A program made the position numbers and the translations under genes. From assembly GCA_041664465.1 (NCBI GenBank), contig JBAYKP010000003.1, forward strand, positions 19,405-83,404: a stretch of 64,000 nucleotides of DNA. The letters are read 5' to 3'. This document shows positions 1 to 64,000 of the stretch, piece after piece. Below the pieces are notes generated by a model that ran no database searches, had not been told where the DNA came from, and saw only the letters and a list, made by a program, of their open reading frames with translations. Position 1 is the first letter of the stretch, and every line of letters begins with the position of its first letter. This DNA comes from Minisyncoccota bacterium (lineage in GTDB: Bacteria > Patescibacteriota > Minisyncoccia > Phycocordibacterales > UBA9973).

Positions 1-297
1 GGTGTTTTGGCAATCATTTGCTTCTCCATTCCAATTTGCCGCAAACGCATTTTGCGCAGCAAAAAGTAAAACAAAACTAAAGATTCCGACTATTATTTTT
101 TTCATATATTTTTTCATATTATTATTTATTATTATTACAATTTTAAACCTTCAATTTCGAAGAATTAAAGACTTAAATATGTAGTGAAGCTTTTAATTAA
201 ATTAAAGGCTTCACTATTATATTTATTACTACAGCTTTTCTTGTTTCTACTTAATTAAAAGTAGTTTTAAACTTAAGCTGTTTTTTAAAGAGCAAAT

Positions 298-1041
298 TTA
301 AAAGTTGATGTTAGCACGAAACCCAATAAAAGGGTTTTGTACCCGCCCTTGTGGCTGAGCATCTACGGGACTACCATCTTTCTTAGGAGGAGGAATGACC
401 ACGATAGGCTCTGATGACCCACCTTGGTTTTCAATAATGCGGTAAGTTCCGTACGCAAACCCTACTCCAGCAATCCACTTAACCAATGGATAATTTTTAT
501 TGAAATAATATAGCTTGCTATGCTTTATTTCAATTACCGGTGGAGGAGGTGGAGGTGGAGGAGTTGACGAAACTGTCCCCCTAAAGTATCTCCAGTCATG
601 ATTTACGGCTGGAACTGGGACAGGTTGATCTTCTTCTATCAAACCAAAATATTTTCTCTGTGTGTTTAAAATGTTGACACAGGTATCCTTATACAGGATA
701 GTCTCAAATATTTTGTTCTGGTAGAGAGTTATCTCTCCTTCAAATCTTTTCCCTGGAAAAAATTTTAACTCTTGGGTTGGGACATCCCAATAAGAGTTTT
801 CATAAGTCCCGGCTTCGAGAATTGTGTCTTTAACCACAACTTTTTGAAACAAGGAATTGATACTACTTTCTCCTGTTTTAAGGAGAAGGTAAGCAGAAAC
901 TTTTTTCGCTTTTGGTGAATCCCCATTGGCGAAATTTTTGACTTGCCTTGGACTATAGTGCCCGTAAGGAAGTATGGGCTGTCTCTGTCCATTTGTTATC
1001 AACCAACCTAGGGCGAATAACAAAACTATTGTTTTTTTCAT
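298..1041 (-). CDS. secreted hypothetical protein with poly-proline tract (PPPPPPPP)
   Basis: N-terminal signal-peptide-like hydrophobic segment; 8xPro run; no recognisable family. Confidence 0.5.
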   Translation of the reverse strand: MKKTIVLLFALGWLITNGQRQPILPYGHYSPRQVKNFANGDSPKAKKVSAYLLLKTGESSINSLFQKVVVKDTILEAGTYENSYWDVPTQELKFFPGKRFEGEITLYQNKIFETILYKDTCVNILNTQRKYFGLIEEDQPVPVPAVNHDWRYFRGTVSSTPPPPPPPPVIEIKHSKLYYFNKNYPLVKWIAGVGFAYGTYRIIENQGGSSEPIVVIPPPKKDGSPVDAQPQGRVQNPFIGFRANINF

Positions 1042-1132
1042 TTTAAATCCCTAATTTTGTTCTATCCATCCCCTAAATAGCTCTTTAATTAAGAAAGAGA
1101 TACAACAAAACTAGAAATTGACATTTGCACAT

Positions 1133-1161
1133 ATTATATCAAATCCTGCAACTATTGTCAA
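1133..1161 (-). promoter_or_regulatory. consensus sigma70-type promoter (minus strand): -35 TTGACA, 17-nt spacer, extended -10 TGaTATAAT
   Basis: read directly: plus 1156-1161 tgtcaa and 1133-1138 attata are the reverse complements of TTGACA and TATAAT; about 85 nt upstream of the 298..1041 start. Confidence 0.45.
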
Positions 1162-1240
1162 CCCCACCCTAAATCCCCTTTCTGGTGACCTATTTATAAA
1201 GTTTTTTAATTAAAAAGTTAAAATTTTATTATATAAATAA

Positions 1241-1280
1241 AAAAAGGGCCTGGGATAAATTAATAATCCCAGGTTTTTCC
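1241..1280. terminator. bidirectional rho-independent terminator (stem gcctggga/tcccaggt flanked by A-run and T-run)
   Basis: GC hairpin with A-run 5' and T-run 3'; downstream of the minus-strand gene 1313..1936. Confidence 0.45.
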
Positions 1281-1312
1281 TTTCCTTTAATATTGTTTGC
1301 AGAAAAAAATAA

Positions 1313-1936
1313 TTAATACAAGTTTTCCCATCCTTCATTATCATCTTGGGGTTCTATGAACTTTCTAAAGTCTACCAGAAGATAACATGGTGGATTTGGT
1401 ATAACAATTTTTATGTTACATTCCTTCCCGTTATATTTTACAGTACCAGTAGCACTAAAAATAAAAGAATCGGGGTTCTTAGCTGTTTTAGTTTTTTCGG
1501 CTATATCCTTTTTGCAAACTGTGAAAAAATACTCCACATTTTTTCTTTTACAGGTTACTTGAATGAAATCACATGTCTTTCTATTACTAATTATTTTGTA
1601 ACTGACATCTGAGATTTTCATTGGTGTTCTAATAGGAATTTTTTTTGCAACCTTGTTAGAATCTACGGAATAGATAACTCCGTTTTCAATGAAATCGTGT
1701 TCTTCCATTTCTTGAAGTTCTTCTGTTTTTTCAATAACCAAAACAATACTGTTATAAAAAGTTATCGTGTCCTTTTTACTTAAGTCTCTTTTGAGTCTTT
1801 GCTCAAAATTTTTAAGGCTATCTATTTTAACAGAATCAACCGAAGTTGTTGCTTTTGTGGTCTCTTTTTGTGGAGTACAACCCAAAAAAATAACACTAAA
1901 AAAAATCACTAAAATCCAAAAAGTCTGTGTTTTCAT
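1313..1936 (-). CDS. putative lipoprotein (hypothetical)
   Basis: signal peptide followed by LGC lipobox-like motif; Lys-rich. Confidence 0.5.
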   Translation of the reverse strand: MKTQTFWILVIFFSVIFLGCTPQKETTKATTSVDSVKIDSLKNFEQRLKRDLSKKDTITFYNSIVLVIEKTEELQEMEEHDFIENGVIYSVDSNKVAKKIPIRTPMKISDVSYKIISNRKTCDFIQVTCKRKNVEYFFTVCKKDIAEKTKTAKNPDSFIFSATGTVKYNGKECNIKIVIPNPPCYLLVDFRKFIEPQDDNEGWENLY

Positions 1937-2067
1937 AATTATAAATTTATGTGAAATGAATATTAAAATATCTTATTTATGCCCCAATGATGAGAAGCAA
2001 ATAAGATACTTTAATAGCCTAACAATTTGAGTATATTGTATAATAATAAATCAAGTCTGTCAACCCT

Positions 2068-2210
2068 AATTCCTCCCCTTGATAAGGGGGACTGAGGGGG
2101 TTGTTTCCCCTCTCCTTTACAAGGAGAGGGTTGGGGAGAGGTTCCTAATTAATTAAGAACCTCCCCTCATTCCCCTCCTTAGTAAGGAGGGGAGGAATTA
2201 GCTCAATCTT
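2068..2210. repeat. GC-rich palindromic repeat family 1, copy 1 (longest copy, carries an extra internal hairpin)
   Basis: aattcctcccct...cctaattaattaagaacctcccctc...tcccctccttagtaaggaggggaggaatt; intergenic upstream of pilB. Confidence 0.6.
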
Positions 2211-2250
2211 CCCTTTTATAAACCTTACTTATAATATATAATGGATATAT

Positions 2251-3951
2251 ATGACACTCACATTTGATGACGACAAGCAAAAGAAAAATCTATCAGATTT
2301 GCGAAAGCAAGAGGAGGAGGACTTGGTGGATACATTAGCAGAGACTCGCTATGGAGTTCCTCCTGTGCATCTATCCGTTATTCCAATAGACAACGACGCT
2401 CTCCGTACTATAGATGAGAAAGAGGCCAGAGAGTTAGAAGTCGCTCCGTTCAAACTTCTCGGGAAAGATATTCACGTCGCTGTTCATTCGCCACAACCAG
2501 ATAAATTAGAAAATTTGAAAAAGTATTTTGCAGATCGCGAGTATATCCCCCATTTCTATATGGCATCCAAGTTTAGTTTAGAAAAAGCTTGGGATAGATA
2601 CAAAGAAATTTCATATGCTTCCGAATCCAAAGCAGGCGGTATAGCTATCTCAGGAGAAGTTTTGAAAAAGTTGATGGCGGGTATTAAGAATATTGAAGAT
2701 ATTAAAAAAGCAATTTTAGATATAGAAAAAGATAATATCCATACGACTTCCCACATACTAGAGATAGCTATCGCTGGGGCTGTCGCTATCAATGCTTCCG
2801 ATATACACTTTGAGCCAGAAGAAAATACTGTGCGTTTAAGATTCCGTCTCGATGGAATTCTCCATACAGTAATGGATATCCCCCCTGCCGCTCACAAATT
2901 TATAAATTCTCGCATCAAGCTTATCTCTGGTCTTAAGATTACTGCGAACTCTATCGCTCAAGATGGGCGATTCAGCATCTGGCTTGATCAAGATGAGATT
3001 TCTCTCCGCGTCTCTCTCATCCCCGGAGCCTACGGCGAATCTATCGTGATGCGTATCTTAAATCCGAAATCTATCAGAGTAAAACTTGAAGATATGGGTA
3101 TAGAGCCCAAATTGTATGAGATATTCATGAAAGAAATAAAGAAGCCCAATGGTCTCATTCTCCTCACAGGTCCGACTGGCTCTGGTAAGACGACGACTCT
3201 CTACTCTTTCCTACAGAAAATTTATTCGACGGAAATTAAAATTATCACCATAGAAGACCCTATCGAATATCATTTGCCGGGGATTACCCAGACTCAGACA
3301 GATGAAGAAAAGGGTTATACTTTCCTAGAAGGCTTGCGTTCATCTCTTCGCCAAGATCCTGATGTCATAATGGTAGGAGAAATCCGTGATAGCGAGACAG
3401 CCAAGATTGCCGTGGAGTCTGCCCTTACTGGGCACCTCGTCTTCTCTACTTTGCATACGAACAACGCTGCTGGAGTCATCCCTCGTCTGATAGATCTAGA
3501 AGTGAATCCGAAAATTCTAGTCTCGGCGTTGTCTCTATCAATTGCTCAGCGTCTAGTAAGGAGGCTCTGCCTCAATTGCAGAAAAGAAAGAGTAATAAAA
3601 CCAGAAGAATTATCTTTAATAAATGGAATGATAGAAAAAGCGAAATCTTATGGAAAAGATTTCGCAGATTATGGAGTAGATATGAAGAATCCATTTAAAT
3701 TCTATGAAGCTACTGGATGTCTAGAATGCAACAATACGGGATTCAAGGGTCAGATAGGAATATTTGAAGCAATTTATAATGATGCCAAGATAGAAGATAT
3801 AATTGTGACGAATCCAAGTGAAAGAGAAATCAAAGAAGTAGCAAAGAGCCAAGTCTCTCTCAATATGCAACAAGATGGCCTTGTGAAAATACTAAAAGGA
3901 ATCACTTCTTATGAAGAAGTCGCCAGCACAGTGGATTTCTACGAGGAATAA
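2251..3951 (+). CDS. pilB: type IV pilus assembly ATPase PilB/GspE family
   Basis: Walker A GPTGSGKTTT, Asp and His boxes, tetracysteine CxxC...CxxC motif, GspE-N-like N-terminal domain. Confidence 0.85.
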   Translation: MTLTFDDDKQKKNLSDLRKQEEEDLVDTLAETRYGVPPVHLSVIPIDNDALRTIDEKEARELEVAPFKLLGKDIHVAVHSPQPDKLENLKKYFADREYIPHFYMASKFSLEKAWDRYKEISYASESKAGGIAISGEVLKKLMAGIKNIEDIKKAILDIEKDNIHTTSHILEIAIAGAVAINASDIHFEPEENTVRLRFRLDGILHTVMDIPPAAHKFINSRIKLISGLKITANSIAQDGRFSIWLDQDEISLRVSLIPGAYGESIVMRILNPKSIRVKLEDMGIEPKLYEIFMKEIKKPNGLILLTGPTGSGKTTTLYSFLQKIYSTEIKIITIEDPIEYHLPGITQTQTDEEKGYTFLEGLRSSLRQDPDVIMVGEIRDSETAKIAVESALTGHLVFSTLHTNNAAGVIPRLIDLEVNPKILVSALSLSIAQRLVRRLCLNCRKERVIKPEELSLINGMIEKAKSYGKDFADYGVDMKNPFKFYEATGCLECNNTGFKGQIGIFEAIYNDAKIEDIIVTNPSEREIKEVAKSQVSLNMQQDGLVKILKGITSYEEVASTVDFYEE

Positions 3952-4173
3952 AAAAACATAAATCTCTAAACAATCCTTTGGAAGCATGCGCTAACAAAGT
4001 AATATATGATTACAGGATAGCCACAGTAAATATAAATATAAACCAAGACGTCCTATGCACATATATAGAGCACGGGGCCGATTGCTTAGAGATTTATGTT
4101 CTCTTCGCATAAAAAAATGCTATAATCAAACTGTATTAAATAACTAAAAGAAGTATAGCATACTAAGAAAATA

Positions 4174-5199
4174 ATGTCAAGTAAAGATAATACAACCAAA
4201 CACATTCGGGAAGAAGCCTCAGTGCACAGTAAGGATGAAGGCTTCTTAGACCAGACACTGCGTCCAGAGGTCTGGGAAGAGTATATTGGCCAAGAAAATA
4301 TCAAAGCCAATCTCAAAATTCTTCTAACTGCCGCCGAAGAGCGAAACCATCCTGCCGAGCATATCCTTTTCTATGGTCCACCAGGTCTTGGCAAGACTAC
4401 CTTGGCTCATTTGATAGCCAAAGAGACTCGTAGGCAAATTAAAATTACTTCCGGACCTGCCATAGAGAAAGTTGGAGACCTTGCTTCTATACTTACCAAT
4501 CTCGCCCCTGGTGATATTGTCTTCATAGATGAGATCCACCGTCTAAATAAAATGGTGGAAGAAATACTTTATCCAGCGATGGAGTCTGGTGTTTTAGATA
4601 TCATTATTGGTAAGGGTCCTTCAGCTCGTACTATTCAGCTTGAGCTCCCGCCTTTCACTCTTATTGCTGCTACTACCCGCATTGCTCTCCTCTCTTCCCC
4701 TCTTCGTTCACGTTTCTCTGGTGGAGTTTTTAGACTTGAATTCTATACCCACGATGAAATAAAAAAGATATTGGCTCGTTCGGCAAAAATATTGGGGGTA
4801 GAATTAGAAAGTGATGCATTGGATGAGATAGCCAAGCGCGCTCGTTTCACACCTCGTACTGCCAATTATTTCCTCAAGCGTTGTCGCGACTATGCACAAG
4901 TTCATAAATTGCCACTTTCTAAAGATGCAGTAAAGAAGGCTTTGGCTTTACTTGAAATAGATGAGATAGGTCTCTCTTCTTCTGATAGAAGAATCCTTGA
5001 AATAATAATCAACAAATTTAATGGCGGACCAGTCGGGCTTAAAACTATCTCAGCCGCTACAAGTGAAGAAGAGGCGACAATAGAAGAAGTCATAGAGCCA
5101 TACCTGATACAACTTGGGCTTCTCGAGCGTACTAGCCGTGGTAGAACCGTCACTAAAAAGGGTTATGAGCATTTAGGGTTTGATTTTATAGGAAAATAA
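4174..5199 (+). CDS. ruvB: Holliday junction branch migration helicase RuvB
   Basis: GPPGLGKTTLAHLIA Walker A, DEIHRL, winged-helix C-terminus; TGcTATAAT extended -10 at about 4115-4123 upstream. Confidence 0.9.
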   Translation: MSSKDNTTKHIREEASVHSKDEGFLDQTLRPEVWEEYIGQENIKANLKILLTAAEERNHPAEHILFYGPPGLGKTTLAHLIAKETRRQIKITSGPAIEKVGDLASILTNLAPGDIVFIDEIHRLNKMVEEILYPAMESGVLDIIIGKGPSARTIQLELPPFTLIAATTRIALLSSPLRSRFSGGVFRLEFYTHDEIKKILARSAKILGVELESDALDEIAKRARFTPRTANYFLKRCRDYAQVHKLPLSKDAVKKALALLEIDEIGLSSSDRRILEIIINKFNGGPVGLKTISAATSEEEATIEEVIEPYLIQLGLLERTSRGRTVTKKGYEHLGFDFIGK

Positions 5200-5200
5200 T

Positions 5201-5692
5201 ATGAAAATACTTGCAATCGATCCTGGCTTTGAAAGAGTCGGAATAGCGGTAACAGAGAAGACAAATGCAAAGAAACACTTGCTTGTTTATTCTGATTGTT
5301 TTAAAACTTCTGCAAAAATTCCTTTTCACAAGAGACTCACTCTAATTGGAAATGAAATAGAAAAAATTATTAAGAAGTACAAACCGGAAGCTCTGGCAAT
5401 AGAGAAATTATATTTCACTACCAATCAAAAGACTGTAATGGGTGTTTCTGAAGCGCGAGGAGTCATTATATATACTGCTTCAAGAAATAGTTTAAATATT
5501 TTTGAATACACCCCTCCCCAGATAAAAGTAGCGGTTACAGGATATGGCAAAGCCAGCAAGGATATGGTGATGTCTATGGTGCCGAAACTTATAAATATAG
5601 ATAAAAGCATTAATTCTGATGATGAATTGGACGCTATCGCCATAGGTCTCACATTGCTTGCTTGTGAGAAATTCACTATAAAACAAAAATAG
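5201..5692 (+). CDS. ruvC: crossover junction endodeoxyribonuclease RuvC
   Basis: MKILAIDPGFERVGIAV RNase H-fold N-terminus typical of RuvC; immediately follows ruvB. Confidence 0.85.
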   Translation: MKILAIDPGFERVGIAVTEKTNAKKHLLVYSDCFKTSAKIPFHKRLTLIGNEIEKIIKKYKPEALAIEKLYFTTNQKTVMGVSEARGVIIYTASRNSLNIFEYTPPQIKVAVTGYGKASKDMVMSMVPKLINIDKSINSDDELDAIAIGLTLLACEKFTIKQK

Positions 5693-5781
5693 TTATCCAC
5701 AGTTTAAAAGGTATTGCAAAGAAAATAATATTTTGATACAAATGATTATTATAATATGTTTTTAAATTAAAATATTAAATT

Positions 5782-5976
5782 ATGAGTTATAAAGATGATG
5801 AAGAACTAAGTGGAATAGAGATTAAAGACGACGAAGAAGATGTGCTTATTTCTCCAGATGATCTTGATGATCCACTGGACGATGATTTAATAGTGGATGA
5901 TGATTTAATCGCCATTGAAGAAGAAGACGATGAATTAGAAGATTTCGTCGGATTAGATGGTTCTCCTGATTATTAA
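5782..5976 (+). CDS. small highly acidic (D/E-rich) hypothetical protein
   Basis: 64-aa ORF, mostly Asp/Glu; may be a real small protein or a spurious ORF. Confidence 0.3.
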   Translation: MSYKDDEELSGIEIKDDEEDVLISPDDLDDPLDDDLIVDDDLIAIEEEDDELEDFVGLDGSPDY

Positions 5977-7184
5977 TTCGTTTCAATTCTACAAAACCTT
6001 TTCTTCCCTATTCTATAGACTCCACTTTTTGCTAATTCTCCCATAGCAGAAACTTTTTCATTTTTCTCCATATAGGTCACAGCCCCACTTTCTACAAGTC
6101 GTCTAAATTCGCTTTTTGATTCAATAATTTTATTATTCAATAGTACCTCTACCAATAGAGCACCTTTTTTTGCAACAATTTTTTCTACTTCTTCCGGTAT
6201 CTCCTTTTTAGAAAAAGTCTTTTCCCAATTATCTTGCGCTTTTATAGCTTCTTGTTCGCTTTTTATAGACTTAACAATTTCATATGCCATTAGTTTTTTA
6301 AACTGCATAGGATTTGCGCCTTGTTTTATTTCTTCTTCAATCTTTTTTATATCTTCCATAGATACCTCTGTTAGAAGTTCCAACCCAGATAAAATAGCAG
6401 TATCTGGGTAAGACATGGCCTTCCCGAACATTTGCTCTGCGTTGTCACCTAGATTAATACCATTGCCCTTGGTTTTACTCATAGTAATGCCATCTGGGGC
6501 ATCCATCATTTTATTTGCTCTAACAAATTTTTCTTTGTTCAAATAAATTTTTGATAAATCTCTACCAACCAGCATATTGAAAATCTGATCAGCTCCACCG
6601 ATTTCTATATCAACTCCCATTGCAACCCCATCATATCCCTGCATTAATGGGTACACAATTTCGTGTAATTTAAATTGCTCTTCATCTTTTAATCTTTTTT
6701 TGAATAAATCCCTTTGTAATATTTGTGGTACAGTAAAATTAGACATCAATTTCAAAACATCTTCTAGTTGTAATTTAGAAAGCCATTTAAAATTTCTTTC
6801 AAATCGAACAGGATTTCCCCCTCCAAAATCTATAAGCTGGGCGGCTTGTTCTTTCCAGTTGGCCATATTTTTTTCAATTTCATCATCAGTCAATATTTTT
6901 CTAGTTGAGCCCTTGTCAGGGTCACCAATTTTAGAAGTAAAATCACCAACCAAAAAAATCACTTCATGCCCTAATTCTTGCAAAATTTTTAAAGCCCGTA
7001 TGCCTATGGCATGTCCTACATGAAGATAAGGACCTGTTGGATCAAAGCCTTGATAAATTTTTAGTCTTTCTCCTGACATTAATTTTTCTTTGAGTTTCTC
7101 TTTCGATGGGAAAATCTCCGCAACTCCCCTTTCTAAAAATTGGTCTATCTTCTTTTCATCTATTATTACTTTACTCATATTCAT
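5973..7184 (-). CDS. tyrS: tyrosine--tRNA ligase
   Basis: HVGH (HIGH) motif, GDFTSKIGDP, KMSKT (KMSKS-like), C-terminal S4-like domain, about 400 aa. Confidence 0.85.
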   Translation of the reverse strand: MNMSKVIIDEKKIDQFLERGVAEIFPSKEKLKEKLMSGERLKIYQGFDPTGPYLHVGHAIGIRALKILQELGHEVIFLVGDFTSKIGDPDKGSTRKILTDDEIEKNMANWKEQAAQLIDFGGGNPVRFERNFKWLSKLQLEDVLKLMSNFTVPQILQRDLFKKRLKDEEQFKLHEIVYPLMQGYDGVAMGVDIEIGGADQIFNMLVGRDLSKIYLNKEKFVRANKMMDAPDGITMSKTKGNGINLGDNAEQMFGKAMSYPDTAILSGLELLTEVSMEDIKKIEEEIKQGANPMQFKKLMAYEIVKSIKSEQEAIKAQDNWEKTFSKKEIPEEVEKIVAKKGALLVEVLLNNKIIESKSEFRRLVESGAVTYMEKNEKVSAMGELAKSGVYRIGKKRFCRIETN

Positions 7185-7222
7185 ATATTATCACATCTTT
7201 TGCTCTTTGTCCGTAGAATTTT

Positions 7223-7262
7223 TCCTCCCCTGTGAAGGGGAGGTGGCTCCTAGCCGGAGGGG
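7223..7262. repeat. hairpin repeat family 2, copy A (cctcccctgtgaaggggag gtggct..agcc ggagggg)
   Basis: matches the copies at 14797, 27419 and 62305; intergenic between tyrS and PBP; source of the spurious ORF 7171..7449. Confidence 0.5.
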
Positions 7263-7285
7263 TTTTTGTGTTATGATATATAAGT

Positions 7286-9787
7286 ATGAAAAAAATATCA
7301 CCTAAGACATCTAAATTATTAAAAAATATAGCCTTTGTTTGTATTGGATTGGGGGTCATATTCACAGGAGTTCTCATTGTTTGGATTAGTACATTGAAAT
7401 TACCAGACTTTAAGCTTTTCACTGAAAGGAAAATACAAGGTTCTACCAAGATCTATGATCGCACAGGTGAGATATTACTTTATGATGTTCATGAAAATAT
7501 TAAAAGGACAGTAATCCCTTATGAAGAAATAGGAACTAATATAAAAAATGCCACAGTTGCTATCGAGGACTCAGATTTCTATAATCACAAGGGTATCCGT
7601 ATTTCTTCTATAATTCGAGCAACAATTTGGGCTAAACTAACCGGTAGAAAAGTTCAAGGAGGTTCTACCATAACTCAACAGTTAATTAAAAATACTCTTC
7701 TGACTCCAGAAGTAACCATCACTCGCAAAATGAAAGAGTGGATACTCTCAGTAAAACTTGAAAAGATTATGAGCAAGGAAGATATTCTCACTCTATATTT
7801 AAACGAAGCCCCTTATGGTGGTAATCTCTATGGGATAGAAGAAGCAGCTAAAGCCTTCTTCAATAAAGAACCGTTGAATCTAACATTGGCCGAATCAGCC
7901 TACTTAGCAGCTATACCCAATGGCCCGACATACTATTCTCCTTACAGGAAAAATAAAGATAAATTGGATGAAAGAAAAAATTTAGTTTTAAAAAGAATGC
8001 TAGATTTAAAATGGATAGATGAAGCGACGTACAATACTGCTAAGAATGAAGTGGTGGTCTTCATGCCTGAGCGTCCAATGAACATTGCAGCCCCACACTT
8101 TGTATTTTTTATTAAAGATTATTTAGAGAAACATTATGGAATAAATGCCCTAGAAGAAGGTGGATTTAAAGTTATAACGACACTTGATTATAATCTGCAG
8201 AAAAAGGCAGAGGAAGTCGCCTTGCAAAGATCAAAAGAAAATGAAAAGAGTTGGAATGGTAAAAATGCAAGTATTGTAGCTATTGATCCCAAGACAGGAC
8301 AAATATTGGCAATGGTAGGATCTCGTAATTATTTTGATAAGACAGTGGATGGAAATTTCAATGTAGCCACAGCCGCAAGACAGCCAGGTTCTTCTTTCAA
8401 GCCGATAGTCTACGCTGCCGCTTTCGAAAAAGGATATACCACAGATACAACTCTTTTCGATGTGAAAACAGAATTCAATGCTTCTTGTAGCCCAGAAGGT
8501 AATCCTCTCCCAGGGCACAAGAACGCTACTTGCTATACACCAAGTGATTATGATAATAAATATCGCGGTCCAATGACGCTCCGTGATGCCCTAGCTCAAT
8601 CTATAAACATAGTAGCTATTAAACTTCTATATTTAGTCGGGATAAATGATTCATTAAAAATGGCAAGTGATTTAGGAATTACTACTTTGACTGACCCATC
8701 TCGATATGGATTGTCTCTAGTCATCGGAGGAGGAGAGACGACTCTCCTAGAAATGACTTCTGCTTATAGTGTCTTTGCGGCCAATGGAATTCGCCATCCT
8801 TATAAAGAAATTCTTTCTGTGGAAGATGCTAGTGGAAAAGTCTTAGAAAAATATGAAGACAAGCCATATCAAGTCCTCACCCCTAATACTACAAATATTT
8901 TATCTAATATTTTATCGGACGATAAGGCTCGAACTCCTACTTTTGGAGTAAACTCTGTTTTGAATATTTCGGGACACAATACAGCTGTAAAGACTGGTAC
9001 CACCAATGACAACAAGGATGCTTGGACGATTGGCTATACCCCTTCTATTGCTGTTGGTGTCTGGGTTGGTAACAATGATAACATCCCAATGAAAAAAGGC
9101 GGTGCAGCCCTTGCTGGCCCTATCTGGAACGATGTGATGTCCTTTGCCCTCAAAGACAAACCAAATGAATTCTTTGAAGAACCAGAGCCAATTGATCAAA
9201 ATTTACCTCCTATAATCCGTGGCTTCTGGCAAGGGGGAGAAACTTTCACTACAGATACTCCCTCATATAGCACCATTACCGGTCTTCCTCTTCTAAATAA
9301 TAAAAAAGAGGTGTCAGTAACAAATGTTCATACTATCTTATATTGGATAGATAAGAATAACCCACTAAATATGACTCCAAGCAAAAGTACTAATGACTCA
9401 CTTTATACCAACTGGGAATATGGAGTACAAAAGTGGTGGACAAACAATTATATGAATTATCAAAATGTTTCAGCCCTAGAAAGACCAACTGGTAGCAACA
9501 TAGAGCTATCTAAGCCAGAATTTACTATCAGCGGGATACATCCCGATTCTTATAAAAATACAGATAATGTTTCTTTCACTATTAATTCTATTGGACAAAA
9601 TCAAATCAAAAAAATAGATGTATTTATAAATAATACATATTATAAATCATTAAAAACTGCGCCTTTTAATGTCTCTTTTACTCCGAAAGATATATCCCCT
9701 ATAACAACCAATAATACTATCCGCATTGTCGGCTATGACACACTAGGTGGTGTTGGAGAAACTACTACCACAGTATTAATAAAATAA
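7286..9787 (+). CDS. mrcA: class A penicillin-binding protein (transglycosylase plus transpeptidase) with about 180-aa C-terminal extension
   Basis: N-terminal TM anchor, GT51 motif EDSDFYNHKGI, transpeptidase SSFKP and KTGTT motifs. Confidence 0.85.
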   Translation: MKKISPKTSKLLKNIAFVCIGLGVIFTGVLIVWISTLKLPDFKLFTERKIQGSTKIYDRTGEILLYDVHENIKRTVIPYEEIGTNIKNATVAIEDSDFYNHKGIRISSIIRATIWAKLTGRKVQGGSTITQQLIKNTLLTPEVTITRKMKEWILSVKLEKIMSKEDILTLYLNEAPYGGNLYGIEEAAKAFFNKEPLNLTLAESAYLAAIPNGPTYYSPYRKNKDKLDERKNLVLKRMLDLKWIDEATYNTAKNEVVVFMPERPMNIAAPHFVFFIKDYLEKHYGINALEEGGFKVITTLDYNLQKKAEEVALQRSKENEKSWNGKNASIVAIDPKTGQILAMVGSRNYFDKTVDGNFNVATAARQPGSSFKPIVYAAAFEKGYTTDTTLFDVKTEFNASCSPEGNPLPGHKNATCYTPSDYDNKYRGPMTLRDALAQSINIVAIKLLYLVGINDSLKMASDLGITTLTDPSRYGLSLVIGGGETTLLEMTSAYSVFAANGIRHPYKEILSVEDASGKVLEKYEDKPYQVLTPNTTNILSNILSDDKARTPTFGVNSVLNISGHNTAVKTGTTNDNKDAWTIGYTPSIAVGVWVGNNDNIPMKKGGAALAGPIWNDVMSFALKDKPNEFFEEPEPIDQNLPPIIRGFWQGGETFTTDTPSYSTITGLPLLNNKKEVSVTNVHTILYWIDKNNPLNMTPSKSTNDSLYTNWEYGVQKWWTNNYMNYQNVSALERPTGSNIELSKPEFTISGIHPDSYKNTDNVSFTINSIGQNQIKKIDVFINNTYYKSLKTAPFNVSFTPKDISPITTNNTIRIVGYDTLGGVGETTTTVLIK

Positions 9788-9807
9788 ATAACTATTCCAA
9801 TAGTTAT

Positions 9808-10071
9808 TTATTTTATATCTTTAAAATTACTTTCCGGAGAGATTTCCAATATCTCTTTTAATATTTTTTCTTTTCTTATTAAAATCTCATTGCGAACCAA
9901 GGGAGAGGCTTTTATATAAATAAAAGGGGGTTTTATTTGAATAAATTTATCATCAATTTTTACTGAAATATTATTTTCTATAACCTTAGAAATTATTCTA
10001 TATTTTTCTTCTTTTGAAAAAAGAATGTCTTTAAATTTATCGAAATAATTTTTAATGTGATTATAATCCAT
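9808..10071 (-). CDS. small hypothetical protein, possibly DUF721/DciA-like
   Basis: 87 aa immediately downstream of dnaN; alternating hydrophobic pattern followed by a helical tail resembles DUF721; weak. Confidence 0.25.
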   Translation of the reverse strand: MDYNHIKNYFDKFKDILFSKEEKYRIISKVIENNISVKIDDKFIQIKPPFIYIKASPLVRNEILIRKEKILKEILEISPESNFKDIK

Positions 10072-10073
10072 AC

Positions 10074-11171
10074 TTATCTATTCATTGGCATTACCAAGTA
10101 CATAAAAGATGAATCTCCTACTGGTCTTATTATCATCGGTCTATTATTGCCATTGAACTCAAGTACAAGTGAGTCCGCAGTCACAGACAAGAAGCAATCT
10201 ATAATATATTTGTAATTAAAATTAAGTAAAACATTTTCTCCAGAAATTGCTGCCCCAATAAGTGTAATATTTTCACCAATATCTGTATTCTTAGCTTCTA
10301 TTTCAAAAACTTTTTCGGATGGTTTGATATTGAAAGTAACTTCATTAAATTTATTTGAAAAAATATTTGATATTTTAAGAGATGAAATAAAGTCTTGTTT
10401 TAATAAAGTGGCTTCGGTGGTAGGATTCTTGGGGATTATTTGTTTGTAATCTGGGAAAGATCCATCGATAATCCTCGAAGTAAGATAAACATTAGCAGAT
10501 GAAAATGATATTTGATTTTTCTGAAGAGTAATCTTAATATCACCTTCTATAGAATCAAGAACCTTAATAATTTCAACTGTATTTTTAAAAGGAAGTAATA
10601 TTCCACTGAAAGAGAGCTTTTGTTTTACTTTTACTTTCTTTTCTGCCAATCTAAACGAATCAGTGGCCACAAAGACAAGGAGATCATCTTCTGGATATAT
10701 ATAAACACTTCCTATTTCTGGTTTAATCTCAGATATAGAAGCACTATAATAAACAGATTTTATCCCTTCTAAAAATTTCTTGGCTGGTATGAGCAATTCT
10801 TCTCCTTGTATAACTGGAATAGTTGGAAAGTCTTCATTTGGGATACTCTTCAAAATAATGGTATTTAATTTTGTTTTAACAGATAAATTATTATTAATTA
10901 ATTCAAAAGAAACAATTTGATCACCAGAAAGTACAGAAAACAAAGACGAGAGGACATCACTTCTTATGGCTACTACTCCCTCTTTCTCAATTTTAGCTGG
11001 GACTTCCATCTCTATACCAATGTTTAAATTTGTAGCTCTTAGTTTCAATGTTTTACCAGTAGCTACCCAGAGAACAGAACCAAGTACTGGTAGAGTTAGA
11101 TTCTTGCCTGTTATTCTATCTACTATCATCAATGCGTTTTTAATTTTTTCTATTGAGCATTCTAACTTCAT
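10074..11171 (-). CDS. dnaN: DNA polymerase III beta sliding clamp
   Basis: three-domain clamp length (365 aa), N-terminal pattern typical of DnaN, directly downstream of dnaA. Confidence 0.85.
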   Translation of the reverse strand: MKLECSIEKIKNALMIVDRITGKNLTLPVLGSVLWVATGKTLKLRATNLNIGIEMEVPAKIEKEGVVAIRSDVLSSLFSVLSGDQIVSFELINNNLSVKTKLNTIILKSIPNEDFPTIPVIQGEELLIPAKKFLEGIKSVYYSASISEIKPEIGSVYIYPEDDLLVFVATDSFRLAEKKVKVKQKLSFSGILLPFKNTVEIIKVLDSIEGDIKITLQKNQISFSSANVYLTSRIIDGSFPDYKQIIPKNPTTEATLLKQDFISSLKISNIFSNKFNEVTFNIKPSEKVFEIEAKNTDIGENITLIGAAISGENVLLNFNYKYIIDCFLSVTADSLVLEFNGNNRPMIIRPVGDSSFMYLVMPMNR

Positions 11172-11386
11172 ATATTTGTATAGTTAATTTATTAATATAA
11201 TTTATTATTACTACTATGGGTGTGAATATGTGTATTACTTTTTTATATATATTTTACTTATGTTATTTTTTATTTTTAATAATTTTTGATTTAACTATTT
11301 TTGAATAAATATTTTTATAATACTTTTGGACAAAGTTATTAACATTTTTATCTTTTATAAACACAGTTTATCCACATAGATATAAT
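11172..11386. promoter_or_regulatory. candidate oriC: AT-rich dnaA-dnaN intergenic region with a perfect DnaA box TTATCCACA at 11368-11376 and a TGTGAATA-like box near 11212
   Basis: box read directly; long A/T runs suitable for DNA unwinding; canonical oriC position. Confidence 0.45.
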
Positions 11387-12745
11387 TTACTTAAACATAA
11401 TTCTTATTTTTTCAATCTCTTGTAATAATGCTGGGTCTGTTTTCAAATCTTCTTTTATCTTTAAATGTGAGTGGATAGCAGTAGTATGATCTCTTCCCCC
11501 CAATTTGCTTCCTATAAGAGGATAAGAGATGTTGAAATCTTCTCGGAGGATATACATTGCTACTTGTCTAGCCTTCACTATTTCTTTGCGTCGCGTCTTC
11601 TCATATATAACTTCTTCAGAAATTCCATAATGATTAGCGATAACACCCACAATATCCTTAATAGCTACGGTTTTCTTGGGTTTAATATTATTTTTAATAA
11701 GAGCCTTAATTTCGTTTAAAGATAACGATTTGTTTTTAAGTTGAGTCTGACAAATTATTGTGTTTAGGCTACCTTCAAGCTCACGGATGTTTCCCTCAAG
11801 TATCTCTGCTAGATAAGAAATTACATCATTTTCTATAATTGAATTAGTGGATTCAAATTTAGCCTTTATAATTGCAACTCTTGATTCATAATCTGGCTCA
11901 ACAATTTGGACGGTCATCCCAGAGGCGAATCTAGACTGAAGTCTTTCCTCTAATCCTTGTATGAAATTAGGGTGTTTATCAGAAGAAAAGATAATCTGTT
12001 TATTACTTTCGTATAAAGTATTAAAAAGGTGGAATAATTCTTCTTGGGTTTTATCTTTACCAGAGATGAATTGAATATCATCCATTATAATCACATCATA
12101 TTTGCGGTATTTTTCTTTGAAGGAATTTGGGTTCTTGTTTTGGATTGAATTTATATAATCAATTGCAAATCTTTCCAATGAAACATAATATATTTTCTTG
12201 TTTGGGTGTTTTATCTTTATGGTATTACCTATGGCTTGTATCATATGAGTTTTACCAAGACCTGTCCCTCCATAAACAAAGAAAGGATTATAATTTTGCC
12301 CTGGGTTAGCGATAATCGCTTGAGCGACAGCATAAGCCAGCTCATTGAAAGGTCCTACAATGAAAGAATTAAAATTATACTTTGGGTTTAAGTTATCTTC
12401 TTTGTTTAAATATAAATCGTTTAATGGAAGCTCTTTATTTATATTTATTTGTTTATGAACTACATTTTCTATGTTTTTATTTGAGATTTCATTTTTGTGA
12501 ATTATATATTCAATACTACGTATCCCCTCTTCATAGCTTATGATTGTCTTTAATATTAGTTTGTGAAATTTATTATAAAGCCAATCCTTCACAAATTCAT
12601 TGGGAACTCCAATATATAAAGTCCCACCCTCTTCTTTTATTATTGATGTATTCTTAAACCAAGTCGTGAAATTAGCCTTTGATATATTTAATTCTACCTC
12701 AGACAGACACTTTTCCCAGAGTTCTTTTGTATTCATAGAAACCAT
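11387..12745 (-). CDS. dnaA: chromosomal replication initiator DnaA (ORF open to 12826; start placed at the conserved MVSMNTKELWEKCL N-terminus)
   Basis: AAA+ Walker A GGTGLGKTH, C-terminal DNA-binding signature IGSKLGGRDHTTAIHS; DnaA box TATCCACA (minus-strand sense) at 12804-12811 just upstream. Confidence 0.85.
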   Translation of the reverse strand: MVSMNTKELWEKCLSEVELNISKANFTTWFKNTSIIKEEGGTLYIGVPNEFVKDWLYNKFHKLILKTIISYEEGIRSIEYIIHKNEISNKNIENVVHKQININKELPLNDLYLNKEDNLNPKYNFNSFIVGPFNELAYAVAQAIIANPGQNYNPFFVYGGTGLGKTHMIQAIGNTIKIKHPNKKIYYVSLERFAIDYINSIQNKNPNSFKEKYRKYDVIIMDDIQFISGKDKTQEELFHLFNTLYESNKQIIFSSDKHPNFIQGLEERLQSRFASGMTVQIVEPDYESRVAIIKAKFESTNSIIENDVISYLAEILEGNIRELEGSLNTIICQTQLKNKSLSLNEIKALIKNNIKPKKTVAIKDIVGVIANHYGISEEVIYEKTRRKEIVKARQVAMYILREDFNISYPLIGSKLGGRDHTTAIHSHLKIKEDLKTDPALLQEIEKIRIMFK

Positions 12746-12803
12746 TATACTCGTGTTTTCAAAAACACAATAATTAAATACCTTAATTAAGCTGTTGATA
12801 ACG

Positions 12804-12811
12804 TGTGGATA
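12804..12811 (-). promoter_or_regulatory. DnaA box (TATCCACA) in the dnaA/rpmH divergent promoter region
   Basis: plus strand tgtggata; position typical of dnaA autoregulation. Confidence 0.4.
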
Positions 12812-12862
12812 TGTTTTCCTCCACATATTGCTTTATATGTCATTTTAGTATATATTTTCCAT

Positions 12863-13003
12863 ATGTCTTTAACATATCAACCAAACAAAAGAAAAAGAGC
12901 CAAGACCCACGGATTCTTAGTTCGTGCTAAAACCCCAGGAGGTAAAAAGGTTACGAAGGCACGTCGTCAGAAAGGACGCGCTAAAGTATCAATTGCAAAA
13001 TAA
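12863..13003 (+). CDS. rpmH: 50S ribosomal protein L34
   Basis: [30 protein letters not shown]...; internal start of the longer ORF 12803..13003; putative -35 TTGCTT / -10 TATATT with the -10 ending 6 nt before the ATG. Confidence 0.85.
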
Positions 13004-13005
13004 TT

Positions 13006-13326
13006 ATGCTCGCAAAGAAAAAACGAATCACCAAAAATACTTTTCAAACCATTATGGAGAAAGGAAGTATCGTTTCTGGTTCGTTTTTTCTTTTGCGTTA
13101 TTTAAGACAACCATCCCCTATTTATGCCTTCGTAGCTCCTAAAAAGATTGCCAAGACTGCGGTTAAAAGGAATTCCCTTCGAAGAATTGGTTATAATATC
13201 CTCCGTTCATATGATCTGGAATCTTGTGCTGGAATATTTTTTTATAAAAAAGAAGCATTATCGGCTACCAACATAGATCTTAAAAAAGATATAGAAACTA
13301 TATTAAAGAAAATTAATCTAATTTAG
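13006..13326 (+). CDS. rnpA: ribonuclease P protein component
   Basis: basic roughly 106-aa protein directly after rpmH; canonical rpmH-rnpA synteny. Confidence 0.8.
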   Translation: MLAKKKRITKNTFQTIMEKGSIVSGSFFLLRYLRQPSPIYAFVAPKKIAKTAVKRNSLRRIGYNILRSYDLESCAGIFFYKKEALSATNIDLKKDIETILKKINLI

Positions 13327-13331
13327 ATAAT

Positions 13332-13538
13332 ATGAAAAGATTTTTTATAAAATTAATTAATTTTTATCAAAAAATTCCATTCAAATCACATAATTCCTGT
13401 GTATTCTTGCCTACTTGTTCAGAATATACTAAAGAAGCTATTCTTCGGTATGGTATTTTAACCGGTATTTATAAGGGTTTTAAGAGAATTCTTCGTTGTC
13501 ATCCTTGGCAGAAAAAGCATTATGATCCACTAAAATAA
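13332..13538 (+). CDS. yidD: membrane protein insertion efficiency factor YidD
   Basis: conserved Cys and CHPW motif (LPTCSEY...LRCHPW). Confidence 0.8.
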   Translation: MKRFFIKLINFYQKIPFKSHNSCVFLPTCSEYTKEAILRYGILTGIYKGFKRILRCHPWQKKHYDPLK

Positions 13539-13580
13539 TTAATAATTTTTAATTATTAATTAATATGCTACAATAGAGCA

Positions 13581-14324
13581 ATGTCAGCTTTATGGAACAC
13601 CATCTTTTATCAGCCAATTTATAATATCCTTATGTTTATTATAAACCACGTCACTTTCGGTGATGTTGGTTTTGCTATTATAATAGTGACCATTATCGTC
13701 AAACTTATTCTTTCTCCTCTCACCAAAAAGTCCATTAAAAGCCAGATTCTTATGAAGAGAATGGAGCCCGAAATCAAACTTATCAAGAAGAATTATCCCA
13801 ATAAAGAAGAACAAGCTAAAAAAACCTTTGAATTATATAAGAAATATGGGACCAATCCGTTTTCTGGTTGCTTGGTAGTATTACTTCAATTGCCAGTTAT
13901 TTTCGCTTTGTATTATGTATTTTTAAAAGGGCTTTCTCTAGACACCATAAATACTAGTCTAATTTATCCTTTTGTAGGCGTTCCTTCTCTTATGCATACC
14001 AACTTCTTAGGCTTTATAGAAATGGGAGGCAAAAGCATAATTCTAGCCGTTTTAGCGGGAGTTACGCAGTTCGTTCAAGGGTATCTCTCCTCCCCTATCA
14101 CTCCCAAAGTTGAAGTTGTGGGAGATGCCACCCCCAATGAACCTAGGACATTTCAAGATGAATTATCTAGTAGTATGCAGACTAATGTGAAATATATTCT
14201 CCCAATATTTATAGCTTTCATTTCTTGGCAAATTTCAGCTGCGGTTGCTCTCTACTTTGTTATTAGTAATATATTTACTATTCTTCAAGAATGGTATATA
14301 AGAAGAACATTAGATAATAAATAA
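13581..14324 (+). CDS. yidC: membrane protein insertase YidC (short form)
   Basis: multi-TM Oxa1 fold; synteny; TGcTACAAT extended -10 at 13566-13574 ends 6 nt before the ATG. Confidence 0.8.
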   Translation: MSALWNTIFYQPIYNILMFIINHVTFGDVGFAIIIVTIIVKLILSPLTKKSIKSQILMKRMEPEIKLIKKNYPNKEEQAKKTFELYKKYGTNPFSGCLVVLLQLPVIFALYYVFLKGLSLDTINTSLIYPFVGVPSLMHTNFLGFIEMGGKSIILAVLAGVTQFVQGYLSSPITPKVEVVGDATPNEPRTFQDELSSSMQTNVKYILPIFIAFISWQISAAVALYFVISNIFTILQEWYIRRTLDNK

Positions 14325-14332
14325 ATTTCAAT

Positions 14333-14794
14333 ATGGATCAAGAACTTGTAAAATCAATCATAGAAAATATTTTTACACATACAGCTTGTACTATTTCCAA
14401 GTGCGAACTATCCCTTGAAGATGGGATGCTTTGGTGTATGATTGAAACTCCAGATTCAAGATTTATGATTGGACGTGAAGGAGAGACCCTCAGATCCCTC
14501 AATCATTTAGTCCGTAAGATTGCTGAGAAGGCAAGTGGCACAGAAGAAATTTCTAATATCTTTGTGGATGTGAATGGATATCAAAAGAAAAGATTTGATA
14601 ATCTGAAAAATATTGCTCATATGATGGCCGAGAGAGCCCGCTATTTTAAGAGTAATATCGAGATTGATCCTATGCCTGCCAATGAACGTCGCATTGTTCA
14701 TATGTTCTTAGAGAAGATTCCAGATATTAAAACAGAATCAGAAGGCTATGGACCAGAGAGAAGAGTGGTAATTAAATATATAGGAAACAACTAA
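14333..14794 (+). CDS. khpB: Jag/KhpB R3H-domain RNA-binding protein
   Basis: KH-like fold plus R3H motif (ERRIVHMFL); canonical position after yidC. Confidence 0.75.
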   Translation: MDQELVKSIIENIFTHTACTISKCELSLEDGMLWCMIETPDSRFMIGREGETLRSLNHLVRKIAEKASGTEEISNIFVDVNGYQKKRFDNLKNIAHMMAERARYFKSNIEIDPMPANERRIVHMFLEKIPDIKTESEGYGPERRVVIKYIGNN

Positions 14795-14796
14795 AT

Positions 14797-14838
14797 CTCC
14801 CCCTGCTAAGGGGGAGTGCCTGAAAGGCGAGGGGGTCA
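14797..14838. repeat. hairpin repeat family 2, copy B
   Basis: ctccccctgctaagggggag tgcctgaaaggcga gggggtc; intergenic. Confidence 0.45.
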
Positions 14839-16038
14839 AAGATCCAAACTCCACAGCATACCGTCTTTTTTGTTTATGAAGAATAAACTATTTTCTTTAT
14901 CACTTAGGAATAAATTAGTAGCATCTATGGGTGTCTCATTGCTAGAATTGGCAAAGGTAGTAGTCTCTTTAGTCTGGGTATTTATTTTTATAAATCTATC
15001 TTCAAAAGATATTAACCCTTGATACCAATAATCAGGATATTGCGTTCCTATTATTGTATTGGGGATAGCGCAATAAGCATTTATATTGTCATTACTCCAA
15101 ACACACTTCTCAGGTAATCCATATATATCTAAATCAAAAGATGTATGATTTTTAATATTAAAAACGTTTAATTTAGGGCCGATATTAAGAGAGGCTCCAT
15201 ATAATACAAGGTTGCCATTACTACTGGCAAGAGTCGTGAGGCCTGGGATACCTCCGAAAAGTTTCGTCAATGTTCCATTGGTAGTATTTAGACTGAAAGT
15301 ACTTCCATCTACTAGATAAGATGGCTTAGTAGTCAGATAGACGCCTTGATTTGTAACCCATTGTGGCAACCACTCAGAGAAACTAGAAGTGAAGACTTGG
15401 GAAGTCTTCGTCTCATCAAAAGGTTTAATCACTCCTATCACACCATTTTTATTTTTTATAATAGAAAAGAATTTAGTTTTGTCTGGAGATAGGCTGACTG
15501 CTGTAATATCAGGGTTTAAGAAACTGCCACTCTTCCCTCCAAGAGAAGCAAGGAAGCTTGTAATACTTTTATCATCAGATGAGGCATATCTATAAACAAT
15601 AGAAGTTCCACTGCCATTGAAAATTGTTTCGTAGACACTCGGAATTGTGGAATTTGATATTTTTCCAGTTATTTTCGTATCTAGATAAATTTGATATATA
15701 TGTCCAGTGGCACGTTCTACATATCGTAGTGATGGCACTGCTACCCCGTCTCTCATATCTTCAAAGAAGACAGCTCCAGCTACCGCGAAGTCTGTTATTT
15801 TATGGAAGCGTGAATTCTCCTTGATCACTTCTCCGGTTGTTGATGTGGTCACTTCATTTGGAGTAGTTGTCGTAGGAACTTTTGAACTTGTGCCAAAGGG
15901 ATTAAACTTTTGGTAAATACTTGTATTTGGGTCAGTTACAGCTACTCCCCTACTTTTGTTATAGAAATAAATACCGAGCATTATCGCTCCTACAAGTATA
16001 AACGCTGTTATGAAAATAATTATTGTTTTTCGTGGCAT
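14836..16038 (-). CDS. membrane-anchored extracytoplasmic hypothetical protein (Ser/Thr-rich linker, beta-rich domain)
   Basis: single N-terminal TM helix; first gene of the T4SS-like block on the minus strand. Confidence 0.5.
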   Translation of the reverse strand: MPRKTIIIFITAFILVGAIMLGIYFYNKSRGVAVTDPNTSIYQKFNPFGTSSKVPTTTTPNEVTTSTTGEVIKENSRFHKITDFAVAGAVFFEDMRDGVAVPSLRYVERATGHIYQIYLDTKITGKISNSTIPSVYETIFNGSGTSIVYRYASSDDKSITSFLASLGGKSGSFLNPDITAVSLSPDKTKFFSIIKNKNGVIGVIKPFDETKTSQVFTSSFSEWLPQWVTNQGVYLTTKPSYLVDGSTFSLNTTNGTLTKLFGGIPGLTTLASSNGNLVLYGASLNIGPKLNVFNIKNHTSFDLDIYGLPEKCVWSNDNINAYCAIPNTIIGTQYPDYWYQGLISFEDRFIKINTQTKETTTFANSSNETPIDATNLFLSDKENSLFFINKKDGMLWSLDL

Positions 16039-16049
16039 AAATTAATTAT

Positions 16050-17525
16050 TTAACACCCCCAACCATTTGCTGTTAGTTTATTAAAGTTGGCTTCAACTCT
16101 TGGTGCATATATTCTAGTTTGTTGGTATCCAGCATAAGCCGTGCATTGCCAATTTGTTGATCCTGGGCAAGCAGTAGCCTCTTTATTTGCACCAGGTCCC
16201 CCATTATAAGATGCAGCTAAATATTGTATATTTGAGATGTCACATACTGAAGATTTTGCAGAAAGATTACAACCATTTTTTTGGAGTTTGCTGAGATAAC
16301 TTGCACCAGCCATTATGTTTGTTTGTGCATCCATAGGGTCAGATCCTACACCTTGTTCCGCAAAGGTTTTTGGCATAAGCTGTATGAGTCCTTGAGCTCC
16401 TGATGGGCTTGTTAGATTATTTACCCCTCCAGACTCAGCATACATAAAAGATTTTAAGAGAGTACAACTCAATCCGTATTTTGAAGCAGCAGTTTTCAAC
16501 TGAGCATCGTATGTAGTTATATTTTTATTGGCATTTGGATTTCCAGGAGTTCCAATTGTAACTCCATAATAACCTCCGCCAGATGTTTGGGTTATTTCTA
16601 CACTTGCGGTATCTATTACCAACCCCTCTTTCCCTGTCAGTGCTGGATTGATAGTATTGAGTAATGCCCAAGCGCCGAGAGCTATGATTAATCCAAGGAC
16701 AGCTGAGAACATTTTCTTTTTCGCTTCAGTTTTGCCGAAAACAGATTCATCCCCCATATATGAGACTCCAGCTATTATAAGCATTATGACTGCAAGAGCA
16801 GCACATATCCCAATAGCAAGCTTGAAAATTATATTTAGATATTTCCCGATATCATTTGATATACAGTTTGTATCTTTACCACTTGAATCCATACAAGTAA
16901 TGTTGCCGATAGGAGCCAGCATTTTATAAATACTTTTATTCTCCGCAACATTTATTTTAGGAGTGACATCCACAGCAGGATCTTCTGCTAGTGCTATGGT
17001 TCCACTTGCATATATTTCATTATAATTACCATTAAAATCAGGATTAGCATTATAAATTTTCCAATGGAAAGGGACATTATTCTCTTTTGTTATTGAGAAA
17101 AGAAGCGCCATTGGGATTCTTACTGTTTTTTCTATTGTTTTCCCTTTATTTTCATCAGCGTTCATTTTTGTAACATACATCACCCCGTTGTCACTATTAG
17201 CTATAATCTCTGCTGGTGCTTCCGATAAACCAGATTTAAGAACAGTCCCACGAAGATCAAGCCGCTTACTATTAATATCAGCCTCAAAATACGAGTTAGC
17301 GTTTATGTCATTTGGTGACCCCATTGTTGTTGGGTTGTCTGCAACCTTAAAAGTAAAAGTAAAATCGTAATATTGACCACCAAAATTATTTACATCATAT
17401 TTATAAAGGTTAAGTGGAACATTTTTATTAATTAAAGAAATATTACCCGCCAATACCGAAGCAGGCATAATGAGATTTGTAAATAAAATAAACGATATTA
17501 AAATAGAAGAAAATATTTTTTTCAT
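16050..17525 (-). CDS. lytic transglycosylase (SLT domain) with N-terminal extracellular domain and central TM segment; VirB1/PrgK/TcpG-like cell-wall hydrolase
   Basis: C-terminal SLT catalytic motifs AESGG...GLIQLMP...YNGGPG; signal peptide; adjacent to VirB4. Confidence 0.7.
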   Translation of the reverse strand: MKKIFSSILISFILFTNLIMPASVLAGNISLINKNVPLNLYKYDVNNFGGQYYDFTFTFKVADNPTTMGSPNDINANSYFEADINSKRLDLRGTVLKSGLSEAPAEIIANSDNGVMYVTKMNADENKGKTIEKTVRIPMALLFSITKENNVPFHWKIYNANPDFNGNYNEIYASGTIALAEDPAVDVTPKINVAENKSIYKMLAPIGNITCMDSSGKDTNCISNDIGKYLNIIFKLAIGICAALAVIMLIIAGVSYMGDESVFGKTEAKKKMFSAVLGLIIALGAWALLNTINPALTGKEGLVIDTASVEITQTSGGGYYGVTIGTPGNPNANKNITTYDAQLKTAASKYGLSCTLLKSFMYAESGGVNNLTSPSGAQGLIQLMPKTFAEQGVGSDPMDAQTNIMAGASYLSKLQKNGCNLSAKSSVCDISNIQYLAASYNGGPGANKEATACPGSTNWQCTAYAGYQQTRIYAPRVEANFNKLTANGWGC

Positions 17526-17526
17526 A

Positions 17527-18531
17527 TTATAGTGTTAATTTTAATTGGCCAGTAACTTTTTGGAATAATTTACTTATATTCTCAAATGTGACATTTATAT
17601 CTGCATATCCCCCACGAGCTGTAGGTCTTATAGTTAGCTCTGTCTTTTTAAAAGGTGTAGAGATAGGATCTCCGTTTATATTCCAATTATAATTGAAATT
17701 ATCTTCACTACCTTTTATTGCAAGGAAATATGGCACAGCTACCATCGTCATCTCATCCCCTGTGAAAATTGTATCACTATTTAAAGCATTATTATATAGA
17801 GTCCCTTCGGTTGGCGATTTCTTATAAAAAATTACCTTCGGAGAATATGAAGAAACTGTTGTTGTTCTTTCAGCAGTATAATTCTCACCGACAGAAGAAG
17901 CTACTACTGTTATCATATTTTCTGTATCAAACAAATCATTACTGAAAACAAAAGAATTCTTATTATACCCAGAAGCATCAGTCACAGCGTTGTCATTATT
18001 TTTCCACGAGTAAGAAACATTTCCACCGCCAGACTTTATGGTATCTGTATTGGGGATTGCTACGGCTTTTATAATACCACCCCGAGAAGGGAGAGCCTTA
18101 CCTTTATAAAAGGGTGGCACGTATCCATCGAGAGATTCCCAGAGTAATTCAATCTCAGAAGGCGAGATAGAGACACTCTTCGTAATAGTACTCATAGCCC
18201 CAACAGGCTTTATCATAATATCAAAATTGGTTGTAGTATTAGGGCCTAAGGCTTTAAAAGAATAATCAGTCTTCCCTATTCCAGACAGCACAACCTTGGA
18301 GTTCATTTGCCAAGATATCGTAGCTTTATTCAAGTCGGTCGCGTAACTTGATATACTTATAGAGACATCCTCATATGGTTGTGGATTTTTAGGAGAGATT
18401 GTCACAATAATCTCATCTTCTTGGGTATTTATTTGCATTTCAGCAAAAGAAAAAGAATGAATAGACAATAGACTAACCATAAAAATCACCCCAATTAAAA
18501 ATTTCATTTTTATAAGCTTCACTTTATACAT
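17527..18531 (-). CDS. secreted hypothetical protein
   Basis: N-terminal signal peptide, beta-rich; between the VirB4 and SLT genes. Confidence 0.5.
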   Translation of the reverse strand: MYKVKLIKMKFLIGVIFMVSLLSIHSFSFAEMQINTQEDEIIVTISPKNPQPYEDVSISISSYATDLNKATISWQMNSKVVLSGIGKTDYSFKALGPNTTTNFDIMIKPVGAMSTITKSVSISPSEIELLWESLDGYVPPFYKGKALPSRGGIIKAVAIPNTDTIKSGGGNVSYSWKNNDNAVTDASGYNKNSFVFSNDLFDTENMITVVASSVGENYTAERTTTVSSYSPKVIFYKKSPTEGTLYNNALNSDTIFTGDEMTMVAVPYFLAIKGSEDNFNYNWNINGDPISTPFKKTELTIRPTARGGYADINVTFENISKLFQKVTGQLKLTL

Positions 18532-18560
18532 TATATAATATTTACCAAGTTATTGCATTT

Positions 18561-18654
18561 TCTCCCCTCCTTACCAAGGAGGGGACCAAGGAGAGGTTCT
18601 TAATTAATTAGGAACCTCTCCCTCCCCTCTCCTTAGTAAGGAGAGGAGCTAATT
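18561..18654. repeat. GC-rich palindromic repeat family 1, copy 2
   Basis: tctcccctccttaccaaggagggga...cttaattaattaggaacctctccc...ctccttagtaaggagagg; overlaps the VirB4 stop codon. Confidence 0.6.
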
Positions 18655-20478
18655 ACCACCCGACACAGCCAGATCATCCTTTGCTTTCTTAATAGCAAGG
18701 ATTTGAGATGGATCAGATGTGATAATTTGGTCTTCTGTATATGAAGCGATTGTCTTGATGGCTACGTGCTTGAGTCCAGCAAAGAATATTCCTTCTCCGA
18801 CATTGGCTTCGAGAAGTAGATACTTTTCTTCATCAGTAAGACTGAAAGTCTTCTGGAGGACATCAATAGTCGCTGGGGATTGCTTTAATAGAAGCTGAAT
18901 AGAAGAGTTCGTCACGATAGGCACGCCATAAGGGCTCTTCATAAAGTCCCCTACATCTTGGGTAATAGTAGCCAGACCTAGATAATATTTACGCCCTCTC
19001 TTAGCAATAGAATAAAGGAATGAAGCGGTATCTTCTGATTTCATCATCCACCAAGCTTCATCCACGACGAGTAATCGCTTCTTAAGATTTTTACGGACAG
19101 CATTCCAGATGAAGTGAGTGACTATATACATAGCCACAGGCTTGAGTTCATCTTCCATATCTCGCACAGAAAAGACGACGAATTTACGATTGATATCCAC
19201 ATTGGATGGTCTATTGATAAATGATGCCCAAGAACCGTGCGTATACTTCGCGATACGCTGTATTAGAGAGTTACTTCCCTCCATTCCAGCGAGGACAACT
19301 TCAAAGTCTGAAAGAAGTGGAGGTTCTATATTTGCAAAATTGGAAGATGCCGTTATGTCTTTCAGGGCATAAGTCTCTGTTATAGCTCGGTCTATGATGG
19401 AATCCTCTTCTGGCGTAAGTCCTCCGAGCATTATTCGGAATAATCCTACGAGGTTTATGGTATTGGAGCGGAGGACGTCGGCGGCTGTCTCATCCGGTCG
19501 TGGTATTGGTAGATCAAATGGGTTGATATGGTGGTCAGAGGAGAGGGCGATATTGAAATATCTACCACCTATGGCTTCTGCCAAGTATTCATATTCACGT
19601 TCAGGGTCTATGACAATAACTTCTGCATCAAACATAAGTGTACGGATAATTTCAAGCTTCGTGGCATAAGATTTACCAGCTCCAGCTGTGGCGAAAGTTA
19701 TAGAGTTGTAGTTTGGAAGAGAAAATCTGTCAAAAATGATAAGACTAGAGTTGTGCCTGTTCACTCCATAGAGAATTCCCTTATCTGAAGTCAAATCAAA
19801 TGAGACAAAAGGGAAAATACTTGAGAGAGGCTCTGTATCAAGCTTCTGATGAATTCCTAAAATATCAGTCCCCAGAGGAATAACACTTTTGAAGCCTTCA
19901 ACTTGTTGGAATAATGCTGGCTTCAAGTAGACAAGCTTAGAATCTAGAAGAGACTTCACCTCACTCTCTATTTTGAACAAATCATTTTCATTATCAGCAT
20001 AGACAGTAATATAAAGCCCCACATCAAACATTTTATTTTGAGCTTGCATTAGACTGTCACGCAAATTCTCGAGATCTTGGTAGGCAGTATCTAGCATCGG
20101 GTCGCGGACCAAACCTTTGGACTCACGGACAGATATTTGGCTTTGAACTTCCGCCACTTTCTTTTGGAAAGATCTTAGTATGTCGGCAGTTTCTATTGGG
20201 TGTATGAAGATAGAGACGTCAAAAATTTTGTCCAAGTTCACAATTGGTGAGAACCAATTATCCGTAAGATATCTAGGATAAGAAATGACGAAGAAAGTCC
20301 TCGCTATCTTATCTCCTAAATTTATAGACTTGGGGGTTATCTGAAGTGCCGAAGGTGCGATTACATCTTGGAGCTCAAGAGTGGCCGCTTTGTATATTTC
20401 GGTTGGCAAAACAGGCATAACGGTATTCGTCTGTTTTGATTTATTGCCCCCACTAAATATTGATGAAAATATTCCCAT
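18649..20478 (-). CDS. VirB4/TrbE/CagE-family T4SS ATPase, C-terminal part including the ATPase domain
   Basis: Walker A GAGKSY, Walker B hhhVVDEAW, family-typical central and C-terminal motifs. Confidence 0.75.
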   Translation of the reverse strand: MGIFSSIFSGGNKSKQTNTVMPVLPTEIYKAATLELQDVIAPSALQITPKSINLGDKIARTFFVISYPRYLTDNWFSPIVNLDKIFDVSIFIHPIETADILRSFQKKVAEVQSQISVRESKGLVRDPMLDTAYQDLENLRDSLMQAQNKMFDVGLYITVYADNENDLFKIESEVKSLLDSKLVYLKPALFQQVEGFKSVIPLGTDILGIHQKLDTEPLSSIFPFVSFDLTSDKGILYGVNRHNSSLIIFDRFSLPNYNSITFATAGAGKSYATKLEIIRTLMFDAEVIVIDPEREYEYLAEAIGGRYFNIALSSDHHINPFDLPIPRPDETAADVLRSNTINLVGLFRIMLGGLTPEEDSIIDRAITETYALKDITASSNFANIEPPLLSDFEVVLAGMEGSNSLIQRIAKYTHGSWASFINRPSNVDINRKFVVFSVRDMEDELKPVAMYIVTHFIWNAVRKNLKKRLLVVDEAWWMMKSEDTASFLYSIAKRGRKYYLGLATITQDVGDFMKSPYGVPIVTNSSIQLLLKQSPATIDVLQKTFSLTDEEKYLLLEANVGEGIFFAGLKHVAIKTIASYTEDQIITSDPSQILAIKKAKDDLAVSGGN

Positions 20479-20485
20479 AATAATT

Positions 20486-21139
20486 TTATTGTAATTTAAT
20501 TCCTTGACTAATATCCCCAGGATTGAATGTCTTATAGAAAAGTTCTACGACTTCGTCCGTTTTAAGCTGACTACTTCGTATCCCTATCCCACTTAATCCA
20601 TTAATAATGACGTTCGTTCTTTGTTCTAGCTGGCTACGCTTCTCCTCGAAAGATGCTAGATCCATAGCCTTCTTGGTATCCTCTACTTGTTTCTTGGGGG
20701 CTCCGCCACCAATCAGACTATCTACTATGCCATTCCCAGATTTTATAATACTTGAACTATATGGCACAACGACGAAGAAAGTTTTCGTCATTATGTTCAC
20801 TTCATCTGTGAAAGATCGAATGAAGTCTATATATTCTTTCGTCTGTATTTTAAGGAGGGGTTCGGTTTGCTCTTTCAAGCGATTCTCAAGCATTAAGAGA
20901 TATGGCCTTATATTCAAGCGTCTGGACTGGATTACAATTTGAGTGGAGAAATCTAGACCATTTAAGAATGATTGGAATTGATTAATAATGGCGACTTGTT
21001 CATCGGAAGACTTAAGAGAGAGGTTGATGGAGGAAGCGATAAGGATAGCACGAAGACCACCATCCTTAAGTACAATGATGCCATTGCGGACCTCCTTTAT
21101 AGGAACGAACTCTTGTGCTGCTTTTGAATCAATTGCCAT
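20486..21139 (-). CDS. VirB4-family N-terminal domain, separate ORF ending 7 nt upstream of the ATPase ORF in a different frame
   Basis: pattern IKEVRNGIIVLKDGGLRAILIASSINLSLKSSDEQVAIINQFQSFLN typical of conjugative VirB4 N-termini; the two ORFs total 826 aa. Confidence 0.5.
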   Translation of the reverse strand: MAIDSKAAQEFVPIKEVRNGIIVLKDGGLRAILIASSINLSLKSSDEQVAIINQFQSFLNGLDFSTQIVIQSRRLNIRPYLLMLENRLKEQTEPLLKIQTKEYIDFIRSFTDEVNIMTKTFFVVVPYSSSIIKSGNGIVDSLIGGGAPKKQVEDTKKAMDLASFEEKRSQLEQRTNVIINGLSGIGIRSSQLKTDEVVELFYKTFNPGDISQGIKLQ

Positions 21140-21163
21140 AATTTATACTAATATTATATCACA

Positions 21164-21574
21164 CTATTTATCGTTTCTATCTTGAACGTCCAAACTCCAA
21201 GATAAATCCTTCAATTTACTTTCTGAAAGCATTGGTACATTGGATATGGTAGTGGGCATTTGCACATCTTCATCTTGTATATCCCCTTTCTTTACAAGTC
21301 TTTGCTTCCACAAGTAAAGTTTGCTTGAGATTAAGTAATTAAAAGAAGCTTCTAAATAATATATGAAAGGCTTGCCATTTATTTTCACAAAGACGAGGCA
21401 GACAGTAAGCCCAGCGACGGGTAAGATAAGGAAGATGCCTATCCAAAGTGGCAAGATTTTGTATATGACGAAAATTATTCCTCCTCCACCAATCAAAAAG
21501 GCAAATTGGCGAAAGGTAAAAGGGCCAAAAATTTTATCTTCTATGTCTATAAATTGTGGTACTTTGAATTGCAT
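21164..21574 (-). CDS. small two-TM membrane protein, PrgI/VirB3-like
   Basis: 136 aa, two TM helices, immediately upstream of VirB4. Confidence 0.4.
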   Translation of the reverse strand: MQFKVPQFIDIEDKIFGPFTFRQFAFLIGGGGIIFVIYKILPLWIGIFLILPVAGLTVCLVFVKINGKPFIYYLEASFNYLISSKLYLWKQRLVKKGDIQDEDVQMPTTISNVPMLSESKLKDLSWSLDVQDRNDK

Positions 21575-21576
21575 AT

Positions 21577-22602
21577 CTATATTTCCTCATGATATGGATC
21601 GTGAGGTTTTGATTGAGGTTCTCCGCTCATCTTTGGTAGAGAATAGTCACTTACAGAAGCTTTGCTAGTTGTATTACCGAATAGTTTATTGGTGATGATG
21701 TTGGGAGTAGGTGTGGATTTTTCATCATCTGAAATTATTTCTATGCCGTGTTCTTTATACATATCAGTTTCTTTGGTATTCGTATTTGCAATTATATTTT
21801 CTATTTCACTTTGAGAAGACCCCTTCTGCCCTTCAGGCATCTCCCCCTTAGCAGGGGGCGAAGAAAATACAGGTGATGGTATCGGAACAACTTCTTCTTT
21901 CTTTTTCGCATAAGGCGGAAGTGGCACCTCATCATTTGATTTTTCATTCTTAACTACTTTTATCCCTTCTTCTTCTACATTTTTTATATTTTTAAATATA
22001 TTTTCATTTATTTCCCCCACCATTTCTTGTATTTTATCATTCCCCAAGTCTATCTTGGACCTTATGGCATCTTCATATTGATTACCCGCTATGGTATTCA
22101 GTATTACCTTTACTGTGATGTCTTCTAATATTCCCATTTGCTCCACATTAATCTTATACTTTCTAGCTACATCATATAATTTTTCTTTCCAATTAGAATA
22201 AGCAATTGATTCTTGGATGTCTTTCGGTAAGCTTGCAAAACGAAGATCAAGATTTTTATTATTTAAAGAGATTGCGTTGGATTGGAAAGTTTCAGTAAGC
22301 TCTCCTTTTATTGTTTTAAGGATATTTTCATCTATTTCTATTAATATTTTTTCTGTAACTTCTTTTTCTAATTCCAAATCTTTCCTTAAAATATTTTGAT
22401 ATTCTTCAATATGAATAATACCCAGTAATACCAAGGTGGTTTCTGTGGCTAAAATTTCTATCCGATTTTCTTTTAAACCATATTTAATACCAAGTTCTTT
22501 AAGTTTTTCCATCCAGAGCATAGAAGAGAAAACACTCTGAGCCTCTTTCGGGAGCTTCTGGTAGTATTCTGCTATTTTTTGTTGTAATTGTATTTGATCC
22601 AT
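21577..22602 (-). CDS. hypothetical protein; contains an in-frame partial copy of repeat family 2 (plus 21841-21860, encoding SPPAKGE)
   Basis: no recognisable family; inside the T4SS-like operon. Confidence 0.45.
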   Translation of the reverse strand: MDQIQLQQKIAEYYQKLPKEAQSVFSSMLWMEKLKELGIKYGLKENRIEILATETTLVLLGIIHIEEYQNILRKDLELEKEVTEKILIEIDENILKTIKGELTETFQSNAISLNNKNLDLRFASLPKDIQESIAYSNWKEKLYDVARKYKINVEQMGILEDITVKVILNTIAGNQYEDAIRSKIDLGNDKIQEMVGEINENIFKNIKNVEEEGIKVVKNEKSNDEVPLPPYAKKKEEVVPIPSPVFSSPPAKGEMPEGQKGSSQSEIENIIANTNTKETDMYKEHGIEIISDDEKSTPTPNIITNKLFGNTTSKASVSDYSLPKMSGEPQSKPHDPYHEEI

Positions 22603-22611
22603 AGTTATTTT

Positions 22612-25374
22612 TTAGTGATGAGCCCCACCTCCTCCATGTGCATCTCCTCCTGTGCTTGTTGGTGCTTTTGGAACTTCTATTTTTACACCCTTCAGTGCTT
22701 CTGTAATTGTTGCTCCTATATCTTTTATCGCATCTCCTTGCCCTTGTCCGTGGTTAACCCCAGAGCTCTTTAATCCAGCACGAACACCAAGAGCTACTCC
22801 AGCAATCATAGCAGTTGGAATTTTATTAAAGAATCCGTCTCTCTTATCTGTATTAACTTGAGAAATATTTCGAACATCATAACTAGCCTTATTTGATCTA
22901 GCGAAGCCTCTTGTAAGCATTGAAACATTTTGTTTAGATTCTTCACGTAAGTGTTTGAATAATCCTTCAAGTTGAGCATCTGTTGTAACTTTTACTGCGG
23001 CATTTAATTTGATATCCAATTCATCTTCCATTTTCTTCTGTACTTCACCCTTTAACTCACCATTTTTATCCAAATTCTTTGAATCTTTTTTCAACTCAGC
23101 AGCCACTTCTTCTCGGTTTTTTGATTTGAACGCCTTTTCTCCTACAAAACTACGGCCCTTTTCATCTACAATTCTTGCTTCGTTTTTACCAGTAGCATCA
23201 AGACCTTTTCTTGCATTTGTTTCAACATCAGATCTCTTTGTCTTATTAAAGGTTGTTTTTAGCTTGTTTTCATCTTCACCAGAAATATTACTATCTTCTA
23301 ATATATTACCATTAGCATCTACAAGTCCAGCAGCTTTCTTCGTCTCGTCTATTTCATGACGAGCATGGTCAATCTTATTCGTATCTCTTTGTGATTTATT
23401 TAGCTGAGCACCCAAACGACTAAATACGTTAGTTTTAGGAACAGCATTTGCCTTTTTATGATCTTCCCATGTTGGTTTAGCCCCTCTTGTTTTAGGATCT
23501 GCAGCTTTCCACTTCTCAAGGTTATCATTGAATTTAATTTTTTCTGTTTTTATTTTATCAAGATTTTCTGGAGTAGCTCCTTCCATTCGTGACATTTTAG
23601 CTATTCCTGCACCAACGACTCTTCTTCCTAATAATGCAGTTCCAAGTGCCGCTCCACCAAGAAGCATTCCACCAGTTGCGGCTATTCCTCCTGTAATTTG
23701 TTTACCTATCTCCCCAGACATATCTGAAGCGATACCTTTTGCTTTTATAAGGAAAATCATTATAAAAATAAAAGGTATGGTTATTCCTAAAATAAAATCT
23801 AAACCACTTTTACCATCGGTAGAGAAAAGACCTAGCCCAGTATCAAGGAATTTAATTATTATATATAAAAAGAAAATAAATACAGGGGCAAGGAATGCCA
23901 TCTTCAAAGTATCTGGCCACCAATTCTTCCATCCAATCATTTTTATACTAGACATTTCAGGAAGTATATAAGTGAAGAATGCAAGTGGGGCTAGGATCAT
24001 AGCGAGCCAGAGTCCGATGACTCGAGCCACGAACATTAATCCAACAGAAATAAATACAATAATCCCAACAATATTAATGGCGGATGTTAGTAAAATAACC
24101 AAGATAAAAGTGCTAGCAGAGATTCCATTTTTTTGGGTTCCATCTGATCCAATATTTCCTTTTGCTGTTATATTACCGACGTCTGATGCATTTATAATTA
24201 ATTTTTGTGGATTAATTTTTGAAACAAGCGCTTCTGATAATTTTATTTCACCGGTAGATCCAGGTGCATTTTGTATTACCCCATCAATCTTGGGGCCTAC
24301 TTTTATAGCGTCTGAATTGTAGAAAACTCTAGCAGTAATATTGGATGCATCAATAATCACTTGAGTAGCGAAAAGAGAAAAGTTTATAAATAGTCCAATG
24401 ATAACTATATTTATAATAGTTTCTTTGGTTTTCACACTATGCAAGTTTAGTATTGTGCCTATCGCTATATAAAGCATTATGAATATGAAAAATAAATTAC
24501 AGAAATCACGCACAAGCCCCCAGCCTTGCACTACGAAAGTAGACCGATACGAAGAATCTTGGACAGAGTATGAAAAAGTTTTATCAAACAGTGTTCCAGA
24601 TAAAGCAAATAAAACAGAAGTTGGTTTGAAGACTGCCCAATAAAGAAGACTACCAAAACAGCCACCAATATTACTCCAAAAATTCCATGGACATTGTGGT
24701 AGTATAGAATCAAGATAATTTTGATTAACATTTACATTTTTATCAAGAGTCACCACCTGTGGGTTATCAGCGCTGTTTGTTGTTATTGCGGGAGATTCAC
24801 CTATGGATGTTTCATTTGATTCAGTACCGGGATCTGCAAGTTTAGCACCAATTGCAATACCGACTGCCATTCCTAAAGGATTTAAAGTAAAAATTCCTGC
24901 TACAACACCACCAGCAAATCCACCAGCAGCACTAACGATAGTGGAGGCCCAAAGAGGAGTTGTTTGCGATGCAACAGTTTTTAAAACATATGTTGTGCTA
25001 GGATTTAAGTTTGGAAAATTAAAGCTACCAGTTCTTACTACATAAGCTTCTTTCTCCATAGTAGTATTATCTCTTACTGCATCTTCAAGTTTAATATTCT
25101 GTACGAAAAGTGCGACATTATTTGTGTCTAAAAGATAAACAATTGCCGCAGCCTTACTTATATTAAAATCACCACTTTCAAAGACAACGCGTACGGTCCC
25201 AGATATTGTGGTGTTTGTCTTTTGTGGAGATGTTGTTACTTTTATACTATCAGCCGCACTGGCTTCATTCTTCCCAATCTCCACCTTATTTTTATTCCAC
25301 CCCACACTAAACGGAGCGAAGAGGTTCGCAGAGATTATGAGTGATATTAAGATGTATGATATGATTCTCTTCAT
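22612..25374 (-). CDS. large polytopic membrane protein, VirB6/TrbL-like candidate: signal peptide, roughly 300-aa exodomain, multi-TM core, long Lys/Glu-rich tail ending in Gly/His
   Basis: topology read from the translation; head of the operon containing VirB3/VirB4. Confidence 0.45.
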   Translation of the reverse strand: MKRIISYILISLIISANLFAPFSVGWNKNKVEIGKNEASAADSIKVTTSPQKTNTTISGTVRVVFESGDFNISKAAAIVYLLDTNNVALFVQNIKLEDAVRDNTTMEKEAYVVRTGSFNFPNLNPSTTYVLKTVASQTTPLWASTIVSAAGGFAGGVVAGIFTLNPLGMAVGIAIGAKLADPGTESNETSIGESPAITTNSADNPQVVTLDKNVNVNQNYLDSILPQCPWNFWSNIGGCFGSLLYWAVFKPTSVLFALSGTLFDKTFSYSVQDSSYRSTFVVQGWGLVRDFCNLFFIFIMLYIAIGTILNLHSVKTKETIINIVIIGLFINFSLFATQVIIDASNITARVFYNSDAIKVGPKIDGVIQNAPGSTGEIKLSEALVSKINPQKLIINASDVGNITAKGNIGSDGTQKNGISASTFILVILLTSAINIVGIIVFISVGLMFVARVIGLWLAMILAPLAFFTYILPEMSSIKMIGWKNWWPDTLKMAFLAPVFIFFLYIIIKFLDTGLGLFSTDGKSGLDFILGITIPFIFIMIFLIKAKGIASDMSGEIGKQITGGIAATGGMLLGGAALGTALLGRRVVGAGIAKMSRMEGATPENLDKIKTEKIKFNDNLEKWKAADPKTRGAKPTWEDHKKANAVPKTNVFSRLGAQLNKSQRDTNKIDHARHEIDETKKAAGLVDANGNILEDSNISGEDENKLKTTFNKTKRSDVETNARKGLDATGKNEARIVDEKGRSFVGEKAFKSKNREEVAAELKKDSKNLDKNGELKGEVQKKMEDELDIKLNAAVKVTTDAQLEGLFKHLREESKQNVSMLTRGFARSNKASYDVRNISQVNTDKRDGFFNKIPTAMIAGVALGVRAGLKSSGVNHGQGQGDAIKDIGATITEALKGVKIEVPKAPTSTGGDAHGGGGAHH

Positions 25375-25472
25375 TTTTTCTTTCTATTTCTTAACCCTTT
25401 TTCCAATTCTTAATTCGTAATTTTTAATTCCTAATTATTTATATTATAGCATTTTAATTATAAATTACATCT

Positions 25473-26171
25473 TTAATTACTATTATTATCAAGATTTAAT
25501 TTTAGTAAGAAAATAGTCTCCTTTTTAAGTTTTTCACGGGCCCAATCCTTTTGAGACGAAGAAAGCAATTCCCCAAGACCGTCTAAGATATGCTTATTAT
25601 CCATATTTTCAAGCATCTTTATACACTTGATCAAAGTATCTTTAAAAGATATACCAGATCTATTTTCCACTATCTTTTTATTTATCTCCCAGTTGTTTTT
25701 ATAAAAGAAATAAACATCAAATATGTCTCTGCTTGTTTTGCCAATTCTTTCATACATAGCCATAAGTTTATGGGCAAACATATCTTCTTTGACCATTACA
25801 AGCATTGAGATGCCGAGCAATGTTTTAATCTCATATTTAGAGCCAAATTGTCTACGGCTCACTTCTACTTTTATTTGCTGAGCTCCTTTCTTATATGAAA
25901 TAATATTAAGCAAATTGAAATGCTTTATCCTAGATTCTGTGATAGTCCCATAGCTTTCAGTAATTTTCTGAATCTTATTAAAGACCTCTTCTTCCTTAGT
26001 ATCATCCAATAAATCAAAATCAAGATCCACTGAATTACGATCTAAGCCGTAGAATAAAAGAGCGGCAGTGCCACCTTTGAATCCAAGATATGGAGAGATA
26101 GAGGTGTCAGAATAAATATCTTTCAAGATTTGAAGTAATATATTTTTGTGTTTTGAATAGTCTAATGTCAT
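25473..26171 (-). CDS. AbiEii/AbiGii-family nucleotidyltransferase (type IV toxin-antitoxin or abortive-infection toxin)
   Basis: FKGGTAALLFYGLDRNSVDLDFDL matches the family GGTAL...R.S.DLDF signature. Confidence 0.55.
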   Translation of the reverse strand: MTLDYSKHKNILLQILKDIYSDTSISPYLGFKGGTAALLFYGLDRNSVDLDFDLLDDTKEEEVFNKIQKITESYGTITESRIKHFNLLNIISYKKGAQQIKVEVSRRQFGSKYEIKTLLGISMLVMVKEDMFAHKLMAMYERIGKTSRDIFDVYFFYKNNWEINKKIVENRSGISFKDTLIKCIKMLENMDNKHILDGLGELLSSSQKDWAREKLKKETIFLLKLNLDNNSN

Positions 26172-26191
26172 ATTTTTTTATTTTCTTCTTT

Positions 26192-26839
26192 TTATTTTTT
26201 AAAATCATCATAATACTTCTTCACGGTTTTTGCCATTCTCTTATTATGATAGATTGGCAAGATTTCAAATACTTTTTCCCAATCTAATGGGTTTGTGTTA
26301 TCAATATAATATTTTTTACTTACATATATACGGTCTAAGTAAGCACGCTCTTTTGTTGCTCTGGCATAACCGTCACTATTTTCAATTCCTAAAGTATTAC
26401 TTAATACATAATCTTTCATTCTAATAAATTCTATTTTTTGTCCATCAACTTCCATTTCTCTTTTTATGTATGAAGCCACAAAAATATTTCCATAATATTG
26501 GAAAGTCATACCAGATGAACCCAAGACAGTTTCAAAGCTGATATATGAAGGAGTATTTATTCTAGTGGCTAATTCAAAGCGGTTATAGTTTTTATCTTTA
26601 ACATATAAACCACGATGAACTCTAATCAACTTCTTTGCTTTAACGTAGTAATTCAATCTCACACGCACAGGTCCGTTAGCCTTTTCTCCCCACATTAAAG
26701 CAACATCTTTATTGGAAAAGACGGTTTTACTAGACCTCAATAAAATATCTAAATATTCCCCTTTTTGAATTTTTTTATCCATATATCTACTGGAACTTAG
26801 TTTAAACCTAACATCCAGTCCATATACTAGCATAAACAA
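26192..26839 (-). CDS. AbiEi-family antitoxin/transcriptional regulator candidate
   Basis: directly upstream of AbiEii on the same strand; LIRVHRGLYV matches the AbiEi motif; probable start at the internal MDKK. Confidence 0.45.
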   Translation of the reverse strand: MFMLVYGLDVRFKLSSSRYMDKKIQKGEYLDILLRSSKTVFSNKDVALMWGEKANGPVRVRLNYYVKAKKLIRVHRGLYVKDKNYNRFELATRINTPSYISFETVLGSSGMTFQYYGNIFVASYIKREMEVDGQKIEFIRMKDYVLSNTLGIENSDGYARATKERAYLDRIYVSKKYYIDNTNPLDWEKVFEILPIYHNKRMAKTVKKYYDDFKK

Positions 26840-26986
26840 TATATAAATACAACCCTTTTAATCTCCTCCTTATAGAGTGGCTGTAAGCCGGGATGGACTG
26901 ACATTTGACACATTTTACATATCTGATATACTGTACTTACATTCGGGATTTTCCCGCGACCCTACTGGTAAAACAGTGGGGAATAT

Positions 26987-27400
26987 TTATTTATACAGAC
27001 TATTAAACCCTATTCTAACCTTTTTAAAATCTTCACCATCTAATGTTCCAAGTTTTGAGAATAGTCTACGATAATCCACAACCCTTACTTGATGTAAACA
27101 AGCAAACATTTCTATGTTTTTATGAATAAAACCCACATACCAAGAACCCCTTTTGTCTTTCGTTGTAGTAGGAATAATAAGATAGAAACTGTGTGATAGT
27201 TTCTTATAAATAATTCCAGGTCTTGTAAATATTTCACTTTTACCATTTATCTCTGATCCAACATTTTCTCCTAGACTTATCCACCAAATATCTCCCTCTG
27301 ATACAAAAGGAGGCCGCGATTCTTTATTGTGCAACTTCTCTTTCAACCCTATCCATTCTAGAAATTTTTTAATTATATTATGTTTTTCTTTTTCCAACAT
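26987..27400 (-). CDS. MazF/PemK-like endoribonuclease toxin with about 40-aa N-terminal extension
   Basis: GDIWWISLGENVGSEI...RPGII, IIPTTTK and HQVRVVDYRRL align with MazF GDLIWVDF...RPAVVL, CVPCTTQ and ADQVKSIAWRAR. Confidence 0.5.
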   Translation of the reverse strand: MLEKEKHNIIKKFLEWIGLKEKLHNKESRPPFVSEGDIWWISLGENVGSEINGKSEIFTRPGIIYKKLSHSFYLIIPTTTKDKRGSWYVGFIHKNIEMFACLHQVRVVDYRRLFSKLGTLDGEDFKKVRIGFNSLYK

Positions 27401-27418
27401 ATTGTTTTTTGTATTTTT

Positions 27419-27543
27419 GCTCCCCTGCTAAGGGGTGAGCTTGGGATTATGGGACCCAAGCGCAAGACCGTGAACGTTTTGTAACCAGAATGTGAACGGT
27501 GTACTGCTCCTGTAAGGAGGTGCCCGTAGGGCGAGGGGGTCTC
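27419..27543. repeat. hairpin repeat family 2, copy C, expanded with about 85 nt of additional GC-rich hairpins
   Basis: gctcccctgctaagggg ... gcttgggattatgggacccaagc ... tgcccgtagggcgagggggtc; intergenic. Confidence 0.45.
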
Positions 27544-27555
27544 TTAATTATAATC

Positions 27556-29496
27556 TTACCAAATATTCAAAATTCTTTCCGTATTATCCAGTATTACTCC
27601 ATCTTTCCAACTACAACCAGCTTCAAGTATCTCCTTTCGTGGCATTCCTTTATCTAATTGGGTGGTATTTTTATCTGATTGATCAATAAATGCTCTATAA
27701 TTATAACTAATTATAGAATCACCAGGGAAACCACCACCATTAGCCTCTCTTCCATCTCCACCTTGGTAATGCCCTGTATATATATTTGGGTCATCATTTA
27801 TTTGTTTTATTTTTCCATAACCTGGAAAATTATTGAATTTATTACAATCTTCTCCTGCTACACCCAATGTTGTAATTCTATCACCAGTGAATTTGTCTAT
27901 TGTTTCATTTCCAAAACCAAAGGTGGCGATACTTGCAATTTCCCCTAAGAAATTAACAGTTTTATTTACTTTTCTAATAATAACAGCATCTTTGGTTAAT
28001 TTTCCATAATAATATCCAGATATAACTTTAAATCCTGCTGGAGTCATTCCTCCTTCTAGTTTAGTATAATCTAGATATCCAACATTATCATTTGTATAAG
28101 GGAAGCTTCCACCTGTTGTTTTTGTATACCAAGGGTTACCGTGTCTCTTCCAACTATTAGCAATAATCATTGCCGGAGTTACTTGGTCATAGCACTGATT
28201 TGTTAATCCGTCTATCTGGCTTATGAAATTTTTATTTTGTTCTATTTCATTATTCAAAGTAGTTAAATCCTCGGCTGTTCTAAGAGTAGAAGAGACGAGG
28301 TAGAATTTGCGAAGCAGTACTGCCAGTCTAGCCTTTTCATCTTCTGTGAAGACTAGTGGATTCTTCTCTATTGCCAAGCATTTGTTTTCAATAACGGTTT
28401 GTGTGATAGGGTTAATAGCCGGATTATTGTTATCTGGTGGAGTTCCTGTGTCAGTGTTTGGAGTAGTAGGATTAGCAGGGGCAGTTTGGTCTGGTGGAGT
28501 AATAGGATTGAAGGCAGGTGCTCCAGGTGTACCAGGAGTGCCTATATCTGGGGTATTTACGTTGAAGTTTATTGGACCAAAGATTGAACCCCAATAATCA
28601 AGCATATCCATTGGTATATCATTTAAAATCTGAGCATTTAAATAGTTAATCATATTCATCTGCCCATTACTTAAACTTCGATTACCATTTACAGCACTTA
28701 AGATACTAGAACTTAGACTTCTGATATTATTTTTCTGAGTATTACTTAGGTTGGTATTTGTAGATAAAAGATTTAGAAGTTTAGTATTCAAACCATTTAG
28801 AGTATTTCTTTGCAGGGTACTCATGTCTTTATTATTTGCAGAGTCTCCTATACGAATAGAGCCATTGACCGCATCTACTTTTATCACGCTTCCTACAGGG
28901 ACTACAAATGATGGAGAGACTGGAGCATTCTTGGTCATTCCTCCATATATTTTATCGCTTAGATAAAGTGGATTGTTTGCTATCCAGAAAGTCCCCTCTT
29001 TTCTATTAGTAGGGACTCCACTCAGGATTCCTTCTATTATTACGTCCAGCATTGCACCTTTAGTCATATCTTGCCCTGCGACGCCAAAGACTAGAGATTT
29101 GTTCTTGTCATTTGCTATTGCTTTCATTACTATTGGGTCGTCATTTTTATTAAACCCTGCGATATAAAGTACATCACCCTTTTTCAAACTCTCTCCTGCT
29201 TCTGCACGGACGACTTTATTACCATTCACATCGGTAATTACTACACCCGCCCTTTTCTTTACGGCCGGAGTGGTATCTACTACAGGAGTGGTAGGGGTAG
29301 TATCTATTACTTTCACATCTTTCCCCTTAGAAGATCCTAATAATGGAGAGAATACTTTACTAATAGAGAGAGAACCCTTCGCTCCGAAGTATTGCTCTCT
29401 ATTCTTAAAGAAATAATAACCTGCTACTAAAAGTATCAGAATCAGTATGAATGTGATGATGAATGCTTTGCTTTTTTTAGGGTTATTGTTATCCAT
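27556..29496 (-). CDS. membrane-anchored large hypothetical protein with Pro/Thr-rich linker
   Basis: N-terminal TM helix; TPGTPGAP...NPTTPNTDTGTPPD linker; no recognisable family. Confidence 0.5.
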   Translation of the reverse strand: MDNNNPKKSKAFIITFILILILLVAGYYFFKNREQYFGAKGSLSISKVFSPLLGSSKGKDVKVIDTTPTTPVVDTTPAVKKRAGVVITDVNGNKVVRAEAGESLKKGDVLYIAGFNKNDDPIVMKAIANDKNKSLVFGVAGQDMTKGAMLDVIIEGILSGVPTNRKEGTFWIANNPLYLSDKIYGGMTKNAPVSPSFVVPVGSVIKVDAVNGSIRIGDSANNKDMSTLQRNTLNGLNTKLLNLLSTNTNLSNTQKNNIRSLSSSILSAVNGNRSLSNGQMNMINYLNAQILNDIPMDMLDYWGSIFGPINFNVNTPDIGTPGTPGAPAFNPITPPDQTAPANPTTPNTDTGTPPDNNNPAINPITQTVIENKCLAIEKNPLVFTEDEKARLAVLLRKFYLVSSTLRTAEDLTTLNNEIEQNKNFISQIDGLTNQCYDQVTPAMIIANSWKRHGNPWYTKTTGGSFPYTNDNVGYLDYTKLEGGMTPAGFKVISGYYYGKLTKDAVIIRKVNKTVNFLGEIASIATFGFGNETIDKFTGDRITTLGVAGEDCNKFNNFPGYGKIKQINDDPNIYTGHYQGGDGREANGGGFPGDSIISYNYRAFIDQSDKNTTQLDKGMPRKEILEAGCSWKDGVILDNTERILNIW

Positions 29497-29518
29497 AAAT
29501 TTTTATTGATTATTATTT

Positions 29519-32467
29519 TTATCTCGTTCTAGCCCGTTCCAAAGTATTACCTGTATTTGTAGTATTAGTCTTAGGAACAGTAGATGGGGCGACATAGTTC
29601 GGGCAAGCTGGATCTTGTGCATCTGTCAATCCATTCAAGTCGTTATCTATACCGTCATTACAATTCTCCTCGGCCTTGCTACCTCTCCCTAGTATACCGT
29701 CTGCATCGAAGACTTGGATATCTTCTTCTTGTAAACAGCTGGCATATTTAGCATCGTATTGTGCTTTGGTTAGAACTTTCCCGCCCGTTCTTGTGGCCTC
29801 ATCATTTAGTATTTTTACCAAGTTGGCATCTCGGCGATCTTGGGCAGCTTTTATTATTCCACTAACTTCGTCTCTTATAGGCTGGAGTTTTGCTATGTTT
29901 ATCTTTGCTTGGGCCACTGCATCTGTATATTCTTGTATTTTCTGAGAAGTTTGATCATTGTAGTATAGTATGTCTTTTGTAAAATCGAGACCATTCTGAG
30001 CCATAGGTACATATGAAGGGTTCTTTATCTCCCTTATACTTGTTTCAGTATCATTATACTCTCTAGTCATATTATTAAAATAGACTTTATTCATCATTTT
30101 ATCAAAAACTTCATAAAAATTCTGGAACAAATAACTGTTGGTATAATCCGTAATAAATTTTTGTAATTTAACTGCTTCATTAAATTTAACCCCACTTTTC
30201 CACACATAACTATTTGTTCCTTCATTTTTAGTGCCAGTGAATGGGCCAAAGTAATTTAGGAACCAAGCCACTGCATTTGAGTCTGCTATTTGTTTCCATA
30301 CATTTTTGTTATTATCAAAGATTTTTGACAGATTTTTATATGTTGTACTATCTTCACGATCTATTTTCCACTCCAATCTATCTATGTCACCTTGATTTAG
30401 TGGGCCAGTATAGATTGAATTTACCCAATCTTGGTATGCACTTTGAGCATCTGTGGAGTTCGTCTTATAGCTTGGGTTGGGTCCGGGGATACAATAGTCA
30501 AGCTCTCCTAGACTCGTCATTACTTTTGGTAATACTCCAAGTACTTCTTTGGCTGCTACTATGTAATCTTGCTGAAGCTGGATGACTCCTCTCTTGGCTA
30601 TTGGGCTTTGTTGCCCTTTTTTCCAATTTTGCCACGCACTTCCATCCCAGAATGCCCTGTCTCCAACTTCCCAGCCATTATAGCCATCAGTCATAAGTTT
30701 TGTTTTCCCTGCTACAGTCACTGTATAAAATGGATTTACTGGATAAGCAAGTTCTTTTATCTTAGTCTCATTATTATAAGTATAAATTTCTGGAGCAGTG
30801 CTAGGATACAATCCGATAGTAATATTTATATCTTTTGGATAAACTTTAATAGCATCGCCAGAAAGAGTGGCTTTATTAGTATTAGCATTCCAAGTTCCGA
30901 GATTTGTCGTAGCACTATGTATATAAGTATTACCTAAATCACGAGTCAGATTGAAACCATCATAAGCACCGTTGTTGTCATAAGTAGTACCACCTTTTAA
31001 TGTATTCATATTATCAGTCCAGCTAGTAGCCACAGCAGAGTCTGAAAGACTTGTAAGTCCTCCACTTTGAAGCTTGGATATTAATGCTGAGAATAATACG
31101 TTTAATCCATCGTTTATAGTTTTGACAAGCTCAAGCTGGCGGTCTGGAGAATTTAAATAATTTCCAACTTTATCTTTAATAAGACTTCCTGGAGTTATTA
31201 TTTTTTCTTTAGCACAGGAATTTGGTTTTTTACGTTCTGCATCTGTTGGATTTTGTGTTTGTACTCTCTCTTGATGAGTTCCTCCTCCTTCATTTGCATC
31301 TCCTACCTCTTGATATAACCAGTCATTGGTTTTTGTATCTATTCTATACCACCATATACATTCCTTCTGACTCATGAAACCATTATTCTGAGCTATTTCG
31401 GCTTTTTGGTCACTCACTACTTGCGTTTGCATATCACTGAGATATTGGTTTGCGAGCATATTGAAGCCGAGAGGATTATTCTTCTCTCTTTGAGTCAATG
31501 CTAGCCAGCCGTTCCACCCACCGAGAGAGAAATCTCTAGCGAAAGCGTTATTGGCATCTTGAGCATTTCGTAAAGCTTGTTGCGTTTTTTCTGCTTCAGT
31601 AAGTTGTTTGTCACTGTAGTAGGACTTTGGATTTGATATAAAGTTCCCTAAGTCTGATTGAAGCCCGCCAAGGAATCTGGAAGAGCTAGATACTATACCT
31701 TGGCTGTTGATAGTAGACCGAGCGAAGTCTGCTGCATAAGGGTTTGCATTCTTCGGAGCGAGCATTATATCAATACCTGTTTCTACAACATTTTTTTCAA
31801 TGTTGTATGTAAGATTTCTCATGTTTTGAACGAATAAAGGATTGCCTCCATATCCAGAATTTACCCAGTTCATAGTGCTACGGGCCATGGCTGTCAGTTG
31901 GTTCTTTGCAAGAGTAATAGCGATACCATCAAAACAGTCGTCTTTCATTTTTTTTGCTTTTTCTTCTTCTAGTATTTTAGCTAGAGTATAGCCAGATTCA
32001 GGGTCGTTTGTTCTTGTATATGCCTCGCAGAATTTAACTTTTTCAGCAGTAGTTTTTGCTGCATCTGTTAAATTATTAACTACTGGAGTAGTTCCTGCTA
32101 TTAATTGAATTCCAGCTTTTATTGCTACACATGTATTATTTGCGAGTTTTATTACAGCATCTTTTTGTACTTTTATTTGTGCTGCTCTCTCTTCTGGAGA
32201 TCCTACCATAGCAGTCATAAATTTTGCAGTTTTATTCACAACACCAGTACAGCCGACGACGCTTGTAAGCATTTGAGGGTTAACCACATCAGAAACTTTA
32301 AATCTATATGGATTGTTTGGGCTACTTTGATTTGGATTAGAATATAAACTTGCATTAGATCCGGCTGAAGTGGCAGCATTTAAGTATGAAATAGGTAAGA
32401 CAAAAGCTAACAAAACAACTGAAACTATCAGAGGTGAAATTATTTTTGTAATAGTTTGTTTTTTCAT
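29519..32467 (-). CDS. very large secreted hypothetical protein (982 aa)
   Basis: N-terminal signal peptide, Asn/Thr-rich; no recognisable family. Confidence 0.55.
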   Translation of the reverse strand: MKKQTITKIISPLIVSVVLLAFVLPISYLNAATSAGSNASLYSNPNQSSPNNPYRFKVSDVVNPQMLTSVVGCTGVVNKTAKFMTAMVGSPEERAAQIKVQKDAVIKLANNTCVAIKAGIQLIAGTTPVVNNLTDAAKTTAEKVKFCEAYTRTNDPESGYTLAKILEEEKAKKMKDDCFDGIAITLAKNQLTAMARSTMNWVNSGYGGNPLFVQNMRNLTYNIEKNVVETGIDIMLAPKNANPYAADFARSTINSQGIVSSSSRFLGGLQSDLGNFISNPKSYYSDKQLTEAEKTQQALRNAQDANNAFARDFSLGGWNGWLALTQREKNNPLGFNMLANQYLSDMQTQVVSDQKAEIAQNNGFMSQKECIWWYRIDTKTNDWLYQEVGDANEGGGTHQERVQTQNPTDAERKKPNSCAKEKIITPGSLIKDKVGNYLNSPDRQLELVKTINDGLNVLFSALISKLQSGGLTSLSDSAVATSWTDNMNTLKGGTTYDNNGAYDGFNLTRDLGNTYIHSATTNLGTWNANTNKATLSGDAIKVYPKDINITIGLYPSTAPEIYTYNNETKIKELAYPVNPFYTVTVAGKTKLMTDGYNGWEVGDRAFWDGSAWQNWKKGQQSPIAKRGVIQLQQDYIVAAKEVLGVLPKVMTSLGELDYCIPGPNPSYKTNSTDAQSAYQDWVNSIYTGPLNQGDIDRLEWKIDREDSTTYKNLSKIFDNNKNVWKQIADSNAVAWFLNYFGPFTGTKNEGTNSYVWKSGVKFNEAVKLQKFITDYTNSYLFQNFYEVFDKMMNKVYFNNMTREYNDTETSIREIKNPSYVPMAQNGLDFTKDILYYNDQTSQKIQEYTDAVAQAKINIAKLQPIRDEVSGIIKAAQDRRDANLVKILNDEATRTGGKVLTKAQYDAKYASCLQEEDIQVFDADGILGRGSKAEENCNDGIDNDLNGLTDAQDPACPNYVAPSTVPKTNTTNTGNTLERARTR

Positions 32468-32546
32468 TCTTAATTCTTTACCTTTATAATTAGTAATTGT
32501 TAATTATTAATCAGTAATTACTCTCATTATACCATTTTATTATTAT

Positions 32547-33431
32547 TTATTGCAAAATTTCAGATATTTTCTCTAGGTCTGTTCCCAATGCGTCATTATA
32601 CTTTTTATAGTTCAGGATTCCTTTCATTCCCCCGAGTGGGTCACCCAGCATTGTGGTAAGACTATGAATAGTTTGGCCAGTTTTCTCGTAATTGTTGGAT
32701 GCATTTAATTGTAAATCTGCAAGAGCTTTGGGGACGGGGACTTTTATGAATTCTTTGCCGAAATTTTGGTATGCGATGGCGACAGTCTTGGCAGCATACA
32801 AGGCTTGTGGGTCTTTATTGTTTAATCCTTGAATGATGAAAGTGAGCTCATTGCCAATATCGGCATCTTTATATTTAGTTACGAGCTTGCTCAGATTGTT
32901 TTGATAAGTAGTATTGGCAATAGCAGAATCATTCACTATACTCATCATATTGCGAGTATAAATATCCTTGATCTCTACAGCTTTTACATTATCCCCTATG
33001 GCACTAGTAATAGCGCCCAGTGATTCATCGTTGAGAGATCCTGTCTGTTGTAATGATACAATTGCGGCGAAAAATTCTTGAGATAAGACTTCGTTATCTG
33101 TGATAGTTTGAGATGGATCGGCTGATAGTGGGTCGTTGTTTTCTGCTAAAGTTTTCTTTTTGGCTAGGATAAATTCTTTATTCTCTGGGCCATTTTTATA
33201 AGGGTCGAGACCCCAGAGATACTCCTCCCAGTCGGCTATGCCGTTATTATTGCTATCTTTTTGGATGATTTCTCCGATGGTCACTTTTACAGGTTGACGA
33301 ACTGAGGGCTTTTTATTTTTAAAAAGAGAAATAACCCCTTTGATAGAGAAGAATATGATAATCAATATTATTATGAAGAGAATAATTGCTTGGAATTTTT
33401 TGCTTGGGAGGTAATTTTTATAATCACTCAT
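32547..33431 (-). CDS. membrane-anchored hypothetical protein
   Basis: N-terminal TM helix; tail gene of the surface-protein operon. Confidence 0.5.
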   Translation of the reverse strand: MSDYKNYLPSKKFQAIILFIIILIIIFFSIKGVISLFKNKKPSVRQPVKVTIGEIIQKDSNNNGIADWEEYLWGLDPYKNGPENKEFILAKKKTLAENNDPLSADPSQTITDNEVLSQEFFAAIVSLQQTGSLNDESLGAITSAIGDNVKAVEIKDIYTRNMMSIVNDSAIANTTYQNNLSKLVTKYKDADIGNELTFIIQGLNNKDPQALYAAKTVAIAYQNFGKEFIKVPVPKALADLQLNASNNYEKTGQTIHSLTTMLGDPLGGMKGILNYKKYNDALGTDLEKISEILQ

Positions 33432-33533
33432 AAGATCAATAAATGGTTAATTAAGAATTTAAAATACTCTATTTTATATAGAAATACTATCTTAATAATA
33501 CAACTTATTTTTAAAATATCCTAATCTTTTATC

Positions 33534-34433
33534 CTAATTTTTTATAGAAAGATTGGATATTTCTATCCATTTTTCAAATTTGATATCCTCAGCTCTTGCC
33601 TTAGGATTTATATCTAATTTTTCAAATATTTCATCTATTTTATTTATATAAGGAAGTCCGACTTCCTTAATTTGTATGTTTGGAAGTCCGACTTCCAAAT
33701 TTTTACGGAGGACTTTTCTTTTATGAGCAAAGCCTGCTTTGATAAGTTGGAAGAATGAATCTTCTTCATTTTTATTTTTGAAAAATTTGTTGGAAATATC
33801 TCCTATGTGAATAATTGCCGAGTCCACCTTAGGAGCTGGGGAGAAGAATCTTTTATGAACTTTCATTATGTATTTTGGTGTGCTGAAAGCTTTCACGGAA
33901 AGAGAAAGAATACTTTCCTTCTCATCTCTTGCTACAATTCGCTCGGCTACCTCTTTCTGGACCAAGAGAGTCATACTGACAGGCTTTGGTTCTTCACTTA
34001 AAAATTTCCTAAGTATTAAACCGGTGATGTTGTAAGGAATGTTGGCGACTATCTTATAGGTATTAATTCCTCCCCTCCTTACTAAGGAGGGGACTGAGGG
34101 GAGGTTCTTAATTAATTCACCCCTCCCTAGCCCTCCCCTTAGTAAGGGGAGGGGATTAAAATTTAAAATATCTTCATTTAATAAAATTAGTTTTCCAGAT
34201 TTTATTTCTTCTGTGAATTTTTCATTAAGTATTTCTATCAAGTCGCGGTCTTTCTCAACCGCAATTACTTTCCTCGCTCTCTCTAAAAGTTTCTCTGTCA
34301 GTGCCCCCTTCCCTGGGCCAATTTCAACAACTATATCTTTATCATTCACACCACTCATCTCGCACATCTTGAAAAGCGCCTCTTTAGACTTCAAGAAATT
34401 CTGCCCCATACTTTTCTTTGCTTGATGAATCAT
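33534..34433 (-). CDS. rsmA: 16S rRNA (adenine1518/1519-N6) dimethyltransferase carrying an in-frame repeat insertion of about 32 aa
   Basis: MGQNFL, VEIGPGKGALT SAM motif, NIPYNI; the insert [32 protein letters not shown] is encoded by repeat family 1 copy 3. Confidence 0.8.
   Translation of the reverse strand: MIHQAKKSMGQNFLKSKEALFKMCEMSGVNDKDIVVEIGPGKGALTEKLLERARKVIAVEKDRDLIEILNEKFTEEIKSGKLILLNEDILNFNPLPLLRGGLGRGELIKNLPSVPSLVRRGGINTYKIVANIPYNITGLILRKFLSEEPKPVSMTLLVQKEVAERIVARDEKESILSLSVKAFSTPKYIMKVHKRFFSPAPKVDSAIIHIGDISNKFFKNKNEEDSFFQLIKAGFAHKRKVLRKNLEVGLPNIQIKEVGLPYINKIDEIFEKLDINPKARAEDIKFEKWIEISNLSIKN
34065..34157. repeat. GC-rich palindromic repeat family 1, copy 3, in frame inside rsmA
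   Basis: aattcctcccctccttactaaggaggggactgaggggaggttcttaattaatt...ccctccccttagtaaggggagggg. Confidence 0.6.
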
Positions 34434-34434
34434 A

Positions 34435-36372
34435 TTATAAGTATACTACCTTCTCTCCACCTTTTGAATAACTCTGCCTGAATTCTGTCAGGTGAACTGG
34501 GATGTCGTAGATGAATTCACTCGGAGTATTTACTTGTTTCATTCCGAAAATTGTACGCAATGTTGTATAAGTAAGGAAAAGTTTTTTCTCTGCTCTTGTG
34601 AGTGCCACATAGAAAAGTCTTCTCTCTTCCTCTTTATCTTCTTTCGTTCCCTGACCTGTTCTTGCATGTGGAAATAAATCTTGCTCAAGCCCCGTGACGA
34701 AGACATATTTGAATTCTAGCCCTTTCGATGCATGCACTGTCATCAATCTGACTCCGCCAGTTTTAGCTTTATTTATAAGGCTATCTTGGTCACTTGAAAG
34801 TGAAGCATCTTCTAAAAGTTTTTCTATTCCATTCTCCATTGTGTCATATTTTATGGCGAGAGTTACAAGCTCTTTCATATTTTCTAATCGTTCCATTTCT
34901 TCATTTGTACCATGCGAGAGTTCCTCTTCAAGTCCCGACTTCTCTATTATATATTTTATTATTTCAGATGGTTTATGCGTATCAATATACTCGTGAATAT
35001 TTTCTAATAATTCATAGAATTTATTTATTTTAATTTGCATTCCCGCTGGTAGTTCTGCGAACTGACCCGCGAAAAGTTTCGTGAGTGTCACCTTCCCTAC
35101 TCCACGAGCCGGAGTATTTATAATTCTTTTTATATCTGTTAGGCTTTCTTTATTCAAGCTTGCTTTAATATATGCGATGACATCTTTGATTTCTTTTCTC
35201 TCGAAAAATTTTACCCCAAGGACTTGGTAAGGAATTTGCCGAGAGAGCATTGCCTCTTCTAAGACGCGGGATTGAAAGTTCGCACGGTACAAGACTGCTA
35301 TATTCTCTGGTTTATTTTCTTTTAGGAGTTCATCTATTTCTTCCGCTACAAAATTTGCTTCTGATGTTTCATCATAAGCTTCGCAGACCACTATCTGCTC
35401 GCCATCTACATTTTTAGTAAATAAAGTTTTCGGTACTCTATACTGATTCTTCTCTATCACACTATTGGCAGCTTCTATTATCTTTCCTGTGGAGCGGTAA
35501 TTCTGCTCAAGCATCACAATCTTGGCATTCGGATAATCTTTTTCAAAACGAATCATGTTTTTAATGTTCGCTCCTCTCCATGAGTACACACATTGATCTT
35601 GATCCCCAACAATACAAATATTTTCATCTTTACTTACTAGAAGCTTCGTCATTTCATACTGCACTTCATTTGTATCTTGATACTCATCTATATGCACATA
35701 CTTCCACTTCTCTTGATATTTATTTTTAACCTCTGGAAACTTCCGCAAAATCATTACAGATTCCAAAAGTAAATCATCAAAATCAAGCCCTTTTTCATTT
35801 TTAAGTCTGGCTTCGTATCCACCCCAGACGAGGGCTACAATACTTTGCATGCTACTTTTCACCTCTCCTCTATAATTAGGAAGTGTAATAAAGTCACCTT
35901 TGGCTTTGGAAATAATACTTTTAATTTTCCTTGGCTCGTGTTGCTTCGGGTCTATATCGTGCTCTTTCATCACATCTTTGATAATAGAGATAGCGTCACT
36001 CTCGTCTATTATAGAGAAGTGCTTGGTAAGGCCTATCAGGTGGGCATTCTCTTTTATAATATGTACTCCAAGAGAATGAAAAGTAGAGACAAATGGAGTC
36101 CCCGCGCCAGAGCTTCGCTCTGGCGCACTTATCCCATGCCTTTTGTCTTCCAGTAGCATCATCACTCTATCTCGCATTTCCTTGGCAGCCTTATTTGTAA
36201 AGGTTACTGCCAGAATAGAAGAAGGATTCACTCCTTGATGTATCAAATGAATTATCCTGTGTGTTATCGTCTTCGTCTTCCCCGCCCCCGCCCCTGCTAC
36301 TATCAAAAGAGGCCCATCTGTATACAAGACTGCCTCTTTCTGTTTATCATTCAATTGCTCCAAATATTGCAT
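34435..36372 (-). CDS. uvrD: ATP-dependent DNA helicase UvrD/PcrA family
   Basis: GAGAGKTKT Walker A, DEYQDTN, QNYRST helicase motifs. Confidence 0.85.
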   Translation of the reverse strand: MQYLEQLNDKQKEAVLYTDGPLLIVAGAGAGKTKTITHRIIHLIHQGVNPSSILAVTFTNKAAKEMRDRVMMLLEDKRHGISAPERSSGAGTPFVSTFHSLGVHIIKENAHLIGLTKHFSIIDESDAISIIKDVMKEHDIDPKQHEPRKIKSIISKAKGDFITLPNYRGEVKSSMQSIVALVWGGYEARLKNEKGLDFDDLLLESVMILRKFPEVKNKYQEKWKYVHIDEYQDTNEVQYEMTKLLVSKDENICIVGDQDQCVYSWRGANIKNMIRFEKDYPNAKIVMLEQNYRSTGKIIEAANSVIEKNQYRVPKTLFTKNVDGEQIVVCEAYDETSEANFVAEEIDELLKENKPENIAVLYRANFQSRVLEEAMLSRQIPYQVLGVKFFERKEIKDVIAYIKASLNKESLTDIKRIINTPARGVGKVTLTKLFAGQFAELPAGMQIKINKFYELLENIHEYIDTHKPSEIIKYIIEKSGLEEELSHGTNEEMERLENMKELVTLAIKYDTMENGIEKLLEDASLSSDQDSLINKAKTGGVRLMTVHASKGLEFKYVFVTGLEQDLFPHARTGQGTKEDKEEERRLFYVALTRAEKKLFLTYTTLRTIFGMKQVNTPSEFIYDIPVHLTEFRQSYSKGGEKVVYL

Positions 36373-36395
36373 TCCCTTATTGTAGCATTTTATTT
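36305..36395. repeat. 91-bp direct repeat, copy 1 (native uvrD 5' end plus upstream region)
   Basis: near-identical to 37642-37732 (2 mismatches). Confidence 0.6.
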
Positions 36396-36406
36396 AATTT
36401 AATTCT

Positions 36407-37537
36407 TTAGTTATATTCTTCTAGATTCTCTAAATATTTTTCTGCATTTTTTATTTTTGCACCAGATTTAGAAACCCTCTCTGTTTGTAGATTATATACT
36501 ACTTGCGTACTTTCCACTTTGTATTTTTCTCTGAAATATTCCAAGGTTTTTGATATACTACTATCAGAAACTTTTGCTTCAATGATTTCTATTAAATTAT
36601 TTTCACTATCTGATAAGGCAAAGTCCACCTCTTTCTTTTCTTTGGTCTTTAAAAATCCGAGAGAATATGAGGCTCCATCTCTATCATTTTTTAATTTTAT
36701 ATGTTTATACAAAGCAAGTGCTACGAAGTTTTCGAATTTTGCACCAACATCATTTATCAAAGCATAATCAAAGAAATAAATTTTAGGTTCTTTTAAGATT
36801 GAACGAGAAATTTTATGAGTGTATGGTTTTATTATAAATATAATATATATTGCTTCCAATATCTCAATATATTTTTTTACCGTAATAGAAGAAATCCCTA
36901 TATCTCCTGCGATATTACTATAACTTATAGGTGAGCCTACTTTATTTTTCAAAGATTGATATACAAGACGAATAGCATTCACTTTATCTATATCTTGAAA
37001 TTCTAAAACATCTTGTCCCAGAAGACTCTCAGTATATAAACTACGCCAACGGTTTACATCTTCATTGTTGCTGGCTAGTAATGGCTCGGGGAACCCGCTT
37101 CTTTCCATTAGTAAGCTTGCAACATTCTCTATATCACTTCCTTTTAATTCACTCAGAGTAAATGGGAATAGATGGTGGACATAGAATCGTCCAGCCAGCG
37201 AATCCCCCACTTTTTTAAATGCATCCATTCTAGCACTTCCAGTCACTAGTATGTGTACTGATGAAGATTTTGTATCATATACTCCCTTTAAATAATTTTT
37301 CCATTTTGGCATTTTATGGATCTCATCAAACACAATTAGATCAACATCAGGGAGCCAAGCTTCTTTTCGAATTATTTCTCGATGGTCACTGTTATCATAA
37401 TTCAAATAAACAGGATTTTTATATTCCTTCATTATCTCTTTGGCCAGCCAAGTCTTCCCCACTTGTCGTGGTCCCACAATAAAGACCATTTTCTTTTGTA
37501 AATCGGAGAGTATTTTGTTGTATATTTTCCTTTTCAT
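36407..37537 (-). CDS. AAA+ ATPase with C-terminal DUF4143-like domain
   Basis: Walker A GPRQVGKT, Walker B LIVFDEIH; flanked by the 91-bp direct repeats. Confidence 0.7.
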   Translation of the reverse strand: MKRKIYNKILSDLQKKMVFIVGPRQVGKTWLAKEIMKEYKNPVYLNYDNSDHREIIRKEAWLPDVDLIVFDEIHKMPKWKNYLKGVYDTKSSSVHILVTGSARMDAFKKVGDSLAGRFYVHHLFPFTLSELKGSDIENVASLLMERSGFPEPLLASNNEDVNRWRSLYTESLLGQDVLEFQDIDKVNAIRLVYQSLKNKVGSPISYSNIAGDIGISSITVKKYIEILEAIYIIFIIKPYTHKISRSILKEPKIYFFDYALINDVGAKFENFVALALYKHIKLKNDRDGASYSLGFLKTKEKKEVDFALSDSENNLIEIIEAKVSDSSISKTLEYFREKYKVESTQVVYNLQTERVSKSGAKIKNAEKYLENLEEYN

Positions 37538-37641
37538 ATATTTATTATTATGAATTATACTTAAATCTCATATACGACTATTCTATACTACTATATAGAA
37601 TAGTCAAGACTATTCTATATTCTCCTTAATTTTAAACAAAA

Positions 37642-37732
37642 AAAAGAGGCCCATCTGTATACAAGACTGCCTCTTTCTGTTTATCATTCAATTGCTCCAA
37701 ATATTGCATTCTCCTATTGTAGCATTTTATTT
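37642..37732. repeat. 91-bp direct repeat, copy 2 (duplicate of the uvrD 5' end)
   Basis: near-identical to 36305-36395; overlaps the stop of ORF 37727..38035. Confidence 0.6.
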
Positions 37733-38035
37733 GCCTATTTCACTCATTATTTCAGCGCTTTCTTCTCTTAATTTCTCTGCCTCTTCTTTTACTATTTCAT
37801 CTAGATTGGGAACTTTTTCTGAAAGAAAACCAAATATGTTTTCTGGGTCTGGATTCTTTTCAATTAATTTTTCAAAAGTATCTTTATCTTCTTCTGAAAG
37901 TATGTCCAATACACGAAGCATTACTTCTTGATAAACGATAGCTCCAAGGCGCTCCATCGCTTCTTTTTGTTTTTCGACTGGTAAAGTATTGATACCTAGG
38001 ATAAGCACTATATTTTTATTTATATCATTAAACAT
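37727..38035 (-). CDS. small acidic hypothetical protein
   Basis: 102-aa helical Glu/Lys-rich ORF; 3' end overlaps repeat copy 2. Confidence 0.35.
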   Translation of the reverse strand: MFNDINKNIVLILGINTLPVEKQKEAMERLGAIVYQEVMLRVLDILSEEDKDTFEKLIEKNPDPENIFGFLSEKVPNLDEIVKEEAEKLREESAEIMSEIGK

Positions 38036-38079
38036 ATATTTTTTGTTAATCCACCTGAGATGGACATGTTAATAATTAA

Positions 38080-40944
38080 TTATAACTTAATTTCATTTAG
38101 TTTGCCCATTTTAGCTATTGCTTCTTCGGCTCTCATTATAAAATGAGGGATTGATTCAGCTTTCGTTATGGTAGTCTCTAACACAGGCTTTAATCCAGAA
38201 ATTTCTTCTAACTTTGTGATATGTGATGCCAATGGTTTATAAACATCTGCGAGCTCTCCTGTTTTGTTTATATGCATCAATTTCTCAACTGAATATGAAT
38301 CTTTTATTTCTTTCCAGAATTCTATTTTCTTATCAGGGAAGAGGTGCTCTATATTTTTTGTATAAGTTTGATTTACTTTTTCTAATAATTCAGGAGTTAA
38401 ATTATTATTTATATTTAAGCTTTCCGCTGGAACATTTACAGAAGTAGTATTTACTAGTTTTTCTGGGTTGAGTACGTTCCCATAATTATCAATAATTTCT
38501 TTCTGCATTTTTGCAACCTCTTCCGATAAGAATTTAAATTCTAAGGTGTCTTTTGGTAAAAGATCTAAGAATCGAGCCTTGGAAGTCATTTTAAATATTG
38601 CTTGGTCTGCATCTAATCGATCAAACCTTCCTAATTTTCCTAATTCTCCTTCAAGTGTATATGGATTTGGTCCTATAATATTTATTTCTCCTCCAACATC
38701 TACCCTCGTGATTTTTCCATTCTCATCATAAATAAATTGCATCTTACCTGAAGACCCGTTCTCTTTTATAGAAACAATATGATTATTATTTTCGAATATC
38801 ATATGCTTGTTTCCTGCTAAATTTTCTGTTGGGGTTGTAATATTTTGATTTAAATTATGTGGCTCCGTATCTACTACTGGTTCTCCTGTATCTGGTGATG
38901 TTCCTATGCTGTCATTGTTAGTTTCTACTCCTGAATGGTCAGAATCAAACATCTTACCTTCGTATTGAGTATTTACTTTTATTTCCGCACCCTTCTCAAG
39001 ATTTATATCAGTTTTCATTCCTACTTCGTGGTAAGTTACATTGCCATTCGCATCAACTTTGAAAGAAGAACCAGACTTAATAAATGCGCTCTCTGCATCT
39101 TGCCCTGGTTTGTACATTCCATATTCTTGTGCAAGTTTATGTGCATCTGTATTTAAAATATGTTTTACACTAGCGGGAGCATTATCTAAATCATTTCCAT
39201 ATTCAACTTTTAAATTGTGTTGAAGTTCACGAAGAGTTGCTATTGCTCCTTTCCCGTGGAGAGCTGTCGCTTCTATATTTGAATGAACAATATTTTCATG
39301 TAATTTCAATACGCCGTGAGTTCCAGGAGGAAGATTATCTGCCTCTGGTGTTTTAATTGGGAATGGATATTTTATTTTAAAACCGGTTTCAGGATTAGTA
39401 CCAGCATTAGCAAGAGGAGGACGTGGATGGTCTGGTATAGAAGGAGTCTTTATATGTTCGATTGTTGAGCTTGTTGGAGTATGGCTGATATCTGGTCCAG
39501 TAATAGCATCTACTCCATTATGTACACCATTACCCATATGTTCTACTCCGAGACCCATTGCAGTATAAGAACCATAGCCAGCAGCAAGGGCGAGAAGTCC
39601 GCCAGTTCCAGCTTTTAGGAGCATACGATTACGAGCTCTTTTCTTTTCTTCGTTTTCAATTATTTCTATTCCTTTTTCATATTCTTCTACATCAATTTTA
39701 CCTGTGGCGAATTCATTTTCTAATCTTGATTTTTCTTGATCTTGGTTTTCTTTAAATTTTAGGTCAGCACCTTTCTTTGCCCAATCGATTCCTTTTGCCA
39801 AATGTCCGACTCCGAAACCAATTGCCATACTAGCTCCGAATTTTAGACCAGCAAGTCCAGCTATTCCAGCATAGACTCCACCAGCAGCAATGGCAGATGC
39901 CCCTATCGCTCCAGTGGCTGAGAGAGGTAAGAATATTATAGTGCTTAATGCCACTCGTTTCCATCTTGGTTTTATTTTCATATATGCATCAATAGCTCTT
40001 TTCCAGAGTGCAGGTTTGATGGGTGATCCTTCTACTTTTGCATCTATAATCTTTTGTCTTTCATCTATTATCGTTTTTGCCAATATCTCTGTTGCTTTAT
40101 ATTGAGTGAGGGCTGTTTCTAAGTCTGCTCCAGTAAGTCCTGCTTTTTCTAGTTCAGCTTTTTTATGGTTATACATTGCTTCCCCCATTTCTATACGAGC
40201 TTGGTTGTATTCCTTTTTAGATTCTATAATTTCTTTTGTAAAATAATCTTCTACTTTTATTGATTTCTTGTATTCAATTTTCTTCTTAGAAAAAACATTT
40301 TTAACCCCAGATAATATATTAAATACAGCGTTCCTTGTTTTATCTATTAGCATTTCTTTGTCAGCTTCTTTTTTACATTTTTTGTATTCCTCAACATATT
40401 TCTCTCTTGTAGCTTCAATTTTTTTATCTAATTCTGTTTCCAACTTTTTCTCCTCAGGAGCAACTGGGGCTTTTACATTTTCTTTATCTCCACCTTCTTC
40501 TATAACTTTCATAGTATCAATATTTTCTCCACTGAACTCCACTGTATCCCCAGTCTTTATATTAATTGGAGCTTTTTCATCATCTACTTTTTTCTGAGTA
40601 GTGACTGGTTTGGTCTTTTTTATGACAGTAACATTCTTTGCTCCCTTTTTCTCTCTTTTAGAAACTTTTAGTGTCTCTGGATTGTTTTCTACTACGACAT
40701 CCTCTATTGCTACAACTGGAGTAGTTCCTACTTCTGTTTCCGCAATTTTTACATTTTCAGTGACAGCTTCTCCCTTCAAAAGTTTTGCCATTTCGTCTTC
40801 AGTATAACCCAACTTTTCTCCTTGTTGCATCAATTTTTCTCTTTCTCTATTCATCAGCTCCTCATTTTTAATTATTGCAGCTTGCACCCCTGCTATGTCC
40901 GCTTCTATTTGTTCTTTGCTCCTTGGTTTTTGTTCGTTTTCCAT
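38080..40944 (-). CDS. large membrane protein with N-terminal coiled coil and Gly/Ala-rich TM cluster
   Basis: heptad-like Glu/Lys-rich N-terminus, central TM helices, C-terminal soluble domain. Confidence 0.5.
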   Translation of the reverse strand: MENEQKPRSKEQIEADIAGVQAAIIKNEELMNREREKLMQQGEKLGYTEDEMAKLLKGEAVTENVKIAETEVGTTPVVAIEDVVVENNPETLKVSKREKKGAKNVTVIKKTKPVTTQKKVDDEKAPINIKTGDTVEFSGENIDTMKVIEEGGDKENVKAPVAPEEKKLETELDKKIEATREKYVEEYKKCKKEADKEMLIDKTRNAVFNILSGVKNVFSKKKIEYKKSIKVEDYFTKEIIESKKEYNQARIEMGEAMYNHKKAELEKAGLTGADLETALTQYKATEILAKTIIDERQKIIDAKVEGSPIKPALWKRAIDAYMKIKPRWKRVALSTIIFLPLSATGAIGASAIAAGGVYAGIAGLAGLKFGASMAIGFGVGHLAKGIDWAKKGADLKFKENQDQEKSRLENEFATGKIDVEEYEKGIEIIENEEKKRARNRMLLKAGTGGLLALAAGYGSYTAMGLGVEHMGNGVHNGVDAITGPDISHTPTSSTIEHIKTPSIPDHPRPPLANAGTNPETGFKIKYPFPIKTPEADNLPPGTHGVLKLHENIVHSNIEATALHGKGAIATLRELQHNLKVEYGNDLDNAPASVKHILNTDAHKLAQEYGMYKPGQDAESAFIKSGSSFKVDANGNVTYHEVGMKTDINLEKGAEIKVNTQYEGKMFDSDHSGVETNNDSIGTSPDTGEPVVDTEPHNLNQNITTPTENLAGNKHMIFENNNHIVSIKENGSSGKMQFIYDENGKITRVDVGGEINIIGPNPYTLEGELGKLGRFDRLDADQAIFKMTSKARFLDLLPKDTLEFKFLSEEVAKMQKEIIDNYGNVLNPEKLVNTTSVNVPAESLNINNNLTPELLEKVNQTYTKNIEHLFPDKKIEFWKEIKDSYSVEKLMHINKTGELADVYKPLASHITKLEEISGLKPVLETTITKAESIPHFIMRAEEAIAKMGKLNEIKL

Positions 40945-40968
40945 AGAATTTAAAATTAATTAATAATA

Positions 40969-43041
40969 TTAATTGTTTGGTTGATTATAATTCCAATTTG
41001 ATGCATAATAATTTTCACTCACTTCACCCGAATAAACAGTTACTTTTTTTGAGTACTCAAAAACTTTATTGATATAATATTTAGATTTAGGGCCTAATTC
41101 TTCTATTTTTAGATTTCCATTTATTACTTGTTTAACAGCTACCGGTCGACTGTGTTTTAGAGCAACTAATTCTTTATAATCTTTTTCTCTTCCATGGGCT
41201 GATATATAGAGATAATTATCAAGTAATGTTGACATTGTAGCTATAGAATTTATTTTTATATTAAATAAATCATCGTTCTTTGTGATATTAAATGTCTTTT
41301 TAATTTTATCTTCTATACTTCCTATTTTTGTTTGACCTATACCAACACTAGTTTCAAACCCCCCAACTGTTTTCAATATATCTCCCACTCTTCCTATTTG
41401 ACCCCCATATATTTTGCCGTATTCTCCAAAAGAACTTTCTTTACCAATAATTCCATATGCTAGTTTTGCTATTTCGTTATAAACAGTATTTGGTATAGTG
41501 GGGTATAAGCTCATTAGCTTCTCTTTGTTTTCTGATATTGTCATTAGAAAAACTTTTGAAGGTTCCGATGGATTTTCGGCTTTAATAATAATTGGTCTTG
41601 GTGCATATGGGCGTATAGTTTTATTGACATCTTTCTGTTGAGATAAAAATCTTAACTCACCATCAATAATTTGAAATTTATTATTTGGATCATCTGGTAA
41701 AATATAAACTTTTTCACCTAGATTCATTATTTTATATAATTTGCGAATACATTCTGGTTCAAAGCCAACACACCCATTACTTAATCTAAATTTTTTAGAA
41801 TTACCATGAATATTTTTATGTAGAGATGTTGAAACCTGTTCACCTCTTTCATTCTTAAGAAATAGCGCTTTGTCTCCAAGGAAAGGACCTTTGTTTGAAA
41901 TAGTATATATTCCCGCTCCCGTTTTCATATTCCCTTCTCCCCAGTCTGTAAATGCTTCATAGCCATCTTTCAAATATCTTTCTCCTTCTTGAAGGTATGT
42001 CGCTTCTTCTATAGAGACTTCTTCTCTTCTGTGGAAAGATCCATCATCTGCAACTTTACGTCTATATGTTGATTTCAATGTAGTTTGTTCGTCTCCAATT
42101 TTTTCACCTAGACATACATTAAAAGATTCAATAAGATTGTCTCCTTGATATCTATGGCATTTACCATTTTGTTTATCTATCACTAAGTATTTGTCGTTAC
42201 TTTTTTCTCTTGCTTTGGTAATGATAGAAAGATTATCACGCATATTAATTTCATCTTCGTATAATCGAATATTTCCAAAATCTTTCAGATTATCAAATTT
42301 GAGGTTATTATAAGAAATTACTGAAGCTTTGTCAGTGCCGCTAAAAGCTGAGGGTGCTCTAAATGCCGTTGCAGTAACGAGAAGTATACTAAAATAAGTT
42401 GCCGCTTTTTTTGCCTTTGTTACAAAGTAACTTAATTTTGTTCGTTCTTTAACTGTTTTAATCTTTTTGTCATTTAACTGTTCAACTATTTTATTTTCTA
42501 TCAGTTTTTCAATATTCTCACTAGGGAATTGTTCCTGAAGTATTTTTTTGTCTTCCTCTGAAAAATTTTCATCTATTATTTCTTGCACTTTCACCTCCTC
42601 TGGTCCTTCTAATTTATTAGTTATATCTTCCTTTATCTCTGTAACTTCAATAGAGGCTTCCTTTTCAGCAAGAATATCTTTCTCTGTTTTATCTTCAAGA
42701 TTGTTTGTATTATCAATTATGGTATCTGTAATATTTCCACTAATTTTTTCTTCAGGTAGAATTTCTACATTTATGGGTGTTTCTATTTCATCTATTTCTT
42801 GTTTTGATTCAATTAGACCCAGTTCTTCTCTTAGAGCCTCTAGTCGTTCATTTAGTCTAATCTTTTCTTCATTATAAAATTTTTCCTTTTCTCTAAATTT
42901 TTCAATTCTTTCCAGGAATTCCTTCTTTCTTTGTTCTATACTAGAAGATTCTAATTTTGTAGTTCCACCCGTATTTATCAGTCCTTCTTCTTTATGGACA
43001 TCATCTTGTTCACTTAGGGTATCAAGTGGTTGATTTTTCAT
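40969..43041 (-). CDS. coiled-coil membrane protein with possible L,D-transpeptidase-like (YkuD) segment
   Basis: acidic coiled-coil N-terminus, one TM, H...SNGCVG motif loosely resembling the LDT catalytic H/C site (weak). Confidence 0.45.
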   Translation of the reverse strand: MKNQPLDTLSEQDDVHKEEGLINTGGTTKLESSSIEQRKKEFLERIEKFREKEKFYNEEKIRLNERLEALREELGLIESKQEIDEIETPINVEILPEEKISGNITDTIIDNTNNLEDKTEKDILAEKEASIEVTEIKEDITNKLEGPEEVKVQEIIDENFSEEDKKILQEQFPSENIEKLIENKIVEQLNDKKIKTVKERTKLSYFVTKAKKAATYFSILLVTATAFRAPSAFSGTDKASVISYNNLKFDNLKDFGNIRLYEDEINMRDNLSIITKAREKSNDKYLVIDKQNGKCHRYQGDNLIESFNVCLGEKIGDEQTTLKSTYRRKVADDGSFHRREEVSIEEATYLQEGERYLKDGYEAFTDWGEGNMKTGAGIYTISNKGPFLGDKALFLKNERGEQVSTSLHKNIHGNSKKFRLSNGCVGFEPECIRKLYKIMNLGEKVYILPDDPNNKFQIIDGELRFLSQQKDVNKTIRPYAPRPIIIKAENPSEPSKVFLMTISENKEKLMSLYPTIPNTVYNEIAKLAYGIIGKESSFGEYGKIYGGQIGRVGDILKTVGGFETSVGIGQTKIGSIEDKIKKTFNITKNDDLFNIKINSIATMSTLLDNYLYISAHGREKDYKELVALKHSRPVAVKQVINGNLKIEELGPKSKYYINKVFEYSKKVTVYSGEVSENYYASNWNYNQPNN

Positions 43042-43141
43042 AGTTTAGTTAATTTATTTAATGATAACATTGTATCAGAATTATCACCGATTGTCCCCAT
43101 ATTATATAATATTTAAGCTATTTGTCAATAGTTTTAGGTAA

Positions 43142-44623
43142 TTATTTTAAATTATATAATTCATCTATTATGTCTTCTTTGGTTTTTTTAAATTCTTTAA
43201 CTAATTTTGGTTCAATAATTTCATGAGCCTCATATTCTAAGGTAGAAGTGTCAGAATATTCTTTTAGCTGGGCTTCATCGTAACTTATTTTTTCTTTTCT
43301 TGATATGGAATCAGTTTTCAGGACATCTTTATTATTCCAAGCAAAATATTTTTCTGATTCAGGACCTTTAAATTGTACAGCATGACTTAATTCAGCTAAA
43401 TAATCTGATAATGAAAAATGACCAGTATAAGTTGGTAAATGCATAGTGTTGGCGTATTGATAATAGCAAGCCCTATCATGAAAATGAGGAGCTGTGCCGT
43501 ATTCTACTTTTGGTTTCCCATATTTTTCATTCATACGTAAAAGTACAATATAATTTAATTTATTTTCAAAATCTGGATCATTCATGGCTTCGTCTTTTTT
43601 GTTTTTATATTCCTCATATAAAGAGTTCATAAAAAATTCACTGCTATCTTCCTTCGCTAGGAATTCACGCCATTTTTGGGGTAATTCTTTATCTTGTGCA
43701 ATGTCATGGAGAATAATTTCAGTGACCGAGTCTAGGGGTGCAGCTTCTGCATATTTGTAGAGATTATCAATTTTAGATTTTACCTGTTCTCTTTTTATTT
43801 CATCTTTAGCTTTTTGTATTCCCCATGATAAAGCCAGCACAGAGAAGGTCAAAACGGTTGTTCTAATTGTCCATTTTTTGAATTGAGACGCTAATTCTTC
43901 CATTATAAATAGTTGTTTTGCTATTAGACTTTTACTCCCCTCCTGATCTTCTAGATTGAGATTTGTTATTTTATTTAATCTTTTTTTAAGATTGTTTTCT
44001 TTTATTCTTCTATATTTATTTATTTCCAATGAAAATTTATTTACTATTGTTTCAAACCAATCTTTATTTAAAGATTCATATTCTTCATAAATATTATTAA
44101 AATTATCACGTGCCGTAGAATATTTTTCCCAGAAGCCGCTTCTAGAGTCTGATGCCGCCATATATTTTTCACGCGTTAGTTTAATATCTTGAATTTCTTC
44201 AGGAAAATTCGAGATGAGATGTTTAAGGATGGTATAACTCTCATCATATTTATCTCTCTTCTTTTTATACTCTTGATATAACAAATCCAAACTGGGAGTT
44301 TCTACTATGTCTAATGGGTCCGCTTTAGGATTTTTTTCTTCTAACCTCGCTCTTTCATCATAGAAAATACTCCATAATTTATCCTTTTCTTGTTCTAGAA
44401 ACTTCATCGTTTGATATTCAGTAGGAAATTTGTTATATAGACTTTCTTGTTTGGAATTATATTGTTCATACAAAGAATCTTCTTCTTTGTTCAATTTATT
44501 CCACATTTCTCTAGTTTCTTTTCTTTGCCATTTAGAATAAAAATAGTCTACTTCAATTTGAAGTTTACTTTTTGGTGATTCTATTTCAGTTTCTTCTTTG
44601 GGGCTAGTTTCTCTCATTTTCAT
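43142..44623 (-). CDS. hypothetical protein with central TM helix, Glu/Lys-rich
   Basis: no recognisable family. Confidence 0.5.
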   Translation of the reverse strand: MKMRETSPKEETEIESPKSKLQIEVDYFYSKWQRKETREMWNKLNKEEDSLYEQYNSKQESLYNKFPTEYQTMKFLEQEKDKLWSIFYDERARLEEKNPKADPLDIVETPSLDLLYQEYKKKRDKYDESYTILKHLISNFPEEIQDIKLTREKYMAASDSRSGFWEKYSTARDNFNNIYEEYESLNKDWFETIVNKFSLEINKYRRIKENNLKKRLNKITNLNLEDQEGSKSLIAKQLFIMEELASQFKKWTIRTTVLTFSVLALSWGIQKAKDEIKREQVKSKIDNLYKYAEAAPLDSVTEIILHDIAQDKELPQKWREFLAKEDSSEFFMNSLYEEYKNKKDEAMNDPDFENKLNYIVLLRMNEKYGKPKVEYGTAPHFHDRACYYQYANTMHLPTYTGHFSLSDYLAELSHAVQFKGPESEKYFAWNNKDVLKTDSISRKEKISYDEAQLKEYSDTSTLEYEAHEIIEPKLVKEFKKTKEDIIDELYNLK

Positions 44624-45003
44624 TTTTTTGATTGATCTTTTTTATCTTTTAAATAAGTGTCAATTACTTTTTCGGCTTCAGTATAAACATCATCAATTTC
44701 CTGCAGGCAACTATTTTTAGCCTCAATCATCAATTTAAGGAACTTTCTTTTATTATCATCTTGGGCATTATTCATGATAAGCATTATACTATATAACCAG
44801 AATCTATTCATAGCTATTTGGGTTGGTTTAGTATGAAATATTGCAAAATCTGGGGTCTGTGTCCCTGTATATCCCTGTGTATAACTCGGTTGACTATCCC
44901 CGCCCAATGGGCTACCCTTATATGTAGAGCCTCCTAGAAAGGGGTTCGTTATACTGAAAGACAGGGATAGCCACATTTTGAAGGCTTGCCGAAATGACTG
45001 CAA
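44620..45003 (-). CDS. small hypothetical protein
   Basis: 127-aa ORF overlapping the upstream gene by 4 nt (operon-like). Confidence 0.35.
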   Translation of the reverse strand: MQSFRQAFKMWLSLSFSITNPFLGGSTYKGSPLGGDSQPSYTQGYTGTQTPDFAIFHTKPTQIAMNRFWLYSIMLIMNNAQDDNKRKFLKLMIEAKNSCLQEIDDVYTEAEKVIDTYLKDKKDQSKK

Positions 45004-46190
45004 AAATTATGTATACGAAACCAACTAAAGACTCCCAAATATCCTTATTTATCAAGTCTTATACTGGCAAGGCTTGTTTTTTGTCTCTCTCTTTTCTTCT
45101 CATAGCTGGCACCCCTACAGTGGCTGATGCTGGCTTTTTTAGTGATATTTTCGCAAGTATTACAGGGTCCAAAGTTCAGGCTACTGATATAAACGAGGAT
45201 TCCACTCATAATTCTCAAAATATTCCACTTCTAGAAACTTCCGTTGATCCAGATATAAAGAATGCCAATAGTGGGGCTAGTACTTCTACCATAGAAGACG
45301 GAGCTCTCCTCCCAGAGAGTTTACAAGGAACGGATTCGGCGACCAATTCATATATATCTTCATCAGAAAAAATTACTACTTATAAGGTTGTAAGTGGGGA
45401 TACATTGGAGAAAGTAGCTAATAAATTCAGCATTTCCAAGAACACGATTCTCTACGCGAATACTATAAAAAATAATGCTCTAAAAGTCGGGCAAGTTCTT
45501 ACCATTCTCCCTGTAGATGGAGTTTCTTATACAGTGAAAAAGGGCGATACTCTCGCCTCTATTGCCAAGGCTCATAAGGCTGACATGAAAGATATCGCAG
45601 AATATAACGATATTTCAGACAAAAATTTGAAGAGTGGCGATAAGATTATTGTCCCAGGAGGTGTCATTGTGAAGAAAGTAGAAGCTCCTCTCCCTATTAT
45701 TAAGGTAGAGCAGGGAGAGCCAGAAGTAAGTCCACAGAGTCAATCTGAAAATAAGCCAGAGAAAAGTCAGGCAAATCCAGAAGATATCTCAAGTGGCAAT
45801 GGCATTACGGGTGGCTATATTTGGCCATTACCGAAAGGTGTTGGTAGAGTCTCTCAGAGATTACACGATGACAATGCTTATGACTTCGCAGCGCCAAAAG
45901 GCACCCCTATCTATGCGATACAAGATGGAACAGTCCTCATCGCTGATGGCGCAGGGTACAATGGTGGATATGGATTATACGTAGTAATAGATTTCAATGA
46001 TGGAGGGCAAGCAATCTTTGGTCATATGAGCAAAGTCACAGCCTTTGTGGGTGAGACAGTGGGGAAGGGTGATATAATAGGTTACGTAGGTTCTACTGGT
46101 AGATCTACTGGCAACCATGTACATATAGGTTATCGTGGAGGAAAGCCAAATCCTTATCGTAATTTACCCAAGAATAGTAATGGATTATAA
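44994..46190 (+). CDS. LysM-domain M23 family peptidoglycan metalloendopeptidase
   Basis: two LysM repeats (YKVVSGDTLEKVANKF, YTVKKGDTLASIAKAH); C-terminal M23 HxxxD and HxH motifs (GNHVHIGY). Confidence 0.8.
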   Translation: MTAKIMYTKPTKDSQISLFIKSYTGKACFLSLSFLLIAGTPTVADAGFFSDIFASITGSKVQATDINEDSTHNSQNIPLLETSVDPDIKNANSGASTSTIEDGALLPESLQGTDSATNSYISSSEKITTYKVVSGDTLEKVANKFSISKNTILYANTIKNNALKVGQVLTILPVDGVSYTVKKGDTLASIAKAHKADMKDIAEYNDISDKNLKSGDKIIVPGGVIVKKVEAPLPIIKVEQGEPEVSPQSQSENKPEKSQANPEDISSGNGITGGYIWPLPKGVGRVSQRLHDDNAYDFAAPKGTPIYAIQDGTVLIADGAGYNGGYGLYVVIDFNDGGQAIFGHMSKVTAFVGETVGKGDIIGYVGSTGRSTGNHVHIGYRGGKPNPYRNLPKNSNGL

Positions 46191-46206
46191 TTAAGAATTA
46201 TAGTTT

Positions 46207-46557
46207 ATGAAACAGCACACACTTGTTTTAATAATTTTAATTTTCATTGCAACGACTTCCTCAGTTGCTGTCTTGGCTTCTGAGGGTTATTTCAATAAGA
46301 AAAAAGCCGAGAGTAAAATATTATCTAAACAGGAGCAATCAGTTTCTAAACCAATAGCTCTCGCTTCAAATGCTATTTCAGTGCAAAAGCCAACGATTGC
46401 AAAATCTTCTACAACAGTCTCCAAAGCTCCAGTGAAAAAAGCCCCAGTCAAAAAAGTTGTTCCTAAGAAAAAAGTTGTTGCCAAAAAGAAATCCAAATTA
46501 AATCTCGCCCCTCCCGTCATCACCCCCGCCACCGCCCCGTATTCAGCAAAGAGATAA
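46207..46557 (+). CDS. secreted lysine-rich protein with KAPVKK/PKKKVVAKKK repeats
   Basis: signal peptide; Lys/Ala/Pro repeats. Confidence 0.45.
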   Translation: MKQHTLVLIILIFIATTSSVAVLASEGYFNKKKAESKILSKQEQSVSKPIALASNAISVQKPTIAKSSTTVSKAPVKKAPVKKVVPKKKVVAKKKSKLNLAPPVITPATAPYSAKR

Positions 46558-46571
46558 AAATAAAAACAACT

Positions 46572-46600
46572 AGCCCCGCCGGTAAACCGGCGGGGCTATC
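46572..46600. terminator. bidirectional terminator hairpin gccccgccgg-taaa-ccggcggggc between convergent genes
   Basis: perfect 10-bp GC stem read directly. Confidence 0.6.
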
Positions 46601-48256
46601 TTAATATATTTCTTGTTGATAACAAGATTCACAGTAGATAACTTCAGACCTATCTGGGGCGTAAGTAGTTTCAAATTCATTTGAACAACCAGGTTTCATA
46701 CAAGAACGATGATATAATTTCATTCCATTTCTTTTTTTCATTCTGTCTTCATGTCTGCATTCAAAATCTTTGTGAGGTAATGGCAACCCCATTTTTTTAT
46801 AGAAAGTTAATTCAGCTTCAACTATTTTGAAATTTTTATTACATTTTTCACAGATCAGAATTTCATCTAGAATCTTTTCATCGATATTATTTATAGAATT
46901 AGGTATCTCGCCTTTTTTAATCGTTTCTTTTCCAAAAGTTCCTGTAGTTTTCTCTTGCCACTCATATCCTCTTTTAGTAGCTTCTTCTTTTGTAAGTGGG
47001 AAGAAATCATGAATCAAGGATTCGTTGTATGCAAATGGTGCAACTTCGGGTGGGAAGAATTGTCCGAAATCTTTTTCTTTTTTCATTTGCTCATAAATTT
47101 TTTCTCTCAAGACTAAATATTCTTCTTTGGAGTACTCTTTATTAAAGATCATATTATTGCCTTTTCTAATAGAGATGCATCCTATGGCATTTGATAAATG
47201 GTGACAGTTGTCGCAATATTCAACCTCATTACAATAAAAAACAAAGGCAGAATTCTTGAGCTTACTCCCTTCGAGTGCTCCCATAATATTGTATCCGAAT
47301 TCTGGCTTATAGTAATAGTTATTACAATCCCAACTATCAGTTGGACTTTCTGTGTCCTTCATATAGGAACAGTTTTTAGCATCATAAGTATCAAAAAGCA
47401 TTACTCCCTCGTGGCAATTATGGAGATAGTCACCCGTTACATTATTGCATTTGGTTTGTGTAGAAAATTTTACAATAGTTTCCTTTTTTAATTTCTCGAA
47501 TTCTTTTTTTGTGTTTTCTATGCTCTCATAATTTTCTAAGATTTCTTTTTTCTTTTTATCAAATTCTTCCTTACTATACTTAATATTTAAAATCGCGTTA
47601 GACATATTCCTTCCATTTGTACACATAATGCAATTATTTGAATTTCGCATGTTATAACAGAACAATAAATCACTAGATGATTGGCATTTTTCACTAAACA
47701 TACATTTAAAACATTCACGACTATCTATACACTCGTAACATAATTCTGATTCATGGAGAAAAGCACAATCCATACATTGTTTATCTCTTTGTAGAAGTCT
47801 CCCATATAAACAGTCTTCATTATAATCAGATGCGAAAATAAGATAGCAATCTTTATTTTCAGCTGAGCCATTTGTATAATCGCTCCTGACATTCTGAATA
47901 GCGACAAGCCCAAGCCTTGGGACTTTCGCTTGTAGTTCTTTGTATTGTTCAAAAAATGATTTAGAAAAATCATAATCTTGCGCATAATCTTTCGGATTCC
48001 ATTCATCACTCCACCAACATTTACTACAATAAACTTTGTATGGAGCATCAGGCGTATAAAGTGTAATCATATTTTCTTTGCACAAGTCACACGGTCTTTT
48101 ATATAAAATTCTCTCATTGCGGAACATCAAACGTCTCGCCATTCGACATTCCGGGCAGTAAATAGGAGGAACAGTCTTCATCTGCTCATAAAACACAAGA
48201 TCTTCATCTCTTATCTCAAATTCTTTCTCACAAGTTTTGCATATTTCTTTTGTCAT
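46601..48256 (-). CDS. cysteine-rich hypothetical protein with internally duplicated zinc-ribbon-like terminal domains
   Basis: N-terminal CKTCEKEF..DLVFY..M...CPECRM and C-terminal CEKCNKNF..ELTFY.KM.....CRHEDRM repeat each other; more than 40 Cys, many CxxC pairs. Confidence 0.5.
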   Translation of the reverse strand: MTKEICKTCEKEFEIRDEDLVFYEQMKTVPPIYCPECRMARRLMFRNERILYKRPCDLCKENMITLYTPDAPYKVYCSKCWWSDEWNPKDYAQDYDFSKSFFEQYKELQAKVPRLGLVAIQNVRSDYTNGSAENKDCYLIFASDYNEDCLYGRLLQRDKQCMDCAFLHESELCYECIDSRECFKCMFSEKCQSSSDLLFCYNMRNSNNCIMCTNGRNMSNAILNIKYSKEEFDKKKKEILENYESIENTKKEFEKLKKETIVKFSTQTKCNNVTGDYLHNCHEGVMLFDTYDAKNCSYMKDTESPTDSWDCNNYYYKPEFGYNIMGALEGSKLKNSAFVFYCNEVEYCDNCHHLSNAIGCISIRKGNNMIFNKEYSKEEYLVLREKIYEQMKKEKDFGQFFPPEVAPFAYNESLIHDFFPLTKEEATKRGYEWQEKTTGTFGKETIKKGEIPNSINNIDEKILDEILICEKCNKNFKIVEAELTFYKKMGLPLPHKDFECRHEDRMKKRNGMKLYHRSCMKPGCSNEFETTYAPDRSEVIYCESCYQQEIY

Positions 48257-48342
48257 ATATTTATTTAATCACATTTATAATAATACACTTTTTATTAACT
48301 TTATAAAACAAAGGAGCATGGCCCCTTTGTTCTAAAAATTAA

Positions 48343-48897
48343 TTAATTTTTAGATTTTTTAAAGCCTTTGAATACAAAATAAAGAGAAATAATTTGTAAT
48401 GCTACAAATATCCATTTATTTTGTATTGTCATTAAAATTCCCATACTGACATTCATAACTGCAAAAAATAACCATCCCTTCCCATTTCTTTTTGCAAGTA
48501 AATATGTACCTGCTAGATATCCGATGGTGACTCCACATTCAAGAATTTGTGTTAGTAAAATTGTTCCATGACTTTCGTATATACTGTACACGATCCCAAT
48601 AATTATTAACATCCAAACAAAAATCTTGACTACCGTATCTATTCTGGGCGAATAATTATGTTTTTGAGTAGTTACAATAATTCCAAGAATCATTGATGGA
48701 GCACCTCCCAATTCAATTGTCATAGCAATCCAATTATGGTTTTGTTCTAAAACAATAATCCAAGCTGGTATTCCAATTAAATATGCTAACCACCCAATTC
48801 TGCGCCACTTAGAATTTTCTTTTCCTTCAGCATTTGAAAGGAAAATTTTTGCAAGGAGATAAAAAATACCTCCCCATAATTGCAATACAATGTTCAT
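48343..48897 (-). CDS. polytopic membrane protein (possibly PnuC-like transporter); start at MNIVLQLW preceded by a GGAGG RBS
   Basis: 5-6 TM helices; rc AGGAGGTAAAAATG at 48897-48911 (one of the few clear SD sites). Confidence 0.4.
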   Translation of the reverse strand: MNIVLQLWGGIFYLLAKIFLSNAEGKENSKWRRIGWLAYLIGIPAWIIVLEQNHNWIAMTIELGGAPSMILGIIVTTQKHNYSPRIDTVVKIFVWMLIIIGIVYSIYESHGTILLTQILECGVTIGYLAGTYLLAKRNGKGWLFFAVMNVSMGILMTIQNKWIFVALQIISLYFVFKGFKKSKN

Positions 48898-49087
48898 TTT
48901 TACCTCCTCTTTTTTGTTTTGAGTAACAGTACTCATTAATAATATAAAAAATAAAAATTTATTTGTCAAGTAATTTAAACAATAAAGACTTAAAATATAC
49001 CTATAATACATACTTAAAATTAAGCATTACATATTCTGTTCGCAGGTATTGACAAAATATGGGGCTTTAATATATACTTAGAATACT

Positions 49088-49861
49088 ATGAATGAAAATT
49101 TAGATATAAAGAAAAGTCTCGAATATATAGGCTTCTCCGAGAAGGAAGTTGTGGTGTATTTGGCATTACTTTCTTTGGGGAAAGGGACTGTCACAGAGAT
49201 ATCAAGAAAGGCTGGAATCAATCGCCCGACTGGGTATCATGTGCTCGCTTCCCTATCAACCAAAGAGCTAGTGAAGGTCTCTGGCAAAGAACCAAAGCAA
49301 GAATATGTAGCCGAATCTCCAGACCAAATAGAGAAACTTTTGCAAGATAAAATAGAAGAAGATCAAAAGTTTATAAATGAAGCAAGGAAGATTATTCCTG
49401 AACTTAAATCTATACACAATGTAGCAGATAGACCAAAAGTATTTTTCTATGAAGGAGTTGAAGGATTAAAGAAAGTTTACGAGGATACTCTCACCTCTCA
49501 TGAAGCTATAAGAGCTTATGCTACGGTTGATGATATGCATGAAGGCATACCACATTATTTCCCAGAGTATTATAAGCGACGTGCAGGGGCAGGTATTGCT
49601 ATTCGTGCAATAACTCCAAAGACAGAAATTGGTATTGAAAGAAGAAGTCATGATGCCGAAGAGAAAAGAGAAATGGCTTTTGTCCCAAAAGATAAATACT
49701 ACTTTTCTCCAGAAATAAATATTTATGATAATAAAGTTATGATAGCTTCTTGGCGAGAGAAGCTCGGCATCATTATAGAAAGTGCCGAAATTGCCGACGC
49801 GATGAAAAAGATATATGAACTCTCTTGGTCCGAAGCTAAGAGGTTGGATAAAGAAATTTAA
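49088..49861 (+). CDS. TrmB-family transcriptional regulator
   Basis: N-terminal wHTH (VVYLALLSLGKGTVTEISRKAGINRPTGYHVL) plus C-terminal TrmB-like domain. Confidence 0.65.
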   Translation: MNENLDIKKSLEYIGFSEKEVVVYLALLSLGKGTVTEISRKAGINRPTGYHVLASLSTKELVKVSGKEPKQEYVAESPDQIEKLLQDKIEEDQKFINEARKIIPELKSIHNVADRPKVFFYEGVEGLKKVYEDTLTSHEAIRAYATVDDMHEGIPHYFPEYYKRRAGAGIAIRAITPKTEIGIERRSHDAEEKREMAFVPKDKYYFSPEINIYDNKVMIASWREKLGIIIESAEIADAMKKIYELSWSEAKRLDKEI

Positions 49862-49909
49862 AAAAGTTCTGAATGTGTACCAATATCAAAAACTAGTAAG
49901 ACTAGCATG

Positions 49910-50191
49910 TCATTTTTTATTTTGTATATCATCAATCATTTCTTTGGCAGAAGAAAATCTTTTACCATGTTTGATAGCATACTGTGCTTCTTTCTCATAT
50001 TCTTTTAGCATTTCGGGAGTATATTTATGCATAAAACCAAAAGGGCATATATAGGTAGTGTTATTTGGGCTACTTACTTGATTTAAAAGATATTTAATTC
50101 CAGATGATAAATCTAGGCCCATATTTTTAAAAGCTTTTTGAGCTTTTGATTTTGTTGTCTGGTCTATTCTTATTTGTATTGTTGTATTCAT
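49910..50191 (-). CDS. RelB/DinJ-family antitoxin-like protein (orphan)
   Basis: TIQIRIDQTTKSKAQKAFKNMGLDLSSGIKYLL matches the DinJ ribbon-helix-helix N-terminus; no cognate toxin adjacent. Confidence 0.5.
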   Translation of the reverse strand: MNTTIQIRIDQTTKSKAQKAFKNMGLDLSSGIKYLLNQVSSPNNTTYICPFGFMHKYTPEMLKEYEKEAQYAIKHGKRFSSAKEMIDDIQNKK

Positions 50192-50233
50192 ATTTTATAT
50201 AATACTCCCTTGTAATGACAATGTCAATACAAG

Positions 50234-51802
50234 TTAACTTTCTCTCGGTCTATATTGAAGAGCTTCTAAAATATGAGATTGAGAGATATCAACACTGCCT
50301 TCTAGGTCGGCAATGGTGCGGGCGAGCTTGATGGTGCGGTGGTAGGCACGAGCGGAGAGTTGCAGACGTTCAGCACTTTGATTTAGAAGTTTCTTGGTCT
50401 CATTATCGAGCGGTGCATAAATATTTAATTCTTTCACATTCATCTCGCTGTTCGTATTTATTTTCCTTGGAGAATTTTTAAATCTTTTTGTTTGTATTTC
50501 GCGAGCATTCTTTACTCTCTCTTTTATTGTATTCGTTTTCTCTCCTTCTTGTCCTATGGAGGAAAGCTTTTCATAATCTACATTCCCCACTATTACCCAG
50601 ATATCTATACGATCCATTATAGGTCCGGAAAGTTTCCTTTTATATCTATCTAGGTCGCCTTGTTTACAAATACAATCCTTCTGCTTATTGCCTTTATTGC
50701 CACAAGGGCAAGGATTCATAGCAGCAACGAGGATAAAGTTGGAAGGAAATATTGCCGAGCCCTTGGCACGAGAAATAGAAACGATGTTGTCTTCAAGTGG
50801 CTGGCGTAGTGACTCTAAAACTTTCTTTTCAAATTCTGGAAATTCATCAAGGAAAAGTACTCCTCGGTGAGCCAAAGTTACTTCGCCAGGTTTAGGATTG
50901 ACTCCGCCACCAATCATAGAGACGTAGCTTGCAGTATGATGTGGGGCTCGAAATGGTGGATCAGTAATGATGGCATCTTCTAGAAGTCCTACCACAGAAT
51001 GTATACCTGTAATTTCTAAGCAATCATCTTTCTCTAGATCAGGAAGTATTTGCGAGAAGACTCGGGCTAGCATTGTCTTGCCCGTTCCTGGAGGACCTGA
51101 CATTGCGATATTGTGCCCACCACTCGCTGCAATTTCAAGCCCTCTCTTGGCTCCTTCTTGACCTTTGATATCAGAGAAGTCGATATTGTTTTCTTTTTCT
51201 TTGTGAATAATTTCTGTCTTAGGTTGAGGAATTATTTTTGGTCTTTCTGGTTCAAGCAAATTTCCTTTCCTATCTTTTTTTGATATATAAATGTGGTCTA
51301 TCACTTCTTTCAAATTCTTCACACCATATATAGTGATGCCATCTACTAAGGCGGCTTCGGAGGCATTGTCTATCGGCAAGAATATTTCTTTGTATCCAAG
51401 CTTCTTGGCTTCTTGTGTAAGAGGCAATGCTCCTTTTATTGGCCTCAATTCTCCATTTAAAGAAAGTTCTCCTAGGAATATTCGCCCTTCGGGGTCAAAC
51501 TTTATTTCTTCTGCTGAAAGTAAGTATGCAAGTGCAATAGCTAAGTCAAAATATGGTCCTTCTTTCTTAAGGTCTGCTGGAGATAGAGAAATAACGACTT
51601 TCTGATTTTGATTCTTGGGGGATTCAAAGCCTGAATTTTTCAAAGCCGAGCTCATTCTATCTTTTGATTCATCGACGGCCTTATCGGGAAGTCCAACCAA
51701 CGTAAAAGAATGCAAAGTTTTCTTTGTAATGTCTACTTCTACTGTGACAATCTTGCCTTTTAGGAGATGTGTTTGTGCAGAATATATTCTTGAAAACGAC
51801 AT
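50234..51802 (-). CDS. comM: YifB/ComM family Mg-chelatase-like AAA+ ATPase
   Basis: Lon-like N-terminal domain, Walker A GPPGTGKTM, Walker B, C-terminal Mg-chelatase domain. Confidence 0.85.
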   Translation of the reverse strand: MSFSRIYSAQTHLLKGKIVTVEVDITKKTLHSFTLVGLPDKAVDESKDRMSSALKNSGFESPKNQNQKVVISLSPADLKKEGPYFDLAIALAYLLSAEEIKFDPEGRIFLGELSLNGELRPIKGALPLTQEAKKLGYKEIFLPIDNASEAALVDGITIYGVKNLKEVIDHIYISKKDRKGNLLEPERPKIIPQPKTEIIHKEKENNIDFSDIKGQEGAKRGLEIAASGGHNIAMSGPPGTGKTMLARVFSQILPDLEKDDCLEITGIHSVVGLLEDAIITDPPFRAPHHTASYVSMIGGGVNPKPGEVTLAHRGVLFLDEFPEFEKKVLESLRQPLEDNIVSISRAKGSAIFPSNFILVAAMNPCPCGNKGNKQKDCICKQGDLDRYKRKLSGPIMDRIDIWVIVGNVDYEKLSSIGQEGEKTNTIKERVKNAREIQTKRFKNSPRKINTNSEMNVKELNIYAPLDNETKKLLNQSAERLQLSARAYHRTIKLARTIADLEGSVDISQSHILEALQYRPRES

Positions 51803-51810
51803 ATATTGTT

Positions 51811-51829
51811 CCCTAGGTCCGACCTAGGG
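51811..51829. repeat. perfect palindrome CCCTAGGTC-c-GACCTAGGG, 9 nt upstream of the comM start; second copy inside xerC at 58484-58504
   Basis: read directly. Confidence 0.4.
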
Positions 51830-51839
51830 TCTATAAAAA

Positions 51840-52202
51840 CTAAACAACTTTCTCCATACAAGACATACAAGTTTTCGCACTTGGATTCACTTCTAATCTT
51901 TCTTCTTCTATTTTATTGTGGCAGATTTCACATACCCCATATGTCCCAATCTCTATCTTGGATAACGCACTTTGTATATCATTTAATCTAGATTCTAATG
52001 CAGAAAGAGTACTTGATTTCTCCTCATAATCTTCGGCTCTATCTGCCAAGTCTCCTTCATCAGGTACATCTTGAGTACTGACTTCACTTTCAGGGGTAGC
52101 TTCCCAGTCGCCTGTCTCATCCTTCTTGCCGAGTGAGGCTAGCTCTTCTTCCAATAACTTTTTCTCTTCTTCTAATTTTGTTTTATGTGTATTTGTGTTC
52201 AT
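51840..52202 (-). CDS. dksA: DksA/TraR-family C4 zinc-finger protein
   Basis: C-terminal CEICHNKI...CMSCM zinc finger; coiled-coil N-terminus. Confidence 0.6.
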   Translation of the reverse strand: MNTNTHKTKLEEEKKLLEEELASLGKKDETGDWEATPESEVSTQDVPDEGDLADRAEDYEEKSSTLSALESRLNDIQSALSKIEIGTYGVCEICHNKIEEERLEVNPSAKTCMSCMEKVV

Positions 52203-52240
52203 ATTTTTATTTTATCATTATTATGGATAAATTAGCAATT

Positions 52241-53119
52241 TTATAACGGCTTGATATTTTTTATTATTAATCTTGCAATTATTTCTTTTATGGTGTCTTC
52301 ACTATCTGCTATGATGAGATTATTTTTATCGTTAAACATATAGTACAGTATTGGCACGTCACTCTCATTAGAGAGGACTCTGGCATCTTTATTATTGATA
52401 ATAATATCTTTCCATTGTCTTGCATTTAATTGCAGGATACTTTCTTTGGTATTGAGTTCAAATAATGAGAACATATCTCTTGCTAATGTTTTCTCCCATT
52501 CCAGCATTCCAGCATAAGTATACTCGTAATCTTTCGTCTGGAATATTAAGAATAATTTCTTGTTATACATTCCTATCATATATGAAGGGGACAAAGATCT
52601 GACAAGTGATGAAGGGGCAGTGAAATTCATCTCAGAGAAAATTTCAGGGGCTCCTAGCTTTTCTTTCACACCATTTGCATCTTTCGTTATGGAGATAAGT
52701 CGGATTGAATTTTCTTTATCCACGACACTCGCATCTTTTTTCAGGGCGTTTACTTTCTCTACTAGATTATTAGTATTAGTCGCATCTATGAAAGAGTTCG
52801 CATCATAAGAAATTATTGATTCTTCCTTCACTACTTCTACGACGGTATTATCTATCGCTTTTTGTTTGAGGATATAATACACTCCGAAGATAGCCACCGC
52901 AATTAGAAGTAATCCGCCAATGAACCAGAAAGTTTTCTTGGCAGGAGTGCCTTCTATTTTCTTGTAGATATCTTCTCGCTCGTGTTTATTCTGTTCTGCA
53001 AGGGCAACTTTAATAACAGAGATTTCATTTTGTCGTACAGTGTCAGCCATATCAGAGAGATAAGTTCTGACAGTTTTTAGATTTTCTCCGTTATTATGTT
53101 GTTGATTATTTTCATCCAT
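52241..53119 (-). CDS. membrane-anchored hypothetical protein
   Basis: single TM; abuts the pnp stop. Confidence 0.45.
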   Translation of the reverse strand: MDENNQQHNNGENLKTVRTYLSDMADTVRQNEISVIKVALAEQNKHEREDIYKKIEGTPAKKTFWFIGGLLLIAVAIFGVYYILKQKAIDNTVVEVVKEESIISYDANSFIDATNTNNLVEKVNALKKDASVVDKENSIRLISITKDANGVKEKLGAPEIFSEMNFTAPSSLVRSLSPSYMIGMYNKKLFLIFQTKDYEYTYAGMLEWEKTLARDMFSLFELNTKESILQLNARQWKDIIINNKDARVLSNESDVPILYYMFNDKNNLIIADSEDTIKEIIARLIIKNIKPL

Positions 53120-55246
53120 TTATATTTTTGGTTTAAAGAAATCTTTATTTGCTTCTTTAATAGAAAGATTGAGTCTGCCTCTCTCATCTACTTTTATTAT
53201 TTTTACTGGTACAATATCTCCTTCTTTAATAATATCAGAAACTTTCTCTACTCGGAATGGGGCAATCTCTGATATGTGGACTAGCCCTTCTGTCTCTCCA
53301 CTTATCTTTACAAAAGCACCAAAGTCCATAAGCTTGACCACGACCCCTTCGGCTACTTCCCCTATTTTATATTCATGAGTCATCTCTTCAATTATTTTAA
53401 CAGCCTTCTCTGCTCCGCCATTCTTGCCAGTAACGAAGACCGTGCCATCTTCTTCTATTGTTATCTCTGTGCCGGTCTCTTCACGGATGGCATTTATATT
53501 CTTGCCTCCTGGGCCGATGACCATACCTATCTGATCTTTTTTAATTTTGACAGTCAGAATCATCGGTGCATTCGGAGAAATATTTGCTCTTGGTTCGGCA
53601 ATTTCTTTTGTGATAGTTTCAAGAATTTGTAGACGAGCAGTCTTGGCACGAAGTAAGGCCGCTTTCAAAATTTCAATTTGAACGCCATCCACTTTCACGT
53701 CTAGTTGTATTGCGGTAATTCCATTTTTAGTTCCTGCAACTTTGAAGTCCATATCGCCGTAGTGATCCTCTGGTCCTTGGATGTCAGTTAAGAGAACATA
53801 TTTGTTTACATCACTCTCGTCTGCCATAAGTCCGACAGAGATTCCAGCGACCGGAGTCTTGATCGGCACACCACCATCCATGAGAGCAATAGTTGCTGCG
53901 CAGATGGATGCTTGAGAAGTAGAACCATTGGAGGCTGTTGATTCAGAGACGACACGAATCGTATAAGGGAAATTTATTTTATTTGGAATGACAGGAGTCA
54001 GAGCTTTCTCTGCGAGGAATCCATGCCCCATCTCTCTTCTATTTATTCCACCGACTCTTCCTGTCTCACCTCCTGAATATGGAGGGAAATTATAATGATG
54101 CATAAAACGTTTCTTGGATTCTGATTCCATTCCCTGCACGATTAACATATCTTCTGGTCCACCAAGAGCGAGGACTGAGAGCACATGAGTCTCTCCTCGA
54201 TAGAAGATTCCTGATCCGTGCAACACAGGAGATACACCTCCTGCTTTAGCAAAGAGTGGTCTTACTTCATCTACCTTTCTACCATCAGCACGAATATTTT
54301 TCTCGAGTGCCATCTTGTGAAACGAAGCATCTAGATAATGGTGGAGGTAATCTTCCGAGGCACTTTTGATAGCATCTTTCTCTTCTTCGGGATATTTTGC
54401 GTCAAGAATTTCTCCCCAAAGTTTCTCCATTTCACTTGTAACTTTTTTACTTTCGTTACTGAAAAGTTTCTCATCAAGTGCGGGCTTTATCTTTTCATCA
54501 AAGAGAGTGATGATATCTTTCTCTACTTCTATTTTAGGGAATACTAATTTTTCTTTTCCTAATTCTTTTTGTAACATCTTTTGGAATTCTTCCCACTTTG
54601 TAATCTCGAGAGAAGCGAGATCAAAACATTTACCGATCTCATCTTCAGAAAGCTCGTACGCCATCGCTTCTATCATATTGATAGTTTTATCTTTCCCGCA
54701 AACAGAAAGATCAAGGTCATAGACAGATTCATCGGCATTTGGAATGTAATGATTTACTTTCAATGTTCCATCTTCTTTTGTTTTACTTATTTGAACTGCT
54801 CCGATAGGTCCGTTCCAAGGAATGTTGGAAGTATGAAGTGCAATAGATGCAGCATTCACTCCTAATATTTTTGGATCAGTATTTCCGACAGCAATAACTG
54901 TAATAATAACTTGGACAGCATTCTTAATATGCTGATCGAAAAGTGGACGGATAGTACGATCTATCACGCGAGCTGCGAGGATGGCTTGGTCGCTTGGTCT
55001 GCCCTCTCGCTTGTTGTACTGACCGCCGAGAATTTTCCCAGCGGCGTAGAACTTTTCTAAATATTCAACTGTTAGATTGAAGAATCCAAGATTCTTGCTT
55101 CCATCTTTTGAGATGACGGCTGTCGCCATTACGACTGTCCCCTCACTTTTCAATATCACCGAACCATTTGCTTGATTGGCTAGGTCAGAGAACATTGCGA
55201 CAATTTTCTTGCCACCAATTTCTACTTCATATTCTTTACTTTGCAT
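53120..55246 (-). CDS. pnp: polyribonucleotide nucleotidyltransferase (PNPase)
   Basis: two RNase PH domains, KH and S1 C-terminal domains, about 700 aa. Confidence 0.9.
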   Translation of the reverse strand: MQSKEYEVEIGGKKIVAMFSDLANQANGSVILKSEGTVVMATAVISKDGSKNLGFFNLTVEYLEKFYAAGKILGGQYNKREGRPSDQAILAARVIDRTIRPLFDQHIKNAVQVIITVIAVGNTDPKILGVNAASIALHTSNIPWNGPIGAVQISKTKEDGTLKVNHYIPNADESVYDLDLSVCGKDKTINMIEAMAYELSEDEIGKCFDLASLEITKWEEFQKMLQKELGKEKLVFPKIEVEKDIITLFDEKIKPALDEKLFSNESKKVTSEMEKLWGEILDAKYPEEEKDAIKSASEDYLHHYLDASFHKMALEKNIRADGRKVDEVRPLFAKAGGVSPVLHGSGIFYRGETHVLSVLALGGPEDMLIVQGMESESKKRFMHHYNFPPYSGGETGRVGGINRREMGHGFLAEKALTPVIPNKINFPYTIRVVSESTASNGSTSQASICAATIALMDGGVPIKTPVAGISVGLMADESDVNKYVLLTDIQGPEDHYGDMDFKVAGTKNGITAIQLDVKVDGVQIEILKAALLRAKTARLQILETITKEIAEPRANISPNAPMILTVKIKKDQIGMVIGPGGKNINAIREETGTEITIEEDGTVFVTGKNGGAEKAVKIIEEMTHEYKIGEVAEGVVVKLMDFGAFVKISGETEGLVHISEIAPFRVEKVSDIIKEGDIVPVKIIKVDERGRLNLSIKEANKDFFKPKI

Positions 55247-55412
55247 AATAATTTATAGCTACTCTCCAGACTCTAGTTTTGAAACCCATTTTACTTACCC
55301 GTGGCTTCAACTCTAATTGTCCGAAGATTAACTAGGTTATCTTTTAATGGGGGTATTATAACACAAATCTGTTATTTTATAAAGCTCTGATTATTGTGCT
55401 ATATTTAGTTTT

Positions 55413-55979
55413 ATGGCAATAATTATTTTTGATTTTGATGATACTCTTTTTGAGACTCATAAGCTGAAAGATTCTATTTTTAAAAAAATAAAATCTTTTG
55501 GAGTATCTCATGAAATTATTTTGAGTACCTACAAAGAAGCAGTTGAGAAGTTTGATCATTATACCCCGATCAATCATATCTCAATTATTAATGAGATGGA
55601 CGAGTTTAATATTCCAGATTATGACATAGAAAAAATTAATGATATTGATTTTAGTTTTCATGAGATTGATGAAACACGCAAAATCCTTCTAGATTTATCA
55701 AAAAAGCATACACTCATTCTTCTAACATTAGGAGACAAAAATTTTCAAGAACTTAAAATTATTAATTCTGGTTTTGCTTCGTGTTTTAGTGAGATTCATA
55801 TTGTTTTCAAGAAAAAAGAAAATTTTCTTAAAGAAAAGAATTTTCAAGGGGATGTGTATTTTATAAATGATAAAAAATCTGAAAATGAAATAATAAGGAA
55901 AATGTTCCCCCATATCCAAGTTATTGATTTTGACATAAAAAATCAGGGAAGCCTTAGTAGACTCCCCTTCATTTCTTAA
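55413..55979 (+). CDS. HAD-superfamily hydrolase
   Basis: N-terminal FDFDDTL (DxDxT) motif. Confidence 0.6.
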   Translation: MAIIIFDFDDTLFETHKLKDSIFKKIKSFGVSHEIILSTYKEAVEKFDHYTPINHISIINEMDEFNIPDYDIEKINDIDFSFHEIDETRKILLDLSKKHTLILLTLGDKNFQELKIINSGFASCFSEIHIVFKKKENFLKEKNFQGDVYFINDKKSENEIIRKMFPHIQVIDFDIKNQGSLSRLPFIS

Positions 55980-55981
55980 TA

Positions 55982-56959
55982 TTATAGATCACATCCCGAT
56001 GGGCCGTTACCAGCCCCTCTCATCGTGATTTTTTTACCTGCCACTTTCGCGGCAAAGTAAATAGCCTCTTTTATTTCTTCTTCTGTAATTTCCAGAATTG
56101 ATTTCCCAGTTTTTACAAAAAATGAAATTAAAGATCCAGCGAACCAGTCGCCGGCGCCTGTAGGGAATATTTCTTCTCCATCAAAAATATAATCAGTATA
56201 AGCATCAAATTTCTCTGTTACCTCTGTTACATTATTTGAGAGTGAATATTTTCCGCCATCTCTGTCTTTAGTTACAACCACAAGGGATACTCCGAACATT
56301 TTTTGGATATCTGCTCTTGACCCAATTTCCTTATAGTGTGTACATGCTTCGTATTCAGCATGATTTATAACTAAGACATCTGTTTGTCTTAACAAATTAA
56401 AGAAAATTTCTTTTGATTGGATTAGATCCATTCTCGGATTCAAATATCTGAATCCTTTGTGATTTTCTCCAAAAAGAGCTTTTACTAAATCTGATTCAGA
56501 CGGTCGCGTACCAGTGGCAATTTTCCAAACATTTTTTCCTACATCCTGTTCTATAATTTTGATGCAGTCAGAAATTTTACTCGGCAGTAGATTCCCTTTA
56601 TATCCGAATACTTGAGAGGATTTTTTTATTCCGTCTATGGGTATAAACCCCATATGTCCCTGTTCAAGTATTGGGAATTCAACTGTTTGGATTTTTTCAT
56701 GCGAATACTTTAGAGCATAACGGAAACAATGAGTATAAAAATCATCATTGTATCCAGTTAAAGTATAAAGCGTACTTTGTATTCCCATTTTTGCCATTGC
56801 TTTGGCGACGTTTGATGACGTCCCACCAAGTTCGCAGGTCATTTCCTCTAAAGGAGCCTTTTCAGATTCCTCAAGTCTATTTATGCGAACTATTATTTCT
56901 GGGTTCGCAGAAAACCCAATGAATGCCATAGGTTTCCCAATTTCTTTTACCTTTTCCAT
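55982..56959 (-). CDS. PfkB-family carbohydrate/nucleoside kinase
   Basis: C-terminal TGAGDWFAG (GAGD) motif; ribokinase-like fold length. Confidence 0.65.
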   Translation of the reverse strand: MEKVKEIGKPMAFIGFSANPEIIVRINRLEESEKAPLEEMTCELGGTSSNVAKAMAKMGIQSTLYTLTGYNDDFYTHCFRYALKYSHEKIQTVEFPILEQGHMGFIPIDGIKKSSQVFGYKGNLLPSKISDCIKIIEQDVGKNVWKIATGTRPSESDLVKALFGENHKGFRYLNPRMDLIQSKEIFFNLLRQTDVLVINHAEYEACTHYKEIGSRADIQKMFGVSLVVVTKDRDGGKYSLSNNVTEVTEKFDAYTDYIFDGEEIFPTGAGDWFAGSLISFFVKTGKSILEITEEEIKEAIYFAAKVAGKKITMRGAGNGPSGCDL

Positions 56960-57056
56960 AATAATGTACAGTTTTGATTAAAATTTATTTTATATTAATT
57001 TGATTTTAATTTTTTTCTTCATCCTATTCTTTTTTTATCATTTAGTCAAAAATAAA

Positions 57057-57085
57057 AACACCTCTAAATTAGAGGTGTTTTTTGG
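57057..57085. terminator. bidirectional terminator (acacctcta-aat-tagaggtgt flanked by A-run and T-run)
   Basis: read directly; downstream of the NYN gene. Confidence 0.5.
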
Positions 57086-57093
57086 GCTATATT

Positions 57094-57591
57094 TTAATAC
57101 ATCAGATATTTTCTCGGATTAGCAGATAGGTCGAGGAAGTCGTCGGCAACTTCTTTTAATTTCATTGAAGTTGATTTGCCGAATGAGATTACTTCTACTT
57201 GCGTTGTATTCTTTAAATATTCAACTAATGGAACGAAGTCACCATCACCAGTTATTAAAATTACCGCGTCAATTCGTGCAGCCATAATAATAGCATCTAC
57301 AGTAATTCCTACATCCCAATCCCCCTTCTTTGCTCCACCCGCAAATATTTGCAAGTCTTTGGTCTTTGTCTCTATCCCTAATTTTGTTAATGCATCAAAA
57401 AAGTTTTTCTCTTCACCTCCTTCACTTGTTATCACATATGCGATAGCACGGACAAGCTTCCTCCCTGCGACAGCATCTCTTAGAACAGCCCCGAAGTTTA
57501 CTTTCCTTTTATATAAATTTTTGGCAGAGTGATATAGGTTTGATGTATCTATGAAAACTCCGACCCTCTGTTCTTTTTGTTTTATTATCAT
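57094..57591 (-). CDS. NYN-domain (LabA/DUF88-like) protein
   Basis: VGVFIDTSNLY ... ILITGDGDFVPL NYN nuclease-fold motifs. Confidence 0.7.
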   Translation of the reverse strand: MIIKQKEQRVGVFIDTSNLYHSAKNLYKRKVNFGAVLRDAVAGRKLVRAIAYVITSEGGEEKNFFDALTKLGIETKTKDLQIFAGGAKKGDWDVGITVDAIIMAARIDAVILITGDGDFVPLVEYLKNTTQVEVISFGKSTSMKLKEVADDFLDLSANPRKYLMY

Positions 57592-57607
57592 ATATTACTA
57601 TTATAGC

Positions 57608-57634
57608 AAAATAAAAAGCCTCTTGCGAGACTTC
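57608..57634 (-). terminator. rpsO terminator (GUCUC-GCAA-GAGGC followed by UUUUUAUUUU)
   Basis: GNRA-loop hairpin plus U-run on the minus strand immediately after the rpsO stop. Confidence 0.4.
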
Positions 57635-57640
57635 TTATTA

Positions 57641-57910
57641 TTAAGCTTTAATTTTTTTAATTTCTTTCTCGTGGCGACTCTTGTCTGTCTTCTCTAAGTA
57701 TTTAAGGTGAGTTCTCCTGTCTGCTACCATTTTGATAAGTCCACGGCGTGAATGGTTGTCTTTCTTGTGGATTTTAAGGTGGTCGGCTAATTCGTCAATT
57801 CTTTTAGATAGAACGGCAATCTGCACCTCTGGGCTTCCTGTATCTTTATCATGAAGCTGATTCTTCTTTATAATATTTTGCTTTTTCTTTGTTGTTAACA
57901 TGATTGGCAT
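57641..57910 (-). CDS. rpsO: 30S ribosomal protein S15
   Basis: [14 protein letters not shown]...[11 protein letters not shown] signature. Confidence 0.85.
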
Positions 57911-57945
57911 ATAGTAGCATAAAATCTTGGTAATTGCAAGGGGGT

Positions 57946-58043
57946 GTTCCCCCTCCCCTTACTAAGGGGAGGGTTGGGGAGGGGTTCCTAATTAATTAAG
58001 AACCTCCCCTCAATCCCCTCCTTGGTAAGGAGGGGAGGAATTA
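57946..58043. repeat. GC-rich palindromic repeat family 1, copy 4
   Basis: ccccctccccttactaaggggagggttggggaggggttcctaattaattaagaacctcccctcaatcccctccttggtaaggaggggaggaatt; rpsO/xerC intergenic. Confidence 0.6.
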
Positions 58044-58062
58044 AATTCATATGGTATAATTA

Positions 58063-59004
58063 TTGTGCGACATTATGAACACAAAACTTGAACAACTTAA
58101 AAGGGAGTTTTTGGAGCATGTGGAAATAGAGAAAGGAAATAGCTTAAAGACTGTGAATAATTACGACCATTACATAAGTCGTTTTTTGGATTTTGCCAAG
58201 ATTGATAATCCGAAAGATATTACAGACGATAAAATTCGTGAGTTTAGACTTTTCTTAAATAGACAGCCTGGGGTGAAGGTTCGTGGGCAATCATCCGCGA
58301 CTCTCAAGAAGAATACACAGAATTACTATCTGATAGCCCTTCGGACTTTTCTTAAATATCTTATGAAAAGAGATGTCCCCTCCCTTTCTCCTGATAGAAT
58401 AGACTTGGCAAAAGTAAAAGAACGCTCGCTAGATCTTATCTCTGTGGATGAACTTAATAGATTATTGAAGGCCCCTGAGTCTTCCCCTAGGTCGGACCTA
58501 GGGGCAAAAAAATCTTTGCGTGATAAAGCAATTCTTGAGCTTTTCTTCTCGACAGGTCTTCGTCTCTCAGAGCTTTGCTCACTTAATAGAGATTTAGATT
58601 TATCAAAAGATGAATTTTCAATTCGTGGAAAAGGGGAAAAGGTAAGAGTAGTCTTCCTTTCTGATTCGGCCAAGAGTGCGATAAGAGAATATTTGAAAAA
58701 TAGAAAGGATTTAGATGAGCCATTATTCATACAATATTCTAGGAATGGGGCCAAGGGGAACCGTTTAACACCAAGATCTATAGAGAGGATAGTGAAATAC
58801 TATGCAATAAAGGCTGGGATATCAAAGAAAGTTACTCCGCATGTTATTCGCCATTCGTTCGCCACTGACTTACTTTCAAATGGTGCCGATATTCGCTCGG
58901 TCCAGATGATGCTCGGGCATGCCAACATTGCTACGACACAGATATACACACACATAACAGACAAGCAACTTCGTGACGTGCATAAGAAGTTTCATTCGAA
59001 TTAA
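58063..59004 (+). CDS. xerC: tyrosine recombinase XerC/XerD family, with a 7-aa in-frame palindrome insertion (SPRSDLG)
   Basis: C-terminal catalytic motifs HVIRHSFAT...LGHANIATTQIYTH; the CCTAGGTCGGACCTAGG palindrome at 58484-58504 lies in the coding sequence. Confidence 0.8.
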   Translation: MCDIMNTKLEQLKREFLEHVEIEKGNSLKTVNNYDHYISRFLDFAKIDNPKDITDDKIREFRLFLNRQPGVKVRGQSSATLKKNTQNYYLIALRTFLKYLMKRDVPSLSPDRIDLAKVKERSLDLISVDELNRLLKAPESSPRSDLGAKKSLRDKAILELFFSTGLRLSELCSLNRDLDLSKDEFSIRGKGEKVRVVFLSDSAKSAIREYLKNRKDLDEPLFIQYSRNGAKGNRLTPRSIERIVKYYAIKAGISKKVTPHVIRHSFATDLLSNGADIRSVQMMLGHANIATTQIYTHITDKQLRDVHKKFHSN

Positions 59005-59018
59005 TATATAATAAAATT

Positions 59019-59792
59019 ATGAAAATAATTAGCTGGAATACAAATGGTTTGCGGGCGACGGCGAAGCAAGGGAATCTCATTCCCCTTTTTGCATATAACA
59101 ATGCAGACATTGTCTGCTTGCAGGAGACCAAGTGTGAGCCGGATCAGCTAGATGACGCCACGAGGAATTTAAAGGGTTATCATTCATATTTTTCATATTC
59201 TAAACTTCGTAAGGGTTATAGTGGTGTGGCTATTTATTCTAAAGTGGAGCCCTTAAAGGTTGAATATGATATGGGTATTAAAAGATTTGATGATGAAGGG
59301 CGAACGATTGTCGCTTATTACCCGAATTTTGTTTTAATAAATTGTTACTTCCCTAACGCAGGCATTGATCCTGCAAGATTAAAATATAAATTAGAATTTT
59401 ACGATGCATTTTTGAAATTTATAAATAAACTGAAAAAAAGTGGCAAGAATGTAATCTTCACTGGTGATGTGAATACTGCTCACAATGCTATTGACCTCGC
59501 TCGTCCGAAAGCCAACGAGAACAATACCGGCTTCTTAAGAATAGAAAGAGACTGGCTTGATAAAGTTGTTGCGAATGATTTCGTGGATATCTTCCGCACT
59601 CTTCACCCTGAAATGAAGGATGTATACACTTATTGGGATATGAAGACCGGTGCCCGAGCCCGTAACGTCGGCTGGCGTATAGATTACTTCTTCACAAACG
59701 AATCTTTCCTAAAAAATGTAAAATCTTTCAAAACCCTTACAGATTACCCCGGCTCAGATCACTGCCCGATAATGATTGACATTAGTGTCTAG
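59019..59792 (+). CDS. xth: exodeoxyribonuclease III (AP endonuclease)
   Basis: MKIISWNTNGLRA N-terminus, QETK, SDHCP C-terminal motifs. Confidence 0.85.
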   Translation: MKIISWNTNGLRATAKQGNLIPLFAYNNADIVCLQETKCEPDQLDDATRNLKGYHSYFSYSKLRKGYSGVAIYSKVEPLKVEYDMGIKRFDDEGRTIVAYYPNFVLINCYFPNAGIDPARLKYKLEFYDAFLKFINKLKKSGKNVIFTGDVNTAHNAIDLARPKANENNTGFLRIERDWLDKVVANDFVDIFRTLHPEMKDVYTYWDMKTGARARNVGWRIDYFFTNESFLKNVKSFKTLTDYPGSDHCPIMIDISV

Positions 59793-59839
59793 ATAGGAGT
59801 AGAATTAAAATAAGTTTTAGTAAGCCTTAGTAGTTAGAA

Positions 59840-59880
59840 AGCGGTATGTGTAGCCCCCTGCACATTGCCGCTTTTTTATT
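59840..59880 (+). terminator. probable terminator after xth (imperfect hairpin aagcggtatgtg...cacattgccgc followed by TTTTTTATTT)
   Basis: stem imperfect; T-run clear. Confidence 0.35.
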
Positions 59881-59990
59881 TAAGCATCTGGGTAACCAGT
59901 GCCACCATTTGGTCTTTTTTGTTTGGATGGCTTTCAGCAATGTATTTTTGTTATATAGGCTTTATTTATAAAGAATAATTTTAAGGATGG

Positions 59991-60026
59991 TTGACAGTTG
60001 ACAGTAAACTGTCAACCATATATACT
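59991..60026 (+). promoter_or_regulatory. strong promoter with embedded palindromic operator: tandem TTGACAGT, inverted repeat GTTGACAG-taaa-CTGTCAAC, -35 TTGACA (59998-60003), 17-nt spacer, -10 TATACT (60021-60026)
   Basis: read directly; the -10 ends 7 nt before the ATG at 60034. Confidence 0.45.
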
Positions 60027-60033
60027 AGTTTAT

Positions 60034-61011
60034 ATGATTACAGATACAGCAGAAAAGATAATTAAGTATATTAAGCTCAAACAACAAGTAACAGCCCATG
60101 AATTGACGAACTATCTTGGTATTTCAAGGCAGGCTTTTTATAAGCAAATAACTAAATTAATAAAAGATGAAAGTATCTATAAAACTGGCCAACCACCGAA
60201 AGTTTTTTATTTGATTAAGGGAAAAAGTGTTGTTAAAAAAGACGAAATAGTAAAGCCAGATATTAAAAAGATTATTGATAAGAATTATCTTATTATTACT
60301 CCAGCAGGAGAAATGAAGAATGGGGTGGACGGCTTTTCATATTGGTGTAGTAGAAATAATCTTCCTTTCGGAAAAACCGCAGAAGAATATGTAAAGACAC
60401 TTGCAAAATATGATGTTTGGAAAAAAGATGGAATGATAGATGGAACTCAAAAATTAAAAGGGTCTTTCAAAGAAATTGGATTGGACAAAATGTTTTATTT
60501 GGATTTCTATGCAATTGAAAGATTTGGAAAGACAAGACTTGGACAATTACTTCTCTATGCTAAACAAAGCCAAGATAAAAAAATGATAAAGAACATAAGC
60601 GAAGAAGCCCGCTCCCCTATTTTGAAATTGATCAAAAAATATCAAATAGATGCTGTGGCCTTTATTCCTCCTACAGTTAAAAGAGAGGTTCAACTCATAA
60701 AGGAATTGAAGAATCAACTGTCTTTACCACTTATGGAGATTAATTTAGTTAAAGCAAAAACAGAAGTTATAGTTCCTCAGAAAACTCTTAGCAAACTTGA
60801 GGATAGAATAGAAAATGCCAGAAAGTCTATATTTGTGAACGACAAGAAGACTTGCAGGAATATACTTATGATTGACGACGCTGTCGGTTCTGGGGCGACT
60901 CTAAATGAAACAGCCTTGCAAATTAAGAAAATGAAAGTTTGCTCTGGCAAAATCATTGGTCTTGCTATTACAGGTAGTTTTAAAGGTTTTGATGTAATAA
61001 GTGAAGTTTAA
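60034..61011 (+). CDS. HTH-domain protein with C-terminal type I phosphoribosyltransferase domain (ComF/PRTase-like)
   Basis: N-terminal wHTH (VTAHELTNYLGISRQAFYKQI); C-terminal PRTase motif ILMIDDAVGSGATL; ORF opens at 59998 but the promoter geometry favours the internal Met. Confidence 0.5.
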   Translation: MITDTAEKIIKYIKLKQQVTAHELTNYLGISRQAFYKQITKLIKDESIYKTGQPPKVFYLIKGKSVVKKDEIVKPDIKKIIDKNYLIITPAGEMKNGVDGFSYWCSRNNLPFGKTAEEYVKTLAKYDVWKKDGMIDGTQKLKGSFKEIGLDKMFYLDFYAIERFGKTRLGQLLLYAKQSQDKKMIKNISEEARSPILKLIKKYQIDAVAFIPPTVKREVQLIKELKNQLSLPLMEINLVKAKTEVIVPQKTLSKLEDRIENARKSIFVNDKKTCRNILMIDDAVGSGATLNETALQIKKMKVCSGKIIGLAITGSFKGFDVISEV

Positions 61012-61054
61012 ATAACATTATAAAAAATCGACTAGGTCTTGCCTAGTCGATTTT

Positions 61055-62611
61055 TTATACCCCATGCTTTTTGTGTAATTTCTCAATTTCTTCTTTTTCT
61101 AGTTCATCCTTTTTCTCTTTTCCGCGTTCCCCTAGTGTTTTCAGCTCATCATCGCCGAGCATATCTAGGGAAGCGACTAATTCACTCAGATGCTCAGGAG
61201 TGTTTTTGGTGGGGTCGTCGAGGACTTCTTCGAGGAGGGCATTCAGAATCCATCCCATTCGGGGCCCAGGTTTCATGTGTAACACCTCCATCATATACTT
61301 GCCGTTAATAGCTAATTGACCGACGGAGATAGGATCACGGAGGACTTCTTCTATCATTGCATGATATTTGCGGAGTCTATAAGGGGTCTCTTTCTTCTTC
61401 ATTCCTACCCTATCGCACTCGCGAACATTCATAAGGTCCCAGATATTCTCCTTGCCGACATGCTGGACTACCCTTCTGACAGCCGAAAGTGTTATCTTCT
61501 CTGTATCTGAGAAGAACATATGGTTTCTCGTGAAACTAATCACCTTTTCTATAGTATTTCTAGGATATTTCAATCTTTCCATTATTTGCTTTGTCATTCT
61601 AGCTCCTATCACTTCGTGGCCGTAGAATGTATATTCTTTCTTGGTTCCTACCCTTCTAGACCTTGGCTTGCCTATATCGTGAAAGAGGGCTGAAAGACGA
61701 ACTTCCAAAGACCAGCCTTTATTTGCAGCATGATCGAGAGCATGAAGTAGATGCTCCCAAACATCATATATATGGGCACCTTTCTGCTCGCATCCTATAC
61801 CCTCTTCAAGTTCTGGAATTATATATTTGAGCAAATTAAGCTTTTGGAGTAAGCCTATTCCAGCGACTGGATTATCTGAGTTTATTATCTTTGTGAATTC
61901 ATCACGGATTCTTTCAAAAGATATATTCTTTATTAAACTTGAATTATCTACAATTGCCTGCATTGTTTCATATGAAACAGCAAAATCGAGTTGGACGGAG
62001 AATCGAATAGCTCGAAGCATACGTAAGGCATCTTCCCTAAATCTATCATTCGGGTTACCTACGGCTCTGATAACTTTGTCCTTTATGTCCTTTACACCAC
62101 CAAATAAATCTATAAGATGTCCGTTACTATGACTACCCTCCTTTGCCAAGGCTATGGCGGGCGAGTAAGCCAAAGCATTGATTGTAAAGTCTCGTCTTTT
62201 TAAATCATCTTCTATATTTTCACTGAAATTTACTTCGTCCGGATGGCGAAAATCGCTATATTTTGCTTCGGTTCTATAGGTTGTAACCTCAATTATTGTA
62301 TTTTCCTCCCCTGCTAAGGGGAGGTGGCTGTAAGCCGGAGGGGTCAAAGGGAGAACTATTCCAACGGTTCCAAATTTATTCTCATATATAGTCTTTTCAA
62401 ATAAAGGTATTATCCCCTCGGGTTTAGCATTTGTGGCTATATCCCAATCTTTTGGTTCCCTCTCTAATATTAGATCTCTTACACAGCCACCCACTAGAAA
62501 GGCCTCAAAACCTGCTTTTTTGAGTGTTTCCGTTACACGTGTAACATATTCTGGTATTTTTGACTTATCTATGTTTAGATGATTAGTCATAATATTTATA
62601 AAGTTAGTCAA
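61055..62611 (-). CDS. cca: CCA-adding tRNA nucleotidyltransferase / poly(A) polymerase family HD-domain protein, with a 16-aa in-frame repeat insertion
   Basis: GGCVRDLIL, RDFTINALAY head-domain motifs, HD domain; the insert PLTPPAYSHLPLAGEE is encoded by repeat family 2 copy D. Confidence 0.75.
   Translation of the reverse strand: MTNFINIMTNHLNIDKSKIPEYVTRVTETLKKAGFEAFLVGGCVRDLILEREPKDWDIATNAKPEGIIPLFEKTIYENKFGTVGIVLPLTPPAYSHLPLAGEENTIIEVTTYRTEAKYSDFRHPDEVNFSENIEDDLKRRDFTINALAYSPAIALAKEGSHSNGHLIDLFGGVKDIKDKVIRAVGNPNDRFREDALRMLRAIRFSVQLDFAVSYETMQAIVDNSSLIKNISFERIRDEFTKIINSDNPVAGIGLLQKLNLLKYIIPELEEGIGCEQKGAHIYDVWEHLLHALDHAANKGWSLEVRLSALFHDIGKPRSRRVGTKKEYTFYGHEVIGARMTKQIMERLKYPRNTIEKVISFTRNHMFFSDTEKITLSAVRRVVQHVGKENIWDLMNVRECDRVGMKKKETPYRLRKYHAMIEEVLRDPISVGQLAINGKYMMEVLHMKPGPRMGWILNALLEEVLDDPTKNTPEHLSELVASLDMLGDDELKTLGERGKEKKDELEKEEIEKLHKKHGV
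62305..62345. repeat. hairpin repeat family 2, copy D, in frame inside cca
   Basis: cctcccctgctaaggggag gtggctgtaagcc ggaggggtc. Confidence 0.5.
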
Positions 62612-62634
62612 ATGATAACTTTAGTTATTTTCTG

Positions 62635-62705
62635 TGCGGGGTAGGAGAATCGGACTCCTGTCTCATCCTTGGCAAGGACGTGTTCTACCACTAAACCAAC
62701 CCCGC
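62635..62705 (-). tRNA. tRNA-Gly (anticodon GCC), no encoded CCA; 23 nt upstream of cca on the same strand
   Basis: manually folded cloverleaf: acceptor GCGGGGT/ACCCCGC, anticodon loop TTGCCAA, T-arm AGGAG-TCCGATT-CTCCT. Confidence 0.75.
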
Positions 62706-62830
62706 ATATTATTTATAACTAGTTGCTATTATAATATTTTTAATGACTAAATGCAATTGATTTTTAGCTTTGGTAAATAAAGACATTTTGTAAAGAATTA
62801 GAAATGATGTATAATATAAATGTAGTATTT

Positions 62831-62902
62831 GCACCCGTAGTGAAATGGATATCATACCCGCCTTCGAAGCGGTCGTTCCAAGTTCGACTCTTGGCGGGTG
62901 CA
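62831..62902 (+). tRNA. tRNA-Arg (anticodon TCG), no encoded CCA
   Basis: acceptor GCACCCG/CGGGTGC, anticodon loop CTTCGAA, T-arm CCAAG-TTCGACT-CTTGG. Confidence 0.75.
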
Positions 62903-63128
62903 CAAATATCTAATGATTTGCCCTTTATTAGTCTTTTATGCACGGAAAAATCCCTTAGGAATTAAGATTTATGTGTATAACTATGTGAGCATTGTTTATA
63001 AAAGACAAGTTATATACTATGTTACGTCTATCAGTTTTTCAAATTTTTAAAGATAATACTGTTATATTATAAGTATATTTATGAAGGACAAGATTATAAA
63101 ATAGATTTTATGTCCAATATATAGATAA

Positions 63129-63563
63129 GTGTTTCACGTGGCACACTTTATGAAGAATTTTACTTCAAATTCTCAAAAGATAGGAGAGTTGGGCGAGGAT
63201 GTCGCTTGTAAGTTTCTCATGAAACACGATTTTTCTATATTAGAAAGGAATTATACTAAGAAATGGGGGGAGATAGATATAATAGCCCAAAAAGGGGATA
63301 AGAGGTATTTCATAGAAGTGAAATCGAAAAGTGTATCCTCTTTAGATTTTGCTACGGGCTTTAATGAGGATGGGAAAGAGACCAATAGACCCGAAGAGAA
63401 TATGCACCCTTGGAAGATGAGGAGACTTCGAAGGATAGTGGAGACTTACTTGATAAGCAAGAGGCTAGGATATGTAGACTGGCAGTTTGACTTACTAGTT
63501 GTGTATTTAGATATTGACCACAGAAAGGCAAGAGTGAAAGTAGTAGAGAATATAATATTGTGA
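63129..63563 (+). CDS. yraN: YraN/UPF0102-family predicted endonuclease
   Basis: GELGEDVACKFL...ILERNY...GEIDIIA...FIEVKSK matches the YraN PD-(D/E)xK signature. Confidence 0.65.
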   Translation: MFHVAHFMKNFTSNSQKIGELGEDVACKFLMKHDFSILERNYTKKWGEIDIIAQKGDKRYFIEVKSKSVSSLDFATGFNEDGKETNRPEENMHPWKMRRLRRIVETYLISKRLGYVDWQFDLLVVYLDIDHRKARVKVVENIIL

Positions 63564-63567
63564 TTTG

Positions 63568-63638
63568 TGCGGGATAAGGGAGTCGAACCCTTCACCACAG
63601 TTTGGAAAACTGTTATTTTACCGATAAACTAATCCCGC
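63568..63638 (-). tRNA. tRNA-Gly (anticodon TCC), no encoded CCA
   Basis: acceptor GCGGGAT/ATCCCGC, anticodon arm ACAGT-TTTCCAA-ACTGT, T-arm AAGGG-TTCGACT-CCCTT. Confidence 0.75.
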
Positions 63639-63731
63639 AAATGTTTTATCAATATACACTATTTTAAATATTTATTCAACAAGAAATAAAATTGTAATTA
63701 TTACAAAATATGCTAATATAAGGGAGTTATA

Positions 63732-63804
63732 TCGGGGTGTAGTATATCGGTAGTATCCATGTTTTGGGAACATGAGGGCCGGGTTCGATTCCCGGCACCC
63801 CGAC
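63732..63804 (+). tRNA. tRNA-Pro (anticodon TGG), no encoded CCA
   Basis: acceptor TCGGGGT/ACCCCGA, anticodon arm CATGT-TTTGGGA-ACATG, T-arm CCGGG-TTCGATT-CCCGG. Confidence 0.75.
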
Positions 63805-63810
63805 AAAATG

Positions 63811-63840
63811 AAAAAGCTCTCTTCGGAGAGCTTTTTCATT
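63811..63840 (+). terminator. terminator hairpin agctctc-ttcg-gagagct plus T-run, nested inside a 26-bp inverted repeat that includes the tRNA-Pro 3' end
   Basis: read directly. Confidence 0.5.
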
Positions 63841-63990
63841 TTGTCGGGGTGAGCAAGAGAACTGCTTCTCTTGCGTCCGGGAAGCGAAAGACTTTTCGTT
63901 CTCTTGTGATAACAAGAGCGAAAAGTACCTGACGATGTAATCGTCGATAAGTGTACTCACGGTCCTGGCACCTTTTATATTTTGTATTCT
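63841..63990. ncRNA. GC-enriched, hairpin-dense segment; candidate small structured RNA, identity unresolved
   Basis: nested hairpins (caagagaac/gttctcttg; acttttcg...cgaaaagt; gacga-tgtaa-tcgtc); weak resemblance of GUCCGGGAAGCG to SRP RNA helix 8; the window ends here. Confidence 0.15.
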
Positions 63991-64000
63991 TTGCTATAAT

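Follow-up and report, generated by a model that had tools for sequence, protein, structure and literature searches.

Sigma-70-type promoters set against the start codon and predicted leaderless mRNAs in a Candidatus Nomurabacteria genome region and its relatives

In the 64,000-nt stretch of DNA analysed here, hereafter called the window, promoters of the sigma-70 type directly abut the ATG of many genes, and transcription would begin at the AUG or 1-3 nt before it, so that the resulting mRNAs would be leaderless. A probability of roughly 0.8 is given to this reading, which is drawn from sequence. The anatomy of the promoters, their register with the start codon, their conservation among species, their restriction to genes that open an operon, their specificity for ATG and the absence of Shine-Dalgarno (SD) sequences are matters of direct observation.

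The window has 35% GC and was assigned to a contig of Candidatus Nomurabacteria (Paceibacteria, Parcubacteria, CPR). On the minus strand lie dnaN-dnaA, and the plus strand carries rpmH-rnpA-yidD-yidC-jag; a protein identical to the YidC of the window is encoded on an ENA metagenome contig. The window DnaA is 65-94% identical to those of 80 species-representative MAGs, many of them labelled Candidatus Nomurabacteria, Paceibacteria or Paceibacterota, and the 80 DnaA-matched loci (L002-L081, about 1.3 Mb, one per species) were used for comparison. A further 80 metagenome loci surrounding pnp (L082-L161) formed a second set, which provided both an independent sample and a control. In total 168 related loci were compared, and about 100 related genomes support the leaderless pattern. 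Genes in the first 80 loci and the window were called naively, as the longest non-overlapping ORFs starting at the first ATG; genes lying 50 nt or more from the gene upstream were taken as operon-first (n = 605 in the 80 loci and the window), and 371 genes were operon-internal. Transcription units of the window, about 38 in number, were defined as genes that lie 30 nt or more from the gene upstream or have a divergent neighbour. Starts in the window were curated, those of rpsO and the tRNA synthetase gene being chosen on orthologue evidence with the promoter also in view.

The evidence that the register of the -10 box near the ATG is real, and far beyond chance, is decisive. Among the 605 operon-first genes, TAnAAT ended at 6, 7 and 8 nt from the ATG in 88, 28 and 22 cases, with about 3 at other offsets, and among the 371 operon-internal genes in 16, 3 and 6. 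The extended form TGnTAnnnT ended at the same three distances in 52, 9 and 25 operon-first genes (about 0-1 at other offsets), the peak being highest at 6 nt, then at 8 and then at 7 nt, and in only 4, 0 and 1 internal genes, i.e., 5/371 vs 86/605 in sum. When gene calls were set aside and the codon 6 nt past TGnTAnnnT was scored wherever it opened an ORF of 100 codons or more, it was ATG in 118 cases, GTG in 4 and TTG in 2, against a mean of 1.6 for the other codons at that 6-nt offset. The 80 related loci sample the same approximately 20 gene families over and over, and this repeated sampling of orthologues was removed by family weighting; after weighting, 26 of 102 family equivalents had their best promoter within 45 nt ending at a distance of 6-9 nt from the ATG where about 7 were expected, an excess of about 19 of the 102 families. 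In the window alone, with curated starts, a strong -35/-10 match ended 5-9 nt before the ATG in 10 of the 56 genes, as against 0-3 (about 1 on average) in each of nine other 5-nt bins, and none of the 270 internal in-frame ATGs of the window reached the strong-promoter score. A first-pass annotation of this DNA had noticed that -10 boxes recur 6-8 nt before the ATG and had proposed a statistic of the distance from the best -10 match to the start; the recurrence is borne out by the 605 operon-first genes and by the 10/56 genes of the window, and the distances have a sharp peak at 6-8 nt in the window and the 80 loci.

The same boxes might be regarded as chance TATAAT matches in AT-rich intergenic DNA. 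A generic sigma-70 scan of the 10-16 kb region stayed at the level of shuffled sequence (35 sites vs 28.7 +/- 6), and plain TAnnnT, counted in the window only under the first-ATG rule, was noisy and barely enriched at 6-8 nt. Lone promoter-like matches are uninformative in DNA of 35% GC, and therefore positional tests were used instead; similarly, the window counts of plain TAnnnT were too noisy, so that both a full promoter score and data from the related loci were required. The positional peaks, however, rise 20- to 70-fold over background and the register is conserved in 80 species. Moreover, the signal persists in CPR-like loci of 45-56% GC, where TAnnnT at 6-8 nt was found in 30-48% of genes vs 0-17% at the control offset, and this excludes an artefact of AT-richness. 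Chance is already refuted as an explanation and retains almost no probability.

The box can be recognized as part of a sigma-70-type promoter by a -35 element at 16-18 nt and/or by an extended -10 TGn, and these were found. A family-weighted set of boxes lying 6 nt from the ATG (24 families) was aligned on the -10 hexamer, with boxes lying 14 nt from the ATG as the control set. In the 6-nt set, the two defined TGn positions were T in 49% and G in 56%, and exactly 17 nt upstream of the hexamer T, T and G occurred at 50, 58 and 38%; neither the TGn nor the TTG enrichment was seen in the 14-nt control set. In the set with the box at 8 nt, the base 7 nt past the box was A in 72%, which is expected if the polymerase starts at a fixed 7 nt past the box and leaves a 2-nt leader. 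These features also bear on a second interpretation, in which the TAnnnT box would be an AT-rich, non-SD ribosome-binding or unwinding signal within a longer 5' UTR, like that of GeneMarkS-2 group B. With SD sequences absent, some other translational signal must exist, and the upstream regions of all genes are indeed A-rich, with T at -1 in 51-79%. However, TGn together with TTG at 17-nt spacing is read by RNA polymerase and not by the ribosome, TGnTAnnnT is nearly absent before internal genes by the counts given above, and group B motifs precede first and internal genes alike (PMC6028130). An interpretation of the box as a translational signal is thus very improbable.

Conservation of the promoter footprints was seen in the genes around dnaA. 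In rpmH (L34, 46 aa; plus strand), the -35 TTGCTT lies at 12828-12833 and the -10 TATATT at 12851-12856, ending 6 nt before the start codon at 12863-12865, the A of which is the predicted transcription start. About 78 distinct orthologous upstream regions keep the arrangement TTGcaT, 17 nt, TAtAtT or TATACT, 6 variable nt, ATG, the -35 taking the form TTG(c/a)(a/t)T. The yidC gene of the window has the extended -10 TGcTACAAT (13566-13574, plus strand) 6 nt before its start codon (13581-13583), and TAcAAT or TAGAAT followed by 6 nt and the ATG was present in 69 of 73 orthologues. The N-terminus of YidC may be longer or shorter, and the ATG tracks the -10 box rather than the protein alignment. 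The window yidC has no -35, and those relatives with a TTTGAA-type -35 are often without the TG; this alternation is the classic trade-off between the two elements. On the minus strand, the dnaA -10 TATAAT (12744-12749) lies 7 nt before the start codon at 12734-12736, and in the orthologues TATAAT precedes the ATG of the conserved MNTKELW start by 7 and sometimes 6 nt. In all three genes the hexamers are kept while the nucleotides separating the box from the ATG differ among species. Three DnaA boxes were also found near dnaA, one perfect TTATCCACA at 11368-11376, just downstream of the gene, and two with one mismatch at 12793-12801 and 12804-12812, between the divergent dnaA and rpmH promoters; they are likely autoregulatory or origin elements.

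Similar footprints were seen elsewhere in the window. The pilB -10 TATAAT (2237-2242, plus strand) ends 8 nt before ATG 2251, and its orthologues have the box 6-9 nt, most often 8 nt, from the ATG. A gene for a HTH-domain protein has the promoter TTGACA (59998-60003), 17 nt, TATACT (60021-60026) on the plus strand, 7 nt before ATG 60034; the single orthologue found (L110) has TTGACA, 18 nt, TAGCAT, 6 nt, ATG. Together with rpmH and yidC, these two genes were the examples named in the first-pass annotation; the coordinates given there were all read correctly from the sequence, and the four examples hold, three of them being backed by comparative data. A palindrome, GTTGACAG-TAAA-CTGTCAAC (59997-60017), overlaps the -35 and the spacer of the HTH-gene promoter and is kept in L110, with a tandem TTGACA copy at 59991-59996; it is probably an autoregulatory operator of the HTH protein.

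The pattern is also kept in the orthologues of the Tyr/Trp-tRNA synthetase and penicillin-binding protein (PBP) genes, which are divergent in the window. The synthetase gene (minus strand) has a -10 TAATAT at 7185-7190, 6 nt before ATG 7178, which is the second ATG of the ORF and also the start in the public gene call (401 aa), with a -35-like CGGACA upstream at 7208-7213. The PBP gene (plus strand) has the extended -10 TGtTATGAT at 7269-7277, 8 nt before ATG 7286. Between the two promoters a conserved motif, GCGGACAAAG, was seen at about 7205-7225 of the window; it may be the -35 (cGGACA) of the synthetase promoter. In the second and more divergent set of loci the pattern was repeated for rpsO, the exonuclease III gene (exoIII), a NYN-domain gene and a DksA-like gene. 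The rpsO promoter of the window (57911-57939, minus strand) consists of TTGCAA, 17 nt and TGcTACTAT and lies 9 nt before ATG 57901; across species its -35 and extended -10 are conserved and the distance from box to ATG is 6-9 nt. The exoIII -10 TATAAT (59007-59012, plus strand) is located inside the 3' end of a xerC-like gene, 6 nt before ATG 59019, and this distance was 6-8 nt in 15 of the 16 orthologues shown. The NYN-domain gene has TGcTATAAT (57600-57608, minus strand) directly past the rpsO terminator hairpin and 8 nt before ATG 57591, and the DksA/TraR zinc-finger gene has TGaTAAAAT (52209-52217, minus strand) 6 nt before ATG 52202.

In the xerC-like gene of the window, TGgTATAAT is followed by a 14-nt stretch that holds the motif (T)TGTGCGACA(T), at 58061-58072. 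This motif is conserved upstream of the gene in many species (L082-L113), being placed between the -10 and the ATG in some, including the window, and upstream of the -10 in others; it may be the site of a regulator.

Further promoters of this type precede a UvrD/PcrA-like helicase gene (TGcTACAAT, 36379-36387, minus strand, 6 nt before ATG 36372), a TrmB-family regulator gene (TTGACA, 18 nt, TATACT, 49049-49078, plus strand, 9 nt before ATG 49088, the distance being 6 nt in L083), a RelB-like gene (TTGACA, 17 nt, TATTAT, 50199-50227, minus strand, 7 nt before ATG 50191) and a gene of 188 aa (TGcTATATT, 55397-55405, plus strand, 7 nt before ATG 55413). Fourteen genes of the window are therefore clear cases, i.e., those for pilB, the tRNA synthetase, PBP, dnaA, rpmH, yidC, uvrD, TrmB, the RelB-like protein, the DksA-like protein, the 188-aa protein, the NYN protein, rpsO and the HTH protein. 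The exoIII gene fits the geometry too, despite an upstream gap of only 14 nt, and there are two weaker candidates, rsmA, which has a good box but a gap of 1 nt from uvrD, and an AAA_14 gene, which has AATAAT only. The geometry is not fitted by pnp, comM, dnaN, ruvB and most T4SS-like genes in the window and among the orthologues; in dnaN orthologues, for instance, the box was found in 21% vs 31% at the control offset. The widespread leaderless initiation suggested in the first-pass annotation is accordingly upheld for about 14-17 of the approximately 38 transcription units of the window (about 35-45%, or around a quarter of all genes), but it is not universal, as pnp, comM and dnaN demonstrate.

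In the mechanism that we propose, a sigma-70-type holoenzyme would recognize ordinary promoters that are set directly against the coding sequence and made up of a -35 TTGaca or TTGcat, a 17-nt spacer and a -10 TAnAAT often extended by TGn, the hexamer ending 6 nt, and sometimes 7-9 nt, before the ATG. RNA polymerase normally starts 7 nt past the -10 hexamer, and a start at this position means that the transcript would begin at the A of the AUG or with a leader of 1-3 nt. A leader of 0-3 nt leaves no space for a ribosome-binding site, and initiation would consequently follow the leaderless route, in which the ribosome together with the initiator tRNA binds the 5'-terminal AUG. In several genes the distance from box to ATG is 8-9 nt, so that the predicted leaders are of 2-3 nt and these mRNAs would not be strictly leaderless. 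Where transcription starts and how these mRNAs are translated are thus inferred from the conserved geometry of the promoters. A minority of genes (pnp, comM and pnuC in the window) would have real leaders that carry no conserved SD.

The scarcity of SD sequences was general. Few genes had been said to show them in the first-pass annotation, and only one strong case was indeed found among the 56 genes of the window. At any one position, SD 4-mers occurred in at most 3 of the 605 operon-first genes of the related loci and the window, and G made up only 7-11% of the bases at -13 to -6, before first and internal genes alike. GGAGG-like sequences 5-10 nt before most starts, as in canonical SD-led initiation, were not present. 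As a positive control, the same pipeline found SD sequences in 26-65% of the genes of the second set's most distant loci; these SD-rich loci, presumably non-CPR, had no -10 peak. No rRNA gene was found in the window or in the 168 loci, in which the universal 16S/23S primer sites were searched. It was reported that the anti-SD motif could be detected in only 48% of Parcubacteria 16S rRNAs (Tsurumaki 2022, PMC9297842).

The single strong SD of the window, GAGGAGG at 48903-48909 (minus strand), lies 5 nt before ATG 48897 of a PnuC-like gene, where a GGAGG had been singled out as the clearest exception. The promoter of this gene (TTGACA 48969-48964, 17 nt, TATATT 48946-48941; 48895-48969 with the start codon) is separated from the ATG by 43 nt, within which the GAGGAGG is located, and the leader would be about 37 nt long if transcription starts 7 nt past the box. 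PnuC homologues likewise start at ATG 48897. In sister Nomurabacteria pnuC is still divergent from the same TrmB regulator gene; in L162 and L167 it has TTGACA, 16 nt, TATACT, 6 nt, ATG, and would be leaderless by geometry, and in L166 the stretch from box to ATG is 43 nt again but without any SD. A role of the GGAGG as a conserved SD was therefore ruled out, as it is missing in L166 and the gene of L162 and L167 is leaderless in its geometry. By this comparison the window pnuC is predicted to be leadered, its SD-like run being unconserved, and the distances of 6 nt vs 43 nt among Nomurabacteria, in which the pnuC promoter itself is conserved, point to a recent switch of the same gene between the leaderless and the leadered state. 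The pnp gene is leadered as well. A conserved block, TTTCAAAACTAGAGTCTGGAG, is found 15-35 nt before the ATG of pnp in the closest relatives (55247-55300 in the window, minus strand) and may be a processing or autoregulatory site, by analogy with pnp of E. coli. In comM, a GC-rich terminator-like hairpin (51803-51839) ends 8-10 nt before the ATG; relatives have a hairpin and then a T-run at the same place, and there is no space for a promoter or a SD.

It is conceivable that the ATG-proximal promoters are real but secondary, most transcripts coming from further upstream with SD-less leaders and leaderless mRNAs being a minor species. The NYN orthologues in L083, L084, L086 and L090 do have a strong box about 40 nt upstream instead, as does pnuC in the window and in L166, and for yidC, exoIII and rsmA, which lie inside operons, read-through from upstream is possible. 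However, the intergenic DNA of the divergent pairs dnaA/rpmH, tRNA synthetase/PBP and rpsO/xerC is only about 100-170 nt long and the conserved blocks within it are the ATG-proximal -35 and -10 elements; the 49-nt gap before the NYN gene is wholly taken up by the terminator hairpin and the promoter, and the exact 6-nt register is held by selection across 80 species. For these reasons, an origin of most transcripts further upstream is considered unlikely, and transcription from promoters abutting the ATG is preferred.

Under this preferred reading the downstream cistrons, which are also without SD, would probably be reached by termination-reinitiation, that is by tight coupling across very short gaps. 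Gaps of 1-5 nt made up 24% of same-strand pairs, and the usual bacterial overlaps of -4 and -1 were rare, as were the corresponding ATGA and TAATG sequences that are typical of bacteria. The commonest same-strand junction by far was TAAtATG, in which 1 nt separates the two genes; it was counted 60 times in the window and L002-L081, in 8 families. These short junctions suggest termination-reinitiation without SD. A T at -1 was observed before the majority of start codons (51-79% of starts), including those of operon-internal genes (68%). For leaderless genes, a pyrimidine at -1 followed by a purine start agrees with the preference of transcription starts, although this preference does not account for the T at -1 of internal genes.

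The geometry also affects the calling of start codons, as had been anticipated in the first-pass annotation. In the public call dnaA has 479 aa, compared with 449 aa from the conserved start and the promoter, and is thus 30 codons too long; the extension (12737-12826, minus strand) spans the gene's own promoter and reaches the -35 region of rpmH. At 12736 homology and the TATAAT-7-ATG geometry agree. In rpsO it is the second ATG, 57901, that is conserved as the start, and not the first. In such MAGs, starts will be misplaced by gene callers whose training relies on SD signals, and the rule '-10 box, 6-8 nt, ATG' provides a simple correction.

A '-10 motif adjacent to ORFs' in Deinococcus-Thermus was reportedly described by de Groot in 2014, and a leaderless transcriptome of Mycobacterium by Cortes in 2013. 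GUG is common as a leaderless start in mycobacteria. In Haloferax most first cistrons are leaderless, and SD sequences are dispensable for downstream cistrons. Bacterial leaderless genes have as their accepted signature a Pribnow box at 6-8 nt from the start (PMC6028130, PMC12340547). In GeneMarkS-2 group C, comprising Actinobacteria and Deinococcus-Thermus, the box stands before operon-first genes and 25-50% of operons were predicted to be leaderless; CPR lineages are unmentioned in that paper (PMC6028130). In Deinococcus, around one third of genes have TANNNT at about 6-7 bp before the ORF, and this -10 motif is conserved among species and reveals mis-annotated starts (Zhong 2025, PMC12340547). 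The study on Parcubacteria 16S rRNAs does not contain the word 'leaderless' and does not address leaderless mRNAs (Tsurumaki 2022, PMC9297842). No pairing of 'leaderless' with Parcubacteria was found in the papers searched, and in those matches that were examined, a part of the total for CPR, Patescibacteria and Saccharibacteria, 'leaderless' referred to YchF or to protein secretion.

The architecture seen here would accordingly be a known mechanism in a new lineage, of the Actinobacteria/Deinococcus type and unusual in having no SD fallback. It shares with Deinococcus-Thermus the adjoining -10 box, its conservation among species and the exposure of mis-called starts; however, other genes of Deinococcus-Thermus carry GGAG, while in the present loci no gene class showed an SD motif, and the promoters described here are AT-rich and often have an extended -10. 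As in Actinobacteria and group C generally, the box stands 6-8 nt before operon-first genes, in about 35-45% of units in the window, a share that falls within those published for Actinobacteria and Deinococcus. The main departure is that internal and leadered genes of group C have SD sites, whereas the internal genes examined here are without SD. Unlike in mycobacteria with their common GUG starts, ATG prevails in the present loci (118 vs GTG 4). Haloarchaea resemble the pattern proposed here in their leaderless first cistrons and SD-independent initiation, but their promoter (TATA/BRE, about 26 nt upstream) and their initiation factors are archaeal. Bacteroidota and Cyanobacteria (group B) are alike in making almost no use of SD and in their A-rich upstream regions, but their mRNAs are leadered and the motif precedes all genes, whereas the present box is a promoter confined to first cistrons. 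The Parcubacteria without anti-SD (PMC9297842) belong to the same broad lineage, and the rRNA side there fits the absence of SD on the mRNA side.

A broader proposal, tentative and put at slightly less than even odds, is that Nomurabacteria, and probably all Paceibacteria, have abandoned the SD and rely on leaderless first cistrons, with SD-independent reinitiation at the TAAtATG junction downstream. An SD-free lineage would fit reports that Parcubacteria have lost the anti-SD tail and some of their ribosomal proteins. If this is true, it would be the first bacterial group in which initiation by default is like that of haloarchaea and not like that of E. coli. Leaderless expression as proposed for the window and its relatives would itself bring a large uncultured radiation of reduced genomes to the bacteria that rely on leaderless mRNAs, and would provide an mRNA-side counterpart to the anti-SD loss reported in many Parcubacteria. 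The conserved architecture makes testable how starts are selected by ribosomes in which uL30 is missing, bS21 and uL1 are often missing and the anti-SD tail is possibly missing too, and the conserved ATG-fused promoters are ready-made parts for expression studies in CPR.

Besides the promoters, a composite palindromic element, GC-rich and about 75 nt long, containing GAGGTTCCTAATTAATTAAGAACCTC plus CCCCTCCTTnnTAAGGAGGGG, was observed in 4-5 copies in the AT-rich window (2130-2205, 18555-18650, 34055-34130 and 57975-58045). It was absent from all 168 related loci, including those of species with 89-94% DnaA identity. One copy lies in frame inside rsmA, adding about 19 residues (the LLRGGLGRGELIKNLPSVPSLVRRGGI region) that are lacking in the orthologues, and the element recalls the Rickettsia palindromic elements.

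Follow-up and report, generated by a model that had tools for sequence, protein, structure and literature searches.

The gene cluster described here is almost certainly a chromosomally fixed, vertically inherited type IV secretion system (T4SS) of the Patescibacteria clade, with the Paceibacteria layout beside the replication origin genes. It lies in a stretch of 64,000 nucleotides (hereafter the window) from a Paceibacteria (Parcubacteria) bacterium, and its most likely role, we think, is that of an envelope conduit that serves interaction with a host and not conjugation. Because the cluster matches published Patescibacteria T4SSs (Wang et al., 2023; Quinonero-Coronel et al., 2025), the finding at the level of the system is already known. 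Its one less ordinary feature is the fusion of the sole pilin-like protein with a wall-cutting enzyme, the type of which is swapped among close relatives.

Gene order and extent of the block

A reading of the DNA alone (the sequence-only reading) had reported eight co-directional minus-strand genes running from 25374 down to 14836, and all eight ORFs (8/8) were found at these coordinates, encoding proteins of 920, 341, 136, 217, 609, 334, 491 and 400 aa in order of transcription. The gaps between them are 1-24 bp, with a single exception of 117 bp. Directly 3' of the last gene is a strong terminator-like G+C hairpin with a T-rich tail (14797..14816, minus strand); the hairpin (14816-14797) has eight pairs, six of them G-C, and is the top-scoring terminator-like site within 14.7-33.7 kb. 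One flank of the block consists of rpmH-rnpA-yidD-yidC-jag and dnaA-dnaN, and the other of AbiEii/AbiEi and MazF.

As relatives, we took the best 80 of at least 595 matching stretches in a genome collection, picked by VirB4 similarity (hereafter the 80 best-matching loci). These loci of ~20 kb each come from Paceibacteria, Nomurabacteria, other Patescibacteria or unclassified MAGs. The order kept across relatives is ksgA-294-982-646-920-341-prgI-trsD-virB4-334-491-400 (numbers being protein lengths), followed by jag-yidC-rnpA and then dnaA-dnaN. The defence/toxin-antitoxin islet of the window (25473..27400, minus strand), comprising AbiEii (25473-26171), AbiEi (26192-26839) and MazF/PemK (26987-27400; all by Pfam), has no counterpart in any of the 80 best-matching loci. 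There, the genes for the 646-, 982- and 294-aa proteins adjoin the 920-aa gene directly, reaching ksgA, with the 646-aa gene immediately upstream of the 920-aa gene. The islet is thus an insertion, outside the machine, in a longer conserved block, which spans 14836-33431 of the window. The sequence-only reading had placed the block between the rpmH-yidC-jag locus and the islet; both flanks are indeed present, but the block continues past the islet to ksgA.

All three genes beyond the islet are on the minus strand and encode proteins that are anchored at the N-terminus or, in one case, anchored or secreted. The first gene of the block, adjoining ksgA, encodes a 294-aa anchored protein with a DxDxDG-type motif (32547..33431), syntenic in 39 of the 80 best-matching loci; its family gave no PDB-profile match. 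The 982-aa protein (29519..32467), anchored or secreted, combines a conserved core (aa ~170-480) with acidic, Cys-rich repeats towards the C-terminus (NCBIfam acidic double-disulfide repeat, 32 bits, under its cutoff), and is syntenic in 44-45 of these 80. The anchored 646-aa protein (27556..29496; TM helix at aa 12-30) varies among relatives, with partial matches at the syntenic site in 9/80.

An ICE, the alternative that the sequence-only reading had itself raised, is ruled out because the block and its housekeeping flanks keep their synteny in dozens of species; no relaxase family was found among the window's ORFs of 100 aa or more, and its sole tyrosine recombinase (58063-59004) lies 33 kb off, amid housekeeping genes.

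Motor, candidate channel and accessory proteins

The 609-aa ORF (18649..20478, minus strand) encodes the C-terminal ATPase part of a VirB4-type ATPase of the monoderm CD1110/MPF_FATA type, with intact Walker A and Walker B motifs. It scores 366.7 bits against NCBIfam NF045971 (the CD1110 family; cutoff 325), and also matches Pfam P-loop_TraG (2.9e-24), PDB 4ag5 (1.1e-36), pCF10 PrgJ (1e-41, phmmer) and, under its equivalog cutoff, the NCBIfam VirB4_plasma model. The top 80 VirB4 genome matches (of at least 595) are all from Patescibacteria or unclassified MAGs and share 76-94% identity with it, while the nearest plasmid VirB4 proteins, whose hosts are all monoderm, share 28-37%. DnaA is less well conserved than VirB4 in these 80 genomes (median identity 64% vs 80%), a comparison that is somewhat biased since the loci were selected on VirB4 similarity.

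Immediately upstream, a 217-aa TrsD-like protein (20486..21139, minus strand) is the equivalent of the VirB4 N-terminal domain in its own ORF. It matches NCBIfam TrsD (1.8e-8), aligns to positions 2-119 of the CD1110 VirB4 model and carries the precomputed annotation PF26593 (TraC-like). As a separate TrsD-like ORF of about 212-220 aa is found in nearly all of the 80 best-matching loci, the split of VirB4 is natural, and a frameshift is ruled out as its cause. A few shorter TrsD-like ORFs among the 80 loci appear truncated. The next gene encodes a 136-aa PrgI/VirB3-like protein (21164..21574, minus strand) with two TM helices (aa 19-37 and aa 45-63), which scores 39.8 bits against Pfam PrgI (PF12666, cutoff 27) and less well against TcpE. 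A VirB4 divided into an N-terminal-domain ORF and an ATPase ORF, and a two-TM PrgI/VirB3-like protein, are what the sequence-only reading had proposed, and both hold at the level of family models.

Its VirB6/TrbL label for the 920-aa polytopic membrane protein (22612..25374, minus strand) did not fare as well, as neither this protein nor 41 relatives have any Pfam or NCBIfam match; hhalign against PrgH was also negative. The protein has eight hydrophobic segments; behind its signal peptide come an fn3-like ectodomain, a core (aa ~236-595) of six or more TM helices and, in the cytoplasm, a long helical tail. In a Foldseek search with its AF2 model (pLDDT 73), the sole long membrane-protein match was R388 TrwI/VirB6 (8rt9_F), over 316 columns, with a probability of 0.80 and an E-value of 0.22, which is weak. 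The gene occupies the position where monoderm systems encode VirB6. From position, topology and this one structural match, we infer that the 920-aa protein is a candidate VirB6 equivalent.

The remaining proteins of the eight-gene block are less readily named. The 341-aa protein (21577..22602, minus strand) is cytoplasmic, without TM helices, and has two tandem helical repeats of ~100 aa (31% identity, E 5e-11) and a low-complexity tail; homologues occur in 44-50 of the 80 best-matching loci. Directly downstream of virB4, the 334-aa protein (17527..18531, minus strand) is beta-rich and secreted or N-terminally anchored. It has no Pfam, NCBIfam or PDB-profile match, yet is kept at the same position in 77/80 of these loci. 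The last gene encodes a 400-aa protein (14836..16038, minus strand) with a TM helix (aa 3-29), a disordered linker (aa 30-73) and a beta-propeller (aa 78-400), the latter from an AF2 model (pLDDT 84.8, pTM 0.76) that matches tricorn, acylaminoacyl-peptidase and TolB propellers in Foldseek (E 1e-9 to 1e-11). This protein is a conserved accessory of the cluster (67 of the 80 best-matching loci), and among 1439 propeller homologues, many ~495-aa versions have PG_binding_1 (PF01471) in the linker. The secreted 334-aa protein and the membrane-anchored beta-rich protein of the sequence-only reading are thus both recovered, the first by its N-terminal hydrophobic helix (a signal or anchor) and the second as an anchored propeller. 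Signal or anchor helices at the N-terminus are present on the 334-, 400-, 491- and 920-aa proteins. A VirB8-like NTF2 protein was not found by phmmer with PrgL or by PDB matches to the 334-, 294- and 982-aa family profiles, and the 400-aa protein is a propeller by Foldseek rather than an NTF2 fold. The VirB7, B9 and B10 families likewise gave no match in Pfam or NCBIfam searches.

A pilin hairpin fused to wall enzymes that are swapped among relatives

The 491-aa protein (16050..17525, minus strand) is a mosaic. Its signal peptide is followed by a variable N-terminal domain (aa 27-195), a VirB2-like pilin hairpin (aa 196-300; DNA 16626-16940) and an SLT lytic transglycosylase (aa 345-452; DNA 16170-16493). 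The hairpin brings the protein to 28.3 bits against Pfam T4SS_pilin (PF18895, cutoff 26.6) and scores 123 bits with a local HMM; a TrbC match is weaker than those to T4SS_pilin and SLT, and the NCBIfam Mbov_0395 pilin-like family reaches 35 bits (cutoff 40). No other VirB2-like hairpin was found within the 64-kb window. The SLT domain scores 57.4 bits (Pfam), with the catalytic E364 and the GLIQLM motif intact. The sequence-only reading had correctly seen a membrane-anchored SLT protein, but it overlooked that the anchor is the pilin hairpin, which bears domains of ~200 aa at both of its extracellular ends.

In relatives, the hairpin carries NlpC/P60, VanY, YkuD, M15, amidase, 3D or SLT domains, a clear case of module shuffling. 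C-terminal extensions of at least 120 aa are present on 69/77 hairpin ORFs of relatives, with at least nine peptidoglycan-active Pfam families found C-terminal to the hairpin. The monoderm VirB1-type peptidoglycan hydrolases PrgK, TcpG and TraG of pIP501 are likewise membrane-anchored, T4SS-encoded and built from a mixture of glycosidase and peptidase modules. However, they are anchored by a simple TM helix at the N-terminus, whereas the 491-aa protein uses a VirB2-like two-helix hairpin, preceded by a signal peptide and a further ectodomain that varies. We found no report of a pilin hairpin and a wall enzyme as one polypeptide with swapped cassettes in the literature searched; the survey of Patescibacteria T4SSs by Quinonero-Coronel et al. 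(2025) treats VirB2 and VirB1 homologues separately and does not mention such a polypeptide.

Related systems and the role of the machine

With VirB4, TrsD, PrgI, pilin and SLT families all found, the sequence-only reading was right in seeing a monoderm (Gram-positive)-style T4SS-like block, and the comparison of synteny with CPR loci that it had suggested leads to published Patescibacteria systems. In that survey (Microb Genom, PMC12102498), Patescibacteria T4SSs have an MPF_FATA-type VirB4, a separate TrsD and PrgI/VirB3, share VirB2-like PF18895 pilins near virB4 and have no relaxase or T4CP found nearby, relaxases being scarce. In Paceibacteria, they sit beside dnaA, dnaN, rnpA, ksgA and rpmH, as here, and we see no system-level differences. 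The Southlakia epibionticum cluster SEML1_0006-0019 (Wang et al., 2023, Cell, PMC10633639) has the same core order (large polytopic protein, PrgI, TrsD-like protein, VirB4, wall hydrolases), and both clusters lie near the chromosome start with PF18895 pilins and without a recognisable relaxase or coupling protein. However, S. epibionticum has six small separate pilins, an NTF2-like protein and separate large hydrolases (one lysozyme-like plus cysteine peptidase, one DD-peptidase), where the present cluster has one hairpin fused to SLT together with a beta-propeller and other accessory proteins, and no NTF2-like protein was found.

Among conjugative systems, the prgH-prgI-prgJ-prgK order of the MPF_FATA prototype, Enterococcus faecalis pCF10 Prg/Pcf, where prgH is VirB6-like, prgJ encodes VirB4 and prgK a hydrolase, parallels 920-[341]-PrgI-TrsD/VirB4-[334]-491. 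However, pCF10 has PcfC (VirD4), the PcfG relaxase, the VirB8-like PrgL and the PrgB adhesin but lacks a VirB2-like pilin. PcfC, PcfG, PrgH, PrgL, PrgF and PrgK gave no phmmer match in the window. A separate homologue of the VirB4 N-terminal part, of TrsD type, is shared with pGO1/pSK41 Trs (the TrsD subclass) and the Mycoplasma ICE (Mbov_0395/0397), although these are conjugative elements with relaxase and T4CP, and scores here are under the equivalog cutoffs.

In the proposed mechanism, PrgI would dock the TrsD/VirB4 motor onto the VirB6-like channel in the cytoplasmic membrane, and the pilin-like hairpin, after Sec insertion, would dock at the same platform in the manner of VirB2. This would put the wall-cutting domain at the very point where the machine has to cross peptidoglycan, be it the layer of the cell itself or that of its attached host. 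The extracellular part may be built or stabilised by the propeller and the secreted proteins. The frequent extensions of the hairpin, the range of wall-active families and the PG_binding_1 propellers count toward such a wall-crossing role.

The same proteins could be read as an organelle for adhesion or envelope work without transport, in which the task of the ATPase is confined to building a surface structure, while the fused enzymes remodel the wall of the cell itself. The accessory proteins that are conserved lie mostly outside the cell, some relatives of the propeller are PG-binding, and the wall enzymes may be VirB1 analogues of which any one will do, comparable to PrgK and TcpG with their several domains. 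We nevertheless regard this reading as unlikely, given that a VirB6-like channel candidate and a strongly constrained VirB3/VirB4 motor (VirB4 median 80%) go beyond what an adhesin anchor needs, and that in Saccharibacteria type IV pili are credited with adhesion (PMC12857230, PMC10633639).

A machine for conjugation or DNA export, mobilising chromosomal DNA or an unlinked element with a coupling protein and an unrecognised relaxase from elsewhere, seems to us quite improbable, even though the core parts all derive from monoderm conjugative systems and a UvrD helicase lies 9 kb upstream of the block. As the sequence-only reading had noted, VirD4 and relaxase are not in view: none of the ORFs of 100 aa or more in the 64-kb window matches a VirD4/T4CP or relaxase family, and phmmer with PcfC and PcfG as queries gave no match out to 10 kb from virB4 in the 80 best-matching loci (~20 kb each). 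Either protein could be encoded elsewhere in the genome; in many Patescibacteria, VirD4 is common and usually far from virB4, yet few genomes have relaxases (109 in 3,035), and in S. epibionticum the distant T4CP is dispensable while the T4SS is essential (PMC12102498). A mobile element is also hard to reconcile with a chromosomal block whose synteny with housekeeping genes is fixed from species to species.

We give similarly little credence to a competence-like DNA-uptake T4SS, as in H. pylori ComB or archaeal Ced, that would draw nucleotides from DNA of the environment or the host. T4SS importers independent of relaxase exist, Patescibacteria are unable to make nucleotides (PMC12857230), and the T4SS of the ABY1 class co-localises with comF, recG and radA (PMC12102498). 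However, the similarity to NCBIfam CedB and CedD is weak (27 and 15 bits) and far below the cutoffs of 700 and 600, no competence genes were found adjoining the block, and competence in S. epibionticum needs ComEC and type IV pili, comEC deletion leaving viability unaffected while the T4SS is still essential (PMC12857230).

The reading we prefer, a conduit for host interaction, agrees with the view of the sequence-only reading that the role is probably other than classical conjugation, and with the published work (PMC12102498, PMC10633639, PMC12857230). All functional evidence was obtained in other classes, namely Saccharibacteria, or stems from a preprint without peer review. Epibiotic growth of the Saccharibacteria member S. 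epibionticum requires its homologous cluster SEML1_0006-0019 (PMC10633639), and the preprint describes a cultivated relative, able to take up RNA of its host, in which tubular structures that may be T4SS pili penetrate the host (bioRxiv 10.64898/2026.06.21.733656). Rather than conjugating a mobile element, the machine would then be a conduit or contact organelle through which these bacteria exchange macromolecules with their host, by effector export or uptake of host material.

A conserved block beside the replication genes

Eight minus-strand ORFs between 14836 and 25374, named here by length (400, 491, 334, 609, 217, 136, 341 and 920 aa), had been read from sequence alone as a block resembling a type IV secretion system (T4SS), and all were found at these coordinates. 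They are densely packed, with gaps of 1-24 bp and a single exception of 117 bp, and a terminator-like hairpin (14816-14797), the strongest of its region, closes the block. A promoter scan gave matches no commoner than in shuffled sequence. On the left, the block is flanked by dnaN and dnaA, then rpmH, rnpA, yidD, yidC and jag/KhpB; on the right follow AbiEii, AbiEi and a MazF/PemK toxin (25473-27400).

To compare this arrangement with relatives, we searched a genome collection with VirB4 (at least 595 matching stretches) and kept the best 80 loci, which are 76-94% identical. They derive from Paceibacteria, Nomurabacteria, other Patescibacteria or unclassified MAGs, with some records labelled otherwise. 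The gene order in these loci is ksgA-294-982-646-920-341-prgI-trsD-virB4-334-491-400, followed by jag-yidC-rnpA and then dnaA-dnaN. Beyond the islet, three further proteins with N-terminal anchors (294, 982 and 646 aa; 27556-33431) share the conserved neighbourhood of the T4SS block. AbiEii, AbiEi and MazF have counterparts in none of the 80 loci, indicating that the islet is an insertion within a conserved block in this genome. It looks like a recent arrival in an essential-looking operon region; its toxin lacks an obvious antitoxin ORF, and a search for bounding repeats returned only short, chance-level ones. The extended block and the inserted toxin-antitoxin islet are two refinements of the sequence-only reading worth recording.

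The median identities across the same genomes differ widely between components: 80% for VirB4, 61% for TrsD, 51% for PrgI and 33-36% for the exposed proteins. VirB4 (18649-20478) is also more conserved than DnaA (11387-12826; 64%), although its identity, and the gap to DnaA, are somewhat inflated because the loci were picked by VirB4 similarity.

Several other features of the surroundings were observed. Towards its C-terminal end, the 982-aa protein (29519-32467) matches an "acidic double-disulfide repeat" below threshold (32 bits vs a cutoff of 41), and its conserved core holds invariant Trp, Gly and Cys positions with no known fold. The longest dnaA ORF (11387-12826) overlaps the longest rpmH ORF (12803-13003) head-to-head; both starts are probably over-extended, with rpmH most likely beginning at '[12 protein letters not shown]', and the short dnaA-rpmH gap could hardly accommodate an origin. 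Next to ruvB and ruvC, some 10 kb away from the origin genes, is a T2SSE ATPase of the PilB/GspE type that carries an MshEN domain (2251-3951), the motor type of type IV pili or type II secretion systems. An AAA_14/DUF4143 ATPase (36407-37537), between uvrD and a DUF5663 ORF, is probably another strain-specific insertion, as only 3/80 related loci have matches. Further on, a run of large proteins without family match (954, 690 and 493 aa; 38080-44623), the 690-aa one nonetheless carrying a YkuD L,D-transpeptidase domain, is followed by a divergent LysM-LysM-Peptidase_M23 protein (44994-46190). Together these genes (38080-46190) make up another accumulation of surface proteins active on the cell wall, which the relatives' loci (+/-10 kb) lack.

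Motor, membrane proteins and the search for conjugation genes

The 609-aa protein is a monoderm-type VirB4 ATPase, as the sequence-only reading had proposed. It matches the NCBIfam "VirB4-like conjugal transfer ATPase, CD1110 family" (366.7 bits vs a cutoff of 325), Pfam P-loop_TraG (2.9e-24) and the Thermoanaerobacter VirB4 structure 4ag5 (1.1e-36), and its Walker motifs are intact, with GAGKS at aa 266 for A and LLVVDEAW at aa 469 for B. The adjacent 217-aa protein corresponds to the start of these VirB4 models (first ~120 positions) and also matches the TrsD/TraD family. A frameshift can be dismissed as the cause of this split; a separate TrsD-like ORF of about 212-220 aa occurs in nearly all 80 related loci (a few shorter ones look truncated), and hence the division is native. 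The 136-aa protein, previously called a two-TM PrgI/VirB3-like protein, bears out that description with 39.8 bits (cutoff 27) and two TM helices. The cytoplasmic 341-aa protein contains an internal tandem duplication and showed no relation to the nearby DUF5663 ORF when the two were compared. The secreted or anchored 334-aa protein is kept in 77/80 loci and has no detectable family.

The VirB6/TrbL label given to the 920-aa protein found no HMM support. Neither Pfam nor NCBIfam matched it or 41 relatives, precomputed PF19590 entries on 6/120 homologues were not reproducible, its family profile found nothing among PDB sequences, and hhalign against pCF10 PrgH gave a probability of 0.1. Its AF2 model (pLDDT 73 overall, 80-90 in the membrane core) combines an fn3-like ectodomain with a membrane core of several helices (aa ~236-595) and an extended helical tail. 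Foldseek against the PDB returned nothing significant with this model; the sole long membrane-protein alignment was a sub-threshold one to R388 TrwI/VirB6 (316 columns, probability 0.80, E 0.22). The place of the gene ahead of those for PrgI and VirB4 parallels the prgH-prgI-prgJ order of pCF10. From gene position and topology it is a reasonable inference that this is the VirB6 equivalent, although family membership is not demonstrated, and the unverified label is a further refinement to record.

A VirB8-like protein was also sought. PrgL was negative by phmmer, and family profiles of the 334-, 294- and 982-aa proteins found nothing in the PDB. The 400-aa protein was rejected as a candidate when its model (pLDDT 84.8) proved to be a TM-anchored beta-propeller, best matching tricorn, acylaminoacyl-peptidase and TolB propellers (E 1e-9 to 1e-11). 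A peptidoglycan-binding domain (PG_binding_1) sits in the linker of many of its 1439 homologues.

The earlier remark that no relaxase or coupling protein is in view holds for the 64-kb window. A Pfam scan of every window ORF of at least 100 aa found neither, and pCF10 PcfC (VirD4) and PcfG (relaxase) matched nothing in the window or the 80 loci; PrgJ, used as a query in turn, matched VirB4 in the window and all 80. The sole tyrosine recombinase of the window lies 33 kb off amid housekeeping genes. This XerC/D-like gene, followed by an Exo_endo_phos nuclease (58063-59792), is about 3 kb from four tRNA genes (62634-63804), with no sign that it bounds a mobile element holding the T4SS. We reject an integrative and conjugative element because synteny with housekeeping genes is conserved and the 64-kb window holds no relaxase, coupling protein or nearby integrase.

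This T4SS cluster is already known. Exactly this system has been described as a monophyletic Patescibacteria VirB4 clade nested in MPF_FATA, found in 2,407/3,035 assemblies with TrsD, PrgI/VirB3, some VirB6, VirB2-like pilins (PF18895) and occasional VirB1, and almost no relaxases; in Paceibacteria it adjoins dnaA, dnaN, rnpA, ksgA and rpmH (Quinonero-Coronel et al., 2025; PMC12102498). The Saccharibacteria homologue (SEML1_0006-0019) also lacks recognisable coupling or relaxase proteins and is essential for epibiotic growth (Wang et al., 2023; PMC10633639). Since these descriptions match, the overall interpretation in the sequence-only reading was right, and this cluster is a further example of a system already regarded as near-universal among Patescibacteria. 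Given this, and its essentiality for epibiotic growth in the one genetically tractable species, its presence here is expected.

The hairpin protein and its variable modules

The less ordinary detail lies in the 491-aa protein, previously read as a membrane-anchored SLT lytic transglycosylase. The enzyme stands, its SLT domain scoring 57.4 bits and retaining the catalytic Glu (E364) and a GLIQLM motif, but the anchor is not a simple one. From the N-terminus, the protein consists of a signal peptide, a domain of about 170 aa and a two-helix hairpin that passes the Pfam T4SS_pilin threshold (PF18895, 28.3 bits vs 26.6) and weakly matches TrbC/VirB2 and a Mycoplasma ICE pilin-like family. An HMM built from relatives gives this VirB2-like hairpin 123 bits and picks up no second one anywhere in the 64 kb. 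A hairpin ORF is present in 73/80 related loci, usually one each, and at least 120 aa follow the hairpin in 69 of 77 such ORFs. The sole pilin-like element of this lineage is covalently linked to a wall-cutting enzyme.

The modules on both sides of the hairpin are reshuffled between close relatives. Clustering of 67 homologues by sequence gave 19 unrelated groups for the C-terminal parts and 32 for the N-terminal ones, and the two partitions disagree with each other. Peptidoglycan enzymes of at least nine Pfam families occupy the C-terminal side: NlpC/P60 (14), VanY (8), YkuD (5), Peptidase_M15_4 (3), Amidase_5 (3), SLT (2) and SLT_2 (2), as well as Amidase_2, 3D and SLT_4 (examples in relatives' loci are L001:12915-14582, L004:11873-13714, L006:12872-14278 and L013:3479-5203). 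The window's own SLT is absent from all 80 related loci; in a large protein database, about two dozen clusters do combine it with the hairpin. Several C-terminal clusters have no Pfam match.

Pairwise alignments with individual homologues reveal clean mosaicism. P0122 shares the N-domain (80%) and hairpin (88%) with the window protein but not the C-domain (21%). In P0123, hairpin (72%) and SLT (78%) are the common parts and the N-domain is different (14%). P0134 has the hairpin alone in common (91%), and P0155 joins it (81%) to NlpC/P60. The C-terminal cluster of P0122 and P0134 has an "ESSG...GLFQ" pattern resembling a divergent lytic transglycosylase. The names given in public annotations vary with the half that was recognised, and include "pilin", "D-Ala-D-Ala carboxypeptidase" and "ErfK/SrfK". 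In the 2025 survey, VirB2 and VirB1 homologues are tallied as distinct components and a fusion goes unmentioned (PMC12102498), and our literature search, of incomplete coverage, found no report of one. This mosaic of pilin hairpin and peptidoglycan enzyme is a refinement worth recording.

Possible roles of the apparatus

We favour a host-contact conduit, for effector export or import of host material, over conjugation, because the motor is strongly constrained, the exposed parts turn over fast, the chromosomal site is fixed and DNA-processing genes are absent from the window. In such a conduit, PrgI would hold the TrsD/VirB4 motor at the polytopic channel protein. The hairpin, inserted by Sec with both termini outside, may dock at the channel as VirB2 does, which would place a wall-active enzyme where the apparatus crosses the peptidoglycan. 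The propeller, which has peptidoglycan-binding relatives, and the secreted proteins would form the extracellular part. Patescibacteria T4SSs have been called unique among monoderms for their essentiality and possible pili (2025 review, PMC12857230), and in a 2026 preprint on a cultivated relative that takes up RNA from its host, tubular structures that may be T4SS pili are reported to penetrate the host (bioRxiv 10.64898/2026.06.21.733656). The same preprint connects host-RNA feeding in the phylum with PNPase and VirB4; a polynucleotide phosphorylase gene (53120-55246) co-occurs with the T4SS in our window, and we note it as co-occurrence only.

The swapped enzymes could open the cell's own wall, in the role of VirB1, or the host's, as effectors of host range. 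Action on the cell's own wall, or only locally, is mildly favoured, since the cassette comes without a variable immunity-like gene and is followed downstream by the gene of the conserved propeller. A bolder reading, which we consider rather unlikely, is that the Paceibacteria hairpin is not primarily a pilus subunit but a conserved handle for docking and recombination, by which exchangeable extracellular cassettes are loaded onto the T4SS, namely a variable N-terminal binding domain and a variable C-terminal peptidoglycan enzyme (SLT, NlpC/P60, VanY, YkuD, M15, amidase or 3D), and that the swapped enzyme acts on the host wall and helps set host range. Such an arrangement would resemble a polymorphic effector system rather than a housekeeping VirB1. 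If the cassette does track host wall chemistry, it would offer a host-range marker readable from sequence for thousands of uncultivated Paceibacteria, and a concrete handle on what this T4SS does.

Follow-up and report, generated by a model that had tools for sequence, protein, structure and literature searches.

A probable conserved two-gene VirB4 in a chromosomal type IV secretion cluster of Candidatus Paceibacterota

Two adjacent genes on the minus strand of the window, by which we mean the whole 64,000-nucleotide stretch of DNA analysed here, very probably constitute a genuine and conserved two-gene VirB4 in a chromosomal type IV secretion system (T4SS) cluster of Candidatus Paceibacterota (Patescibacteria). 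Comparison with profile models and with fused relatives shows homology of the predicted products of the two genes, ORF-N and ORF-C, with successive stretches of single-chain VirB4. A two-gene arrangement of VirB4 is already known from Patescibacteria (PMC12102498, Quinonero-Coronel et al., Microb Genom 2025). We add the anatomy of the junction, evidence that the two halves complement each other exactly, a structural confirmation and the fused counterpart found in Colwellbacteria.

Results

ORF-N (20486..21139, minus strand) encodes a TrsD/TraD-like protein of 217 aa, which exists as a separate polypeptide and is homologous to the initial ~200 residues of VirB4. ORF-C (18649..20478, minus strand) starts with the ATG at 20478-20476 and encodes an N-terminally shortened VirB4-family ATPase of 609 aa. 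The junction between them (20479..20488, minus strand) consists of the ORF-N stop codon TAA at 20488-20486 and the 7-nt spacer aattatt at 20485-20479. The reading frame of ORF-C is +1 relative to that of ORF-N, and this frame is open for ~60 nt upstream of the ATG. The Walker A motif ATAGAGKS is located at residues 263-270 of ORF-C (19669..19692, minus strand) and the Walker B motif LLVVDE at residues 469-474 (19057..19074, minus strand). Added up, the two proteins comprise 217 + 609 = 826 aa, compared to 823 aa for the solved TrwK/VirB4 chains and 752-894 positions for the VirB4 HMMs. The original prediction, which gave no strand, had described two ORFs of these lengths in different frames with TAA and 7 nt between them, both Walker motifs on the second ORF and a joint length normal for VirB4, and all of these features are indeed present.

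Within 20 nt of the ORF-C start codon we could not detect a Shine-Dalgarno (SD)-like motif, the closest being AAGGA 22 nt upstream. An SD-like 4-mer at positions -5 to -15 is found for only ~5 of the 47 ORFs in the window, and the genome is AT-rich (35% GC). Since SD-like motifs are rare across the window, a missing SD at ORF-C is the norm of this genome and carries no weight; the observation that no SD separates the two ORFs was correct, while the significance originally attached to it was over-read. No heptamer of the type XXXYYYZ occurs in the final 90 nt of ORF-N, the region in which a search for slippery sites had been suggested. The RNA around the junction (81 nt) is predicted to fold with -5.3 kcal/mol, which is no better than shuffled sequences (z 0.21).

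By its profile matches, ORF-C is a T4SS ATPase of the VirB4/TraC/CagE family. It matches the Pfam models P-loop_TraG (E 2.9e-24), AAA_10 and DUF87, and it scores 366.7 bits against NF045971 (NCBIfam 'VirB4-like conjugal transfer ATPase, CD1110 family') with a cut-off of 325. Residues 31-574 of ORF-C align to positions 182-734 of the 752 positions of this CD1110 model. In other VirB4 models the first aligned position is 290 of 894 (VirB4_plasma) and 298 of 792 (TIGR00929). Among solved chains, the nearest matches are 4ag5, which is the C-terminal domain of VirB4 (E 1e-36), and TrwK, the latter over residues 447-735. According to these HMM coordinates, the VirB4 N-terminal domain is incomplete in the ORF-C polypeptide and the absent segment is encoded by ORF-N. 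ORF-C keeps ~230 residues of N-terminal-domain sequence before its P-loop domain, and the break point, as placed by the alignments, is inside the VirB4 N-terminal domain and not at the boundary between N-domain and ATPase domain. The Pfam model TraC_F_IV bridges the position of this break in fused proteins. The earlier description of the split as N-domain and ATPase holds in so far as there is an N-terminal part and a remainder, but it misplaces the border between them.

ORF-N shows weak and consistent matches at N-terminal positions of the VirB4 models, namely 2-119 of CD1110 and 104-233 of VirB4_plasma, the latter with 38.4 bits and far under the curated cut-off of 590. The VirB4 homology that had been read from the 217-aa sequence is in this way recovered by HMM search, with scores under the cut-offs. 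Against the TrsD/TraD model NF041427, ORF-N reaches E 1.8e-8 and 34.5 bits, far under the cut-off of 200, and hhalign of the ORF-N family with TrsD of pSK41 yields a full-length alignment with a probability of 81.5%, E 1e-5 and ~18% identity. The family PF26593.2 ('TraC-like') is precomputed for P0026, the representative of the 90%-identity cluster of ORF-N, and also for all ORF-N homologues listed. Our Pfam scan of ORF-N returned no match even at E <= 10, and the same result was obtained for P0001, for which PF26593.2 is precomputed. Because P0001 also remains without a match, the library used most likely does not contain PF26593, and the absence of a match is no evidence against homology.

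Searches of ORF-N against PDB sequences by phmmer and by profile hmmsearch returned no VirB4, which was found by fold comparison only. The predicted fold of ORF-N, from an AlphaFold model built with a 136-sequence alignment, matches TrwK in a fold search; the model from the single sequence (pLDDT 34.8) was useless. Since the aligned residue range of TrwK is not contained in the search tables, the N-terminal placement rests on the HMM coordinates and on fused homologues. In the single-chain protein P0191 (797 aa), residues 7-213 match ORF-N with 43% identity and residues 230-796 match ORF-C with 56% identity, and P0191 aligns to positions 18-725 of TIGR00929 VirB4_CagE. These data support the assignment of ORF-N as the detached N-terminal part of VirB4, with the rest and the ATPase encoded by ORF-C. 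ORF-N also fits the gene context of TrsD, whose gene specifies ~200-230 aa and is flanked by genes for a VirB3-like protein and a VirB4-like ATPase. In NCBI, ORF-N is deposited as MFA6392771.1 (hypothetical) and ORF-C as MFA6392770.1 (DUF87 domain-containing protein), both from a Candidatus Paceibacterota MAG; the former is a TrsD-like VirB4 N-terminal module and the latter the matching VirB4 ATPase. The core of the original reading as VirB4 was right, while the probable membership in TrsD/TraD and the published arrangement (PMC12102498) had not been recognised.

A scan with one genome per species revealed 80 loci, all from Patescibacteria, with relatives of ORF-N at 64-94% identity, and 79 of these hold both halves. 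In all 79 loci both ORFs are intact, and their order and adjacency are strictly kept; the pair always comes behind the gene for the VirB3-like PrgI. The length of ORF-N ranges from 212 to 229 aa with the stop codons TAA (71 loci), TAG (4) and TGA (4), and the ATPase begins with ATG and the conserved sequence MG(I/L)FSS(L/I)F. The spacer is variable and extends from -4 to 288 nt: it amounts to 1 nt in 22 loci, 2-15 nt in 40, 26-84 nt in four and 119-288 nt in nine, and four loci show an ATGA overlap. The ATPase gene is found in relative frame 0, 1 or 2 in 21, 37 and 21 of the 79 loci, respectively. ORF-N has 5086 homologues, the best 120 of which are 215-218 aa long. A profile search gave 120 more with 207-280 aa, several of them named 'type IV secretory pathway VirB4 component' by JGI. 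For ORF-N, dN is 0.04-0.2 and dS is saturated, with dN/dS at ~0.03 where computable; strong purifying selection acts on ORF-N and likewise on ORF-C. In some species, a hairpin-flanked GIY-YIG element is inserted exactly between stop and start. The inverted-repeat element of the relatives (CCCGTTAGA) has no exact copy in the window, and matches with one mismatch occur at chance level.

Fused forms exist in at least ~118 single-chain clusters of 775-807 aa, mostly from Candidatus Colwellbacteria. These single-chain proteins carry the domains PF26593 'TraC-like', TraC_F_IV, DUF87, AAA_10 and P-loop_TraG. In one Colwellbacteria genome, PrgI is immediately followed by a fused VirB4 of 799 aa with PF26593, and there is no separate small gene. 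The fused Colwellbacteria gene adjoins jag/yidC/rnpA/rpmH/dnaA, which is also the neighbourhood in the window. From this shared dnaA-side neighbourhood it follows that either the split or the fused form, one or the other, occupies an orthologous site. In the comparison of split and fused loci that had been called for, all 79 related loci are split, and the Colwellbacteria locus at the orthologous site is fused. In an NJ tree of the N-domain, in which the fused sequences are not monophyletic and rooting with a Firmicutes outgroup is unstable, fused sequences are placed at least three nodes deep among split forms in 93 of 100 bootstraps; this is only suggestive of fused forms nested among split ones. 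P0426 and P0522, with 600-601 aa and 77-88% identity to the fused P0191, gave the impression of fresh splits within the fused clade, and P0426 was rejected because a stretch of N in its scaffold truncates it.

Other systems show this gene order as well. Megaplasmids of Bacillus thuringiensis Bt407 and of C. perfringens encode PrgI, an N-domain protein and a DUF87 ATPase in this order. On a haloarchaeal plasmid, a protein of 556 aa with an N-domain match is followed by an overlapping gene for 761 aa, both annotated as hypothetical. Many relatives of ORF-N carry C-terminal extensions of 100-220 aa without ATPase homology.

The surrounding genes fit a T4SS. A PrgI/VirB3-like small membrane protein of 136 aa (21164..21574, minus strand; Pfam PrgI with E 6.9e-10, and TcpE) is encoded 24 nt upstream of ORF-N. 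VirB3 is the membrane partner of VirB4 (PMC12102498), and the PrgI/VirB3-like protein is expected to take this role here. The first gene of the cluster (22612..25374, minus strand) encodes a 920-aa protein that is a candidate VirB6-like channel component. This candidacy is based on its hydrophobic sequence, as judged by eye, and on a weak TrbL_3 match of its positional counterpart in a relative (L086); a Pfam scan of the 920-aa protein itself gave no family match. A further protein of the cluster, with 491 aa (16050..17525, minus strand), combines a T4SS pilin (VirB2/TrbC-like) segment at residues 227-292 (T4SS_pilin, 28.3 bits, cut-off 26.6) with an SLT lytic transglycosylase (VirB1-like) domain at residues 345-452 (SLT, E 1.4e-15).

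The last gene of the cluster is a 400-aa ORF (16038..14836, minus strand). Just 3' of it, a consensus scan, as the only method applied, points to a terminator-like GC-rich hairpin (14797..14816, minus strand), which is probably the operon end. The successive intergenic gaps in the cluster amount to 9, 2, 24, 7, 117, 1 and 11 nt. A promoter scan of the cluster returned 32 hits with 41 expected, which is at or below chance and so says nothing about promoters inside the cluster. The genes dnaA, dnaN, yidC and jag are located at 10074-14794, with dnaA (11387-12826) a few kb from the cluster. T4SS of Patescibacteria are often found near the replication origin (PMC12102498), and the cluster in the window fits their chromosomal set with VirB4, TrsD-like protein, PrgI, pilin and candidate VirB6 near the origin.

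Discussion

A single-chain virB4 that has been broken by an indel or a nonsense change, through sequencing or assembly error or through recent inactivating mutation, is one alternative to a true two-gene arrangement. VirB4 is commonly a single chain, related Patescibacteria include fused forms, and artefactual splits do happen, as for the 600-aa P0426 with its run of N in the scaffold. The comparative data, however, have already refuted this explanation, and we regard it as having next to no chance of being correct. In 79 of 79 loci, which represent different species and different assemblies, both halves are intact and the ATG and N-terminus of the ATPase are conserved; stand-alone homologues are counted in thousands, dN/dS is ~0.03, and the databases NCBI, JGI and ENA all contain this identical pair of proteins. 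Programmed +1 frameshifting or stop-codon bypass, which would yield a fused VirB4 of 826 aa, is equally hard to credit. The +1 frame of ORF-C with its open stretch of ~60 nt upstream of the ATG and a spacer of merely 7 nt would agree with such recoding, but related loci make use of all three relative frames and their spacers vary between an overlap of 4 nt and a distance of 288 nt, inserted elements included. With neither a slippery heptamer nor a stimulatory structure (z 0.21), the junction lacks what characterises recoding sites of the prfB/dnaX type, and the conserved start codon and first eight residues of the ATPase are as predicted for an independent initiation site. Variable spacers in combination with three frames could be tolerated by no recoding mechanism, and such a pattern would not arise repeatedly by error. 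Three of the options listed in the original prediction, namely a sequencing error, an inactivating mutation and programmed frameshifting, are refuted by the 79 loci with both ORFs intact, the variable spacers, the three frames and the strong purifying selection; a two-subunit arrangement is supported, in which translational coupling probably plays a part.

A third explanation accepts two genes and assigns the 217-aa protein a role independent of the ATPase, as regulator, assembly chaperone or adaptor to VirB3/VirB6, rather than as a stoichiometric subunit. TrsD homologues of Gracilibacteria are not encoded beside virB4 (PMC12102498), many relatives carry the C-terminal extensions without ATPase homology, and long inserts separate the two genes at some loci. 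Against this, order and adjacency are strict in 79 of 79 loci, what the ATPase partner lacks is precisely the segment encoded by ORF-N, no additional free copy is present in fused lineages, and fused and split forms are found at the same chromosomal position. We consider this explanation improbable as an account of the window, while an independent role of TrsD is possible given the Gracilibacteria homologues.

For the preferred two-gene VirB4, we propose that both genes are co-transcribed in a tightly packed operon. For the translation of ORF-C we expect either termination-reinitiation across the 7 nt of the junction or initiation without SD, the general mode of this AT-rich genome, at the unstructured AU-rich start. 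Coupling is not required in every relative, as nine loci carry insertions of 119-288 nt. The two polypeptides would be joined by non-covalent contacts in a VirB4-like unit that docks on the VirB3-like PrgI. In this unit, the TrsD-like subunit would take the side by which single-chain VirB4 touches VirB3 and the membrane, and no fused protein would be made. Binding of ORF-N to ORF-C is a prediction from their homology to one chain.

Beyond that, the split could represent more than neutral gene fission, although we consider the following three proposals, taken together, rather doubtful. A docking interface, regulated or exchangeable, could exist between the free TrsD-like module and the short, conserved N-terminal peptide of the ATPase; this peptide reads MGIFSSLF followed by a Lys-rich stretch, and it recurs in split systems of Bacillota as MSFFKKKK, MKFGFKKK and MIMAFLKKKK. 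Secondary re-fusion within a background of split forms could have given rise to the single-chain genes of Colwellbacteria. The terminal stem of the GIY-YIG element would keep stop and start adjacent and in this way preserve translational coupling. If true, the locus would be a natural fission and re-fusion experiment on the assembly of the VirB4 N-terminal domain with VirB3.

The annotation of the window is settled in that neither MFA6392771.1 nor MFA6392770.1 is to be flagged as pseudogene or frameshift. VirB4 of Patescibacteria consists of two chains in most lineages and of one in Colwellbacteria, which shows structural biologists a defined position at which the N-terminal domain of VirB4 is broken in nature. 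For Patescibacteria, the T4SS has been reported as essential to epibiotic life: it is required for epibiotic growth of Ca. Southlakia epibionticum according to transposon mutagenesis (cited in PMC12102498), and trsD is listed as essential in this organism (PMC12102498).

The single-chain proteins VirB4/TrwK/TraC, with R388 TrwK (PDB 7o41-7o43, 8rtb, 8rtd) as solved example, have the domain content of the two window proteins joined together. They and the Colwellbacteria proteins P0191 and P0412 are one polypeptide of 780-823 aa, whereas the window encodes two. In P0191, a short linker takes the place of the ORF-N tail and of the ~35 N-terminal residues of ORF-C (MGIFSS...VMPVLP). Fusions of VirB3 with VirB4 occur in some conjugative systems (PMC12102498) and represent a similar plasticity along the axis of VirB3, VirB4 N-domain and VirB4 ATPase in the opposite direction, towards fusion; in the window PrgI is a separate gene and no such fusion is present.

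The plasmids pSK41/pGO1 of Staphylococcus belong to a subclass of MPF_FATA, and TraD/TraE of pIP501 are linked to them by the family name NF041427. With 135/227/672 aa, trsC-trsD-trsE of pSK41 have the same order and matching sizes as the window genes with 136/217/609 aa. The pSK41/pGO1 system is plasmid-borne and conjugative with relaxase and coupling protein, unlike the window locus, and trsE of pSK41 has its own SD gaagggag with a 14-nt spacer, while the ATPase gene in the window has none.

The closest known systems are the TrsD and VirB4 pairs of Patescibacteria. TrsD has been described as a remote homologue of the VirB4 N-terminus that is usually associated with virB4; of its 2,272 homologues in Patescibacteria, 1,664 occur in association with VirB4, and outside this phylum TrsD is restricted to the pGO1-type subclass of MPF_FATA (PMC12102498). 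That study assigns no function to TrsD. The window locus shares with these pairs the phylum, the gene set and the site near the origin, and without any difference of substance it is one more instance of them. What has been worked out here beyond that study is the anatomy of the junction, the complementary shortening of the ATPase and the fused forms of Colwellbacteria.

Chromosomal setting of the T4SS cluster

The genes dnaN, dnaA and yidC and a jag/KhpB-like (R3H) gene, at 10074-14794 of the window, directly adjoin the T4SS cluster. The cluster is therefore chromosomal and lies near the probable replication origin. The same neighbours are found at the Colwellbacteria locus L086, where VirB4 is fused. 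Immediately upstream of the cluster, on the minus strand, are toxin-antitoxin-like genes (25473-27400). An AbiEii-toxin/AbiEi-antitoxin-like pair occupies 25473-26171 and 26192-26839, and the gene for a PemK/MazF-like toxin lies at 26987-27400. The cluster also includes a minus-strand gene (16050-17525) for a 491-aa protein with an N-terminus that, judged by eye, is signal-peptide-like. Residues 227-292 of the protein form a T4SS pilin/TrbC (VirB2-like) segment, and residues 345-452 form an SLT lytic transglycosylase (VirB1-like) domain. The protein is a fusion of pilin and hydrolase.

The junction between trsD and virB4

The split in the window is conserved, in contrast to that in P0426 (L085:1200-1720), a 600-aa 'N-terminally truncated' VirB4 with 88% identity to the single-chain VirB4 P0191. 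We rejected P0426 as a genuine split, because a scaffold run of N cuts through a fused gene. In precomputed annotations, every homologue of ORF-N, the TrsD-like protein, is assigned to PF26593.2 ('TraC-like'). A local Pfam-A scan gave no match for ORF-N, and since it also gave none for the PF26593.2-flagged homologue P0001, this model is most likely missing from the local copy.

Regions 5' of ORF starts in the window are AT-rich (e.g. ...ataat ATG), and for ORFs of 120 aa or more across the whole window, an SD-like 4-mer at -5 to -15 is present in about 5 of 47. Judged from these sequences, translation in this genome appears to start mostly without Shine-Dalgarno pairing.

An insertion with terminal inverted repeats of 12 bp (CCCGTTAGAAGT...ACTTCTAACGGG or CCCGTTAGAGAT...ATCTCTAACGGG) occupies the spacer between trsD and virB4 in 9 of the 79 related species, and it stops exactly where the ATG of virB4 begins. 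Its long form of 283-288 nt (L018 ~3655-3937, L039, L042) contains a gene for a GIY-YIG nuclease of 84 aa (Pfam E 6.6e-17). Its short form of 119-126 nt (L003 ~2441-2566, L009, L024, L046, L051, L054) looks like a MITE-like derivative. Copies are also present elsewhere between genes in these related loci (L046 and L048 ~1248-1357; L052 ~1188-1455); the window contains no copy of this inverted-repeat element. The element ends form a stem in six of nine folds of insertion-bearing spacers, the exceptions being L024, L051 and L054. Such a stem would, in these models, place the stop and start codons close to each other.

Comparison with other split systems

A short peptide at the N-terminus is common to the ATPase subunits of split systems; it consists of a hydrophobic patch and, after it, a Lys-/polar-rich stretch. 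In the window (20455-20478, minus strand) it reads MGIFSSIFSGGNKSK. Its counterparts are MSFFKKKKSKNK (Bt407), MKFGFKKKNQKN (C. perfringens) and MIMAFLKKKKQEQ (TrsE of pSK41); positions outside the window are L081:5854, L082:5950 and L084:26584. The fused P0191, in contrast, has a short linker in its place. The peptide could serve for docking or act at the membrane, as a feature peculiar to the split form.

Follow-up and report, generated by a model that had tools for sequence, protein, structure and literature searches.

Among type II toxins MazF is the textbook case, defined by its protein antitoxin, MazE. The locus at positions 25473-27555 of the 64,000-nucleotide stretch of DNA analyzed here (the window), which belongs to a Candidatus Paceibacterota (CPR) contig, carries a MazF-like gene with no MazE-like gene beside it, and raises the question of what neutralizes such a protein. 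A sequence-only reading had treated the MazF-like gene, an adjacent AbiE pair and a GC-rich hairpin element as one defense islet in an accessory region next to T4SS-like genes, with the antitoxin of the MazF-like protein either fused to it or missing. We confirmed the T4SS-like neighbors, our analysis supported the accessory-region setting, and all three open reading frames were found where that reading had placed them, on the minus strand. The features of the locus, apart from those of a small RNA gene described further below, are the following.

25473..26171, minus strand: AbiEii, nucleotidyltransferase toxin of 232 aa (type IV toxin-antitoxin/abortive infection), assigned by Pfam, PADLOC and motif
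26192..26782, minus strand: AbiEi antitoxin/regulator, assigned by the PADLOC AbiEi model; it probably begins with the ATG at 26782-26780 (MDKK...), whereas the open reading frame as called mechanically extends to 26839
26782..26826, no strand assigned: 22-nt imperfect inverted repeat I1, 77% complementary and directly adjoining the start codon of AbiEi, for which it is a candidate operator
26862..26897, no strand assigned: degenerate copy of the GC-rich two-hairpin intergenic element
26987..27400, minus strand: MazF/PemK-family endoribonuclease-like protein of 137 aa, assigned by its PemK_toxin domain and predicted fold
27415..27541, no strand assigned: expanded GC-rich two-hairpin element with an insert of ~82 nt between its hairpins, located between the upstream gene of 646 aa and the MazF-like start

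The AbiE pair and the GC-rich element

Judged by sequence, AbiEi and AbiEii are a standard type IV toxin-antitoxin/abortive-infection pair. AbiEii contains the motif GGTAALLFYGLDRNSVDLDFD (GGTA..DLDFDL), read from the translation, and matched PF08843 in Pfam (E = 6e-15; 56.2 bits against a cut-off of 22.5) as well as the PADLOC AbiEii model (E = 1e-77). AbiEi matched the PADLOC AbiEi model with E = 9e-52, residues 28-209 aligning to profile positions 3-183 of 186, while its scores for Pfam AbiEi_4 (20.5 bits, cut-off 25) and NCBIfam TAA_AbiEi (E = 1.4e-9; 37.9 against a cut-off of 150) were below threshold. The pair recognized in the sequence-only reading is thus upheld by PF08843 above its cut-off and by PADLOC models for both genes; among the Pfam matches expected for the locus, those to AbiEii and PemK_toxin exceeded their cut-offs and only that to AbiEi_4 fell short. 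The two genes are on the same strand, AbiEi upstream, with a gap of 20 nt. Because AbiEi autoregulation is known, the inverted repeat at the AbiEi start codon is a candidate operator. The arrangement resembles AbiE of Streptococcus agalactiae/Lactococcus in being a two-gene operon with the antitoxin first, a DUF1814 toxin and a promoter inverted repeat; we noted no notable difference, and the pair adds a new AbiE system, found in a CPR bacterium.

In the contig of a close relative the MazF-like gene is likewise present and is flanked by the same large neighbors, but AbiE is absent. The AbiE pair and the MazF-like gene with its small RNA are consequently separate modules; the locus is not one unit, as had been proposed, and AbiE is an ordinary neighbor that was acquired separately.

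The GC-rich motif CCCCTGCTAAGGGG is present in 8 copies in the window, compared with 0.17 expected by chance, and the insert in the copy at 27415-27541 bears out the earlier description of an expanded repeat. This element was considered as a part of the MazF-like module and rejected: nothing like it was found upstream of homologues, and it is a member of an intergenic repeat family that occurs throughout the genome.

The MazF-like protein

The product of 26987-27400 had been assigned to the MazF family, and both profile and structure comparisons agree. PF02452 (PemK_toxin) matched with 33.5 bits against a cut-off of 23.1, the domain beginning at residue 35, and hhalign aligned the protein to E. 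coli MazF with 96% probability. In this alignment R60-P61 correspond to R29-P30, T79 to T52, E50 to E24 and Q104 to Q77, so that the catalytic positions are equivalent in the two proteins, in agreement with the alignment described in the sequence-only reading. R60 is invariant in 40/40 aligned sequences and T79 is found in at least 90%. The AlphaFold model gave TM-scores of 0.7-0.79, relative to the target, with MazF of S. aureus, B. subtilis and E. coli; the best Foldseek matches were MazF structures (E = 1e-6), and the profile of the family reached solved MazF structures only at E ~1e-5. The S1-S2 loop has a 5-residue insertion. The N-terminal extension is real and kept throughout the whole family, its length in the alignment being ~25-34 residues and not the ~40 first estimated; in the AlphaFold model residues 2-25 form a helix with moderate confidence (pLDDT 65-73). 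On these grounds the protein is a putative toxin.

The family is large, with at least 1,438 clusters at E ≤ 1e-10, and its clusters (at least 1,400 at 50% identity) belong mostly to CPR/Patescibacteria, sequence identity across phyla being 60-70%. Homologues in the genome collection were retrieved with an alignment as the query; the single protein as the query retrieved nothing. No convincing promoter for the MazF-like gene was found within the window.

Search for a protein antitoxin

No open reading frame conserved as a protein was found in either flank of the MazF-like gene (26840-26986 and 27401-27555). Small open reading frames do occur in both flanks and were rejected as antitoxin candidates, since their peptide conservation sits in different frames from locus to locus, which indicates that the sequence is non-coding. 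Nor was an antitoxin open reading frame called or conserved beside the homologues, at loci with differing neighbors, and a MazE/PemI gene adjoined the MazF-like gene in 0/80 genome loci examined. The N-terminal part of the protein matched neither MazE nor any other Pfam family besides PemK at E ≤ 0.1. The lack of a MazE/PemI-like open reading frame, remarked on in the sequence-only reading, therefore holds for the flanks in the window and for the homologous loci alike. That reading had also proposed 26840-26986 as the place to look for a small antitoxin frame; the place was right, but the region turned out to contain, 3' of the MazF-like gene, a conserved plus-strand gene for a small RNA rather than an open reading frame. 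A candidate thus takes the place of the supposedly missing antitoxin.

A convergent small RNA gene

The small RNA gene and its elements are as follows.

26905..26932, plus strand: promoter, with -35 TTGACA (26905-26910), a 16-nt spacer with TG (extended -10) and -10 TATACT (26927-26932)
26939..26993, plus strand: small RNA gene of ~50-55 nt, proposed RNA antitoxin, delimited by covariance model, folding, terminator and covariation
Parts of the small RNA: 5' tail ACAUUC; hairpin 1, 26944-26956; spacer CGA, 26957-26959; hairpin 2, 26960-26981; tail GAAUAUUUAUUUA
26959, plus strand: spacer nucleotide A, which co-varies with protein residue 114 (Phe here)

The gene follows immediately 3' of the MazF-like gene and is read from the other strand, so that the two are convergent. 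Its tail GAAUAUUUAUUUA forms an intrinsic terminator, which a promoter/terminator scan found independently, and the terminator U-tract overlaps the MazF-like stop codon (26987-26989). The near-consensus promoter, which the scan likewise found independently, is the best promoter match of the region (11/12), and the RNA is presumably transcribed, from a start predicted near 26939. Promoter elements occur at fixed spacing in 81 loci, where the -35 positions T, T and G are present in 78, 80 and 76 and the -10 positions T, A and, further on, T in 79, 78 and 79; in 69/81 loci the hexamers are 21-22 nt from the inter-hairpin spacer. The covariance model matched the window only once, at 26922-26995 on the plus strand (76 bits, E = 4.5e-13), and the folding energy of the RNA is -20.3 kcal/mol (z = -4.0). 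Rfam at the gathering threshold yielded only tRNAs in the window, and at 26939-26993 it gave no match even at E ≤ 10; we found no Rfam family or paper describing a small RNA of MazF-like genes.

The element downstream of the MazF-like stop codon is conserved in three unrelated genomic contexts. Compensatory changes were observed in 11/13 pairs, with covariation in both hairpins, and 94.4% of the cells are paired, compared with 80.4% in shuffles (0/500 shuffles reached 94.4%) and 42-61% in slid controls. The ~32 G-U cells as against ~8 A-C cells place the structure in RNA of the strand antisense to the toxin gene. Unpaired columns have a mean identity of 0.81, four of them being invariant; the pairwise identity at four-fold degenerate sites of the MazF-like gene is 0.27, that is, saturated.

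Linkage between the RNA and the gene is strict. All 83 covariance-model matches in the 80 related genome loci are on the strand opposite the MazF-like gene, and every main-family MazF-like gene in these loci has the small RNA directly 3'. A metagenome search starting from the RNA gave 111 matches, of which 87 have a convergent gene 21-72 nt away, 6 are at contig ends and 18 are orphan; the RNA is accordingly linked to a MazF-like gene in 87/105 assessable matches, and the 18 unlinked ones are orphan RNAs whose toxin gene has been deleted. The RNA thus occurs at times without the toxin and the toxin never without the RNA, which is the asymmetry expected of an antitoxin. Many of the contigs matched in the metagenomes derive from the Hainich aquifer and comparable sites. 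Among divergent paralogues of the MazF-like gene, 10/11 have a convergent promoter of their own and a two- or three-hairpin RNA.

Co-evolution of the RNA and the protein

In an all-against-all scan of 3,560 RNA-protein column pairs only two passed Bonferroni correction: the spacer base with residue 114 (p = 6.8e-10) and the hairpin-1 loop with residue 122 (p = 1.3e-7). A spacer G is accompanied by Ser114 in 46/46 and 57/57 cases (103/103), and a spacer A by a non-Ser residue, aromatic or hydrophobic, in 36/37. On an NJ tree with 258 branches we counted 12 changes of the spacer base and 11 of residue 114, and on 11 branches the two changed together. Since this is a simple NJ tree of a short protein, the count of independent events is approximate. 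The co-switching base lies 30 nt beyond the stop codon and residue 114 is encoded ~70 nt inside the gene; the Tyr, His and Trp codons used at 114 exclude RNA-RNA pairing as the cause of the association. At the level of sequence, this co-evolution shows an RNA-protein interaction and not inhibition as such, and a substrate, cofactor or stabilizing role would fit it equally.

Proposed module and alternative explanations

Our preferred reading, to which we assign a probability of about 0.6, is a toxin-antitoxin module in which the antitoxin is a protein-binding small RNA, similar to type III but single-copy and convergent. The small RNA would be made constitutively from its own strong promoter, fold into the two hairpins and bind the MazF-like protein directly, with hairpin 1 and the spacer contacting residues 114-122, and the bound RNA would keep the MazF-like RNase inactive. 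No terminator for the toxin mRNA precedes the RNA gene; the small RNA is therefore probably antisense to the 3' end of that mRNA as well, and a type I-like contribution may come in addition. Both the antitoxin role and the neutralization of the MazF-like toxin are what we infer from sequence. The 5' tail (U)ACAUU was considered as a mimic of the toxin's cleavage site; motif avoidance lent this no support, ACAUU not being depleted in toxin genes (z = 0.25) and UACAU being weakly depleted (z = -2.7; one of seven motifs tested). A ToxI-like array of tandem repeats upstream of the MazF-like gene was looked for and not found.

That the antitoxin is built into the N-terminal extension, or was lost and left the MazF-like gene an inactive remnant, appears very improbable. 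The extension exists and is predicted helical with moderate confidence, and fused toxin-antitoxin proteins are known from other families, but here the helix is a conserved trait of the whole family (at least 1,438 clusters) and resembles neither MazE nor AbrB, which speaks against the fusion proposed in the sequence-only reading. The catalytic residues are invariant across the 40-sequence alignment, hence this is no gene in decay, and either version would leave the co-evolving RNA unexplained. It is scarcely credible that the conserved element downstream is no RNA gene and works instead at the DNA level or as a generic signal, for instance in recombination, as a promoter for the gene that follows or as a bidirectional terminator. 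Hairpin 2 is positioned between convergent units and could terminate both; however, conservation extends to hairpin 1 and to the unpaired bases, which a terminator could do without, the G-U bias is strand-specific, the promoter faces the toxin gene with a transcript that would stop at the terminator after ~50 nt, and the neighboring genes vary between loci.

The two remaining alternatives accept the RNA and differ as to what it does. Control might be purely type I-like, the RNA acting in cis as an antisense to the 3' end of the toxin mRNA and leading to RNase III cleavage or decay without binding the protein, in the manner of txpA/RatA or bsrG/SR4 of B. subtilis. The convergent genes, the terminator U-tract over the stop codon and the lack of a toxin-mRNA terminator on the gene strand would all suit such control, as would the apparently leaderless toxin mRNAs, whose 3' end would be their sole untranslated region, and in some variants the open reading frame of the toxin or a third hairpin has a larger overlap with the RNA gene. 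A cis-antisense RNA has no need of a conserved primary sequence, though, and here unpaired bases are ~81% identical, some of them invariant, across phyla in which silent sites are saturated; moreover, the spacer base switches together with residue 114 where codon logic excludes base pairing. We therefore regard pure antisense control as unlikely. Also improbable, in our view, is a ribonucleoprotein outside toxin-antitoxin biology, in which the RNA would serve the enzyme as a dedicated substrate, would act as a cofactor for its specificity or would be a regulatory RNA processed or stabilized by the protein. Co-evolution and strict linkage show an interaction and not its sign, and the degree of conservation of the protein is unusual for a toxin. 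Against this stand the multi-copy and patchy distribution of the module (on at least 5 contigs of one MAG, with tandem arrays at one locus), its transfer into Alphaproteobacteria, its presence on a viral contig next to a serine recombinase and its position adjoining other defense genes, together with the finding of orphan RNAs whose protein genes have been deleted but of no intact protein gene that lacks the RNA. This pattern is typical of selfish toxin-antitoxin modules and not of housekeeping ribonucleoproteins.

Extended to the family, the RNA-antitoxin reading would mean that a large clade of solo MazF proteins is controlled by a convergent small RNA, which binds the toxin and extends over the 3' end of the toxin mRNA, and thus a new toxin-antitoxin architecture; we put the chances of this at about even. 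Our search of the literature on MazF/PemK with an RNA antitoxin, on CPR toxin-antitoxin systems and on a pemK RNA motif found no account of a MazF-like/small RNA module. The excess of solo toxins has long been noted (PMC2701414), and annotation pipelines now label these MazF-like genes as partnerless type II toxins. If the reading is true, it offers a concrete answer to what neutralizes orphan type II toxins, a MazF clade in which a co-evolving small RNA replaces MazE blurs the type I, II and III classes, and a widespread RNA-protein module is revealed in the poorly understood CPR bacteria.

Comparison with known toxin-antitoxin systems

With the type II systems MazEF, PemIK and Kid-Kis the module shares the toxin family, fold and catalytic residues; it differs in the absence of a MazE/PemI gene (80 loci), the additional N-terminal helix and the longer S1-S2 loop. 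The type I systems txpA/RatA and bsrG/SR4 of B. subtilis are similar in having a convergent RNA gene with its own promoter and an overlap with the 3' end of the toxin transcript, an overlap that is probable for the MazF-like gene. The toxins of type I systems, however, are small hydrophobic peptides, and neither a conserved sequence nor contact with a protein is required of the antitoxin RNAs, whereas the MazF-like module has a soluble RNase-fold toxin of 137 aa and an RNA under sequence constraint that co-evolves with this toxin. Myxococcus xanthus likewise has a solitary MazF, a homologue without an adjacent antitoxin gene, and a transcription factor is reportedly its antitoxin. Small RNA was suggested as a possible antitoxin of solo toxins by Makarova et al.; for the MazF-like gene a specific, linked RNA candidate has now been identified.

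The type III systems ToxIN, CptIN and TenpIN also combine a protein endoribonuclease toxin with a small structured RNA, and direct binding of the two is suggested here by their co-evolution. ToxN itself has a Kid/MazF-like fold. The type III antitoxin, in contrast, consists of tandem repeats upstream in the toxin operon and is processed by the toxin, while the RNA of the MazF-like locus is a single unit, downstream and convergent, with its own promoter and terminator, and the toxin is a member of Pfam PemK/MazF, which is otherwise assigned to type II.

The MazF-like gene and its protein

The genes treated here, with the small RNA (sRNA) gene described below, are arranged as follows.

Features of the MazF-like locus (window coordinates)
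25473-26171, minus: AbiEii
26192-26839, minus: AbiEi, mechanical ORF
26782-26826: 22-nt imperfect inverted repeat abutting the probable AbiEi start
26905-26932, plus: predicted sRNA promoter, TTGACA-16-TATACT, 11/12, with TG
26960-26981, plus: predicted intrinsic terminator of the sRNA, with AATATTTATT (generic scan)
26987-27400, minus: MazF-like gene, the proposed toxin gene

The MazF-like protein (137 aa) is 100% identical to an NCBI-annotated protein of a Candidatus Paceibacterota metagenome-assembled genome, which assigns the window to a member of the CPR/Patescibacteria. Its place in the MazF/PemK family, proposed in the sequence-only reading, was borne out by Pfam PemK_toxin (33.5 bits, cut-off 23.1, residues 35-131), and a 40-homologue profile matched solved MazF/EndoA structures at E=1e-5. 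The best structural matches to its AlphaFold2 model (mean pLDDT 83.7) were the S. aureus, B. subtilis and E. coli MazF proteins, with TM-scores of 0.7-0.79 relative to the target. Alignment to E. coli MazF by hhalign (96% probability) equates R60-P61, T79, E50 and Q104 with R29-P30, T52, E24 and Q77; the catalytic residues thus occupy equivalent positions, as the same reading had supposed. The N-terminal extension that it described corresponds to a helix at residues 2-25 with the core KRFLEWIGLKEKLH. Compared with classical MazF, the family adds this helix and a 5-residue insertion in the S1-S2 loop, both kept in 40/40 aligned homologues (mean column identity 64%). The family gave 802 matches in a 90%-clustered database and at least 1,438 clusters at E<=1e-10 in a 50%-clustered library, where most top matches cover the helix.

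The absence of a separate MazE/PemI-like ORF was also upheld. No small partner gene was called beside any of the homologues inspected in unrelated contexts, one of which lies 10 nt after pyrG and another between lipoprotein and sigma-factor genes, and no protein-level conservation was found for the small flanking ORFs checked across loci. A shared flank 'peptide' (YIRDFPA / SRFSRDP) was rejected as an antitoxin; its reading frame differs between loci, so the conservation is at the nucleotide level.

A predicted small RNA gene convergent with the MazF-like gene

When the 3' flanks of homologues in three unrelated contexts were aligned, a block of ~60 nt immediately 3' of the stop codon proved conserved. 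GTDB representative genomes yielded 288 relatives, of which the best 80 loci were kept; in these the block follows every main-family gene directly, with one sRNA 3' of each. All 83 covariance-model matches in the 80 loci lie on the strand opposite the gene. On that strand the predicted promoter reads -35 TTGAC(A), a 16-18 nt spacer, -10 TAnnnT and ~7 nt, followed by the sRNA body: (U)ACAUUCGG, hairpin 1, CGCGRC, GC-rich hairpin 2 and AAUAUUU(U). Near-invariant positions are T, T and G of the -35 box (78/81, 80/81 and 76/81 loci) and T, A and T of the -10 box (79/81, 78/81 and 79/81), with 21-22 nt separating the -10 box from the inter-hairpin spacer in 69/81 loci. A combined promoter score of at least 10/12 was reached by 69% of loci versus 1.5% of shuffled controls.

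In the window the covariance model has a single match (26922-26995, plus, 76 bits), and a generic scan independently ranks 26905-26932 as the best promoter in the 2.4-kb region. The inferred transcript, ~26939-26993, folds into two hairpins (-20.3 kcal/mol, z=-4.0). Across 72 sequences, 94.4% of cells are paired versus 80.4% in shuffles, a value reached by 0/500 of them. Compensatory changes occur in 11/13 pairs (slid controls 42-61%), and RNAalifold recovers identical helices. G-U cells (~32) far outnumber A-C cells (~8), which assigns the structure to the strand opposite the toxin gene. No Rfam family matches the sRNA. In a Peribacteria variant (fetched loci L061, L063, L078, L080 and L083) the -10 box is followed by an additional 5' hairpin, GGUACUG-AAAA-GUAC, ahead of the UUUUCGGG core.

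Linkage, breadth and mobility of the module

A reverse search of metagenomes with a 23-nt RNA pattern gave 111 matches. In 87 the convergent gene lies at a distance of 21-72 nt, and 6 fall at contig ends; the remaining 18 are orphan sRNAs, in which promoter and RNA are retained and the toxin gene is deleted to its last codons. An intact toxin gene without the sRNA was never found in the loci searched. That the sRNA can occur alone and the intact toxin gene does not is what one would expect of an RNA that guards against the protein. In five copies (L036, L050, L072, L080 at 3848-4282, and L196) the MazF-like ORF lacks its usual stop codon and reads into the sRNA gene, which is therefore fully antisense to coding sequence there.

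Of the 11 divergent paralogues that the fetched loci contain, which score 59-95 bits (main family >140 bits), ten are accompanied by a convergent promoter of their own and by an RNA with two or three hairpins, of subfamily-specific sequence, often GGCUUCGGCC; one paralogue lies on a viral contig adjoining a large serine recombinase gene. The module is present on at least five contigs in some genomes, and L005 holds a tandem array of four modules of two subfamilies (1921-3634), within which sRNA promoter sequences are duplicated. Copies on Methylocystis and Hyphomicrobium MAG contigs retain the same sRNA amid GC-rich flanks, and gene and RNA thus move as a unit. The module occurs in alphaproteobacterial bins including these two genera (L012, L013, L042, L055, L077) and, at L036, on a contig binned as Methanosarcinales, with GC-rich flanks, reflecting either horizontal transfer or mis-binning.

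In 50/77 genes (background 12%) a TAnnnT box has its end 4-9 nt upstream of the toxin ATG, and a Shine-Dalgarno-like motif precedes the ATG in only 1/77, which suggests leaderless toxin mRNAs. Peribacteria-clade copies (L043, L044, L050, L056, L059, L061, L063, L065, L078, L080-L084) share the motif AATTCAGGTTTTTGTCAGGAC, with TCAGG direct repeats, ~40-70 nt upstream of the ATG and preceding a TATAAT box; this motif is a candidate operator or a candidate promoter element specific to the clade.

Co-variation of the sRNA and the MazF-like protein

The toxin gene shows saturation at its four-fold degenerate third positions (pairwise identity 0.27, at only three qualifying sites). Unpaired sRNA columns (5' tail, loop 1 and spacer) average 0.81, and four are invariant, a constraint that a purely cis-acting antisense RNA does not need. 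The R of the CGCGRC spacer (A26959 in the window) tracks protein residue 114 (here F114). In the GTDB set, spacer G occurs with Ser114 in 46/46 cases and A with Tyr, His, Trp or Phe in 22/25; the metagenome set gave 57/57 for G with Ser114 and 12/12 for A with a non-Ser residue. On a neighbour-joining tree of 130 distinct proteins, built without the residue-114 column, parsimony infers 12 changes in the RNA and 11 in the protein; the two coincide on 11 of the 258 branches. When 40 RNA columns were scanned against 89 protein columns, only two pairs passed Bonferroni correction: spacer-residue 114 (p=6.8e-10) and hairpin-1 loop-residue 122 (p=1.3e-7). The next, loop-closing column 41 with residue 116, did not pass (p=1.4e-4). 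RNA-RNA pairing was rejected as the cause of the spacer-114 coupling, since the second codon positions of Tyr/His (A) and Trp (G) cannot pair with an RNA A; the coupling is thus at the protein level. It is our main argument, from sequence co-variation, for a putative direct RNA-protein complex.

The AbiE pair, repeats and surroundings

Both AbiE identifications of the sequence-only reading were confirmed. AbiEii scores 56.2 bits with Pfam PF08843 (cut-off 22.5) and has a full-length match to the PADLOC AbiEii model (E=1e-77). For AbiEi the PADLOC AbiEi model likewise gives a full-length match (E=9e-52), and the protein scores below the curated Pfam and NCBIfam cut-offs. Because the PADLOC alignment starts only at residue 28, the ATG at 26782-26780 (MDKK...) is the likely AbiEi start; the adjoining inverted repeat may be an AbiEi operator. 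The proposal of a single islet with the MazF-like gene did not hold. A contig that encodes a MazF-like protein of 83% identity has unchanged large neighbours and lacks the AbiE genes; the pair is therefore a separate insertion and no partner of the MazF-like gene.

Downstream lie a 920-aa membrane protein (22612-25374) and the T4SS-like block previously noted beside the islet, in which a pilin plus SLT, a TraG/VirB4-type P-loop ATPase and PrgI were identified; its genes (16050-22602) are of Gram-positive type. No Pfam match was obtained for the 920-aa protein or for the upstream proteins of 646 aa (its gene at higher coordinates than the MazF-like gene) and 982 aa. A 91-nt direct repeat (36305-36395 and 37642-37732, 98% identity, 1.3 kb apart) brackets a gene at 36407-37537.

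The GC-rich element, CCTCCCCTGCTAAGGGGAGG-TGGCTGTAAGCC-GGAGGGGT, forms a genuine repeat family: 8 copies of the core occur versus 0.17 expected.

GC-rich repeats in the window
27415-27541: expanded copy of the element
26862-26897: degenerate copy
7220-7263, 14793-14836, 21844-21857, 62301-62344: other copies
2059-2200, 18551-18655, 34059-34152, 57940-58043: second GC-rich hairpin family

The expansion seen earlier is an insert of ~82 nt, which itself holds hairpins and a GTGAACG direct repeat. This two-hairpin intergenic family sits in an AT-rich genome; the element is modestly more stable in folding than its shuffled versions (z=-2.5), has no Rfam match and is not conserved beside homologues elsewhere. 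We treat it as a genome-wide REP-like repeat outside both modules. A similar motif, GGCTGTAGCC..GGAGGGG, precedes the MazF-like gene of L016. The second family, longer and intergenic in both orientations, reads CCCCTCCTTAcTAAGGAGGGG ... TTAATTAATT.

Proposed mechanism and comparison with known systems

We consider it probable (roughly 0.6) that the sRNA is an antitoxin, which would bind the MazF-like RNase and hold it in an inactive complex; as a possible extra effect it could also act antisense to the 3' end of the toxin mRNA. Antisense action alone, which the convergent layout would allow, is improbable, as it would leave the conserved unpaired bases unneeded. We regard as similarly doubtful a ribonucleoprotein of protein and sRNA outside toxin-antitoxin systems, a reading that shares the putative complex and against which the orphan sRNAs speak. 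An antitoxin fused to the MazF-like protein, for which the N-terminal helix might be considered, or lost altogether, is very unlikely, and least credible of all is a purely DNA-level signal in the downstream block, against which the strand-specific G-U bias speaks.

No account of a MazF/PemK toxin linked to a small RNA turned up in our literature search; Makarova et al. 2009 (PMC2701414) report an excess of solo toxins and speculate on neutralising small RNAs. The AbiE pair is an ordinary member of an already known family, and is classified as a newly seen representative of it. Toxin-antitoxin systems with an RNA antitoxin are a known kind, of which we classify the MazF-like/sRNA module as a probable new form; with type III systems it would share an RNA that holds an RNase in an inactive complex.
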